Under the pieces are notes generated by a model. That model ran no database searches, had not been told where the DNA came from, and was given only the letters and a program-made list of their open reading frames with translations. From assembly GCF_025526975.1 (NCBI RefSeq), contig NW_026515676.1:620001-684000 (forward strand): a DNA stretch of 64,000 nucleotides. The letters run 5' to 3'. Positions within the stretch are counted from its first letter, which is position 1. Each line of letters opens with the position of its first letter. Source of the stretch: Fimicolochytrium jonesii. Taxonomy: Eukaryota. Shown in pieces: positions 1-64,000 of the stretch. Position numbers and translations under genes: made by a program.

Positions 1-2865
1 GATACTGCTCCAGGATCTGGTTGGTGCGTTCCGTCTGGCCATCGCTCTGGGGGTGGAAGGCCGAGGAGAGGTTGGCTTTTGCCCCAAGGAGTTCGAGAAG
101 TCGACGCCAGAACCGGGACTTAAACTGGGGTCCTCGGTCAGAGATGACATCGTCGGGGAGGCCGTGGAGACGGATGATGTTGTGGAAGACTAGGTCGGCG
201 GTGGATTCGGCGGATTCTGACTCGCTGCAGGCGATGAAGTGGGCCATCTTGGTGAGGCGACAGTTGACGTTCAGGATGGAGTCGTACCCGTCCACGGGAG
301 GCAGACCGGTGATAAAGTCCAGGGACCAAGATCCCCAAGGGCGGGTAGGGATACTGTTGGGCTGGAGTAGGCCGTATGGTTTGTGTCGACTGGATTTGGC
401 TTGGCTACAGGTATCGCAGGACTTGACGTAGGCCTTGACGAAGCGTCACTGGCTGGGCCACCAGTAGTTGCGGGAGGCGAGTTCGAGCGTCTTGGACATC
501 CCAAAGTGGCCGGCTAGGGGAGTATCAGGCATGTCGTGGCAGACTTCAGCTCGGAGCTCGTTGGTGGGGACATAGACCAGGGTATCGTGCAGCATGATCC
601 CATCTTCATCTGAGAACCGCTTGATACGATCTTGGGTTTCCTCAGTTCGTTGGGCGAGGGGTATCTTGAGCTTTTCGCGAATGGTGTTAGCGAGGGGATC
701 AGAGAGCTGGGCGGCCTTAATCTTGTCAAGCAGCGTGGTATCCATGGGTGTGAGGTAGGCACCCGCGAGTCGAAGGCGTTCGGGAGTCAAAATTGTGGTT
801 GCCTGGGAGCGGACTGCTTCTTCCCCCTCTTTGAACTCATGTTTGGAGCGTCAGGAGAGGGCATCGGCTTGGTGCTGCTGGGAACCGGGGCGATAGGTAA
901 TGACAAAGTCAATATCCGAGAAGAATATCGACCAGCGGGCTTGGCGGCGGTTCAGGGTGCGGGTGGTCATGAAGTACTCAAGGTTTTTGTGGTCGGAGTA
1001 AACAGTGATCTTGTGACGGGCGCCAATGAGATGGTGGCGCCACTGAGCAAAGGAGTCTTGGATGGCCAGAAGTTCCTTGTCGTAGATCTTGTAGTTGATC
1101 TCTTCGGCCGTGAATTTGCGAGAGTGGAAGGCCACGGGGTGGAGCTGATTGTCCTGGTCAGGTTGGAGGAGAACTGCGCCAAGAGCGAAGTCGGAGGCGT
1201 CAGTTTCGACAACGAAGGGCTTCTCTGGGTCAGGGTGAGCAAGGATGGGGGCGGTGGTGAATGCTCTCTTCAGGTTCTCGAAGGCGGTGTTTGCGGCGGG
1301 TGTCCAGGCGTACGGGATGTCTTTCCGGGTCAGGGCTGTGAGCGGGGTAGCGATCTTGGAATAACCTTGGATGAAGCGGCCGATAGAAGTTGGCAAAGCC
1401 GAGGAACCGCTGGACGCCTTTGACATTCTTGGGAGGTTCCCAATCCGTGATGGCAGCGATCTTCTTGGGGTCCATCTGGATGCCTTTCTTGGAGATGATG
1501 AAGCCTAGGAACTCAATGGATTCGCGGTTGAATTCGCACTTCTCTGGTTTGGCGTACAACCCATGCTGTCGGAGGCGGGACAAGACTTCGCGGACATGTT
1601 TGGGGTGGTCTTTGGGGTTCTTGGAGAATATCAGGATATCCTCGAGGTAGACGACAACAAACACATCGAGAATGTCGCGGAAGATGTCGTTCATCAGGTA
1701 CTGGAAGACGCCAGGAGCATTGCTGAGTCCAAAGGGCATGACATTGTATTCGAATAGGCCGTAGCGGCAGCGGAAGGCGGTCTTCCATTCATCGCCCGGG
1801 CGCATGCGTAAGAGGTTATAAGCGCCGCGGAGGTCGATCTTGGTGAGACGGCGGGCGCCGCGCAAACAATCCATGAAACCGTTGATCAGGGGCAGGGGGT
1901 AGCGAGTCTTCACCGTGATGCTGTTCAGGCCTCGATAATCGACGCAGAGGCGGAGAGAACCGTCCTTTTTCTTCACGAATAAGACTGGCGCACCGGCAGG
2001 GGACTTTGAGGGTTTGATGAATCCTTTGGCGAGGTTTTCTTCGAGGTATTCGCAGAGTGCCTTCATTTCTGGTTCGCTGAGGCTGTAGATCGGGCCGAAA
2101 GGTGGCTGCTTGCCTTCTTCCAGATCGATTGGACAGTCGTAGGGGCGGTGCTCGGGGAGAGTGTCAGCATTTCTCTTTTCGAAAACGCCGGCGAAGTCTC
2201 GATACTCGGGGGGCAGGAAGTCTTTGATGTCTTTCTCGGGTGTTGTGGGGTTACTGGGGCTAGGCGAGGCCGGGAGATCGGGTTTCGCAGGGTTGGCGTA
2301 GGCGACAAAGACCTGGCCATGCCTTGCTGCCACCCGGAAGGCTGGGGTGGAGGATTGGACCAAGGAGGATTGGAGCATGGGGTGATTTGGTGACATGGAA
2401 GACGAGTTCTTCGAAGTGGTCTTCGACCCACATGCCTACTGGTTGGGTGTGATGGGTGATTGGCCCAGCAGAGCTGGGTTGACCGTCAACGAGTTCGATC
2501 GTCAGTGGACGCTGATGCGGGACTAGGGCGTTGCGGTGTTTGCGGGCAAAGTCTCTGTCGATGAAGCAAGACAGGGCGCCATTGTTGATCATGGTTGAGG
2601 TAGGTATCGGGGCGCGGCTGGATGATACCATGATGGTAACGGGGTAGTTGAAGGGTTCAACGGGACCCAGCGCAAGCATGGCGCGGGGGTTAATTTCGGA
2701 GTTTTCGACATGGGCAGCGGCTAGGAGGGTTGTGTCGGCTATAACGGAGTCAGGAACCAGGGGGGTGGCCTCTCCCGTTGCAGGAGCTGCGAGGTTAGGA
2801 GGCCCGGGGCGGTGTGTGTTGTCCAGTCGCTGGGGCTTTACTGCGGCTGGACTTTGGGAAAACCC
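1..2865 (-). pseudogene. pol: family A pol (PR-RT-RH-IN), frameshifted, with internal stops
   Basis: ORF pieces 2260-2679, 1230-2396, 851-1426 and 446-790 carry PR, RT, RH and IN zinc-finger motifs in Gypsy order; stops at 851 and 446. Confidence 0.92.
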
Positions 2866-3836
2866 TGTTCGGTGGAGGGTTCTTTGATGTTGACGTTGGC
2901 GGCACGGGTGGTGGTCTTGTTCTTGACGGGGCAGACTTTTGCAATGTGCCCCGCGCCACCGCAGTAAAGGCAGAATTTGTTGGAAATGCGACGTTGGCGT
3001 TCCTGAGGGCTCAGAGGGCCGCAGGGACGAGCGGCGTCAATCTGCATAGGCTCGCTGTGGTCGACAGTGGTGGTAGTAGTAAACGAGGTATGGGGAACCG
3101 GGAAGGTCTGGCGGCTTCTGTTTCGCTCCAGGCGGCGCTCAAACAGCCGGTTATCGCACTGGATAGCCTGCTCCATCACCACATCAATGGTGGCCGCAGG
3201 GGGCATTGTGAGCATCGGGTCTTTGACGTCTTCTTGGAGGCCACGGCGGAAGGTAGCTATCAGGGTCTGGTCGTTCCAGGAGACATCGCATTGTAGCTGG
3301 CGGAACTCAGCGACGTACTCGGTTGCTGCAGGGGTTTGGCGAAAGTTCTGGAGCTTGTTTTCAGAGGTGCGGACCCTGTCGCTGTCTCCGAAGACCGATT
3401 GCATCTGACTGATAAAACTATCAAAGTCCTGAAGGCTGTGATCTTGGCGTTCGACTAGGGGTGCCATCCAGGCTTGCGCAGTGCCGGTGAGGTAGGTGCC
3501 AATAGTTTGGATCTTGATGATGTCGCTGGGGTAGCGGTCGGGCTGGAGAGCAAACATCAACCGGATGTTGTTCAACCACCCACGGAATTTGCTGCGGGTA
3601 CCATCAAACTTCTCGGGCGAGCTGATTCTTGGCTCCAGAGCAGGGTTGGTGACTTGGGGACGGGTGTACGTATCGGCTTGAACCTGGGCGGCGATGCTCT
3701 GGGCAGCTTGTGCGTCAGCTTGGGCTTGCGCTAGGTTGGCCTGCAAGTTGGCGTTCTGGCTTTGGAAGGCGGCGATGGCTTGGCACATATCGTTCCATTG
3801 CTTGGCGGTGAAAGGTACGGATTCGGGTTGGGACAT
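2838..3836 (-). CDS. gag: Gag of family A (capsid plus CCHC knuckle CLYCGGAGHIAKVC)
   Basis: 332-aa ORF with PEKFDG, YL.G.A..W, F..GL...VK and PMQID motifs. Confidence 0.9.
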   Translation of the reverse strand: MSQPESVPFTAKQWNDMCQAIAAFQSQNANLQANLAQAQADAQAAQSIAAQVQADTYTRPQVTNPALEPRISSPEKFDGTRSKFRGWLNNIRLMFALQPDRYPSDIIKIQTIGTYLTGTAQAWMAPLVERQDHSLQDFDSFISQMQSVFGDSDRVRTSENKLQNFRQTPAATEYVAEFRQLQCDVSWNDQTLIATFRRGLQEDVKDPMLTMPPAATIDVVMEQAIQCDNRLFERRLERNRSRQTFPVPHTSFTTTTTVDHSEPMQIDAARPCGPLSPQERQRRISNKFCLYCGGAGHIAKVCPVKNKTTTRAANVNIKEPSTEQGFPKVQPQ

Positions 3837-3905
3837 GGCGAAAAAGGTTTGTCGGATGCAGGGCTGGACGGGTTCTGAACTTCGCAGTGTTGGAGCAGAT
3901 CAAAC

Positions 3906-4444
3906 TGTTATGATCTCGACGACGGAGGCGGAAGCGAAGTAGAGAAGACAGGGCGAGAGTGATAGGCGACAAGAGATTGTATTGGCGAAACAAGAAACAA
4001 GGACTAGAACAGGAGATGAGAAGAACTGGTGTTGATCTGCTGGGGAGGAAGGGAATGGACGAAGAGAAGCCGGCTATTTATAGATAGGCAACCCAGCAGA
4101 TCAGAGAACAACAACAACAAGAGGGGACTGGGGGGGCGCCAGCTATGCTCCTAGAGCGTGCGTGGCGAGCGTAGAGAGCATTGCTACAGCTGCTGGCTAT
4201 GGGGAAGTAGTGGGGGGTGTGGAGAAGCCGAGGGGGGATTGGCAAAATGAGAGGAGAGAGGAGGAGTGGCGATATTGCGGGTGGATTGGCGAAATGAGAG
4301 GAGAGAGGGGGAGTGGCATTGACATTGACATTGACACTGACATTGACACTGACATTGACATTGACATTGGCGTTTGACATTTGGCGGTTGACATTGGCGG
4401 CTGTCAGTAGGTAAGCTTATGGTATGGGCGCGTCGTCCATAACA
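3906..4444 (-). repeat. 5' LTR of family A (539 bp, TGTTATG..CATAACA)
   Basis: Repeats at 43144-43681 and 48363-48901; 7-bp terminal inverted repeat; internal (TCAATG)n-like microsatellite and TATAAATA. Confidence 0.97.
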
Positions 4445-7400
4445 GAAACCCTGTTGTTCGGGGTCAATGCCTATGTGTACCTCCGGGCATGCACACCACC
4501 GAGTCTCCAGGAGTGATCAGTTGCTGCTTACTCATTACGTATGGCAGCCGTCAACGCATTTACCCTATGCGGATGTTGGTTACCATCAAGGGGCTGTGTG
4601 AACACTCGTTTTGTGTAGCACGTTGCAATCCTTCCACAGCTTTGACTTATGTCCAATGATATCGTGAACGAGACTTCTCTGCTCGATTAGCGATATCTGA
4701 TGTTTTTTCTTGCACAGAAGGTCTCATCCAGCTACAGGTCATTCACGGCTTCCAGCCAACCGTGCGCTCTTGCGTCGCAGAGCCTCAGTTCCCTTAGAGC
4801 GCTTCCACTTTCGCGTATCTGTAACGGATTCTGCTTCACCATGGATCAAGATGAAGTCATCGAATGCAGCGCAGTCTTTCCCTCGCTCATGCGTTTCCCA
4901 TGTTGTCTGCTCAGGTGGCCAACAAACCCACTGAACGAGATACTGAGGTTTTCCATGGACCAACCTACATCCGATAATCTTATCGACATAGTACTCTTCC
5001 TTGCCTTCAACTTGGATGGGCCCTGGGTGAGAGTCCTCTACATTGTCGATGCGCAGCAGATCTGGAGTTGGCTTGTGCCATGGCCTCAAGATATCCATAT
5101 GGAAGACCGGGGAAAGAGTGCCCATCAAAGCTGGCAGCTCTAACTCGTACGTTTCCGGGTGTGGTCCTTCGTTCTTCACAATGAAGGGTCCAAGCCAGCT
5201 CTGTCGAAACTTGAGCGGCTTCTTATTGAAAGCAGGGATCGTTATCCCGTCGCTGTTCAACAGGACTTTATCTCCTGGACTAAAGCTCTGTACACGACGT
5301 CCACGATCGTGATACTTTGCTTGTTTGTCCTGGACTTCCCGCAGTTTCTGCTGCACAATGAGTTCATTGGATAGGTATGCCCCAGCACGCTTCTCCATCT
5401 GTACAATGAGCTCAAGTCGTCACTTATGCAAGAATGGGATCGACGTATCGTCCATACGTTGCAACACCTTTGCGTGAACCTGCCAATGCATCGGCGCCTG
5501 CGGAATTCTACCCAATTCAACCTTGAAAGGGCAGTATCCAGTGCTGTTCTGCGTACGGTTGTAGGCAAACTCCAACAATGGCAGTTTGTCAACCCAATCA
5601 TCTCTCGTTACAGTAAGGTACGGTTTAAGGATCTTGTTCAAGATAGCAATACTTTGTTTGACCTTTCCATCCATCTGTTGGTGTCGTGCCTTGCTCAAGC
5701 TCTGCTTAGAGCCCAACAACGATTGAAACACCTTCCAGAAATCCGCCAGGTAGCAGGGATCTCAATCTCCGATGATCACAGCTACAGTATCTTTATGGCG
5801 CCATACTTCACGGAAGTAAAGCTGGGCCAACTCCTTGGCAGTTATTGTGGAGGTCGCAGATATAAAGTACGCGCACGATGATAGAGAGTCGATGAAGACA
5901 ATAATACTGTCATAGAACGCATCACTATGCACCTTCTCCCCCCCCCCCCCCCCACGACCGTGTTATTGGCATCAAGACAGGATCACTTAGCAGTAGTCGG
6001 CAGAGGAAGCAGATGACTGAGCAAACTCTATGTAGTGTGCAATGCTGTACTGTGAAGTATGTATTGTCTTGTGTAGAAAAGTCTTATGGAGTAGAAAGCG
6101 GACGTGAGGTCCGAAGGGGAAGAAAAGAGTGAAGTCCCGTACGCGGAAGCGTGGCGTAAGCGGGAGGTGAGTCACAAGGGGAACTTAACTACTAGAACCC
6201 TAACCGGGGACTAAGCTACGGGAACCCTAAATAAGGACTCGGGAGGATGATACCTCCAACAGGATCCATGCCCATTGTGTGCCAACGTCGGTCGGGAATT
6301 CGGAGCGAACAAAGTAAGCCAACACGCTGATTCATTGGCACCTTGAACCTTTGGCAAGACCCACAGGTCTTGGTGTACCTTCTCACATCTGCGTCCATAT
6401 TGGGCCAGTAGAACTTGCGTAGGAGCTTTCCCAAAGTGCCTTGTACTCCCGATTGCGAGCCCGAAAGCAACAAGTTGTGGTACGCTTGCAACAGAGTTCC
6501 TCGTCAAGCAGCTGGCACGTAGAACTTATCGTGATACAGTGAACAACCATGCTCATCAATCGAAAAACGCCGATCAAATGTAGACTGCCGTTCCTTTGGC
6601 TGTGACAACGCATCTTTCCGAGAAGTGAAGTACTCGTCAGCCTCCAAGCTTTGTATCCAATCCTCAAGCGTAACATTCCCCAAACTAGAGTGATTGATGA
6701 AGGCTCAAAATGGGCGATCATTCGTCCGATCCTGAAAGTAATGCCTATTCCCCTTGCATGTCTTAACCAGAGCTAATAGCTTTTGTTGGTGCACGGGGTA
6801 ACTTGTTTCAGCGGACTCCATCTTCCACCCAGAGAAAGCTATCGGCTTTAACGGTGGCAGATTCTTGAATCCTTTCACCGAGGTAGGCAACGTTGATGGG
6901 TAAAGCTCCGATGGGTGCGCTGGCTGGCCGAGCCATCCTCCTATTGCAAAACCCGATGCATCCGTAAACACATATAAATCTCGCTCTGGGTCGTAAGACG
7001 CAAGCGTAGGAGCTGTAATAATAGCTTCCTTCAGCTTAACAAAAGCTTTTTCTTTGACATCGCCTTGGCGCCATGGCCTATTGCCTGACTGTAGCTCTGT
7101 CAACGGATACGCGATGTATGCATAGCGATCAATGTATTGACTCAGTTAGTCTGTCAACCCTAAGAAAAACTGGACCTCATTCTGTTTTATAGGACATGCA
7201 TAGTTTCGCACAGCGTCCAATTTCCAGGGTGCAATGGCCATCGTATCCTCTCCCAGGATATGGCCGCAGAATTCAAGCTCCTTCTACATCCATTTGCACT
7301 TGGACAGCTTGACATAGAGTTTATGCTCAGCGAGAACAGTCAAACGCTGTCCACATGAGCGATATGCTCCTCAACCGTTTCCGAGAAGATTAAGATATCA

Positions 7401-7665
7401 TGCAGGTAAGATATGACATATGCATCATACATCTTCCCAAATATCTTATTGGTTAACCATTGGAACGTTGCTGGCGCATTCGTCAATCCAAATGGCATAA
7501 CCACGTACTTGAAATGACCAAACCGCGTCCGAAACGCTGTTTTGTCTCTATCAGCCTTGTGAACCAAGAGGCGGTGATACGCATCTTTGATGTCCAACAA
7601 TGACTTGATCTTCTTTCCACGTACCCGATCCCGCATCTCTGCAAGATTTGGTAACGGCGTACGAT
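4445..7665 (-). mobile_element. Gypsy family B fragment B1 (RT C-terminus, RNase H, integrase, chromodomain, 3' UTR), pseudogenised
   Basis: TAFRTRFGHF..MPFGL, YLHD, FTDASGFAIGG, GPF and EEYYVDKII..YLVQW motifs; interrupted by a solo LTR of family C and by element E. Confidence 0.9.
5985..6261 (-). repeat. solo LTR of family C (277 bp), TSD GGATC
   Basis: GGATC at 5980-5984 and 6262-6266; homologous to 26266-26542, 33365-33598 and 36603-36836. Confidence 0.92.
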
Positions 7666-7884
7666 TGTATTAATGCTAGGTCCGTTGCCAGAGGCTAGCT
7701 CTGTCTCCGCTCGATGTATTGAAAGAACTCTAGAGTTTCTACCTCCCGGGGCGCCGCCCGAAGGCTTTTCTTCCCTTTGGGAGTCACCCCAGAGCGCAGA
7801 ACCCCAATATAATCTATGCTACACGTGATCTCATGCCCTACGCGCTTCCCCGCACTAAGGTGACACCTGCAGCACCTCATTAGA
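7666..7884 (-). repeat. putative 3' LTR of element E (~219 bp), with PPT at 7885-7892
   Basis: Starts TGTATTAATG at the junction with B1 and ends CATTAGA, followed by CCCCCCTT (AAGGGGGG on the minus strand); no second copy in the window. Confidence 0.65.
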
Positions 7885-8118
7885 CCCCCCTTAGAGCCAA
7901 GTGTCACTCCGACACCGACCGCACCTGTCAGTCGCTCCCCGCTGTTACTTGATGTGGAGCTGACACAGGTGTCGGCCATGAGGAGTGCGCATGGCTCTAC
8001 TGGAGCGGCTGGTGTCACCGGTGGTCACCACAATGGCAATCAGATCCACGCCGATATGAGGTAGAGATGATTCAGCCGCAGCTGGTCGTGGGGCGCTATG
8101 GTCCTTGTCCCTGCGGCA

Positions 8119-8125
8119 TATAAAA
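8119..8125 (+). promoter_or_regulatory. TATA box of the antisense gene
   Basis: TATAAAA about 100 nt upstream of ATG 8227. Confidence 0.55.
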
Positions 8126-8226
8126 GGAAGGCAGTAGTCCCCTCGGCACCTTCCCGCCAGTCCCCGGACTTACATTTCTTGCTCCCAATCTCGTAACCTC
8201 TCACGGTCGCCGTTCCCCTCTTCACT

Positions 8227-8985
8227 ATGGCCAGCGTAGCTCCTCCTGCCCAGCCCACTGCCGCCGGCCCGTCATCGGGCAAGAAGAAAGTAGGCAAGGG
8301 CCCCACCACAGGGGACAGCCTGAAGAAGGCTCTCAAGCGACAGCGAGTGGTGAGTCCACGGAGGTTGCCCAATTGACCGAACTTACGTGGTTTGACCAAT
8401 TCCATCTCAGGACACCCCCAAGGTGCACTCGGACAGGACCCCAGAGCCCCCGGCTCCACCGGCCCGACCTACGTGTTGGAACTGCAACACGTACCGCCCC
8501 CGCAAGAGGTTCCTCTCGGCGTGCCAGCACGTTATATGCCGGCCTTGCATCCTCCCGCTCTGTGATGACACCGTAAGGAACCGCATGTCATGGGTGGTTC
8601 CCGTGGGGTGACTGACAGCTCACATCTCTTCCCGACAGACCGACACGCCCATCGGGGAGTTCATGTGCGGCTACGTGGACGGTTTTGGGGAGGAGTGTGA
8701 AGTGCCGCTCTTCTGCCAGGCGCTACCCTGCACCTGTGTGTGGCCCGACTGCGATTGTCTGGCCGAGGACGTGCGGGTCTTCTCCTGCGACCACATCCAG
8801 TGTATGGGGCATGTCCACGCGTAAGTACAACAGTCGTGAATTTTCGACAGGTCCTGCCACTGACGTGATGCGCTCCCTCTAGTCAGATGAACGTCCAGCA
8901 GTTCGTCCCGCTGTGTTGTGGCATGGGGACCGCCTGCCACGGCTCACGTTGCCAATGGTCTTTCGCCAAACAGGCTGGTATTTAG
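8227..8985 (+). CDS. spliced 189-aa Cys/His-rich protein with two RING-like clusters, antisense cargo of element E; exons 8227-8349, 8411-8572, 8639-8820, 8883-8985
   Basis: Introns GTGAGT..CTCAG (61 nt), GTAAGG..ACTGAC..GACAG (66 nt) and GTAAGT..ACTGAC..TCTAG (62 nt) join into one open frame ending at TAG 8983-8985; C-x2-C-x12-C-x-H-x2-C-x2-C pattern. Confidence 0.8.
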
Positions 8986-9074
8986 CCTGGCGTCGTCGTT
9001 CTTCTTTCTTGTATATATTTTGGTGAATTTGATCTCTTCGGAGGGTTTCCCTTTGGTACTTCACCGATTGTCCT

Positions 9075-9470
9075 GAGCCCTTGTGCCTCGCACCCGCTCG
9101 CATCCTAGGCCTTGGTATTGCATACCCACCCGAATGAGCCCTGACACCTCGCTTGCCCGCTCGCATACGCCCTGGTACCCTGTACCCGCCCGCATCCTAG
9201 GCCTTGGTATTGCATACCCGCCCGCATGAGCCCTGACACCTCGCTTGCCCGCTTGCATAGGCCCTGGTACCCTGTACCCGCCCGCATCCTAGGCCTATTG
9301 CATACCCGCCCGCATGAGCCCTGACACCTCGCTTGCCCGCTTGCATAGGCCCTGGTACCTCGTACCCGCCCGCATCATAGGCCCTGGTACCACGTACCCG
9401 CCCGCATCATGAGCCCTGGTACTATGTACCCGCCCGCATCATAGGCCTTGGTACTAGTACCCGCCCGCAT
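9075..9470. repeat. tandem array of ~30-32-bp monomers, partly organised as ~92-bp trimers
   Basis: Recurrent GCAT..GCCCTGGTAC..GTACCCGCCC; GCATCCTAGGCC recurs at 9100, 9192 and ~9283. Confidence 0.9.
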
Positions 9471-9534
9471 GCGTCCGTAATGGTAATGATCATTTCGGAC
9501 AGGTGAAACTCTGTTTTGATGTATGTACAAGGTT

Positions 9535-12500
9535 CAGATACGTTTACGGCGACGAGAGACTGCCGTTCTCTCCTTGGCCTTGGTCTCCCAAGTCTCCCGG
9601 CGCTTGGCGGCTTGCTTTTGGACATATCGCTTGTGGGCCAAGGTGTCACGGACGTGTTGGAGTGGCTCCCAGGTGTTCTGGGACACGTCTTAGCCGGCCC
9701 TTTGACCAGGAACATCTCGGTGTTGCGTACCCACTTGGAGTCGAGGATGTCTTCAACTCGGTGTTCGAGTTCGCCGTTGACTTCCTCTGGGGGGCGTGGT
9801 GCGTCCACTTTTCGGTATGGGCCGTTCTCCGGAGGGTTGTATCTGCGTAGGACGTGGAACACCGGGTGTAGTCCACTGAACTCGTGGGAGAGCTCCAGCT
9901 CGTAGGTGTCCGGGTGGGGCCCTTTTCCGCTGACGGTGAAGTACCCTATCCATAGAGGGGACAGCTTCTTGTTTCGGGCCGAAATACTCTTGATCTGGAT
10001 GCCTTCGCGGTTCAGCAGGATCTGCTCGCCTACTACGAACGCGTCCATATTCTTGTTCCTGTCGTAGTATTTTGCCTGCCTGTCCTGGGCCTCTCGGAGT
10101 CTGTGCTAAACGATGCGGCTCACCTTGGTCAGTTGCTGCATGCGCTCCTCAATGCACTTTCGATCGGCCTGTTTCAGTTGCTCTGTTGGGTCGCTGGTAC
10201 CCCATGGGTCTGGTACCTTTGGGATGTACCCGATGTTGATCTCGTACGGGGACATGCCCGTGGAGGTCTGGGGCGTCCTGTTGTAGTTGTACTCGAGGAG
10301 GGGAAGCATCTCGCCCCAGTTCGAGCCGGTGTAGTTCAGGTAGGGGACCATCATCTTCTTGATTTTGATGACGTTCTCCGTCTTGCCGTCGGTCTGTTGG
10401 TGGCGTGCCGACGAGAGTTCCTGCTCTACGCCGGCGCACTTCAGGAGGTGCTTCCAAAAGGCGCCGGTCCATTTGGTGTCCCGATCGCTGATGATCGTGT
10501 GGGGCATGCCCGTGATGCGGAAGGCCTGGTCAAAGAACAGCTGGGCGAGTTCCTTTGCCGTCGCCTTGAGGTGGGTCTCATGGAGGATAACAAGGCTGGA
10601 TAAGTAGTCCACCAGGATGAGGACGGCTCCCTTGTCCATGAGGGACTCGTCTCCCGCTTCCCCCCCCCTTAGAGTTCGTTGTGGGGAAGTAGATGTCCAA
10701 GCTGACACAACGCCAGCGCTCGTCGGGGACCGAAATGCTGCGTAGGAGCCCGAAGTTGGAAGCCTGCTTGTTGCGTTAGCAGTCGGGACAAGTCCGGACG
10801 TACTGGTGGACCTCGCGCTCAAGGCGGGGCCAGTAGTAGAGCGCGAGGAGTTTGGCGATGGTGCGCTGGACACCCGAGTTGCTGTCGTTGGCCAGGGAGT
10901 CGTGATAGAACCTGAGGAGGGGGCCCCGAAGGCCCTCGGGGACGTAGCGGCGGCCATAGTACAAAAGGAAGCCGCGGTCGTCGCGCGTGAGGCGGCGGGC
11001 AAAACCCTAGAGGGTAGAGGGGTCGTCGGGGTTCGTCGCGGTGGTCTGCAGGTGGGCGAGGGTGTCCTTGCAGAACTTGTCATTGTCGAGCGCAGTGAGC
11101 CACTCGGCGTCGGTAGGAGGCGGCCGGTGATGTTCGGTAGAGGTGTCCCGGTGACAATGGAGAACACTTCAACCTTCATCTGACAGCTGGCGCACTTCGG
11201 GCCGTACAGCGGGTGCGGCTGAGTATGTCGGCGATGTGATTGAACTAGCCGGGGAGATATTCAGTAGTGAAGTCGTAGTCCTGAAGGAACTCCACCCATC
11301 CGGCCTGGCGCCGGGAGAGATGAGGCTGATTCTGGAGGTATATGAGGGATTTGTGGTCGATGAATGCACGGAATTGGCAATCGATGAGGTAGTGGCGGTT
11401 AGCACAGATCACTTTGACCAATGCGAGGAGCTCCTGTTCGTGCACGGGGTATCGGGTTTCGGCCGGAGCCATCTTGCGTGAGTAATATGAGATGACGCAG
11501 AGGCGCGGAAGGTTATTGAGGCCCTTTTTCGTGGTGGGCAGTGGATTCAGCATGGGAAAGTCGCCGTCCGTGCCCTGACCAATCCAGCCCCCTACGGCGA
11601 AGCCCGACGCGTCAGAGAAGATGTAGGGGAACTTATCGGGGTCGAAGAACGCCAGGCAAGGGGCATTGGCGACGCGGGCCTTGATGGTGTCGAATGCTGC
11701 TTGTTCCTCGGCGCCACAGGCGGGTGCCGGGTTGAAGGTTGGTCAGTGGGAGGGCTGTGTCAGCATAATGCGGAATGTATTCCTTGACATAGTTGACTAG
11801 CCCCATGAAGGAGAGGAGCTCGAGGGCGCTGGTGGGTTCGGGTCGAGAGCGGACAGCCTCAACCTTGGACGGGGCGATGGAAAGGCCGTCCTTACCGACC
11901 ATGTGCCCACAGAACTTGACCTGGTCCACTGCCCACTGACATTTGGACGGTTTCACGTGGAGGCGGTGAGCCGAGAGGGTCTTGAGCACTTCGGTGACAT
12001 GCCCGATGTGTGAGTCCATGTCGGGGCTGAAAATAAGGATGTCATCGAGGTGAGAGATGAGATATGAATCGTACTTGTCGCCCAGGAGTTTGTTCGTGAG
12101 GCGTTGGAACGTCGCGGGCGCGTTTGTCAGCCCGAAGGGTAATACGATGTACTGGAAGTGGCCGAAGCGCGTCCGGAAGGCAGTCTTCTCACGGTCTTCC
12201 TCCCGAATGAGGATGCAGTGGTAGGCATCGCGGATGTCGATAGCGGTCAAGACCTTCATGCCGACAAGGCGGTCCCGAAGCTCGTTGAGGTTTGGGAGGG
12301 GCGTTGCGTCCTTATGGGTCATCTTGTTGAGGGCCCGGTAGTCGGTGCAGCAGCGGAGGCCACCGTCCTTCTTCGGGGCAAACAGCACGGGTGCCCCCCA
12401 GGGGCTCTTAGAGTGGGAGATCCACCTGCGGGATGATAGGCGCTCGAGTGGCTGCCGTAGCTCGTTGAGTTCATCGGGGGCCAAGTGGCGGACTGGGAGC

Positions 12501-13807
12501 ATGACAGGCTTGGAGCCGGGCTTCAGATTGATGCTGAAGTTGTCGTCACCGCGGTCCGGCGGGAGGCCGGTCTGTTTGGTGAAGAGGGTATCTGTAAACT
12601 GTTCCAACGTCGGGCGAAGAGGGTGGTCGGCGGCGACCGACGCGAGTGGATCCTCCAGGGTGGTATCTGGAGGGTTGGCCGTTGCCTTTCGGTCCGCCAG
12701 GATCGCACGTTTCTTCGCCTCAACCGTGTGAAGGAAGTTAGTCTCGGCTTCAGCGACGTCCGCGAGGGCGTCGTCTGTGGCCAGGTCCACCTCCGTGTCC
12801 GTGCGTGAGACCCATGCGTTATAGACCTTGGTGGTCTTATCCCTCTTGATCGCTCGCTTGAATTGTTTGGCCGTGAGGAAGCCCTCCTCATTTAAGGCCG
12901 CGTGCTTTGGGTAGAAACGGCGGGGGCAAGGGCCCGTATGAGGTTCGAGTAACCGGGCCGCGCAAGCCCTGGGTTGTTGCCATCCGCGGGTGGTAGGTTT
13001 ACCACGGGAGGTTAGTATGGTTGCGTTAGCCTCGAATTGGAGCGCCGGGAACCCATTGTCGCGCCATAAGCATATGAGGTCAAGGTCCAGGATGTAGGGT
13101 AGCCCTAGGATAACATCCGCGCGGATCGGGGCCACGACGAACGGGACCTGAGGGGTCTTATGAGGTATTCGTTCCTCCGTGAAGACGGAGAGGTCGGCAC
13201 AAATCATCCGCGTGGCGCCGTATGATCTAGCTTTGTCACCCCAGCGCACCTCGAGGAGCGTGGGACAGTTGTACATGTTAAGATCATGGCGTTGGGCGAA
13301 TGAGTCGCTGATGAGCATGGTATTGCAACAAGTGTCTATGAGGATGCGGCAGAAGATGCCGCCGACACGTCCATGGACCATGAACGTGGGCTTGTTGATG
13401 ACAGGCCTGGGGCGGTAGTCCGGAATGGTGTCCTGCAGTCGGGGTCTGGTAGGTCCCTCGGGTTGTCTGGACGCTGAGGCGCCGCAGGCGGTCAGGCCCG
13501 GGAGAAAATCCTGACTGTCGACGGAGTAAGCGGGGCTCGGGGGCTCCTCCGCGGCCAAATGGAACTCGTCGTTGTCATCATTGAAAGCCTCGGCGGGCGC
13601 CGCTGAGATCTTGAGTCGGTCCGGGTTCTTAGGGCACGCTCGGGCGTAGTGGTCCTTGCTGCCGCAAGTGTGACATTCGCCTCGCTGAGTTTTCCTCTCC
13701 TTCCCAAGGAGTACTCGGTTGGAGTTGAAGGTGCGGGGCGTATCGCGCTTGTCGCAAGCCTGGGCCGGAGTGGCCGTAGCGGGTTGGATCCGTTTGCCGT
13801 CTTTCAA
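9535..13807 (-). pseudogene. pol: family E gag-pol remnant (NC-PR-RT-RH-IN-chromodomain), several frameshifts
   Basis: ORF pieces 11633-13807, 11245-11553, 10776-10964, 10106-11179 and 9422-10048. Confidence 0.9.
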
Positions 13808-14682
13808 AATGCGGGCGATCCCGTTGGCATAACCCCTGACGCTCGGAAGGATGCGAGATGTCCTGGATTTCCTTTAAGCTCTTGAGGAGTGTCTGGTATT
13901 TCGCCAAGAGCGAGGCGACAGACCGTGTCTTTTTCAAACTTGTTCCGTCACCAAGCCTTATTGAACCGCTTGGAAGTCATTTCTATGACTTGAGGATTGC
14001 AAAGGGCATTGGCTTGAGCAAATCGAGATACATAATGAGGTGTGGCTTGTAGAGAATGGGTACCCACAGGTTTGATGATCCGAACAGGTCGAACGGGTCT
14101 TTTGTCATAGACTGGTTCTCGTTGAACATCGAAGTAAGGATTGTTGTGTTTTGGGATGTATTCGACGTCTTCCCAAATTCTTGAAGTTCTTTCGCATTTG
14201 ATAGTGACAGACTGCGGTGCGTTTGGTATAGGGCCGTAATTGGTCCAGCGAAGGATAGGTAAGGTACTCATCGAGAATTGTTCAGCGTAATTAAAGAAAC
14301 ACCAGAAAGGCATTCCAATAATAGCATCGTAAGCCAGATTACTGACTAGCCAGGGAAGTTGTCCAACTAAGAAAAGCGACTGAGATTCGAGATCACATAG
14401 ATCTAACTTACTTTTCCGATACGACCGTGTCAAGAATCATGTATGATTCCTTATCGGCCAGCCATATCTGCTTCGGTTCGATACGTTTCTTGGGAAATTT
14501 GTGCTTTTCGACAAATGTCTTATCAAGGAATAACCCAGTTGCGCTGCTATTGAAAAGAACACGAGCAAACTTGTTTCCGATGCGACAATGAGACACCCAG
14601 AGTCCAGCAGACAGTGGTTCGAAGGCAGGTTTATCGGTAGTATCGTATGTTGTAGGCCAAGCAGAGCTACTGAGGGGCTCTA

Positions 14683-16017
14683 TCAACCTTGGAAAAAACT
14701 CGAAGATTGATTTGTAGTAGTATTCGTAGTACTCGCAGAGTTGACAGCGTCATCGAGAATTTCCGTAATGCGTGACCCAGCATCAACCTGATTGACTGAA
14801 CCTTGTTGTTGATTAGGTTGGCGACTGCGCTACGGAGTTTGAGCGCCACGACCGCGCTGTCGAAAACCACCGCGTCGGTTCTGGGTTTGCGAGCCTTGCT
14901 GTCAATTTTCGGGATTTGACCAGCATTCTACTCTCCAATGTCCCATTTTGTTACAAAGGGGACAAGGAGTCGTTGGACGTTGACGAGGAACATAAGTAGT
15001 TTGCCATTGTCCACGTCGACGAAAGGGCTGTTCACGTCGGTAAGGAACTTGACCTGTAGTGAGACGACTCCCTCCAGGGGAATAGTATGACGTACCGAGG
15101 GCATTGAGCCCAAAGGTCATATCATCTAAGTCTTGCTCAAATTCTGCAATTCGAGGATTGGTGTAAGGGGCAAATCGTCCGCCACGACCACCGCCACGAC
15201 TACCTCGACCGCGACTGGCTCCACGGCCGCCACGAGCACTTGTTGTCGAGGCAATCGGACGAGGTGTATTGGCTTGGTTGCCGTCAGTGAACCCATGAGC
15301 CACATGAGCACAATGAGCTGCAGTGATAGCTTGATCGAGAGTGATAGGGGTGTTGATGTTGGTAGTGCTCGAGACTTCGAAGTTCGTAACGGCTTCAGTG
15401 AGGTAGTAACCGATTACTGTATTCTTGAGAAGACCGGCCTTGAAGTATTGGATTTGATCGACAAGGGGAATTGTGCCTTGAGTGTTATCGAGACGATGAG
15501 CGGCTTCTAGCTCATTATTGGTGTCTTGAAACTCCTTGATATATTTCTCGGGAGAGTCACCGAGCTTGAGGCCGGGGAGCTTGAGCTCAATAGTATTACG
15601 CAAGTTGCGAGGATAAAAGTGAGTGACAAGACCCGTTTGAAAAGCTGTCCAACTCGCGGGAGCGCCGGCGGCGTAAGACGTATTGTACCACCCGAGAGCA
15701 GTACCCTTGAGGTAGGTAGTGAGCGTAGGGGCGTACTCTGCCATAGTAAAGGCTATGGCGTTGGCAGCTCCAGTACCATCTGATCCAGCTTTTACAGCCG
15801 GGACAGTGAGAGACTCGAGAAAGTTGTGGTGAGACGTAACGAACTCTTCGATCTTTTTGGCAGCTTTGGCGCCATTGTATTCGACGAGCTTGTTCTTGCG
15901 AGCGTCCATAAGAAGTTTGAAACGTTTGGCTTGTTTAGTGTCTTGCGTACTAGCACGCTGCTGAGTAGCAAAAGCAGCCGCAACAGCCGCAACGATAGCT
16001 TGAGTCTGTGCGTCCAT
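14683..16017 (-). pseudogene. gag: family D gag with premature stops
   Basis: 371-aa ORF; the frame continues past TGA 14902 (QQGSQTQNRRGG..) to SSFFQG-stop near 14685. Confidence 0.8.
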
Positions 16018-16098
16018 TCTTGCTCGTGAACTAGTGTAAGGGCGACGTCCAGTAGAGGGGCAACGTTGTTGAGGAATGTCTTGGTGATGCTGGCGGTA

Positions 16099-16111
16099 GG
16101 TGGTGCTACCA
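16099..16111 (-). promoter_or_regulatory. primer-binding site, tRNA-iMet type (TGGTAGCACCACC)
   Basis: Immediately follows the LTR end ..GTTACA on the minus strand; TGGTAGC complements the initiator-Met acceptor end. Confidence 0.75.
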
Positions 16112-16386
16112 TGTAACGTCAGAGGAAACGTAGACGATATTGGGCCCTTCCGAGAGGGCTGAGAGCAGTGTATTGTAGTGAAGAAAAAAGTAAGAAGCTC
16201 TTCACAGCGGCCGCTCGAATGACAGCTTGATATATGGGCTGCCAGTGGGGCTTGCGTGGCTTCGGTGAGGCTTGGCGCCTTATGTAATGTATCACCGAGA
16301 GCTCAGGTGGCCAGCCCGGGTCTCGGATCAAGTAGAAGTAAAGAGATATAATATGAAATACAAGTGAAGATGAGATATCCCCGACA
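16112..16386 (-). repeat. 5' LTR of family D (275 bp, TG..CA)
   Basis: Second copy at 34332-34606. Confidence 0.93.
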
Positions 16387-19199
16387 GAAGCAACCGCTTT
16401 ATTGTTCACATCGGTTCCCTTATCGGCGAGACGACGTACAGCAAAGGAACTAAGCGCACAATCCATCAAACAAATCAATGGATATGTGAGCATAGCTATA
16501 ATCGACCATCGTATGCAACAACAACTGGGCGATCTCATAGCCGACGGTATTGGTCTTATCGCGAGTAAGGCCGCAAAGAAACAGGTTATTCAAATTGTCA
16601 GGAGTGATAACCTCCGGGTTGCGCTGTGCCTCGGCAATGATACATCTGAACTCCGTCACATACGAATCCATCAACTTATGGAAAGTCATTCGATGCAGAG
16701 CATTGAGCTCGTCGGTTTTCGCGTTTGTAGGATGAAAGGCTAATTTGAAAGCCGTTTCGAAATCCTCTTTCCTGCATGTGGTATCGAACCAGGTACGCGC
16801 GTCGCCTTCAAGCGAGCCAGATACCTTCTGCATGTCCTTAAAGTCGTCAATCGGAAGACCAAAAGTAAGCATGAAGTCCCTATGCTTCTGCAAGAATGTG
16901 TCGACAAATGCGGCCTCGCGCTGTTTGCCATTGAATGGATGCTGCGAGATCCTTGTACCATGGTGCCTACGCTGCTCGATATAGAACGGATCCACACACC
17001 CATCCTACAGCACATCACGGCGCATCGCAGAGTCACGCTCCAACGTAGCTCACAAGCGATCCTGTCGAACCTGATGTTCCTCGCCATGATAACTGCGAAC
17101 TTCTGCTTGGGCGACAGCCGCCACAGCATTGATTGGGGTGTTGAGCTCCTCGAGGGAGATCGTCAACATAGTCGTAGCGGGTGGGTGACCAGCAGGAGGT
17201 GGAGGAGGTCCGATCTGGATACCAATCGATGGAACAGGTCCCGTTCTTTGAGGAGGAGGAGGAAGGCGGAGTTCAACACAAGGTTTGTCAACCGAAGTCT
17301 CCGGCTCCTCAACTATCTCAGTAATAACAGCCCAACCTGCAGGAGTAGTTTCCTTACTCCTGGTAACTGTTCTACCCGTTGATGTACTCATAACAACCTT
17401 CTGGCCAGTGTAATCGCGTTTTCAGTTTGAATAACCCCAACCAACGACGAATTTGTCCAGAATGCGTACAGAAGTACTCCGTTGATGTTGTATAGCTCAT
17501 TACCTCGAGCAAACACACACAGACAACTAGGTTCTGAATCAGGTATACGCCGTATGCAATAAGCAAAATTCGGGCATAGATTTTCCCTCGTTGGAGCTAA
17601 AAATCCCCAAAATCCACCATGTCCAATGTCGGCGAGTTTTGGCTGCGTTGACCCTACACAGGATATGAAGCTATTAGTTCAAAGAGACCTTTGAGAGGAT
17701 CAAGAAGAACCTTAATGGCTTAGCTCTGTCTCAAAACTGAGAGACGTTTCCTATCGGCCCGTTTTCGCTTAAGTGTCAAATTATCCATGAAGGCGATGAT
17801 GGGTCACTCGTTTCGCTGTGATTCAAAAATTCCAAAACGTTCAGCGTAATTGAAGGTAATTCTCAAGATTGGGAATAACCTTATCGGAGGTTGTTTCGGT
17901 CAAAACTGCGATAGTTTTGCCATACAGAGGTTATAACGGGGACGAAAAACCCCTTTTTCAATATCTCCGTGTCCGTAGGTCGAATCTCTTTGCAACGTCC
18001 ACAAGTCCTGAAGCTCAGCGTGCTCCACGAGGGTTCCGAGTTTAGAAGGGATTGAATTGCTGGGGTAGATTCCCAATCCGTGAACTTGCTAATAACTGGG
18101 TACCAGTAAAAGCGTGTTCATGTCCACTATGTGTCAACCCTTGAACGTATACTCTCAAGGGGTTGATATACCAAAAGAGTAAGGTATGGATGGCAAACGG
18201 TGAGTTATGGAGGTTTGTCCAACCATCCAGGTGCGAAAAGTGAGGTGGTTGCGATGTATCGGTTGTCGTACTAGGTGAATAACCTATAGGTCGGCGCTTT
18301 CGGCTATAGCGCACTAGGGGCTTCAGGAGGTGCGGTGGATGTTGTCCTGGATGTAATGAAGGCTATGTAAATCATCTAGAAGTGTTGTATCGACGTGCTG
18401 TGGCGATTGCTACGTCCGCAATTTTGAGATGCTGAAGTTGCCGACGTGTTTATCCCCTATGAAGCTCATTTTGCTCGAAACAAGTGGTGCTATGCTGTGA
18501 TCTGGGCCACCTTCCACACGGGTTGTATGACTGATGTCTGTATACATTAGCTGCTTTGCTGTAAGGTATTGTAGACGGACTGGGTGTTCGCCCACGCTGC
18601 TATTTGATATCCAGTGAAAGAGTTACTTCTTGTGAATAGGAACGCGCGACAAGCACTGTTAAAGCACCCGTGAGGCTGGAGTCCACTGGAGAACACACTC
18701 GATACGCGTAGGCCAGAAATACCTGTATATCCGCAGAATATACATGTATATTCTGTGAGGCCTGTCTTGCAAACGTGTGGCTCTCCAACCAGACCGGACA
18801 ACCCACATTACATCCCCCCCAGATTCTACAATGCGAACCTACTCCAGCAAGCTCGAGCAATGTAGAATATGACAGTGTCCGGGATCGCACCCAGCCGCAA
18901 TCCTTAATGGTCCTCCTTGTCGGTCCAAATAACCATGGTTCTGCAGCAGAAAGCCATGGTATTCCAGCAGAAAGCCATGGTTCTGCAACTGAACGTCACG
19001 ATCGTGTGTCATTCAGGAAAGCTTTCCAGACAACCGTCGTGGGTAGCGCCATTTGCAAACCATTTTGATTCAATGATCATTGCCATCCATGCTACCTACT
19101 ACTGGCAGCGGGCCTCCCAGCTGGGAATGCAACAGGTGTGCTGTGTCACACGTTGCCTAGTTCGAGTCGTCCGGCAATGGATGTACGCAACCATTGAGC
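16387..19199 (-). mobile_element. Gypsy family B fragment B2: gag N-terminal part, ~1.1-kb leader, LTR 18496-18812, and upstream a PPT plus 3' UTR of another B unit
   Basis: Homologous to 39620-42083 (gag, leader, LTR) and 35344-35720 (3' UTR). Confidence 0.88.
18496..18812 (-). repeat. LTR of family B (317 bp, TGTAATG..ATCACA)
   Basis: Homologous to 49254-49569, 35057-35343 and 41757-42083. Confidence 0.9.
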
Positions 19200-22100
19200 A
19201 GTGTGCAGTACTTCGGTAGCCAGGCCATAGGCAAGGTTGCTCTGGCGTACTCGAGTGCTCTGGGAGCTTGTGATGCATCTGTAATGCACCAAACCGTCAT
19301 CTTCTCGGTCTTCCTGGTCGCCTAGGTCCTCTGGGGCCTCTGCCCATTGATCGGTGTCATGTTGTGGGTTGGGAGATAGCGACCGGGAGCTCAGAATCCC
19401 CCTCTGCAGCGTGCGGGCGTAATTCAGTGTTGTTTGTGGGCTTGGAATCGTGCGAAACGATGCTGTCAGGCTCAGGATCGAATTCAAAGCTCGCTAAGCT
19501 GTCATAGGAGCGATCTGAGGTGTCTTCATGCGTATCCTTGTTGTCCAGGCTGTTGTAGAACTTGTTTTCATTGCCTTTGACGTCTCTAGATTCGATAATG
19601 GCGCCCTGATCATCGGGTTTGAGTGACTGGAGCCTCCAGGTTTTGCTGGAAGAGCTATAACGGAGAAACAGGCACTTCTTGGCTTTGTTGTCCAGCTTTC
19701 CTCGGTTTTTCTTGAGTACCATAGCATAGGCTATGCATCCAAACACTCTGAGATGAAAGAGGATGGGTTTGCGACCGAAGAAGGCTTTGTATGGCGTCTT
19801 GGAGTTGTCTAGGGCAACCGTAGGGCACCAATTTCTAATGTGGACAGCTGCAAGCGGCGCTTCTCCCCAGTACTCGTGTCCTAGACCAGCCTGGGTGAGT
19901 AGGCAGCGTGCCATTTTGACTAGAGTTCGATTCATACGTTCTGCTACTCCGTTCTGGTGTGGGGTGTCGGTAGCAGCGCGCTGGTGTTGGATTCCAGCCT
20001 TTCTGAGTGCGAGGGCGAATCAGATGGATTGGTATTCGCCTCCTTCGTCCGATCTGAGGAATTTGATTGATTTCCCAGTCTGTTTCTCCATAAGAGCCTT
20101 GTATTCCTCCCAGGCATCAAAGGTACTGCTTTTCTTGCGTAGGAGCTTGACCCCAGACGATTCTGGACTTGCCATCAATCCATGATGCTGTAGGTACATC
20201 CCCCAAAGGTAGACATCCTCATGGGGCCACAGAGGTCAGCGTGGACGAGTGCCAGGACTTCTGTGGCTTGGGTAGCTTGTTTCTTCGGGAAGGGAGCTCT
20301 GGACTGCTTGGAGAGCGTGCAGACTTCGCAGATGTGGCCATCAGAATGTCCGGTGACTCTGATGTCGCGTTGGTAGCTGTTGGTGAGCTTCTGGACGTCT
20401 TGGGCATTCAGATGGCCGAGTCTCTGATGCCAGATATAAAAGGGTGTGCTACAAAGTGCTCCTGCTGAGTAGGCGTGTTCAGGGGTAGCCTGGGCTGTCA
20501 TGGTGTACAGACCGTTCTCCATGAGAGCTCTGAAGGCGAGAGCACCATCCCTGGTCTTGATTGTGCACTTTGCACTCAAGAACTCGACTTGTCCCCGTGT
20601 GTTCTGATCGAGATGGAGCTTGTTCCGATGGCAAAAACTGACCGGTTGTCAGCTAGCTGGATCTGGATCTAGGTTTCCAGCGTTTTGTAGTCCTGGAGCC
20701 ATTCCCTGACATGTGTCATGTGTGAGGAGGCTCCTGAATCGATAATCCAGCACTCTGGGCTGATTTCAGTGCGGTTCATAGCTGCCATGGGGAGGAACCC
20801 GGTTCACTGGCTGGCCTGGTGTGGTTCGGCTTGATTCGCATTGTTGGCTTGAGCTAGCTCTCATTTGAGCTTCTTGCATTCGTTCTTCCAATGCACTTCA
20901 ACGCCACGGTGATGGCACTTTCCCTTCTTCCTGGCGAACCTGGCTGAACCCCCAGCCTCCTGCTGGTGTCCCCTGTCCAAACGAAGGTGTTTCCAGTCGT
21001 TTCCTTGCGCATAGCTTCTTCATTCAGAAGTCTGGCCCTCAAGAACTCCATGTCTATGTAGTCTGCCCTGCTCTTGAGGCTTGTGATGACTGGTTTGTAG
21101 CTGTTTGGCAAGCTGTATATCAAGGTAGTCATGATGTGGTCTTCGGGTCCTGGTGCGCCGATAGCCTCCAGCTGTTGTGCAAGCTGTCTGACTTTGTTGC
21201 TGTGGTTTGTGATCGCGTCTGACTTGTTCATAGTGATGGTAACGAGCTTTCGACGTAAAAAGAGCTTGCTGGCAAGCCCCTTTCGTTCGTGCACCTCAGC
21301 TAGCTTAGACCAGGCTTCCCAAGCCGTCTGAGCTGTACGCACATGCATAAGCTGAGTTTCGTTCAGACTGAGAGAGATGTATGCCACCCCTCTCGTCCTT
21401 CCTCTCCATGGACTCCTCCTCCTCCCCTTCAGGCCCCTTTCCCTTCGACGGGCTTGCTGTAGCCGTATCTCCTTCCTCCTCCTTCTTCCCAGCTTCCACT
21501 GCCACCCAAAGTCCCCCCACCTCCAACATCATCATCATCCTAAACTTCCATAGATGGTACTTTTCCCCCGTGAACTTGTCCACCATAAGTTTGGAAGTCT
21601 CTGAGTCCAGCCATCGTGTGTTCAAGCTAAATTCATCTGTTTAGGGTGTGTGGACACGTTTCGGATGATGGTGTATCGTTGGACGTGTTTTGGGTGTCAA
21701 GTAGTGCGTATTTTGTCGAGTTGAGCACTATGGCGCGTTTTTGGTCGACAATTGGTGATTTTTGAAGGATATATCGAGGATAGGGCGTAAGTAGCGACCG
21801 TAGGGGGTTGGGAACGTCTTGGGTAGGATTGGCGAAGGCGGTTTTAGTGATGATAAAGCTCAGGGCTCATAACCTGTTGAAACCTTAGCTGATATGGGTG
21901 TATCTGAGCGGTCACTAAGACTAATTCGCCGATGACTGAGAGATGTGGATGCCCTGAGCACAGTGTTGCGATGTAGAGGACAGTACCGTAGCTAGTGCGA
22001 GAGAAAGATGTGTATTGAAGCGGGTGAAGTGAAGCGAGGGGATGGGCAACGCGTCTGCCTTTTACAGGATTCTGGAGCTTCTTTCTTGGGGATCTAGCTA

Positions 22101-22497
22101 TGTGCTGGGGCGTCCAAAGCACCCTCTCAGACCCCCTCAGAACGCCCAAGGCGTCTCTGAGTGTCGTAGTTAAGGCTGCTAAGGTTTGTAAGGTTTTGCC
22201 AAGTCTGTGTACCCCATGATCTACCTGCTGACACCCCAGGGCTTCTGCCAAGTCCGCGGAGCCCGCGGACGGTGCTACAGGCTACCACAAGCTCAATCAA
22301 ACCCAAAATAGCTACTACAACTCGATCAGAGGTCCATACAGTCAGAACTGACCGCTATGAGCTCTAAGAACATCATGAGAGCGCAGCTCTGACACCTGGA
22401 TGTCTGGTAGACGTTCCAGACATCTTCAGAGCCCTTCCAAGCGCGTCCTAAGCTTTGCAGAGCCTTCCAAGTGCCGCATCTTGATGCGATCTCAATA
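19200..22497 (-). mobile_element. Ty1/Copia family F copy 1 (5' LTR, gag, PR, GAG-pre-integrase, IN; truncated before RT)
   Basis: KFTGEKYHLWK gag start, WIIDSGAS, WHQRLGH..CEVC, LVHADLCGP and VFGC..Y motifs; PBS GGTTATGAGCCCTG at 21861-21874. Confidence 0.92.
21875..22497 (-). repeat. 5' LTR of family F (623 bp, TATTGA..TCAACA)
   Basis: Second, truncated copy at 27816-28396 next to PPT GAGAGGGAG. Confidence 0.88.
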
Positions 22498-22502
22498 ATG
22501 AT

Positions 22503-25500
22503 ATCCAGGTCGGTGGACCTCCTCCACCTCCTCCTGGTCACCTGCCTGCTACGGCCATGTTGACGATCTCCCTCGAGGAGCTCAATGCCCGAATTCATGC
22601 TGCCGCGGATGCCACCCAAGCAGAAGTTTGCAGTTATCATGCCGAGGAACATCAGGTTCGACAGGATCGCTTGCAAGCTACGTTGGAGCGTGACTCTGCG
22701 ATGCGCCGTGATGTGCTGCAGGATGGGTCTGTGGACCCGTTCTATATCAAGCAGCGTAGGCACCATGGTACATGGATCTCGCAGCATCCATTCAATGGCA
22801 AACAGCGCGAGGCCGCATTTGTCGACACATTCTTGCAGAAGCATAGGGACTTCATGCTTACTTTTGGTCTTCCGATTGACGACTTTAAGGACATGCAGAA
22901 GGTATCTGGCTCGCTTGAAGGCGACGCGCGTACCTGGTTCGATACCACATGCAGGAAAGAGGATTTCGAAACGGCTTTCAAATTAGCCTTTCATCCTACA
23001 AACGCGAAAACCGACGAGCTCAATGCTCTGCATCGAATGACTTTCCATAAGTTGATGGATTCGTATGTGACGGAGTTCAGATGTATCATTGCCGAGGCAC
23101 AGCGCAACCCGGAGGTTATCACTCCTGACAATTTGAATAACCTGTTTCTTTGCGGCCTTACTTGCGATAAGACTAATACCGTCGGCTATGAGATCGCCCA
23201 GTTGTTGTTGCATGCGATGGTCGATTATAGCTATGCTCACATATCCGTTGATTTGTTTGATGGATCGTGCGCTTAGTTCCTTCGCTCTACGATGTCTCAC
23301 CGATAAGGGAACCGATGTGAACAATAAAGCGGTTGCTTCTGGTAGTAGTGCACCTAAATGTGCTAATGTCTCTTCTGCTGCGGGTACTGCCAGCGAGAAA
23401 GGGGCGAAAGCTAAGAAGGCGGAAGCTGCTAACCCTTACACACGCCCAGACCTCTCGAACATGAAGTGTTTCGATCGTGGGCAGATGGGTCATCGTGCGC
23501 AGGATTGCCCTCAAAAGAAGAAGGATAAGGATTCCGATGGGGTTAAGGATAAGCTGCGTCGAAATGCTGGTCAGAAGAAGGGTTTTCAGTAGAGATGTTT
23601 AATAAAGACACCGTTCATTCGCCTCATTGTGCAGTGGTGTCCATTGAAGAGGAACTTGGGGCTATACGTCAGGAGTCCGCTGATGGTATACTTGTTGATT
23701 GTAGCAATATGTCTGCTGCGAGGGCGCTTATGTGCCGGCCAGACAAAACTGAAACCATTTTTCCGACCCTGAAGCCCTGCAACTGCAACCCAATGCGTTG
23801 ATCGCTCGTTGGGCTTTTGTGGTTTGTGGCAAGTTGGTTGGCAAGTTTTGTCGCATTCTGATTGATACAGGATGCACAACACTTATGATATGTCAGGGAT
23901 GGGTGTCAAAACATGGTTTTCGAACCTATAACCCCAAAACGCCCATTGATGTTGACTGAGGTGATGACGGCCATGCATTCATCGCCTACAAGGTCTTTTG
24001 TGGCTCTTTTGTGGCGATCTGCAGTTATGGGGAGACCAACAACCCGATTTGCGAGAAAAGCTTCCATTTGTGGTTGATCCTCTGCGGGTAGACGCTATCC
24101 TCGGATCACCATGGATCTATATGCTTGACGACGTTTGTTTTGAGCAGTTAGATGATGAGATTCCCATTCTACGCTTCTGTACAGATGAAGTTGAACACAC
24201 CCTGGTTGCCAGACCGGTAACTAGAAAGTGGGAATCCCAATCGTCCTGTAATGCAGCTGATCTGCGGTCCTTTGACATCAGAAAGAAGTCTACACATTTC
24301 AAGGCGGCGATGCCTGAACGAGAAGACTCGAGTGAAGGAGTTGTAACTTTTAAGAAGTTCCCTCGCTGAACTTGAAAAAGGTGTATGGGGAGTGTTACAT
24401 AGCGTACGCTATGGACATCAAAGCTGCAGTGAATGCGTCACCAGCTTATGTTCTCACCGATGAGCGTGTTCGCGCCAAACCAGAGCCAGAGGCTGAAATG
24501 AGCGAAGTGACAGGACAGAAGGTTGATTTGGGCGTGCCATTGAATCACCATCTTTATCCAACATTAGAGAAGTACATGGATAGTTTGTTTGTCGAGCACG
24601 CAGAGTTGCCGCCCAATAGAGGAGAGGATAACTTCCATATCGAGCTGGAGCCTGGTACGAAATCAGTTTTTAATCCCTTACGACATATGAGCAAAGCCGA
24701 ACTCAAAGAGCTGAATGAGAAGGTTACTCTCATGCTCGAGCGCGGTTGGATTCAGCACTTGCAGAGCCCGTGGGGCGCGGCAGTGTTATTTGCTAAGAAA
24801 AAGGATGGCAGTCTCCGTATGTGCATCGACTATCGTGGCCTGAATAAAGCAACTATAAAGGATCGTATGCCGTTACCGAATCTTGCAGAGATGCGGGACC
24901 AGGTATGTGGAAAGAAGTTCAAGTCTTTGCTGGATGTCAAAGATGCGTATCACCGCCTCTTGGTTCACAAGGCTGATAGAGACAAAACAGCGTTTCGGAC
25001 GCGGTTTGGTCATTTCAAGTACGTGGTTATGCCATTTGGATTGACGAATGCGCCAGCAACGTTCCAATGGTTAACCAATAAGATATTTGGGAAGATGTAT
25101 GATGCATATGTCATATCTTACCTGCATGATATCTTAATCTTCTCGGAAACGGTTGAGGAGCATATCGCTCATGTGGACAGCGTTTGGCTGTTCTCGCTGA
25201 GCATAAACTCTATGTCAAGCCGTCCAAGTGCCAATGGATGCAGAAGGAGCTTGAATTCTGCGGCCATATCCTGGCAGAGGATACGATGGCCATTGCACCC
25301 TCGAAATTGGATGCCGTGCGAAACTTTGCACGTCCTACAAAACAGAAAGAGGTCCAATCTTTCTTAGGGTTGACAGACTACCTGAGTCAATACATCGATT
25401 GTCATGCATGCATCGCGTATCCATTGACAGAGCTACAGTCAGGCAGTAGGCCATGGCACTGAGATGATGTCGAAGAAAAAGCTTTTGTTAAGCTGAAGGA

Positions 25501-27817
25501 AGCTATTATTACAGCTCCTACGCTCACGTCTTACAACCCAGAGCGAGATTTATACGTGTTTACGGATGCATCGGGTTTTGCAATAGGAGGATGGCTCGCC
25601 CAGCCAGCGGACCCAATGGAGCTTTACCCATCACCCTTGCCTACCTTCGTGAAGGGATTTAAGAATCTGCCACCATTAAAGCCGATAATTTTCTTTGGGC
25701 GGAAGATGCAGTCCGCTGAAACACGTTACCCCGTGCACAAACGAGAGCTATTAGCTCTGGTTAAGATATGCAAGGCAAATAGGCATTACTTTCAGGATCG
25801 GACGAATGATCGCCCATTTTGAGCCTTCACTGATCATGCTAGTTTGGGGAATATTACGATGGAGGATTGGATACAAAGCTTGGAGACTGATGAGTACTTC
25901 ACTTCTCGGAAAGATGCGTTGTCACAGCCAAAGGAACGGCGGTCTAAGTTTGATCGGCGTTTTTCGATTGATGAGCATGGTTGTTTGCTGTATCACGATA
26001 GGTTCTACGTGCCAGCTCCTTTACGAGGAACTCCATTGCAAGCGTACCACGGCTCGTTGCTTTCTGGCTCGCGTACGGGGGTACAAGGCACTTTGGGCAA
26101 GCTCCTACGCGAGTTTCACTGGCCCAATATGGACGCAGATGTGAGAAGGTACACCAAGACCTGTGGGTCTTGCCAAAGGTTCAAGGTGCCAATGAATCAG
26201 CGTGTTGGCTTACTTTGTTCGCTCCATATTCCCGACCGACGTTGGCACACAATGGGCATGGATCCTGTTGGAGGTATCATCCTCCCGAGTCCTTATTTAG
26301 GGTTCCCGTAGCTTAGTCCCCGGTTAGGGTTCTAGTAGTTAAGTTCCCCTTGTGACTCACCTCCCGCTTACGCCACGCTTCCGCGTACGGGACTTCACTC
26401 TTTTCTTCCCCTCCGGACCTCACGTCCGCTTTCTACTCCATAAGACTTTTCTACACAAGACAATACATACTTCACAGTACAGCATTGCACACTACATAGA
26501 GTTTGCTCAGTCATCTGCTTCCTCTGCCGACTACTGCTAAGTGATCCTGTCTTGATGCCAATAACACGGTCGTGGGGGGGGGGGGGGGGGAGAAGGTGCA
26601 TAGTGATGCGTTCTATGACAGTATTATTGTCTTCATTGACTCTCTATCATCGTGCGCGTACTTTATATCTGCAACATCCACAATAACTGCCAAGGAGTTC
26701 GCCCAGCTTTACTTCCGTGAAGTATGGCGCCATAAAGATACTGTAGCTGTGATCATCGGAGATCGAGATCCCTGCTACCTGGCGGATTTCTGGAAGGTGT
26801 TTCAATCGTTGTTGGACTCTAAGCAGAGCTTGAGCACGGCACGACACCAACAGATGGATGGAAAGGTCAAACGGAGTATTGCTATCTTGAACAAGATCCT
26901 TAAACCGTACCTTACTGTAACAAGAGATGATTGGGTTGACAAACTGCCATTGTTGGAGTTTGCGTACAACCGTACGCAGAACAGCACTGGATACTGCCCT
27001 TTCGAGGTTGAATTGGGTAGGATTCCGCAGGCGCCGATGCATTGGCAGGTTGACGCAAAGGTGTTGCAACGTATGGACGATACGTTGATCCCATTCTTGC
27101 ATAAGTCACAACGTGAGCTCATTGTACAGATGGAGAAGCGTGCTGAGGCATACCTATCCAATAAACTCATTGTGCAGCAGAGACTGCGGGAAGCCCAGGA
27201 CAAACAAGCGAAGTATCACGATCGTGGATGTCATGTACAGAGCTTTAGTCCATGGGATGAAGTACTGTTGAACAGCGAGGGGATCACAATCTCTGCTTTC
27301 AACAAAAAGCCGCTCAAGTTTCGACAGAGCTGGCTTGGACCCTTCATTGGGAAGGAGGAAGGACCACCCGGAAACGTACGAGTTAGAGCCGCCAGCACTG
27401 ATGGGCACTCTTTCCCCGGTCTTCCATATGGATCTCTTGAGGCCATGGCACAAGCCAACTTCAGATCTGCTGCACATCAACGATGTAGAGGACTCTAACC
27501 GAGGGCCCATCCAAGTCGAAGGCAAGGAAGAATACTATGTCGATAAGATTATCTGATGTAGGTTGGTCCATGGAAAACCTCAGTATCTTGTTCAGTGGGT
27601 TGGTCGGCCACCTGGGCAGACAACATGGGAAACGCATGAGCAAGTGAAAGACTGCGCTGCACTGGATGACTTCATCTTGGTCCATGGTCAAGCAGAATAC
27701 GTTACAGATCTAAGGGAACTGAGGCTCTGCAACGCAAGAGTGCACGATTGACTGGAAGCCATGAATGATCTGTAGCTGGAAGAGACCTTCTGTGCAAGAA
27801 AAACTTCGGATATCGCT
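22503..27817 (+). mobile_element. Gypsy family B copy B3, LTR-less internal region (gag, PR, RT, RH, IN, chromodomain), pseudogenised
   Basis: ORF pieces 22557-23592, 24372-25367, 25556-25822, 26572-27498 and 27563-27751. Confidence 0.92.
26266..26542 (+). repeat. solo LTR of family C (277 bp, TGTTGG..CTAAGT), TSD GATCC
   Basis: GATCC at 26261-26265 and 26543-26547; empty site visible in B4 at ~33933 (ATGGACCCTGTCTTGATG). Confidence 0.93.
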
Positions 27818-30800
27818 GAGAGGTCACTAAGACTGGTTCGCCGATGACTGAGGGACGTAGCTGCCCAAAGGGCAGTGTTGTGATGTAGAAGACAGTAGTG
27901 TGGCTAGAGTAGTGCGATAGAAAGTAGTGTATTGAAGAGGATAAAGTGAAGAGAGGGGATGGGCAACAGGTCTGCCTTTTATACGAATCTGGGGCTTCTT
28001 TCTTGGGGATTTAGCTATGCGCTGGGGCGTCCAAAGCACCCTCTGAGACCCCCTCAGAACGCCCAAGGCGTCTCTGAGTGCCGCAGTTAAGGTTGGTAAG
28101 GTTTTGCCAAGTCTGTGTAGCCTGGTGATGCCCCCATGGATGTCTGCCAAGTCCGCGGAGCCCGCGGAAGGTGCTACAGGCTTCCACAAGCTCATTAAAA
28201 CCCAATCTAGCTACTACAACTCGATCACAGCTCCATACGGGCATTACTGACCGCTAGGAGCTCTAAGAACTTCATGAAAGCGCAGTTTTGACGCATGGAT
28301 GTCTGGGAAACGGTCCAGACATCTTAAGAGCCTCCCAAGATGCGTCCTAAGTCTTGCAGAGCCTTGTAAGTGCCGCATCTTGATGCTATCTCAATACTCC
28401 CTCTCACTTGAAGGCTGTGCAGCCTCTAAGTGCATCGCAGCTCTCAGACGTGTGAAGTCCGGCATGGGGAGGGGTTTGGTGAGCGCATCAGCTATCATCT
28501 CCTTTGTTGGGCAGTACTGGAGGGTAACTGTCTTGTGTGCGACTTGTTCACAAATGAAGTGGTATCGGATGTCGATGTGCTTGGTTCCTGCATGGTGAAC
28601 TGGGTTTGTGGCAAGTGCCATAGTTCCTTGGTTGTCTTCCCAGATGACTGTGGGGCCTTGGACGAGTCCTGTCTTGTCTTGGTGCGTGCTCAGTTCTCTG
28701 AGTAGAGATCTGAGCCACATGGCTTCTTTACAGGCGTCTGTGAGTGCCATGTATTCGCCTTTGGTGGAGGAGAGTGTTGTAGTGCGTTGTTTGCGTGATT
28801 TCCAGCTTACTAGACCACCGAAGGTGAAGAGGTATCCTGTGGTCGATCTTTGAGTGTCTGGGCAGCCTCCCCAGTCTGAGTCTGACCATCCCACGAGTTT
28901 GGGGGTTCCTTGGACGGCTCCGAGTCGAAGTTGGTAGTTTTTGGTTGTCTTGAGATACGCCAGAATGCGTCTGACAGCTTTCCAATGTCCTTTGCCTGGA
29001 TTGGCTAAGAACTGGCTCACAGCTCCAACTGCTTGGGCTATGTCTGGTCTTGTGCCGATCATTGCGTAGATCAGACTGCCTACAATGGCTCGATAGGGCT
29101 TGTTCTGCATCTCTGCAGTCTCTTCAGGCGTTTGAGGTGCCATTTCCTTGGTGAGAGGGCTTCCCACGACGCTGGGAGTTGACACAGGCTTGCAATCGGT
29201 CATCCCGTATGTTTCAAGGCATTTTTCGACAGCGTTGAGCGTCAGGAGTCGTTTGGCTCGGTCTCGAGTGACTAGGAGACCCAAGAAGTAGTGCAGGGCA
29301 CCTAGATCACGCATTTCGTACGCCTTCTGAAGTTCCTTGGCCTTGAAGCTGTCAACATCGAGTCTCTTGTTGCTCATAAGTATGAGATCGTCCACATAGA
29401 GGATCAGGATGAGTAGCCAGCCCTCAAGGAACCTGATATCGACGCAATGGTCTGAATCAAGACGAGTGAAGCCTTTCTCAACGAGAGTGCCGTGGATTTC
29501 GATGTTCCATTCCCTGGGGGCTTGTTTAAGACCATAGAGTTTCTTCTTGAGTTTAAGCACGAGATGCTCTTCTCCTGGCTTGATGTAGCCCGGTGGCTGC
29601 TTCATATAGATCTCCTCACTGAGTGTCGGGTTCAGGAATGCGGTGGACATGTCCATTTGGTCCATTTCAGGGTCCTGAGCTGCTCCCCATGACAGGAGAA
29701 GCCGAATGGTGTCGAACTTGGCCACTGGTGCGAATGTTCCGTTGTAGTCAACTCCCTCTTCTTGTGAGAAGCCTTGGGCGACTAGTCTGGCCTTGTAGCG
29801 TTCGATACTGCCATCAGCATTCGTCTCGATCTTGTAAATCCACTTGCAGCCGATAAGGTTGCGATCTTTGGGTGCTGGACAGAGCTCCCAGGTGCCGTTC
29901 TTGACGAGGGGTGCGTATTTAGCATCCATGGCTTCCTTCCACTTGGCTGAGTCGTTCGAGTTTAAAGCTTGCTTGAGGGTTTTGGGCTCTGTGTGCAGTA
30001 CTTCGGTAGCCAGGGCAAAGGCAAGGTTGCTTTGGCGTACTCGAGTGCTCTGGGAGCGTGTGATGCGGCCGTAATGCACCATATCGTCATCTTCCTGGTC
30101 TTCCTGGTCGTCTAGGTCCTCTGGGGCCTCTGCCCATTGATCAGTGTCAGGTTGTGGGTTGGGAGATGCGTCAGGGAGCTCAGAATCCCCCCCTGCAGCG
30201 TGCGGGCCTAATTCGGTGGTGTCTGTGGGCTTGGGTGCGTGTGAAACGATGTTGTCAGGCTCAGGATCGAATTCAAAGCTAGCTAAGCTGTCATAGGAGC
30301 GATCTGACGTGTCTTCATGTGTATCTTCGTTGTCCAGGCTGTTGTAGAACTTGTTTTCATTGAACTGGACGTCTCTTGATTCGATAATGGCGCCCTGATC
30401 ATCGGGTTCGAGTAACTGGAGGCTCCAGGCTTTGCTGGAAGAGCTATAGCCGAGAAAGAGGCACTTCTGGGCTTTGTTGTCCAGTTTTCCTCGGTTTTTC
30501 TTGAGTACCATAGCATAAAGCTATGCATCCAAACACTCTGAGATGAAAGAGGATGGGTTTGCGACCGAAGAAGGCTTTGTATGGCGTCTTGGAGTTGTCT
30601 AGGGCAACCGTAGGGCACCAATTTCTAATGTGGACAGCTGCAAGCGGCGCTTCTCCCCAGTACTCGTGTCCTAGACCAGCCTGGGTGAGTAGGCAGCGTG
30701 CCATTTTGACTAGAGTTCGATTCATACGTTCTGCTATTCCGTTCTGCTGTGAGGTGTCGGTAGCAGCGCGCTGATGTTGGATTCCAGCCTTTCTGAGTGC

Positions 30801-31775
30801 GAGGGTGAATTGGATGGATTTGTATTCGCCTCCTTTGTCCGATCTGAGGACTTTGATGGATTTCCCAGTCTGTTTCTCCATAAGAGCCTTGTATTCCTCC
30901 CATGCATCAAAGGTATCGCTTTTCTTGCGTAGGAGCTTGACCCAGACGATTCTGGACTTGTCATCAACGAATGATGCGAAGTAGGTACATCCCCCAAAGG
31001 TAGACGTCCTCATGGGGCCACAGAGGTCAGTGTGGATGAGTGCGAGGACATCTGTGGCTCGGGTAGCTTGTTTCTTCGGGAAGGGAGCTCTGGACTGCTT
31101 GGAGAGCGTGCAGAGTTCGCAGATGTGGCCATCCGGATGTCCGGTGACAGTGATATCACGTTGGTAGCCGTTGGTGAGCTTCTGGACATCTTGGGCATTC
31201 AGATGACCGAGTCTCTGATGCCAGATATGAAAGGGTGTGCTACGAAGTGCGCCTGCTGAGTAGGCGTGTTCAGGGGTAGCCTGGGGTGTCATGGTGTAGA
31301 GGCCGTTGTCCTTGAGAGCTCTGAAGGCGGGAGCGCCGTCCGGTCTTGATTGTGCATTCTGCACTCGAAAACTCGACCTGTGCTCCGTTCTCAGTCAGCT
31401 GGGCTACTGAGGTGAGGTTCTTTTCCAGTTTCGGAACGAACCAGACGTTTCGAAGGGTGCCAGCGTGCTCCCCTTGTGTTCTAATCGAGATGGAACCTGT
31501 TCCGTTGCCTAGGACTGGCCGGTTATCAGCTAGCTGGACCTGGATCTCAGCTTCCAGCGTTTTGTAGTCCTGGAGCCAATCCATGACATGTGTCATGTGT
31601 GAGGAGGCTCCTGAATCGAAAATCCAGCACTCTGGGCGAATTTCCGTGCGTTTCATAGCTGCCATGAAGGGGAACCCGGTTCCCTGGCTGGCCTGGTGTG
31701 GTTCGGCTTGATTCGCATTGTTGGCTTGAGCTAGCTCTCGTTTGAGCTTCTTGCACTCGTTCTTCCAGTGCCCTT
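27816..31775 (-). mobile_element. Ty1/Copia family F copy 2 (PR, IN, RT, RH, 3' LTR 27816-28396)
   Basis: WIFDSGAS, integrase core, YKARLVAQG, LYVDD, SDSDWGG and KHIDIRYHF motifs; Copia domain order. Confidence 0.95.
28391..31665 (-). pseudogene. pol: Copia F pol (PR-IN-RT-RNase H), frameshifted
   Basis: ORFs 31270-31665, 30444-31364 and 28391-30511; the stop codon lies in the first 6 nt of the LTR (TAT TGA). Confidence 0.92.
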
Positions 31776-33598
31776 CTTGGATTTGTTCTTCTTCTTCTGA
31801 GGTAGCGTGGAAGTAACGTGGGCAGCGGATGCGCCCGACTGAGGCGTACTCGGGGTCTTCTTGTTGAGCTGGGCGGCTATATGAATCGCGGCTTCTTGAG
31901 AAGGACTAAGTCTATCGTCGTACTGAGCCTGAGCAGTGCTCAGGGTACTAAGATTCTTAGGAAGGGCTTGAAGGAAGTCGGCACAGAGCACGTATTCCGG
32001 GAGCCCAGGGAGTTGTCCAGCCAAAAGGTTGAACTGGTCGACGAGTTCGGTTAAACCTTGATGGTTAATTGACTTGGGCTCCAGAGCGCGCAGTGTGTGA
32101 AGAACTTGCGGCAGATGAGTCCAGGGAATGAAGCGCCTTAACATCGCGGAGCGTAATCCGAGTTGCTGGGGCAGTCCATAGTTGTCTTGAATATCGTGCC
32201 ATGAAGTTATGGAGAAGCGCTCGTTTTCAGGAAGGCTTTTCCACCACTGGAGAGCTGGTCCAGTGAGCGCGTTGACGACGAAGTCTACGCATTCGGAAGG
32301 CGAAATCATCTGGTACTTCATAATCACGTCGATGTGATCAAGGAACCCTTGAAGCTTGGTAACATTGGGGTCGCCGTTGTAGGTGCCAAGTTTACTAAGC
32401 GTAGTGTTGATGAAGACTTTGGAAGCTGATTTGCCGGCCGTAGGGGGTGTTACGGGAGTAACAGATCTCACAGATGCACTTTCGTGTGGAATATCAGCGG
32501 AAGGAGGGCTTTGAGAACGGGTTTGAAAGTAAGGATGCCGTTCCGGGGCTTTATAAGCGTATGGGACGGAGTAGGCCATAGCGCGCTGAGGAGGCGCATG
32601 GGGTGCCAGCGACACAGAGGTCATATATGGCACATTTGCCTGGATAGGGCTAGTCGAATAATGAGAGCGAGTGCTGTTCACTGGCGACTGAGCGAGAGGG
32701 TTCACGGAGGGGACGGTAGGTCCGCCTTGTTGTGGCGCTCGGCCCGAATTCAAGAGCAAGGTAACCAATCCAGTCAGATCGGCTATTTGATCCTTCATTT
32801 GAAGCATCTCCTCTTCCCGCTTGACAGGCAAAGGTTCTTCCTGAATGGAATCCATCAGGAAGGGGATGTTTTCGGTTCCGGTATGTCCGTGTCATTCAGG
32901 CGCATCCACATATGGCGTGGTTGCGTCTTTCCATTCTGCAATAGTAGCAGAAAGTTCCTCTTTCCTCTCCTTGTCATCCACAAATTCACCAGGCATTTTG
33001 TAAGGCGGGGTAGGTGTTGGTTCACTGCGTAAGTCGGCATGACGGGCTACGCCTTCATTAAGCGGAGTACGTGAGTCAATGCCAGTGCGCTGATCAATAG
33101 ATTCAGAACTCTTAACAGCAGGTTGAAATTCCTTTCCTCCTCCTTTAGTAGCTGCAGGCAGGGGTCCCAGGAGAGCTCCTCCTTGGGACCGGGTGTGGTG
33201 AGCGGAGGGCTTGCCGGCTGTCACTGCAGCTGCGTAGCCCTTCTGAGGTTGGGTTGTTGAATCCTTAGGTGGCATGGTGCTTTCTATGCGAGCGGTGACT
33301 GGAGACCGTGAGTTCTTTATCCTGGAACGTCCGCTAGTTGCGGGCGAAGCCAGGGCTCATAACCACTTAGCAGTAGTCGGCAGAGGAAGCAGATGACTGA
33401 GCAAACTCTATGTTGGGTGAGATGTAGTACTGTGAAGTATGTATTGTCTTGTAGTAGAAAAGAGGACGCGAGGTCCGAAAGGGAAGAAAAGAGTGAAGTC
33501 CCGTACGCGGAAGCATGGCGTAAGCGGGAAGGAAGTCACGTGGGGAAATAAACTACGGGAACCCTAAACGGGGACTCGGGAGGATGATACCTCCAACA
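31776..33598 (-). mobile_element. family C element, 5' part (LTR 33365-33598, PBS 33351-33364, gag), fused to Copia F pol
   Basis: PBS GGTTATGAGCCCTG; gag pieces 32892-33275 and 31776-32855 (YNGDP..LTGPALQWW..FLQALP). Confidence 0.82.
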
Positions 33599-34293
33599 AA
33601 TTCTTCGCTTTGCGCAAAGAGGCGTTCTCACAGCCGAAGGAACAAAAGTCTACATTTGCTCGGTTTTTCGATCGATGACTATGGTCGTTTACTGTACCAT
33701 GATAAGTTCTATGTGCCAGCTGCTTTACGAGGGACTGTATTGCAGGCGTACCATGACTCATTGCTCTCTGGCTCGCATACGGGGGTACATGGTACATTGG
33801 GCAAACTCCTATGTGAGTTTTACTGGCCCAATATGGACGCAGATGTGAGAGGGTACATCAAGACCGAAGAATAAGCGTGTTGGCTTACTTCGTTCGCTCC
33901 CAGTACCCGACCGACTTGGCACACGATGGGTATGGACCCTGTCTTGATGCCAATAACACGGTCATGGGGGGGAAGGTGCATAGTGATGCGTTGTACGACA
34001 GTATTATTGTCTTCATCGACTATCTGTCAGGGCGCGCATACTTTATACCTGCAGCATCCACGATAACTGCCGAGGAGTTGGCCCATCTTTACTTCCGTGA
34101 GGTATGGCGCCATACAGGTACTGTAGCTGTGATCGTTGGAGATCGAGATCCCCGCTACCTGGCAGATTTCTGGAAGGTGTTCCAATCGTTGTTGGGCTCT
34201 AAGCAGAGCTTGAGCACAGCACGACACCAACAGACGGACGGAAAGAGTCGAATGGTGTATTTCTATCTTGAAGAAGATGATCAAGCCGTACCG
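33599..34293 (+). mobile_element. Gypsy family B integrase fragment B4
   Basis: LLYHDKFYVP, FYWPNM, IVFIDYLSGRAYF, GDRDPRY and HQQTDGK motifs. Confidence 0.85.
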
Positions 34294-34331
34294 TGAAGCT
34301 GGAGTTGTTGGAGCAAGAGGTCCGTGAACAG

Positions 34332-35056
34332 TGTAACGTCAGAGAAAACGTAGACGATATTGGGCCCTTCCGAGACGGCTGAGAGCAATGTATTGTAGTG
34401 AAGTAAAAAGTAAGAAGCTCTTTGCAGCGGCCGCTCGACTGACAGCTTTATATATGGGCTGCCAGTGGGGCTTGCGTGGCTTCAGTGAGGCTTGGCGCCT
34501 TATGTCATGTATCACCAAGAGCTCGGGTGGCCAGCCCGGGTCTCGGATCAAGTCGAAGTAAAGAGATATAATATGAAATACAAGTGAAGACGAGATATCC
34601 CCGACACCTCCCTCAGATCCTGAGGAGGGCGCCGAATAAATAAGAGGTGAACTACGAGGGATATGTGAAGAAAGGGAGAGCTCATGTTCATTTTCAAGTG
34701 TTGATGCACTTGTTCATTTTATAGTGTTGACGCACTGTGTGATGTGTGTGTTTGTGGCAAAGGCGTCCCTAAGCCGACGTCGTGTGTGATATGTGTGTGT
34801 AAGGTCGGTTCTTGCATCGCCGCACGTGATGTGATGTAGTTTATGTCACTATTGTCAGCGGTGTGATTGATAGTGAGCGGTTCTTGCGGCGTCGCGCGTG
34901 TGATGTGATATGAGATGCTCTATGCTGTCCGTCTCCGTATCCACAGAGATTGTGGGTGAGCTTTTCGTCATCGTTTGTAGGCAGGCGTGTAGCGAAGTGC
35001 GGATTCGGGTTCCCAAGTAGGGTCAGGATAACCGAGCCATTTGACTAGAAGATTTC
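34332..35056 (-). mobile_element. Gypsy family D 3' end: chromodomain tail, 3' UTR, PPT and 3' LTR 34332-34606
   Basis: Minus strand 35054-34968 reads NLLVKWLGYPDPTWEPESALRYTPAYKR-stop; PPT GAGGGAGG at 34607-34614. Confidence 0.85.
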
Positions 35057-38000
35057 TGTGATGTGGACTACCTTCCACACGGGTTGTTTAACTGATGTTC
35101 GTATACAATAACTACTTTGCTGTAAGGTATTGTAGACGGACTGGGTGTTCGCCGGCTCTGCTATGCGCCATGTAGTAGAAGAACTACTTGTTGTGCATAG
35201 GAACGCGCGACGAGCACTGTCAAAGTACCCATGAGGTCGGAGTCCACTGGAGAACACTGTCTGGGACATGTCTCGCACACATGGCGAGACAGGTCTCGCT
35301 GACGTGTCATTCTCCAATAAGACCAGACACTCCACATTATACACCCCCCAGATTCTACGACGCGACCCTGCCCAGCAAGCTCAAGCAGAGTAGAATATGA
35401 AGGTGTCCGGGATCCCACCCAGCGCAATCCTTAATGGTCCTTGTCGTCGTCGGTCCAAATAACCATGCAAAAAAGCCATGGCTTTTTGGCAGAAAGCCAT
35501 GGTTTGCCAACTGGACGTCAGAACAGTGTGTCATTCAGGAATGCTTTCCAGAAGACCGTCGTGGGTAGCGACCTTTGCAAACCATTCCAATTCAATGGTA
35601 TTTGCCATCCACGCTACCTGCTACCGGCAGCGGGCATCCCAGCTGTGAATGCAACGGGTGTGCTTTGTATCGCACGTTGCCTAATACAAGGTGTCGGGCA
35701 ATGGATGTACGCAACCATCGAGCCAACGAAGCTCTGTTATTCAGAGTCAACGCCTATGTGTATCTCCGGGCATACACACCACCGAGTCTCCAGGAGTGAT
35801 CAGTTCCTGCCTACTCATTACGGATGGCGGCCGTGAACGCATTTACCCTATGCGGATGTCGATTATCATTAAGGGGTTGTGTTAACACTCGTTCTGTGTA
35901 GCACATTGCAATCGCTTTCACAGCTTTTGACCTATGTTCAACGATATCGTAAACGAGAACTTCTCTATTCGATATCCGATGTTTTTAATGGACAGAAGGT
36001 CCCATCCGGCTACAGATCATTCATGGCCTCCAGCCAACCGTGCACTCTTGCGTCGCAGAGCCTCAGGTCCCTTAGAGACGCTTCCGCTTTCGCTTATCTG
36101 TTACGGATTCTACTTCACCATGGACCAAGATGAAGTCGTCTAACGCAGCGCAGTCTTTCACTCGCCCATGCGTTTCCCATGTCGTCTGCTCAGGTGGGTA
36201 ACCGACCCACTGAACAAGATACTCAGGTTTTCCATGGACCAACCTACGTCCGATAATCTTATCGGCATAGTATCCTTCCTCGCCTTTGACCTGGGCGGGC
36301 CCTGGGTTAGAGTCCCCTACATCGTTGATGCGCAGCGGATCTGAAGTCGGCTCGCGCCACGGCTTCAAGATATCCGTATGGAAGACCGGGTAGAGAGCGC
36401 CCATCAAAGCTGGCAGCTCCAGCTCGTACGTTTCCAGGTGTGGTCCTTCCTTCTTCACCTTTCATTTTACTCTTTCATTTCTTTCATTTTTAGTCATAGC
36501 TATTCACCCAACGTTCGCCCGCTTTTTGCGTACGGCCGCACCATTGTACTCATTGTTTAGATTTATCTTTCACTTAGATAGACTCGTGAGTTTGAGTGGG
36601 GGTGTTGGAGGTATCATCCTCCCGAGTCCCCGGTTAGGGTTCCCATAGTTTACTTCCCCAGGTGACTTCCCTCCCGCTTACGCCATGCTTCCGCGTACGG
36701 GACTTCACTCTCTTCTTCCCTTTCGGACCTTGCGCCCTCTTTTCTACTACAAGACAATACATACTTCACAGTACTACATCTCACACAACATAGAGTTCGC
36801 TCAGTCATCTGCTTCCTCTGCCGACTACTGCTAAGTGGATTTATCAGCCTCCAAGGTTCGTATCCAATCATCCAGCATAACATTCCCCAAGGGAATATAC
36901 TCGACGGACATCCCCACGGCCGCAGCGATTTCCACTCGCTTGTTCCACTCGGCGCAGCGAGGAGCATAAGAAGAATTCCGACTCAACACATCCGCGACGG
37001 TGTTCCAACGACCAGGTTGATATTCGATATCAAATTTGAATTGTTGCAGGAATTCAACCCATCGTGCTTGGCGATGGCTCAGGAAGGGCTGTGGCTGCTG
37101 CCAGACCAAACTAGCGTGATCGGTGAATGCGCGAAACGGGCAATCATTTGTCCGATCCTGCAAGTAATGCCTATTCGTCTTGCATATGCTAACCAGAGCT
37201 AATAGCTCCTGTTCATGCACGGGGTAACGTGTTTCAGCGGGTTGCATTTTCCGCCCAAAGAAAGCTATCGGCTTTAACGGTGGCAGATTCTTAAATCCCT
37301 TCACTGAGGTAGGCAACGGTGATGGGTATTGCTCCGATGGATCCGCCGGCTGGGCAAGCCATCCGCCTATTGCAAAACCTGATGCATCCGTAAACACGTA
37401 TAAATCTCGCTCTGGGTCGTAAGATGCGAGCGTAGGAGCTGAGATAATAGCTCCCATCAGCTTAACAAAAGCTTGTTCTTCGACATCGCCCCAGTGCCAA
37501 GGCCTTTTGCCCGACTGTAGCTCTGTCAATGGATACGCTATGTATGCATAACGATCGACGTATTGACTCAGGTAATTTGTCAACCCTAAGAAAGATTGGA
37601 CCTCTTTCTGTTTCGTAGGACGTGCAAAGTTTCGCACGGCGTCCAATTTCGAGGGTGCAATGGCCATCGTATCCTCTCCCAGGAGATGACCGCAGAATTC
37701 AAGCTCTTTCTGCATCCATTTGCACCTGGACGGCTTAACATAGAGTTTGTGCTCAGCGAGAACAGCCAAAACGATATCCACATGAGTGATATGCTCCTCG
37801 ACCGTTTCCGAGAAGATTAAGATATCATCCAGGTAAGATATGACATACGCATCTTGCATCTTCCCCAATATCTTATTGGTTAACCGTTGGAACGTTGCTG
37901 GCGCATTCCTCAACCCAAATGGCATAACCAAGTACTCAAAATGACCAAACCACGTCCGAAATGCGGTTTGGTCTCTATCAGCCTTGCAAACCAAGAGGCG

Positions 38001-41000
38001 GTGATACGCATCTTTGATGTCCAACAACGACTTGAACTTCTTTCCACGTACCCGATCCCGCATCTCTGCAAGATTTGGTAACGGCGTACAATCCTTTATC
38101 GTTGCTTTATTCAGCCCACAATAGTCGATGCACATACGGAGACTGCCATCCCTTTTCTTAGCGAATAACACTGCCGCGCCCCACGGGCTCTGCGAGTGCT
38201 GAATCCAACCGCGCTCGAGCATGAGAGTAACCTTCTCATTCAGCTCTTTGAGTTCGGCTTTGCTCATATGTCGTAAGGGATTAAAAACTGGTTTCGTACC
38301 AGGCTCCAGCTCGATATGGAAGTTATCCTCTCCTCTATTGGGCGGCAACTCTGCGTGCTCGACAAACAAACTATCCATGTACTTCTCTAATGTTGGATAA
38401 AGAAGGTGATTCAATGGCACGCCCAAATCAACCTTCTGTCCTGTCACTTCGCTCATTTCAGCCTCTGGCTCTGGTTTGGCGCGAACACGCTCATCGGTGA
38501 GAACATAAGCTGGTGACGCATTCACTGCAGCTTCTATGTCCATAGCGTACGCGATGTAACACTTCCCATACACCTTTTTTCGAGATAAGCGAGTGAACTT
38601 CTTGAAAGTTACAACTCCTTCACTCGAGTCTTCTCGTTCAGGCATCGCCGCCTTGAAATGTGTAGACTTCTTTCTGATGTCAAAGGACCGCAGATCAGCT
38701 GCATTACAGGACGATTGGGATTCCCACTTCCTAGTTACTGGTCTGGCAACCAGGGTAGGTTCAACTTCATCCGCACGGAATCGGAGAACAGGAATCTCGT
38801 CTTCTATGTGCTCGAAGCGAACATCGTCAATCATATAGATCCATGGCAATCCGAGGATAACATCTACCCGCAGAGGAGCGACCACAAATGGAAGCTGTTC
38901 TCTCGAATAATGTCGTCCATCTCCCCACAACTGTAGATCGCCACAAAATAACTTGTTGGCGTTGAATGTATGGCCGTTGTCGCCCCAGGCGACACCAATT
39001 GGCATTTTAGTAGGTTTAGTAGGTTGTAGGTTTGGAAACCATGTTTCGACACCCATGCCTGACGTACCATCAGTGTTGTGCATCCTGTATCGATCAGAAT
39101 ACGACAAAACCTGCCATTCAACTTGCCATGAACTACAAATGCACATCGTGCGATCAACGCATTGGGTTGCAATTGCAGTGCTTCAGGCCTAGTCTTCAAA
39201 ACGGTTTCAGTCTCGTCTGGCCGGCACAGGCGCGCCCCCGCAGCAGACGTATCGCTACAATCAACCAGTATACCATCAGCGGACTCAGGGCGTATAGCCT
39301 CAAGTTCCTCTTCAATGGACACCATTGCACAATGAGACAAATAAACGGTGTCTTCATTAAACGTCTCTACTGAAAACCCTTCTTCTGACCAGCATTTCGA
39401 CGCAGCTTATCCTTAGCCTCATCGGAATCCTTATCCTTCTTCTTTTGAGGGCAATCCTGCGCACGATGACCCATCTGCCCACGATCGAAACACTTCATGT
39501 TCGAGAGGTCAGGGCGTGCGTAAGGTTTAGCAGCTTCCGCCCTCTTAGCTTCCCCCCCCTTCTTGTCCGCAGTACCCGCGGCAGAAGAGACATTAGCACG
39601 TTTAGGCGCAGTACTACCAGAAGCAACCGCTTTATCGTTCGCGTCGGTCCCCTTATCGGCGAGACAACGTACAGCAAACGAACTCAGCGCACGATCCATC
39701 AAACGAATCTTTGGATGCAAGCAGAGGGTGTTGCTCCCTAAAATCGACCATCGTATGCAATAACGACTGGGCGATCTCATAGCCAACGGTATTGGTCTTA
39801 TCGCGAGTAAGACCATGAAGGAACAGGTTATTCAAAGCGTCCGGAGTGATAACCTCCAGGTTGCGCTGTGCCTTGGCAACAATATGTTTGAACTCCGTCA
39901 CATACGAATCCATCGACTTATGAAAAGTCATTTGGTGCAGAGCGTTGAGCGTGTTTGTTTTCGCATTCGTAGGATAGAAGGCTAACTTGAAAGCCGTTTC
40001 AAAATCCTCTTTCCGCATGTCAAGCCTGCATGCGGTGTCGAACCAGGTACATGCGTCGCCTTCAATCGAGCTTGATACCTTCGGCATGTACTCAAAGTCG
40101 TCAATCGGAAGACCAAAAGTCACCATGAAGTCCGTATGCTTCTGCAAAAACGTGTTGACAAAAGCAGCCTTGCGCCGTTTGCCATTGAACGGATGTTGCG
40201 AGATCCATGTACCATGGTGTCTACGCTGCTCGATATAGAATGGATCCACCGACCCATCCTGCAGCACATCACGGCGCATTGCAGAGTCACGCTCCAACGT
40301 AGCTCGCAAACGCTCCGGTCAAGCCTGATGTTCCTCGGCATGTGGATCGCAAACTTTTGCTCGAGCGGCAGCCGCAGCAGCCTTCATTCGGGCATTAAGC
40401 TCCTCGACGGAGATCGTCAACATAGCCGTAGCGGGCGGGTTACCAGCAGAAGGTGGAGGAGGTCCACCAACCTGGATACTCTCCATTGGAACAGGCCTGT
40501 CGTTTGAGGAGGAAGGCCAACTTCAACACGAGGTTTGTCAACTGAAGTCTCCGGCTCCTTAACGATCTCAGTAATATCAGCTGTACCCCCAGGAGTAGTG
40601 TCCTCACCCCTGGTAACTCTACTACACATTGACGTACTCATGACGACCTTCTGGCCAGTGTAATCTCGTTTTCAGGTCGAATAACCTCAAACAATGACGA
40701 ATACGTCCAGAATGCGTACAGAAGTACTCCGTTGATGTTGTATCGCTCAGTACCTCGAGCAAATACACACAAACAACTATGTTTTCGAATCAGGTATATG
40801 CTGTATGCAATAACCAAAATTTGGGCATAGATTCTCCCTCTTTTTGAGCGAAAAATCCCCAAAATCCACCGTGTCCGATGTCGACGGGTTTTGGCTGCGT
40901 TGATCGTGAACAGGATCTGAAGCTATCAGTTTAAAGAGACCTTTGAGAGGATCAAGAAGAACCCTAACGGCTTAGCTCTGTCCCAAAACTGAAAGACTTT

Positions 41001-42083
41001 TCCTATCCGCCCGTTTTCGCTTAAATATCGAATTAACGACGAAGGCGATGACGGATAACTTGTTTTGCAGTGATTCAAAAATCCCAAAACGTTCAGGTAA
41101 ATTCAAGGTAATTCTCGGGATCGGGAAGAACCTTCTCGGGGGTCGTTTCTGTCAAAACTGTGATAGTTTTGCTACACAGAGGTTATAGTGGCAACGATTT
41201 AGCGTGTTTTTCGATATCTCTGTATCCGTAGGTCGAATCTCTTTGAAACTTTCACAAGTCTTCAAGCTCAGTGTGCTCTGCGAGGTTTCCGAGTTTGAAG
41301 GGGATCATATCACTGGGGTAGATTTCCGACCCGTGAACGGGTTACCAATAAACACGAGATACTAGTAAACACGCGTTTATGTCGACTATGCGTCGACCCG
41401 TCAAACGTATACTCTCAAGATGTTGATATACCCAAAGAGTAAGGTATGGAGGGCAAACTATGAGTTACGGAGGTTTGTTTAACCATCCAGGTACGAAAAG
41501 CAAGGTGGTTGCAACGTACCGGTTGTTCCACTAGGTAAATAAGCTAGAGGTCGGCGCTTTTCGACTATAGCGCACTATGGGCTTCAGGAGTTGCGGTGGA
41601 TGTTGTCCTGGACGTCCTGAAGGCTATATGAATCGTCTAGAAGTGTTGTATCGACGTTCTGTGACGATTGCTACGTCCGCAATTTCGAGATGCTGAAGTT
41701 GCTGACGTGTTTATCTACTATGAAGCTCGTTTTGCTCGAAACGTGTGGTGCCCCCATGCGATGTGGACTACCTTCCACACGGGTTGTTGAACTGATGTTT
41801 GTATACAATAACTACTTTGCTGTAAGGTATTGTAGACGGACTGGGTGTTCGTCGGCTCTGCTATGCGATATGTAGTAGAAGAACTACTTGTTGTGCATAG
41901 GAACGCGCGACGAGCACTGTTAAAGTACCAATGAGGTCGGAGTCCACTGGAGAACACTGTCGAGATGCATTATAGGCCAGGAAATACCTGTATATTCCCA
42001 TCACATACAGGTATTTTTCCCCAAGGCCTGTCTAACAGACGCGACGTGTCGTTCTCCAATAAGACCAGACACTCCACATTGCA
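35057..42083 (-). mobile_element. Gypsy family B copy B5 with two LTRs (35057-35343, 41757-42083); integrase core missing
   Basis: gag 39367-40641, pol 36837-39340 (YLDD intact), chromodomain 36072-36455, PPT at 35344-35350, degenerate PBS TGGGGGCACCAC at 41745-41756. Confidence 0.9.
36456..36836 (+). mobile_element. family C 3' end: 3' UTR, PPT and 3' LTR 36603-36836 (234 bp)
   Basis: GAGTGGGGG directly before TGTTGGAGG; same length as LTR 33365-33598. Confidence 0.85.
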
Positions 42084-43143
42084 CTTTCCCTCAAGTGCCA
42101 ATACAAACGCTTCAGGTTCCGCTTTCGACATATCCCTTCAAAAATGGAAGTCTTCCATTATGGGTCACCCGCAATACGGCTGCCCGTCTCGTCTAATTTC
42201 TGCATTTCCTCTTCGAAGTTGGATGTCGTAGCCCTCGTCAATCAGCGGTGCAGTAATGCAGAGATTCCTACGCGCACTAGGCACGTAGAGTACGTTCTGC
42301 AGGGTAATGTGTTTCTCTGGTTCTTCATTGTTGAAGACCCGGACAGTTCCGGCTTTCTGGGCTTCAATGGTCTGGCCATTGGCCACTGTAACTGTGACCG
42401 GTGCGATCGGATGGGGCTCTTCAAACATGAACTCATCTTTGACAACATGATGGGTTGCACACGAATCCAGGGCGATGCTGTGGTCAGCACCTCGGTCCGT
42501 CGCAAGTACCAGGTTTGCCTCCGCCTCTGATTTCTGCTTCTCTTTTCCAAGCAGCTGTTGCGCTGCCTCGATCTTCGGGCACGTTGTTACCCAATGTCCA
42601 AGTTCCCCACATAATTTGCACGGGAGATCCACCACTTCTTTGGGCACCTCCACGTCCACGGCCTCTACCCTGGTTTCCTCCACAACGAGAGTTATCCGAA
42701 TTATTCTCTTTCTTCTTTGAATTCTGGTTGCGCTTATCAGACAACTCTGATGACTGTTGCGCCTCGGCATTCCTAGCTTCCGCTGATCTGGGGCGTGAGT
42801 TGCGTGTGGGGGAATCAAGCGCTGCCATCATCTGCTTTTGACGTGTAGCGGCTTCCTGCATGGCATCCAAATTCGGTAATTCCTTACTGATAATTTGGGA
42901 ACAGATAGGTCGTTTTAATCCCTTGAGGTATCTATGTTCCACGTCTTCTTTGGATGAATCCGGGATCTGCATCACTAAGCGGTTAGATGCCGCATTATAC
43001 ATGATAACAGAGTGAGTCTGTTTCAACCCATCGAGTTTATCCCTTATCAGCGTGCCGTAGGCAGGTGGAATGAACCTCTTCTCCAACGTTGCCTTTAACT
43101 CCATCCAGGTTGTTGGGACCTCAGCTTTTCTTTCTCCAGCGAA
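42084..43143 (-). mobile_element. Copia-like family G fragment (capsid, CCHC knuckle, Copia-type protease)
   Basis: TWMELKATLEKRF..LKQT..YLKGL, CKLCGELGHWVTTC and ALDSCATHH..VANG..LQNVLYVP..NL motifs. Confidence 0.8.
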
Positions 43144-43750
43144 TGTTATGGACGACGCGCCCATACCATAAGCTTACCTACTGACAGCCGCCAATGTCAA
43201 CCGCCAATGTCAAACGCCAATGTCAATGTCAATGTCAGTGTCAAAGTCAGTGTCAATGTCAATGTCAACGCCACTCTCCCTCTCTCCTCTCATTTTGCCT
43301 ATCCTCCCGCAATATTGCCGCTCCTCATCTCTCCTCTCATTTTGCCAATCCCCCCTCGGCTTCTCCACACCCCCCACTACTTCCCCATAGCCAGCAGCTG
43401 TAGCAATGCTCTCTACGCTCGCCACGCACGCTCTAGGAGCATAGCTGGCGCCCCCCCAGTCCCCTCTTGTTGTTGTTGTTCTCTGATCTGCTGGGTTGCC
43501 TATCTATAAATAGCCGGCCTCTCTTCGTCCATTCCCTTCCTCCCCAGCAGATCAACACCAGTTCTTCTCATCTCCTGTTCTAGTCCTTGTTTCTTGTTTC
43601 GCCAATACAATCTCTTGTCGCCTATCACTCTCGCCCTGTCTTCTCTACTTCGCTTCCGCCTCCGTCGTCGAGATCATAACAGTTTGATCTGCTCCAACAC
43701 TGCGAAGTTCAGAACCCGTCCAGCCCTGCATCCGACAAACCTTTTTCGCC

Positions 43751-44749
43751 ATGTCCCAACCCGAATCCATACCTTTCACCGCCAAGCAATGGAACGATAT
43801 GTGCCAAGCCATCGCCGCCTTGCAAAGCCAAAACGCCAACTTGCAGGCCAACCTAGCGCAAGCCCAAGCTGACGCACAAGCTGCCCAGAGCATCGCCGCC
43901 CAGGTTCAAGCCGATACGTACACCCGTCCCCAAGTCACCAACCCTGCTCTGGAGCCAAGAATCAGCTCGCCCGAGAAGTTTGATGGTACCCGCAGCAAAT
44001 TCCGTGGGTGGTTGAACAACATCCGGTTGATGTTTGCTCTCCAGCCCGACCGCTACCCCAGCGACATCATCAAGATCCAAACTATTGGCACCTACCTCAC
44101 CGGCACTGCGCAAGCCTGGATGGCACCCCTAGTCAAACGCCAAGATCACAGCCTTCAGGACTTTGATAGTTTTATCAGTCAGATGCAATCGGTCTTCGGA
44201 GACAGCGACAGGGTCCCCACCTTTGAAAACAAGCTCCAGAACCTTCGCCAAACCCCTGCAGCAACCGAGTACGTCGCTGAGTTCCGCCAGCTACAATGCG
44301 ATGTCTCCTGGAACGACCAGACCCTGATAGCTACCTTCCGCCGTGGCCTCAAAGAAGACGTCAAAGACCTGATGCTCACAATGCCCCCTGCGGCCACCAT
44401 TGATGTGGTGATGGAGCATGCTATCCAGTGCGATAACCGGCTGTTTGAGCGCCGCCTGGAGCGAAACAGAAGCCGCCAGACCTTCCCGGTTCCCCATACA
44501 TCGTTTACTACTACCACCACTGTCGACCACAGCGAGCCTATGCAGATTGACGCCGCTCGTCCCCGCGGCCCTCTGAGCCCTCAGGAATGCCAACGCCGCA
44601 TTTCCAACAATCTCTGCCTCTACGGCGGTGGCCCGGGGCACATTGCAAAGGCCTGCCCAGCTAAGAACAAGACCACCACCCGTGCCGCCAACGTCGACAT
44701 CGAAGAAACCTCCACAGAACAGGGTTTTCCCAAGGTCCAGCCGCAGTAA
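43751..44749 (+). CDS. gag: Gag of family A copy 2 (knuckle mutated: CLYGGGPGHIAKAC)
   Basis: 332-aa ORF homologous to 2838-3836. Confidence 0.88.
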   Translation: MSQPESIPFTAKQWNDMCQAIAALQSQNANLQANLAQAQADAQAAQSIAAQVQADTYTRPQVTNPALEPRISSPEKFDGTRSKFRGWLNNIRLMFALQPDRYPSDIIKIQTIGTYLTGTAQAWMAPLVKRQDHSLQDFDSFISQMQSVFGDSDRVPTFENKLQNLRQTPAATEYVAEFRQLQCDVSWNDQTLIATFRRGLKEDVKDLMLTMPPAATIDVVMEHAIQCDNRLFERRLERNRSRQTFPVPHTSFTTTTTVDHSEPMQIDAARPRGPLSPQECQRRISNNLCLYGGGPGHIAKACPAKNKTTTRAANVDIEETSTEQGFPKVQPQ

Positions 44750-47700
44750 AGCCCCAGCGACTGGACAACACACACCGCCCCGGGCCTCCTAACCTCGCAG
44801 CTCCTGCAACGGGAGAGGCCACCCCCCCGGTTCCCGACTCCGTTATAGCCAACACAACCCTCCTAGCCGCCGCCCATGTCGAAAACTCCGAAATTAACCC
44901 ACGCACCCTGCTTGCCCTGGGTCCCGTCAAACCCTTCAACTACCCCGCCGCGCCCCGATACCTACCTCAGCCATGATCGACAATGGCGCCCTGTCCTGCT
45001 TCATCGACAGAGACTTTGCCCGCAAACACCGCATCGCCCTAGTCCCGCATCAGCGTCCACTGACGATCGAACTCGTTGACGGTCAACCCAGCTCTGCTGG
45101 GCCAATCACCCATCACACCCAACCAGTAGGCATGTGGGTCGAAGACCACTTCGAAGAACTCGTCTTCCATGTCACCAAATCACCCCATGCTCCAATCCTC
45201 CTTGGTCCAATCCTCCACCCCAGCCTTCCGGGTGGCAGCAAGGCATGGCCAGGTCTTTGTCGCCTACGCCAACCCTGCGAAACCCGATCTCCCGGCCTCG
45301 CCTAGCCCCAGTAACCCCACAACACCCGAGAAAGACATCAAAGACTTCCTGCCCCCCGAGTATCGACACTTCGCCGGCGTTTTCGAAAAGAGAAATGCTG
45401 ACACTCTCCCCGAGCACCGCCCCTACGACTGTCCAATCGATCTGGAAGAAGGCAAGCAGCCACCTTTTGGCCCGATCTACAGCCTCAGCAAACCAGAAAT
45501 GAAGGCACTCTGCGAATACCTCGAAGAAAACCTCGCCAAAGGATTCATCAAACCCTCAAAGTCCCCTGCCGGTGCGCCAGTCTTATTCGTGAAGAAAAAG
45601 GACGGTTCTCTCCGCCTCTGCGTCGATTATCGAGGCCTGAACAGCATCACGGTGAAGAATCGCTACCCCCTGCCCCTGATCAACGGTATCATGGAATGTT
45701 TGCGCGGCGCCCGCCGTCTCACCAAGATCGACCTCCGCGGCGCTTATAACCTCTTACGCATGCGCCTGGGCGATGAATGGAAGACCGCCTTCCGCTGCCG
45801 CTACGGCCTATTCGAATACAATGTCATGCCTCTTGGACTCAGCAATGCTCCTGGCGTCTTCCAGTACCTGATGAATGACATCTTCCGCGACATTCTCGAT
45901 GTGTTTGTTGTCGTCTACCTCGACGATATCCTGATATTCTCCAAGAACCCCAAAGATCACCCCAACATGTCCACGAAGTCTTGTCCCGCCTCCGACAGCA
46001 TGGGTTGTACGCCAAACCAGAGAAGTGCGAATTCAACCGCGAATCCATTGAGTTCCTAGGCTTCATCATCTCCAAGAAAGGCATCCAGATGGACCCCAAG
46101 AAGATCGCTGCCATCACGGATTGGGAACCTCCCAAGAATGTCAAAGGCGTCCAGCGGTTCCTCGGCTTTGCCAACTTCTATCGCCGCTTCATCCAAGGTT
46201 ATTCCAAGATCGCTACCCCGCTCACAGCCCTGACCCGGAAAGACATCCCGTACGCCTGGACACCCGCCGCAAACACCGCCTTCGAGAACCTGAAGAGAGC
46301 ATTCACCACCGCCCCCATCCTTGCTCACCCTGACCCAGAGAAGCCCTTCGTTGTCGAAACTGACGCCTCCGACTTCGCTCTTGGCGCAGTTCTCCTCCAA
46401 CCTGACCAGGACAATCAGCTCCACCCCGTGGCCTTCCACTCTCGCAAATTCACGGCCGAAGAGATCAACTACAAGATCTACGACAAGGAACTTCTGGCCA
46501 TCCAAGACTCCTTTGCTCAGTGGCGCCACCATCTCATTGGCGCCCGTCACAAGATCACTGTTTACTCCGACCACAAAAACCTTGAGTACTTCATGACCAC
46601 CCGCACCCTGAACCGCCGCCAAGCCCGCTGGTCGATATTCTTCTCGGATATTGACTTTGTCATTACCTATCGCCCCGGTTCCCAGCAGCACCAAGCCGAT
46701 GCCCTCTCCTGACGCTCCAAACATGAGTTCAAAGAGGGGGAAGAAGCAGTCCGCTCCCAGGCAACCACAATTTTGACTCCCGAACGCCTTCGACTCGCGG
46801 CTGCCTACCTCACACCCATGGATACCACGCTGCTTGACAAGATTAAGGCCGCCCAGCTCTCTGATCCCCTCGCTAACACCATTCGCGAAAAGCTCAAGAT
46901 ACCCCTCGCCCAACGAACTGAGGAAACCCAAGATCGTATCAAGCGATTCTCAGATGAAGATGGGATCCTGCTGCACGATACCCTGGTCTATGTCCCCACC
47001 AACGAGCTCCGAGCTGAAGTCTGCCACGACATGCCTGATACTCCCCTAGCCGGCCACTTTGGGATGTCCAAGACGCTCGAACTCGCCTCCCGCAACTACT
47101 GGTGGCCCAGCCAGTGACGCTTCGTCAAGGCCTACGTCAAGTCCTGCGATACCTGTAGCCAAGCGAAATCCAGTCGACACAAACCATACGGCCTACTCCA
47201 GCCCAACAGTATCCCTACCCGCCCTTGGGGATCTTGGTCCCTGGACTTTATCACCGGTCTGCCTCCCGTGGACGGGTACGACTCCATCCTGAACGTCAAC
47301 TGTCGCCTCACCAAGATGGCCCACTTCATCGCCTGCAGCGAGTCAGAATCCGCCGAATCCACCGCCGACCTAGTCTTCCACAACATCATCCGTCTCCACG
47401 GCCTCCCCGACGACGTCATCTCTGACCGAGGACCCCAGTTTAAGTCCCGGTTCTGGCGTCGACTTCTCGAACTCCTTGGGGCGAAAGCCAACCTCTCCTC
47501 GGCCTTCCACCCCCAGAGCAATGGCCAGACGGAACGCACCAACCAGATCCTGGAGCAGTATCTCCGATGCTTTTGCAACCACCAACAGGACAACTGGAAA
47601 CAGCTTCGGTCGTCCGCCGAGTTCGCCTACAACAACACCCATCAGTCCGCCTCCCAGACCACCCCCTTCTACGCCAACAAGGGTCTCCACCCCCGCTTCA

Positions 47701-48300
47701 GTTTCGCGGCCTCTGCTACCTCCGAATCCGTCAACCCCGCCGCTGAAGCCCGCGCTAAACAAATCAGGGAAGTCCATAAACAGCTCGCCCTCGAGCTCAA
47801 GGAAGCCCAAGATCAAATGAAGCGCTACGCCGACGCCAAACGAATTCCTGGACCGGACTTCAAGCCTGGCGACCACGTCTGACTCCTCTGCAAAAACCTC
47901 CAGACAACCCGACCCTCTCAGAAACTCGACCATCGCAAGATTGGGCCATTCCCCATCGTTGAAAAAATCAATCCCGTCGCCTACCGGCTCAAGCTCCCGC
48001 CTACGTACAAAATCCACGATGTCTTCCATGTCTCGCTCCTTGAACCCCTCTTCACCATCCCCGAACGACACGAACCCGAACCCGCGCCCCCAGAGACCGT
48101 TGAGGGTCAAGAAGAGTGGGTTGTCAAAGCCATCCTTGACTCTCGCATCCATCGTCGCCGCCTTCAGTACTTGGTCAAATGGCAGGGCTGGCCTGACTCT
48201 GAGAACAACTGGGAGCCCGTGGAACACCCCACCCATACCGACGCACTCCTCCAGGACTTCCACAGCGCGTATCCCAACAAACCTTCCTCTGTCCCCGTAG
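44722..48300 (+). pseudogene. pol: family A pol with stops and frameshifts
   Basis: ORF pieces 44973-45305, 45169-46059, 45981-46712, 46773-47117 and 47268-47882; TGA at 46710, 47115 and 47880. Confidence 0.93.
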
Positions 48301-48901
48301 CACCTCCTCTGCGGCCACACCAAACTCGACGCCGCCGCCGCCGCCGCTAAAGAGAGGGGTGATGTTATGGACGACGCGCCCATACCATAAGCTTACCTAC
48401 TGACAGCCGCCAATGTCAACCGCCAAATGTCAAACCCCAATGTCAATGTCAATGTCAGTGTCAATGTCAGTGTCAATGTCAATGTCAATGCCACTCCCCC
48501 TCTCTCCTCTCATTTCGCCAATCCACCCGCAATATCGCCACTCCTCCTCTCTCCTCTCATTTTGCCAATCCCCCCTCGGCTTCTCCACACCCCCCACTAC
48601 TTCCCCATAGCCAGCAGCTGTAGCAATGCTCTCTACGCTCGCCACGCACGCTCTAGGAGCATAGCTGGCGCCCCCCCAGTCCCCTCTTGTTGTTGTTGTT
48701 CTCTGATCTGCTGGGTTGCCTATCTATAAATAGCCGGCTTCTCTTCGTCCATTCCCTTCCTCCCCAGCAGATCAACACCAGTTCTTCTCATCTCCTGTTC
48801 TAGTCCTTGTTTCTTGTTTCGCCAATACAATCTCTTGTCGCCTATCACTCTCGCCCTGTCTTCTCTACTTCGCTTCCGCCTCCGTCATCGAGATCATAAC
48901 A

Positions 48902-49569
48902 GTTTCATTGGCTCAATGGCTAGGTACATCCATTGCCGTACAACTTGTATTAGGCAACGTGCAATACAGCACACCTGTTGCATTCACAGCTGGGATGCCC
49001 GCTGCCAGTTGTAGGTGGCGTGGATGGCAATTACCATAGAATCAAAATGGTTTGCAAATGTTGCTACCCACGACGGTCGTCTGGAAAGCTTTCCTGAATG
49101 ACACACTATTGTGACGTTCAGTTGCAGAACCATCGTTATTTGGACCGACGACGAGGACCATTAAGGATTGCGCTGGGTGCAATCCCGGACACCGTCATAT
49201 TCTACATTGCTCGTGCTTGTTGGGGTAGGTTTGCATTGTAGAATCGGGGGGGATGTAATGCGGGTTGTCCGGTCTAGTTGGAGAACCACAGGTTTGCGGG
49301 ACAGGCCTCGCAGAATATACCTGTATATACTGCGGATATACAGGTATTTCTGGCCTACGAGTCTCGAGAGTGTTCTCCAGTGGACTCCAGCCTCATAGGT
49401 ACTTTAACAGTGCTCGTCGCGCGTTCCTATTCACAAGAAGTAACTCTTTACTGCATATCGAATAGCAGCGCCGGCGAACACCCAGTCTGTCTACAATACC
49501 TTACAGCAAAGTAGCTATTGTATATGAACATTAGTTATACAACCCGTGTGGAAGGTAGTCCAGATCACA
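48902..49569 (+). mobile_element. family B 3' UTR, PPT and 3' LTR (49254-49569); displaced continuation of B1
   Basis: Reverse complement joins 4445 onward through GAAAC, matching the intact sequence at 35697-35760. Confidence 0.9.
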
Positions 49570-50683
49570 ACTTGATTCGCATTGTTGGCTTGAGCTAGCT
49601 CTCGTATGAGTCTTTTGCACTCCTTCTTCCAATGCCCTGGAGCCACAGTGATGGCACTTTCCCTTCTTCCTAGTATACCTAGCTGAGCCCTCAGCCTCCT
49701 GCTAGTGCTCTCCGTCCCCAACCAACAGGTTTTCAGTTGATCTGACTGGTTTCAAATTCCCCTTGCGCCTGTGTAATGGAGACTGGCATCTACGGGCTCA
49801 CAAGGGTATATCTGTATATACTGCAGTGTCTGGAGTAGTATAGATGGACCAGATGGTGTAGTTCACTGCTATTCTGTGCTACTAGAAAAGGTACTTGCAT
49901 GAGAGGAATAGGAGACGAGCTCCATCATCTCTTAAGAGCTCTGCAAACCCATCATCTCTTAAGAGGTCTCATCAGCTACTGAAGAACACGCTGAGCGTGA
50001 CTTGGGCGTTAGGGTTCTTCCAACCCTAACACTAGACTATTCCATGTGGAAGGCAGTAATTACATGCGGAAACCCGGCCATCCACATCACAGCCTGGCTT
50101 TTTCATTCAGAAGCCTGGCCGTCAAGAACTCCATGTCTAAGTCATCTGCCCTGCTTTCCAGGCTCGTGATGACTTGTTCGTATTCAAAGCTTGCCCAGGC
50201 CGAGTCAAACTCAAACCTCGCTAAGCTGTCATGGGAGCGAGCTGACGTGCCTTCATGCGTATCATCGTCTTCCAGACTGTTGTAGAACCTGTTTTTGTTG
50301 AACTGAATGTCTCTGGATTTGATAATGGCACTTTGATTGTCAGGTTCGAGTGCCGCCAGGCTTTGCTGAAGGAGCTGTACCCGAGAAAGAGGCACTCTTG
50401 GCTTTGTTATCAGTCTCCCAGCCTGTGTGAGTAGGCACCATGCCATTTCAAACCAGTGTATGGTTCATATGTTTGGCTACACCATTCTGCTGTGGGGTGT
50501 TGGTAGCCAGCTCGACGGTGTTGGGTGCCATTCTTCTTGAAGGCTAGGGCAAACTGGGTAGACTCGTGTTCACCGCCTCTGTCAGATCTGAGGACTTTGA
50601 TCGATTTCCCAGTTTGTTTCTCCATTAGGGCTCTGTATTCCTCCCAGGCGCAAGGTATCGCTTTTCTTGCTTAGGAGCTTGAA
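49570..50683 (-). mobile_element. heavily deleted Copia F relic
   Basis: Short blocks homologous to 20830-21090, 19480-19690 and 19900-20150. Confidence 0.8.
49772..50091. repeat. solo LTR H (320 bp, TGTAATG..CATCACA), TSD GCCTG
   Basis: GCCTG at 49767-49771 and 50092-50096; Copia F sequence resumes on both sides. Confidence 0.85.
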
Positions 50684-51048
50684 AAGATTTCGCATCAGCA
50701 TCCCAAAGCTCATTATTGATGGTCATTATCCCGAAGGGGCCCATGAACGTCCTATCACTTAGAGAAGCCACGTACAAGGCATGTCAAGCTCTTCCCATCC
50801 AGATTTGCCTGAAGCCTTGGTTGGGGGAACAGCGGGAGAGATGAACGTTGTAGATGCACGTCTGATACGGAGTTTCTTCCAAAAAGTATGCTTAGGAAGC
50901 GAGAGTTGTTTATAGTACGAGGATGATGGGAGGGGGAGATGAAAGCGACAGTAAGGGACAATGTCAACTCGGCTGCATGTCTGCCTACTCGATAGGCAGC
51001 CGAAGGTACACGATAAATTAGCAAGAAAGCTGTCATGCAGGGTACGCC

Positions 51049-53586
51049 CTACCCCGGCCCGTCCTCATTCATAGGACTAGCGACCATGCCCTCAAACGTA
51101 GCATTCACGCTACCGTCCCCACTCTCCCTGCCCTCACCGGCCTCGCCTGCCGCATCCCCAAATGGAGTCCTTACAGCGTCCAAATTAGCTCTCGTTTTGA
51201 TTCTGGGCGCGGCGCAAAATGCTTTGCCGGGTTTGAAGGGCTGGCTGGCGAAGCGGGCGACGGGACGGCGGTGATGTACGCCTGCTCCGGTGGGATCGTC
51301 GTTCGTCGTTGATGTTGTCGTTGGTGATGACGATAGATCATTGCCACGGTGCTGTGATCCTGGGGAGAAGGTTCTGGAGTTTGGTGACGCCGACTGTCCA
51401 ATGGCCCCGTAATTTGAGTCTGTGAGGATGGACTGCGGTGGCGGTGTGTCATCACCGTCGCTATCGTGGTGTTTGCGATGGTGATGGTGGAAATCTTCAT
51501 CCTGGTGGGCCTCAGGCATCTGGAGCAACGACCCGTGTTTGACATCCACGACCCACAACACAGCTGACGCTGCGGCACCACCCAGGGCGAGGGCAACGAA
51601 GAACATTTCGACGGGGACGAAGCTCCCGCCCCACACACGAATTTGTGCCGAAATGAGGGGCATGACGGTCAGTGCGGTGTTGAGGGCGCTGGTGGAGAGG
51701 CCGTAGGCGGTGCCGAGCAGCTTTGGGGGTGGATCGTTCGGATTTTCATGATGGAGGGTGTCCTCACGGTGTTGAATGACCGTCGCGATGGAGGGCCAGA
51801 TGGCAACGCCGTACATGGAGTAGCTGAGGCCAAGGAACACCAGCGGGTAGACTGGATACAGTTGGGTCAAGCCAAGGGTGGCGTGAACGGCGGCAATGAC
51901 GAGAGCGCAAACTACTAGGAGCGAGGCGCGGCCGCCATACCGATCGACTAAGACACCGCAGATAGGGACTAGGACTGCGGACATGGTGTCCGGTATACTG
52001 TTTTACAGCGAGGAAGGGGCAAAGGATCGTCAGCACCGAGTATCGAAGTCAGTATCAGGACCATTTCTGACAGACGCACCTCATGACTGTGCCGGCGGTC
52101 TGTGTATCGCCCGGGAACCATTTCGACATCAAGAAATCCGAAGCGATATTGTTAAAGGGTACCACCGTCCCATACAACAGCACACATATCAAGCAGACGA
52201 GCCAGAAAGTCCAGGGAAACATTGCAATCTCCGCCAATCCCTCAAGCCAAGCAGGAGCTTCCTTGGACGTTGTCGTTGGAGAATCGCAGTTTAAGGATTT
52301 TGGAAGCAAGGGCGTTGTAGCGGAATCCTGGATGCTGCCTCTCCGAGCCGACGAAGGAGGGATGTCTTCCTTTGAGGAAGTCCGGCTGCTGGTGCTCAAT
52401 CCGGGCGACCCAGGAGTGTCTGGAGCATGATGCGCCATTATATAGACCAGGATGATGGCGCAGCCAAAGGACAAGTAGCAGGTAAGCCCTCCGACCCAAA
52501 CCGCCCCCGATGAAGTCCAGATTTTCTCGATCCGAGGAGAAAGGTTGGCGTTGACGACGGAGCCAAATCGTGCAATACAGAGCGTGAGACCTAATGCAAA
52601 TGCTAATTCCTTGCCGCGGAACCAGGCCGTGGTGATGCTAGCTTGCACTACACCTATGCTCTCGCCCCCTATTCCGAAAAAGACGCGACCGGTCAACATG
52701 ATTGGGAAGCTCTTCGTCGACACCCCGATAGCAAAGAGGGTCTGTCCAAGACAAACGATTGTCGAAAAGACCAGAAGTATCTTTTTGATGTCGAATTTGT
52801 CAACCAGCTGGCCCCCAAGAAACGGCAGAAACATGTTTGGGAATGAATAGACCGAGTACAGCAGGTTCAATTCGTACTGCCATGTGTCGTAATCGTGCCC
52901 AAGGTACTTCTGTAATGGCCAATTCAGCGCGGCCGGATTGTCGTATGCTAAGGAATATGCGGGATGATTAGAGACAGGATCCGACTCGCAGCTTCCGCCC
53001 AATCCAACGATGCAGCCGTCCCCATACCATAGTAGTTTCCGAATAGCAGCATACAGGTGAGACCCAAAACCAGCCACCGCAGATTTGATGCAACATGCTC
53101 TTCTTCATCGCCCTCTTCTGTGATGGCCAGCTTCAAGGCTTCGGGCGGCCTAATCAAGATTGGGGCACCTCCGAAACTGCTCATCCGCCGTAAGCTCGCG
53201 TGGCGGCTGATGCGTCGGCGTAGCGCAGTGGCCAGATCCAAATCGATGCTGGTCTCTGCTCTCTGGAATGGTGGAAAAGAGTCATATGGGGAGGATGGGG
53301 AGCCGAAATGCTCAGTCTGTGCGCGTCGGAAGGGAGCAGGTGCGTGAGGGCTGTTTTGGGCGCTGCTGCTGCTCCCGCCGGCAAAGCCATCCCAGTCCCG
53401 AGTGAACGTAGAAGGCAAGAGAGTGACCGCATGGTGAGCAGAGCCATGGCGAGGAGCGACTTTGAATTTGCTACGACCGATGACCTGGTTGCGCCCGTTG
53501 GGTGATGTAGCGGAAAGGATGGAGCCGCCGCGCCCTGGACTGGCAGCCGCGTCACCGTCACCGTCCTCCGTTCCATCTTCTCGCAT
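51049..53586 (-). CDS. MFS transporter, MFSD1-like; exons 53586-53028, 52947-52080, 51997-51049 (start uncertain)
   Basis: Splicing gives GNYYAYDNPAALN; LLYSVYSFPN, GGQLVDKF, GRVFFGIGGES, WFRGKELAFALG and GVLVDRYG motifs; many hydrophobic helices. Confidence 0.88.
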
Positions 53587-54074
53587 CTTTGCACTTCCTC
53601 GTCGTCGTGGCAACACGCCCAGGAACGAGTAGTCGACCTGTTCCTGAAAAAGGGAACTTCGGCCGTGTTACAAGCCTTGACTTCCTAGCTGGATGCGTGG
53701 GAACAACGCCGTTCTAGAAAACAGCCAGAGTCGTTGGAAGAAGGGAAAGAGCGACGCGTTGGTTGGAAGAAGTCACGTCAGACAACGGGGGTTAGGGTTG
53801 CGGAGGATTCATATCAAGCCACGTGACTGGAATAGAACCCGCGAATCAGGATGACGCATCGGAATCACCCTCTCTCATCTCTTTCTCATAAGTAATGGGA
53901 CGCGTGCGTTCGCTCAGCCACAGTCCCTTCTCTCATCAACCCCCCCCCACCCTTCGCAAGCAGTCGTCGAAAAGGTCCTCTGCCCCTCGGCTCTCACGAT
54001 AACAAACTAGTCAACGCAAGAACCCCCGTTTCTCTCCGCTTTCCCACATATAGATAAAGCAGAGTTATTACATT

Positions 54075-56312
54075 ATGACGAAACCCGCAAAGGACAAGCT
54101 GATCATATTCGATACCACCCTCAGGGACGGTGAGCAGGTGGGTAGAAAGACTGTGCTTTGGAGGAGAGAGTGGGAGGGAGGATTGGGAGGGAGGAGGAAC
54201 GTGGACAGGGAGAGCTTCCTGCAAACTCTCGGCTGGATGGTGAAGCCCTTCAGCAACCCAATTCTGACATTTTTATGTTTCCCTCGAAACAGTCACCCGG
54301 TGTCACCCTTACAGGTTCAGAAAAGGTCGAGATCGCAAGGCAGCTCTCGCGTCTTGGTGTCGATGTTTGTGAAGCAGGATTCCCTATCGCCTCGCAAGGC
54401 GATTTCGAAGCCGTTGAGAGAATCGCAAAGGAGGTTGGACCTCTGAATCTTGGGAGAGCAAGTGGGAAGCCTATGGTAAGGACTTGGAATAGGGAAGAAG
54501 CAAGGAAGCGGGCGGGATCTGTGTGAATTGGAGCGGAATGGCGGCGTGGGAGGAACGAGAGCACACAGCGGGCCGAACCCGGTCGAGCGAGCTGGATGCG
54601 TCACTGCCAGCGACGCTAGATCGACGAGCATTCTTGTTGTCTTCGCATTTCGAGACTTCCCGTACTAATTGGACGCATTTCCTCATTGCCCATAGGTAAT
54701 TTGCGGCTTAGCACGAGCAGTGCCGGCAGATATTCAACGAGCGTACGATGCCATCCATCACGCCCCGCATCACCGCATCCACACTTTCCTCGCCACATCC
54801 GACATCCATCTTGAGCACAAGCTGCGGATAACGCGCGATGAATGCGTCGCGCGAGCAGTGGCTGCCGTGAAATTTGCCAAATCCCTCGGATGCAACGATA
54901 TCGAGTTCTCGCCTGAAGATGCTGGTCGGTCCGACGTTGACTTCCTGTGCAGAGTATTGGGCGAGGTCATCAAGGCGGGGGCAACAACGCTCAACATCCC
55001 CGATACAGTTGGGTACAACACCCCCGAGGAGTATGGATCCATGATCAAACACCTCGTGCGGAATGTTCCTGGCGGCGATAATGTGACGTGGTCCACGCAT
55101 TGCCATAACGACTTGGGTCTCGCTACTGCCAACACGTTGGCCGGCATCGTGAACGGGGCAAGGCAGGTGGAGGTGACCATCAACGGGATTGGCGAGCGGG
55201 CGGGCAACACGTCCTTGGAAGAGATCGTGATGGCCATCTACACTCACCCATCAACCTACCCCGTGCACACAACCATCGATACATATCAAATCTACCACAC
55301 TTCGCAGCTCGTTACGAAGAAAACGGGCATGCCGATTCAACCAAATAAGGCGATCGTAGGCGCCAACGCGTTCGCTCACGAGTCCGGGATCCACCAGGAC
55401 GGCGTGCTGAAACACAAACAGACCTACGAAATCATCGAACCCGCCGTTGTCGGTATCCCTTCCAATGTCCTTGTTCTGGGCAAGCATTCCGGTCGTAACG
55501 CCCTACGCTCGCGCTTGACCCAGCTCACAAAGGACACAGTGTACGAAGACGTGTTGAAGCGAAATGCTGCCGTGTTTGAGCGCCTGTTTGTCGCGTTCAA
55601 AAAGCTAGCGGACACGAAGAAGAAAGGCGTCACCGATACGGATCTGTATGCTCTCTTGGATGATCAGATGAACGCGTCCGACTCTGGTTTCGAGACTTTC
55701 GTCTTCAAAGCCTGCCAAGTCGTCTCCACATCTGGCGTCCTTGCCACAGCCACAATCACGCTCGTTGACAAGACGGTCAGCCCTCGAGCCACCTCCATCA
55801 CGTCATTGTCTGCGTCGGAGCCAGAAGACCAAAATGGGACGACCCCGACAGAGACAGACGCCAATCCCGGCGTAGAACGCTGTGACGCCGCCATCGGCCA
55901 CGGACCCGTTCATGCCATCTTCAACGCCATTAACCGCATCATCGAGCGCACCAATGTCTTGGCTTCCTACGAAGTGAAAGCCGTCACGGAAGGTTCCGAT
56001 GCCCTCGGTCGTGTCCTCGTCCGGATTCAGGAGGCCGCCCCTACCCCAACCTCCTCATCTTCCCCCACCGCCGACGCACCTCCGCCACGATTCCACGACC
56101 CCGTGGACTCCACCGCCAACCTGCCCTACGAGCAACAGGCGGAGACGTTCCAGGGCCAGGGTACCGATGAGGACATTCTCGTCGCGTCGGCGAAAGCGTA
56201 CGTCAATGCGGTGAATAAGATGGTCGATGCTCAGGCGAGGCGGGCCAAAAGTGGGACTAAGGATGTGAATGGAACCGACGGAGCGCCCGCCTCTAGGAAG
56301 GTGGATGTCTGA
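54075..56312 (+). CDS. leuA: 2-isopropylmalate synthase, ~620 aa; exons 54075-54137, 54293-54475, 54696-56312
   Basis: [61 protein letters not shown] and C-terminal regulatory domain ([16 protein letters not shown]); GT-AG introns in frame. Confidence 0.95.
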
Positions 56313-56710
56313 ACGCATTTTCACTTCGAAGTTGGCTTCAAGTTGTTCGTTGGGTACGTAGGTAGAACAGGGTGGGATGAATGATGGCAGTTCTGTTGTG
56401 TACATTTTTGCTTTCTACATCTTTTATTTCTATATTTGCACATTGATACACCACATAGCTATCCGTTTCCGTCCTCTGACGGGCGAAACTGAGGTACTGG
56501 CGTTCTCGGGGTTTTCCTGATATGGGTGTGGTTTTTAACCGTGGACGTATGCGAGCGCTGAGGTGGACGTGCCGTTGACTGAATGACACAGCGTCTGCCT
56601 GTCACGTTCATTTTCCGTCTTGTCCATCGAAACGTGAACACCGAGCAGAAAGCACCTGCCAGACTGCACACTCCGTAGGATCTTTCGAACCCGAGAGGAG
56701 CATACCAACA

Positions 56711-57721
56711 ATGGCGTGCTCCAAATTCGAGTATGTCAAGGTTTGGACTCTCTCCGTTTTGCCCCGAGCTCCTCGTCTCGTAGCTCGCTCGCTTCCTTCA
56801 CACTCCAATCCTGATATCCCTCTTTTCCCTCCTCCAGCACTTTGAGCAACACAGCACGCTCCTCCCCAATAGCCACCTGGTCGTGCGGGTAGACGGGCAC
56901 GGCTTCCACCGGTTCACCAGCGTGCACAACTTCACCAAACCCAATGATGCGCGCGGACTAGATTTAATGGCACGAGCCGCTCGTGCGTGCATGGATGCGT
57001 ATCCGGAGATCACGCTGGCGTATGGGCAAAGCGACGAGTTCAGCTTTGTGTTCAAGCGGGCTACGACACTGTACAAACGGCGTGAGGCGAAAATCGTGTC
57101 GACGGTTGCGTCTCTGTTTACCGCGGAGTATATGTTTCGGTGGAACGACTGTTTTCCGGATACGAAGATGGCGTATCCGCCGAGCTTTGACGCTAGGGCT
57201 GTGTGTTATCCGACGGATAAGAACTTGAGGGATTACTTTAGCTGGAGGCAGGCGGACTGCCATATCAACAACTTGGTGAGTGCAGGGCTAAGGAACGGAC
57301 GGAGAGATGTCCGCCTGGAGCGGAAAACGAAGGCTTGATCTCCCGACAACCGATCATGTAACCACACATACTAAATTGCTCGGCTTTACAGTACAATACA
57401 GCCTTCTGGGCCCTCGTCCAAGATGCCAAAAACCCGCGAACCGAACGAGAAGCCCAAGTCATCCTCAAAGACACCGACTCAGCCGCCAAAAACGAGCTTC
57501 TCTTCTCCTCTTACGGCATCAACTACAACGCCCTGCCCGACATGTTCAGGAAAGGATCCGTGCTTTACCGCAAGCCCAGCCTCGTCGCCGAAAAGTCGAA
57601 GGCGGACCCTTCGAAGGAGCCAACGCTACGCATGCGCAATTTGGTGTGTGTTGAGTATCGGGATATCATTGGGGATGCGTTTTGGAAGGAGAATCCGTCG
57701 GTCTTGCCTCCGCCGGAGTAG
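56711..57721 (+). CDS. THG1: tRNA(His) guanylyltransferase, 265 aa; exons 56711-56740, 56838-57275, 57392-57721
   Basis: MACSKFEYVK, VRVDGHGFHRF, KPND, AYGQSDEFSF, FDAR, DYFSWRQADCHINNL/YNT.FW and KNELLF motifs. Confidence 0.96.
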
Positions 57722-58487
57722 AGAGTGAGACGGGTGGAGCGCCGGTTGAAGTTAACTGCCGCTTGGAAAGGCTCGGTCTGCCCTCCGTGGAGGGGCAGGA
57801 ACCGTCTTGATAGCCCAGACCAATTTTACTGCGAACAAGAGTCGGGGCATGCATTCCCGCCCGAACAAGATGCATTCGTCGCAGAAGGCCTCCGCGGCCC
57901 CGCTTCGGCGCCGCCGTTTGAGTGTTGGCACCACATTGGACTTTGTCAGAAGGGCGCTTTCAATAATGAAGTGGCATCGGCACGCTTGATCTGATCCGCG
58001 TGCGGTGACGATCCAATTGGACGCCGAAGTCGAGTTCGGATTTGGATCCGGTTAGCAGGCGGCCTTCTGCTACCGTCAGCTCCGATGAATGCGATCATTC
58101 GGGTGGTCTAGATTTCGCGCCGTGCATGACTTTGCTTTACAGATAGAGATCGACTGAGATTCAAATGGGTACGATAGTCCCGCGATTGCATCTACGCCGT
58201 CACGTACGTTTTACTCCCATTCTTAGATAGTGCATTGGCTGGTATAATGGTCGGGTAAAAATAGAACTGCTTCCGATCAAGATGCTCTCAACCTATTACC
58301 CGGAGAACATCGCGCTATACTACTTGAGCGCCTGTGCTAGCACGAACTCACATACCAGAGCGAAGTGTGCTGATATGGGGGACTCAGGGTTGATGTCATC
58401 ATACTCCCTTACTGCCCCAGAAATTACACTCGCGTCTGTCGAGGGTTTCAAGATTAGCAGACAGCCGCAAATCTTCCAGCCTCTCCT

Positions 58488-60088
58488 CTACCTTTCCACC
58501 CCTTCTGCCCTGTGCCCGCCCCCATCCCCCACGCGAACCCAATCCGCGACCGCCGCATTTGGGTCCTTCACATACTCCGCCCTGACAATCTCCTGCCCAT
58601 TGATCTTGAGCGAACCGACGAGGGCGGCGCCGACCCAATTGAGCGTTGCGGGCGGGAAGGCGGGCGACGGGGTAATGGCGATGGCGAGCTTGCTGGCCCA
58701 GCGGTAATGTTTGGCGGTTTGAGTGAGGTGGTGTAATTCGGCGAGCAGGCGGGCGCGGAACCCGGGCGTGCTCGATGTGCCGCCGGTGAGGAGGGTGGTG
58801 CCGGCGAGAACGGGGCGGAGGTCGGGCGAGCACTATAATGTCAATGTGTGAGCAGGAGTTAGAGATTGGGTCAGCCGTGTAGGATATATATGTAAAACAA
58901 ATCCACCTTATGCAGTGCATCAAGTATGACAGTCGCAACGCTTCGCATGTCCTCATCTCCTTCCCACAGCACCTCCGCAGCCCGGGCGCGGACCCATCCA
59001 GGCACACGGAGTCGACGGCTCGCCCCGACAACAAACGTGACATCCGGTGTAGTCGACGCGTACACCGTGTATCTTACACCATCCCGCGGCGTTTGCGCTC
59101 CCTCACCACCCGTCTCCATTATCTCGTGCGCCGCCGGCCGGTCGTCGATAAAGCAGAGCTGCGCTTTCATCTCTTCCCATTCTTCCAGCGTCACGCGTTC
59201 GAGCACGCTGTGTAGGGTGTCGGTGGTGTCATCATCATCGTTGTCGCCGTCGATGAGCTGGGCGTGCTGCATGAGAAGTGCCTTGAGACGCAGGGTGAGT
59301 GCGCTGCCTGCGAGAGCAACGGCGTGCACGTCGTGCAGGAATGCTCGTCCCTCGAACACCTGTGTTGATGATGACATTCAGAAACCCTTTGCATTGAGGG
59401 ATCCAAAATGGAAGATCCCGTACTCCCAGGAAACAGTGTGAAGTTTTTCAAAAAATAATTAAGCACCGCTGCGTACCGGTACTACGGTCGTCTCCAGGTT
59501 CCCGCAATCTACGACCAGGCCAGTGATCTGGCCTACCGTCAGAAGCGCAACAACGGACGCCGGAACCACATTTATCGACGGCGTCTACTACATGATACAT
59601 CATAGGTCAGCGAAACAAAGTGTCATTCAGATCCCTACGTTCATCTCCACAGCGTTGATCAAGCAACACGCCCAACAACCCCATCTAAACCCGACTTCGG
59701 GTCGCCTCACCTGCATGACCTCAAAGAGTACTGCGACGATCATCTCCTTGATCACCGTCGGCATCAAAACACTCTCCACCAGAATAACCTTCCTCACACG
59801 GGCATCCGCCAGCAGATACATATTGTACATGTTCCTCAGCGTATAGATGATTCTACACCGCAGCGCGTGCATATCCGCGGAGGCGAGATCTAGACCCCAT
59901 AGGGGCTGCATCTCCCCTACGCCCGAGCAAGAGCCATCGTGGTGCGGGATGGCAATTGTGTGAGGTAGGATGAACCGGGGCCTTGACTCCCCTGTGAAGC
60001 CGCATTTGATATAGAGGGAGCCAATGTCGAGGATGATGCGGTCTTCGACGGGGTATATAGCGCGATGGCGAAGGAGATTACTCGACAT
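58488..60088 (-). CDS. ARP10: actin-related protein, Arp10/Arp11 (dynactin pointed-end) type, ~427 aa; exons 60088-59711, 59584-59477, 59359-58907, 58832-58488
   Basis: IILDIGSLYIKCGFTGESRPR, RKVILVES, GLVVDCGNLETTVVP/VFEG, CSPDLRPVL..LLTGGTS..PGF and WVGAAL motifs; all introns phase 0, GT-AG. Confidence 0.85.
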
Positions 60089-60534
60089 GGTGCTGCTGCC
60101 TTGTAAGATTCGTATCTCACTGAGGTAGCGAGGCCGTGCCGAAGTTCTGTGGGCCTTGACGTGATTGCAGCTCGGCTCGTATCTTCTCCAGTGCCCGGCA
60201 ACAGGCGGTGAAGGCAGAATGGAAGTCCTACTTTGGAATGGTTTCTCGAGTTTTTCGCGTCAATGCAGAGGGGATACTTACTGACTCGAAAGCCAATGCA
60301 CATAAATACTGCACATATACAGGTACCGTGAAACCACCCGAATACATAGCCCTTTAAGGGAGAAAACAGAGCGGAATAGCCCACTACATTTGCGCAAACA
60401 GCAGCGCATCCCAGCAATCTCCTTCTGGGACTCCTACAACTCCATGAATCCATTCTCTTTTATCGTCCGAAAAGTAAACACGGCCCTCTTCCTGCACGTC
60501 GGACCGTTCCCGCCAGAACATCACTCGCTTTCCA

Positions 60535-61509
60535 TCACAGTCCATCTGCGTGATACGCTTCGAGATTTGGATTTGCCGTGAACGGTTTGAGATGACCTTT
60601 TGCTTTCAAATGAGCACGTAATACATCACAGGCCAAGTCATGTGCGTTCCAGAAAGCTTTGATAGCAGCTACACCGACGGCTCCTTTGTACATCGCAGTG
60701 CTGATATCATCCAAGCCCACGCCGCCCAAAGCATACACGGGCGGTATCACTCGATCCACTGCCGCATCTTTCGCATCTCGCAGAATACGTTCGAATCCAT
60801 CCCAGCCCAGCGTAGCGGCGGCGTCGAGCGGCGGGCACGATGTTGATAGAGCAACAGGGGAGAGGACCACAAATGCAAATGTGAAAGCTGGCGGGTGGGT
60901 TGATGAGTTGGAGACGGGGGGCGGGGTGCACAGCAAGATGTCCTGGACAGAGTGACATGATGCGGCCATGATGTAGGACGGCAACAATGATTCCGGGTCC
61001 GCAGCGAGAGTGTCCTCCGCGCGGCCGAAACGATGGGCTTGCAACACCCCCAGAGCCGCGTCAATCTGCACGAGTTCCGCGCTCTTGCTCTCAATGGTTT
61101 GCCCTTCATGATTGCTCAATGGAGGTCCTGAGCATAGTGCCTTGAGTACTGCTCCTGAGATATGCACCCCGCCAAGTCCAAACTTATCACACGCGGCCAC
61201 GGCGGCCTCAACGTCTTCCAGATGTGTTACATTCAGTAGAATATGACGATACGCCTCCTGGTTTGGTACTTGCTGAGCGAGTTGCAGCAAGACCTCGTTG
61301 TAGATCACCCTAGCGTTTGCGTTCTTTGTGCGAAGCTGAATATACGTCTTTTTTGTAGCAGTGACGACAAATTGGAGCAATGCGGTGAGCCGGGCCAGAA
61401 AGTGGGCTGAAACTTGCAGTGTTGCCGAGGTTGGAGGGACGGGGTCTGGGGTGATCATATAATAAGGGCTTTGCGGTAAATCGGAAGGGAGAGCGTCTCG
61501 GGGGGCCAT
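60535..61509 (-). CDS. thiamine-phosphate synthase/TenI-like TIM-barrel protein, intronless, 324 aa
   Basis: YMIT, IQLRTK, GVHI, AASCHS, FVVLSPV..S, LGWDGF, PVYALGGV and GAVGVAAI..FW motifs. Confidence 0.75.
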   Translation of the reverse strand: MAPRDALPSDLPQSPYYMITPDPVPPTSATLQVSAHFLARLTALLQFVVTATKKTYIQLRTKNANARVIYNEVLLQLAQQVPNQEAYRHILLNVTHLEDVEAAVAACDKFGLGGVHISGAVLKALCSGPPLSNHEGQTIESKSAELVQIDAALGVLQAHRFGRAEDTLAADPESLLPSYIMAASCHSVQDILLCTPPPVSNSSTHPPAFTFAFVVLSPVALSTSCPPLDAAATLGWDGFERILRDAKDAAVDRVIPPVYALGGVGLDDISTAMYKGAVGVAAIKAFWNAHDLACDVLRAHLKAKGHLKPFTANPNLEAYHADGL

Positions 61510-62393
61510 CGTCTCCTGGTTGTTGCGCTCAGAGTGCGTAGTATTGTACAGCTTCGTTAGGGAAACTTCCGTTCGCCGATCTCGTCCGTGAAACCGTTTC
61601 ACGGTTGTATTGGACCTAAAATCGAATGCAACGAAGCTCGCGGAGGGACTTTGCTTCTGGAATGGAGGGCAAAACGTCGGGACGTTGCGGTGTTAGTTTA
61701 CCGCTTGCTGATGTTTGAAAGGGTGGCCAAGGGCCCAAGGGGATGGCGACTGGATGGCGACCAGGATCTAGGATCTGTTTAGGATGGCGACTAAAGTGGA
61801 ACAACGAGACGCGCGGTGGATTCTCTGCATGCATGCTGAGTGGTGCATAATCTGGTCCATAATGCACCTTCCCCCCTACATCGGTCTCCCGACCCGTTAT
61901 CCTACATACCCCCTTATGCCTTTTCTGCGAGTTCGAGTTCCATCAAACAATCCGCATGTAGCTCCAGTCTCCGAGAGCGCTGATGGGTTGGTGGTGCTGA
62001 CTCCGTTGTGTACCTATTCGAAACAAGTCCGAGAGGTCGGAGATGGGAAAGCGAGCCTTCGCTAGGTTGCATATCTGGCACAATGGGTCTGATGTTCGTG
62101 AATATGCAGTATGGTTGGTAAAGGACAACCCCAACATGTCGAAAGGACAACCTGATGCTCGTCCAGCAATACTTGCACTTTCTGCCGGCTGTTTTCGTGG
62201 AGCCATTTGAGCACCTCGAGTGCTTTAGTCTTGCATTCCATCACATAACTCTCGCGTCAACCGTATCGCATCCCGCGGCCAGGGGGCGGCCGAATAGTTG
62301 GAATGTTGGGCTTCGCATTTCACGACCAGGACGTCCATGAGCAGCAGTCGATGGATTTTTTTTTATATAGAGTCTTTTGGGCGCTCAAGGTGT

Positions 62394-63244
62394 CTCATTA
62401 GTTAGCCGATTGCAATTGGACAATCGTCTAACTTATTTGAAGAACAGCGAAAGCAAATGCACGTACCTTCATCGTTTCTGACAGCGCGCGCAATACAAAG
62501 AAGTATATTGAAAATTCGGTATTATACAACAAGCAAGCGTGCACGGGATTATAACAGAAAGATGTTTGTGGAAGAAGTATAAGTAAGTGCTAACCCCTCT
62601 GGATTCCCTCGGAAGAGGTATGTGGGCTTGGGACCACCGTCGGCTCATTAGTTAGCCGATTGCAATTGGACAATCGTCTAACTTATTTGAAGAACAGCGA
62701 AAGCAAATGCACGTACCTTCATCGTTTCTGACAGCGCGCGCAATACAAAGAAGTATATTGAAAATTCGGTATTATACAACAAGCAAGCGTGCACGGGATT
62801 ATAACAGAAAGATGTTTGTGGAAGAAGTATAAGTAAGTGCTAACCCCTCTGGATTCCCTCGGAAGAGGTATGTGGGCTTGGGACCACCGTCGGCTCATTA
62901 GTTAGCCGATTGCAATTGGACAATCGTCTAACTTATTTGAAGAACAGCGAAAGCAAATGCACGTACCTTCATCGTTTCTGACAGCGCGCGCAATACAAAG
63001 AAGTATATTGAAAATTCGGTATTATACAACAAGCAAGCGTGCACGGGATTATAACAGAAAGATGTTTGTGGAAGAAGTATAAGTAAGTGCTAACCCCTCT
63101 GGATTCCCTCGGAAGAGGTATGTGGGCTTGGGACCACCGTCGGCTCATTAGTTAGCCGATTGCAATTGGACAATCGTCTAACTTATTTGAAGAACAGCGA
63201 AAGCAAATGCACGTACCTTCATCGTTTCTGACAGCGCGCGCAAT
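62394..63244. repeat. perfect 250-bp tandem repeat, 3.4 copies
   Basis: Unit starts CTCATTAGTTAGCCGATTGC at 62394, 62644, 62894 and 63144; no differences seen by eye. Confidence 0.97.
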
Positions 63245-64000
63245 CCTCTACACAATTCTCCACATAGTTCGATGGCGAAACCAGCATTCCACCCCGCCCG
63301 GCCATCACGACCAAGAGACGATGGACGGGATGTCCAACCCGCTGCGATGGGTCCAGATTTCTCTTAACCTCAACCACATCGCCCCTGCTCTTCTTCCTTC
63401 CAGAGCACCGAAGCCCGACCCAACGTGGTCAACTCCAAGGGTTCAACGGATAGCCGGAAGTGGTGAAACCATATCGTCGAATTGCCGCCGGTGGTCCCAA
63501 ATCGCCGCCCAGTCAAGGGTCCTTGCGTATCAATGACCGCTTCGGGTGTAAACACCCTCGATCCGACTTGCACTGTGGCTCCATGCAGGTTCCCGTTGAT
63601 CGTAAGTTCCCCTGTAGACCGCAAACTCAGTAACGTCGACATGGTCTCAGGCGAGGCGTTACTAGTCCCCGTTCGAAACTCGAACCCATTAGTGTCTGTG
63701 CAAATGCCAAAAAAACCTCTCACTTGCATGCGTCCATACCTTGAGATTGCGATCAGTGCAAAATGTGTTGCCAGCGAAGCGCATTTCGAGCATATACGAA
63801 CCTTTTCCCGAACCCTCCCATTACAAAGCCCTCCTTTGGCCTGTGCATGGGTAGCCCGCGCGCCTACGTCGCCAACACCCTTTTCATCTTCCACCTCCTT
63901 TCCTGCCCACAAGGAGAAGGTGAAAGACGCCATGCACACCCGCTCTACACCCACGAGCTCTTTGGACTTATCGTGGTTTCAAGCACTTGACCGCGGCCTT

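Follow-up and report, generated by a model that had tools for sequence, protein, structure and literature searches.

In the 3' region of element E, a decayed Ty3/gypsy element of the chromovirus type, we found a spliced antisense gene of 189 codons. We read it tentatively, giving the complete reading a little under an even chance, as an accessory gene of E for a nuclear protein with two zinc-binding modules, which would be a RING-type ligase or a ligase-like adaptor. The antisense unit is very likely a real spliced gene, and we are highly confident that it is a gene now or was one until recently. That it was inherited with element E we consider rather likely.

The window (the whole 64-kb stretch of DNA analysed) contains a nest of decayed LTR retrotransposons in its first 50 kb and host genes beyond. 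Element E lies on the minus strand of this nest, and the coordinates of its parts and of the antisense gene are listed in Table 1. The Pfam matches on the minus strand gave the domain order protease, RT, RNase H and integrase, and this order is colinear with the protein P0002. The chromodomain at the integrase C-terminus is split by a frameshift; both halves matched PF00385 weakly (E of about 0.05, profile positions 3-22 and 29-42), and the region aligned to P0002, which bears a chromodomain. The E pol carries five frame switches and five in-frame stops over 3.66 kb, three of the stops being located in weaker alignment.

Table 1. Coordinates of element E and of the antisense gene in the window.
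Feature	Position	Strand	Basis or remark
Element E, Ty3/gypsy chromovirus type, decayed	7666 to ~13878	-	
Probable 3' LTR of E, 219 bp, TCTAAT...ATACA on the minus strand, unpaired	7666..7884	-	Sharp junction and adjoining polypurine tract
Polypurine tract (PPT) AAGGGGGG	7885-7892	-	Sequence; directly inside the LTR-like segment
TATAAAA, likely core promoter of the antisense gene (putative function)	8119-8125	+	Sequence; pyrimidine-rich leader after it
Start codon ATG of the antisense gene	8227	+	Context CACTATGG
Exon 1, 41 aa: Pro/Ala-rich start and basic, NLS-like KKKVGK...KKALKRQR	8227..8349	+	
Intron 1, 61 nt, GTGAGT..TTGAC..CAG	8350-8410	+	
Exon 2, 54 aa: ligands 1-6 of RING-like module 1 behind a Pro-rich linker	8411..8572	+	
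Intron 2, 66 nt, GTAAGG..CTGAC..CAG	8573-8638	+	In-frame TGA inside
Exon 3: C-x9-C pair completing the ligands of module 1, then the module 2 core (C-x4-C ... C-x-H-x2-C-x2-H)	8639..8820	+	
Intron 3, 62 nt, GTAAGT..CTGAC..TAG	8821-8882	+	
Exon 4: remainder of module 2 (CC-x5-C-x4-C), then TAG as stop at 8984-8986	8883..8986	+	
T-rich 3' region with TATATA, GC 0.43; likely 3'-end signal of the antisense transcript (putative function)	8987..9076	+	
Tandem repeat array, ~32-bp subunits in 92-bp higher-order units, between antisense gene and pol	9077..9470		
Stop codon of E pol	9537-9539	-	
End of gag (zinc knuckle) and pol: protease, RT, RNase H, integrase, SH3, chromodomain	9537..13873	-	Pfam; tblastn to P0002

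The border at 7665/7666 is sharp, as the pol of a family D chromovirus breaks off there and a 219-bp segment opening with TGTA starts. Read along E, this LTR-like segment has the terminus ...TACA at 7666, and its start reads TC rather than TG. Together with the PPT, the segment has the anatomy of a 3' LTR and probably is one. The earlier note had assigned 7666-7892 to the 3' LTR and PPT of E; the PPT and the sharp border support this assignment. No second copy of 7666-7884, which would make it one of a pair of LTRs, was found in the window. The 5' part of E, with the 5' LTR, is missing, and at about 13878 E abuts a third element, F, with the protease and gag of the latter at the junction. A deletion that removed the 5' part of E is the simplest reading of this junction and is likely. 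The repeat array between the antisense gene and pol showed no folding excess over shuffles on the genomic strand (z = -0.12).

On the plus strand, the removal of three GT-AG introns resulted in an open frame of 189 codons downstream of TATAAAA, a motif with two sites on this strand of the window, including the one at the gene. The plus-strand unit had been proposed before with the same TATAAAA, the ATG, the three introns and a length of 189 aa; all of these were borne out, and our translation is identical to the protein described then. The Cys/His spacings were also recovered on the spliced frame, from residues C63 to C174. The proposed extent of 8119..8985 held for the gene and failed at its end, which lies one base further with the stop TAG. 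Exon 1 had no match in Pfam, and its basic stretch appears NLS-like from the basic residues it contains.

A strict intron pattern, defined after the introns had been seen, retrieved four donors on both strands of the 64-kb window, and three of the four are located in the antisense gene. With a looser scan, 16 candidates of 45-90 nt were retrieved, and the three introns of the antisense gene were the sole in-register cluster among them. From 3000 dinucleotide shuffles of 8227-8986, none yielded a frame of at least 180 aa with at least two introns. The GC3 of the spliced frame was 0.767, compared with 0.59 and 0.54 at the other codon positions, and this value was reached in 0 of 5000 shuffles. 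Additionally, the spliced frame encodes 19 Cys without a stop, whereas the two alternative frames have 4-6 Cys and 3-4 stops. Two of the donor sequences, GTAAGG and GTGAGT, recur unchanged in the introns of the host LEU4-like and THG1-like genes of the window, and the removal of these host introns gave open frames of 620 and 283 aa, respectively. The observation made in the earlier note was confirmed in its predicted introns, open frame and position, and the intron cluster with its open frame goes far beyond what the shuffles gave.

The remaining strict-consensus intron candidate of the window (33071-33121, plus strand, 51 nt) is antisense to a gag-like region and probably due to chance. A sense-strand open frame at 8040-8468 (minus strand; 142 codons, 121 from Met) overlaps the antisense promoter and first exons and is probably a by-product of high GC. 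A sigma-70 promoter scan was set aside as inapplicable to a eukaryote.

The predicted protein comprises a basic, Pro-rich N-terminal third followed by two Cys/His modules. The ligands of module 1 are C63, C66, C79, H81, C84, C87, C105 and C115, and those of module 2 are C128, C133, C145, H147, C150, H153, C167, C168 and C174. Two C-x-H-x2-C-x2-[CH] cores, a motif chosen after the fact, occurred in a fraction of 6.5e-5 of 200,000 residue shuffles. In RING-HC domains, ligands 1-6 follow the pattern C-x2-C-x(9-39)-C-x(1-3)-H-x(2-3)-C-x2-C. Module 1 has this pattern from C63 to C87, whereas module 2 departs from it with C-x4-C and with His at ligand 6. The strict C3HC4 pattern had no match in the protein, as a last pair C-x2-C is absent (C105-x9-C115; CC-x5-C). 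The E2-contact positions of RING domains are poorly conserved in module 1: N stands at C1+2, no Pro follows C105, and Glu follows C115.

The exon 2 query, which covers part of the domain, retrieved five Pfam matches, all of them RING families and all below the cut-off; the best was zf-RING_5 (E = 5.1e-4, 20.4 bits versus a cut-off of 27.9). The four PDB matches of exon 2 were also RING proteins without exception, and these were weak (PCGF5, E = 0.23; BRE1A/B, E = 2.3-2.7). Exon 3 gave chance-level matches only (FOXP-CC in Pfam, E = 0.48; a ZAP1 finger, E = 0.5). Module 1 shares with RING-HC proteins such as PCGF5 and BRE1 the C-x2-C ... C-x-H-x2-C-x2-C core and fitting hydrophobic neighbours, with weak matches; the differences are the sub-cut-off Pfam score, the last pair C-x9-C, the two tandem modules and the His at ligand 6 of the second. 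A single-sequence structure model of exon 2 alone was of low confidence and uninformative (pLDDT 52.7, pTM 0.17). The likeness between modules 1 and 2 was not significant (p = 0.12), and an origin by internal duplication was not supported.

The tandem RING-like protein of the earlier note was retained in part. RING-like is a fair description of module 1, whose exon 2 matches are all RING; module 2 is ambiguous, being tentatively RING-like, and could be a C2H2-like finger instead. The last pairs are non-canonical. The RING1-IBR-RING2 layout of RBR ligases, with its catalytic cysteine, is absent, as there are two modules in 189 aa and none of the four exons has an IBR match at E up to 1. The long last pair and the ...PLCC of the protein presumably recall an RBR RING1, but the IBR-RING2 part and the substrate domain of these ligases are absent here.

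With regard to its origin, the antisense unit (8227-8986) sits between the pol stop and the PPT of E, which is the aORF-3R position. Neither a long terminal inverted repeat nor a target-site duplication nor a clear Helitron end was seen around the gene, and no separate DNA transposon or Helitron enclosing it came to light. The codon log-ratio of element versus host was +0.070 for the antisense gene (95% interval 0.018 to 0.117), a value inside the range spanned by the five left-out pieces of E pol (+0.033 to +0.084); all five left-out host pieces scored lower (-0.116 to +0.002). Families D and F scored below the gene (-0.183 and -0.086, respectively). The pol of family G scored +0.065, as high as the gene; therefore, codon similarity does not single out E. 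The codon similarity to E is a modest signal with a small host sample.

In family D, which is related to E, chromodomain and LTR lie about 350 bp apart, versus 1,650 bp in E, and the antisense gene is absent from this slot of family D in the same window, where the gene occurs as a single copy. The earlier note had attached significance to an intact cassette beside a broken pol. At the lesion density of E pol, a 579-nt target would escape all lesions with a chance of 0.21-0.39; hence, the intactness argument fails and carries no weight. The remainder of that interpretation, an accessory factor encoded by the element, was supported in part, by the spliced antisense unit in a chromovirus 3' region, its E-like codon use and its RING-like module 1. 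The antisense gene probably belongs to the element.

E pol has its closest named relatives among the proteins of a chytrid, Powellomyces hirtus, at 68-78% RT identity. A tree was built from 35 rows, composed of E and the 34 rows most like it out of 100 rows covering RT; in it, E grouped with three P. hirtus rows (P0005, P0010 and P0013) with a support of 99/93. E was compared with these chromodomain Ty3/gypsy elements and with the JGI protein P0002 at the level of the pol proteins. Judged from the element, the host is likely a chytrid of Spizellomycetales type. A scan of loci for close relatives of E confirmed 0 of 61 and 0 of 3 stretches in viral contigs and 0 of 89 in genome contigs. From 190 stretches of metagenome contigs, 42 RT-like loci (L001-L042) were obtained with 22-36% identity to the pol query; at this identity, they were rejected as members of the E clade and assigned to a different retroelement group. 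The exon matches at these loci were also rejected, as they were merely Pro-rich stretches of 16-17 residues and short Cys stretches.

No homolog of the antisense gene emerged from the protein searches: exon 2 had 18 candidates among longer proteins and the exon 2-3 read-through protein had 7, none of which was homologous. Exon 3 had two matches among 1.84 billion cluster representatives (P0122 and P0123), which were rejected as homologs because they are bacterial repeat proteins (Rib, HYR_4C) and their score was summed over repeats. Rfam returned 0 matches at E up to 0.1.

For an accessory gene of E, we propose the following course. Transcription would start close to the 3' LTR, at a TATA promoter belonging to the gene, and run against the direction of the genomic RNA, and the antisense transcript would be spliced by the host. 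Introns antisense to the genomic RNA stay in and survive reverse transcription, according to the accessible text of PMC12786077, and this is the logic of retrotransposition indicator genes. Since the gene is antisense to the genomic RNA, its introns would survive in this way, and the gene would be passed on with the element. The protein may enter the nucleus through its basic stretch and bind zinc in two cross-braced modules. Speculatively, as a RING-type ubiquitin ligase or a ligase-like adaptor, it might act on host chromatin or silencing proteins; both a role in E2 binding or as a ligase and a target in silencing are conjectural. Some viruses carry tools against host proteins; with a ligase among its products, the element would have an active tool of this kind as well. 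We consider unlikely a broader version, in which a chytrid chromovirus lineage encodes a spliced antisense tandem-RING ubiquitin ligase, a retrotransposon analogue of those RING ligases by which viruses destroy the silencing factors of their hosts, in a swappable 3' slot occupied by other zinc proteins elsewhere in fungal gypsies.

Three other explanations were weighed against the accessory ligase or adaptor. It is highly improbable that there is no gene at all, the pattern being due either to splice-like motifs that arose by chance in the GC-rich 3' region or to an antisense RNA with an incidental frame. The late choice of the scan criteria and the lack of a homolog in the protein searches leave some room for it, whereas the shuffles (0 of 3000), the GC3 excess, the Cys and stop counts of the three frames, and the TATA box with the start context speak against it. 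Somewhat unlikely is an element-borne, non-catalytic zinc-finger factor without ligase activity, which would bind the DNA or RNA of the element (e.g., the adjacent tandem repeats or the LTR) and, in the manner of Cer1 CERV or retroviral Rev/Tat, regulate transcription or export. Such a factor would fit the basic N-terminal stretch, the non-canonical RING ends, the C-x-W-x2-C motif with its chance-level matches to ZAP1 and FOXP fingers, and the tandem array adjoining the gene; CERV, as described in the accessible text of PMC10309623, is a spliced, nuclear, cysteine-loop accessory protein required for genomic RNA export. However, all informative matches of exon 2 belong to RING families, the C2H2 spacing deviates by one residue (C-x13-H) with finger matches at chance level, and no nucleic-acid-binding domain was detected.

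The gene could also be a one-off passenger, that is, a host gene or a gene of another mobile element that was captured by or inserted into this copy of E, or a few copies, as neutral cargo. We consider this rather unlikely. A host-type homolog was not found in the protein searches, and fungal RING genes are usually conserved enough for a match; the codon use is nearer to E than to the five host pieces, the three introns (61-66 nt) vary less in length than the four host introns checked (43-220 nt), and no insertion footprints were seen. Furthermore, transduced genes are usually in sense orientation (PMC7264820). These points are opposed by the single copy in the window, the relative family D without the gene, the intactness that is not significant, the host-like splice signals and the location in a nest of rearranged elements. 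A mere passenger would be an ordinary capture event. A RING-like product offers a directly testable biochemical guess, ubiquitin transfer.

The brtn gene of Boty-like (BcGypsy1) retrotransposons in Botrytis cinerea and Sclerotinia was reportedly described by Zhao et al. 2011, and Retand is said to carry a tandem repeat, a likeness to the array that adjoins the antisense gene here. Genes running antisense in the stretch from pol to the 3' LTR have been described as a class, with Grande gene23, RIRE2, Retand, PvRetro13 and the fungal Boty brtn as examples; transcription is described for those of Grande, RIRE2, Retand and Boty, and Grande gene23 has its own upstream promoter and a nuclear product (PMC7264820). 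The function of the antisense extra genes of LTR retrotransposons is an open question, and most of them have no recognisable domain (PMC7264820). Given the precedent of brtn and gene23, the architecture itself is not new. The slot of an antisense extra ORF at the 3' side is already known; the RING-like cargo is unusual, and the host lineage is new. With a RING-like antisense gene, the known range of such genes would reach into an early-diverging lineage of fungi.

The closest comparison in fungi, brtn, shares the slot and differs in its ascomycete hosts from the chytrid-related lineage studied here (PMC7264820); it was compared by description only, and the accessible text of PMC7264820, PMC8365987, PMC4227169 and PMC5987419 does not mention a RING for it. 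The plant aORF-3R genes (Grande gene23, RIRE2, Retand and PvRetro13) have the same slot and orientation and are mostly without database homologs (PMC7264820). They occur mainly in non-chromovirus lineages, whereas E is of the chromovirus type and its gene has three short spliceosomal introns. No RING is present among the 12 rows of a domain table of plant extra ORFs restricted to matches in at least five elements (PMC6317226, Additional file 4).

Among other LTR elements, CERV of C. elegans Cer1 is likewise an element-encoded, spliced, nuclear and cysteine-dependent regulator; it comes from a spliced Cer1 mRNA, the accessible text does not mention an antisense origin, and its fold and host are different (PMC10309623). 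The Burro elements of planarians carry ubiquitination-related motifs, including an AIR1 RING Zn-finger annotation; these are in the polyprotein, antisense is not mentioned in the accessible text, and the fold and host differ (PMC6431247). A further LTR accessory protein is the orchid AlkB ORF (PMC9289625, accessible text). The accessible parts of the fungal surveys PMC2864245, PMC3248453, PMC7175516 and PMC10799480, and of PMC5408684, contain no such gene. In the literature searched, which consisted mostly of papers outside subscription, an antisense RING gene in a fungal LTR element was not found.

The surroundings of E in the window presented further features. The nested order is D(3') / E / F(5') / D(5'), with borders at 7665, about 13878 and 16385. 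Missing are the 5' part of E, the 3' part of F and, judged from the other D copy, about 1.5 kb of D, which fits one deletion across the nest. The LTR of family F is located at 16112-16386, and an apparent solo copy at 34332-34606 is 95% identical. In family D, an LTR of about 700 bp is separated from gag by about 1.3 kb (17224-18495) that look non-coding. Family G, also a gypsy, is present as two inverted copies (1-4444 and 43144-48914) with 97.8% identity, and its 553-bp terminal repeats contain (CAATGT)n and 13-bp microrepeats. The host genes at 51049-61692 comprise an MFS transporter, an isopropylmalate synthase (LEU4-like, 620 aa, two introns), an actin-family gene, a thiamine-phosphate-synthase-like gene and the THG1-like gene (283 aa), which has two introns, one of just 43 nt. 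Finally, at 62394-63244, between host genes, an AT-rich 250-bp unit is repeated 3.4 times at 100% identity, which points to a very recent duplication or an assembly artefact.
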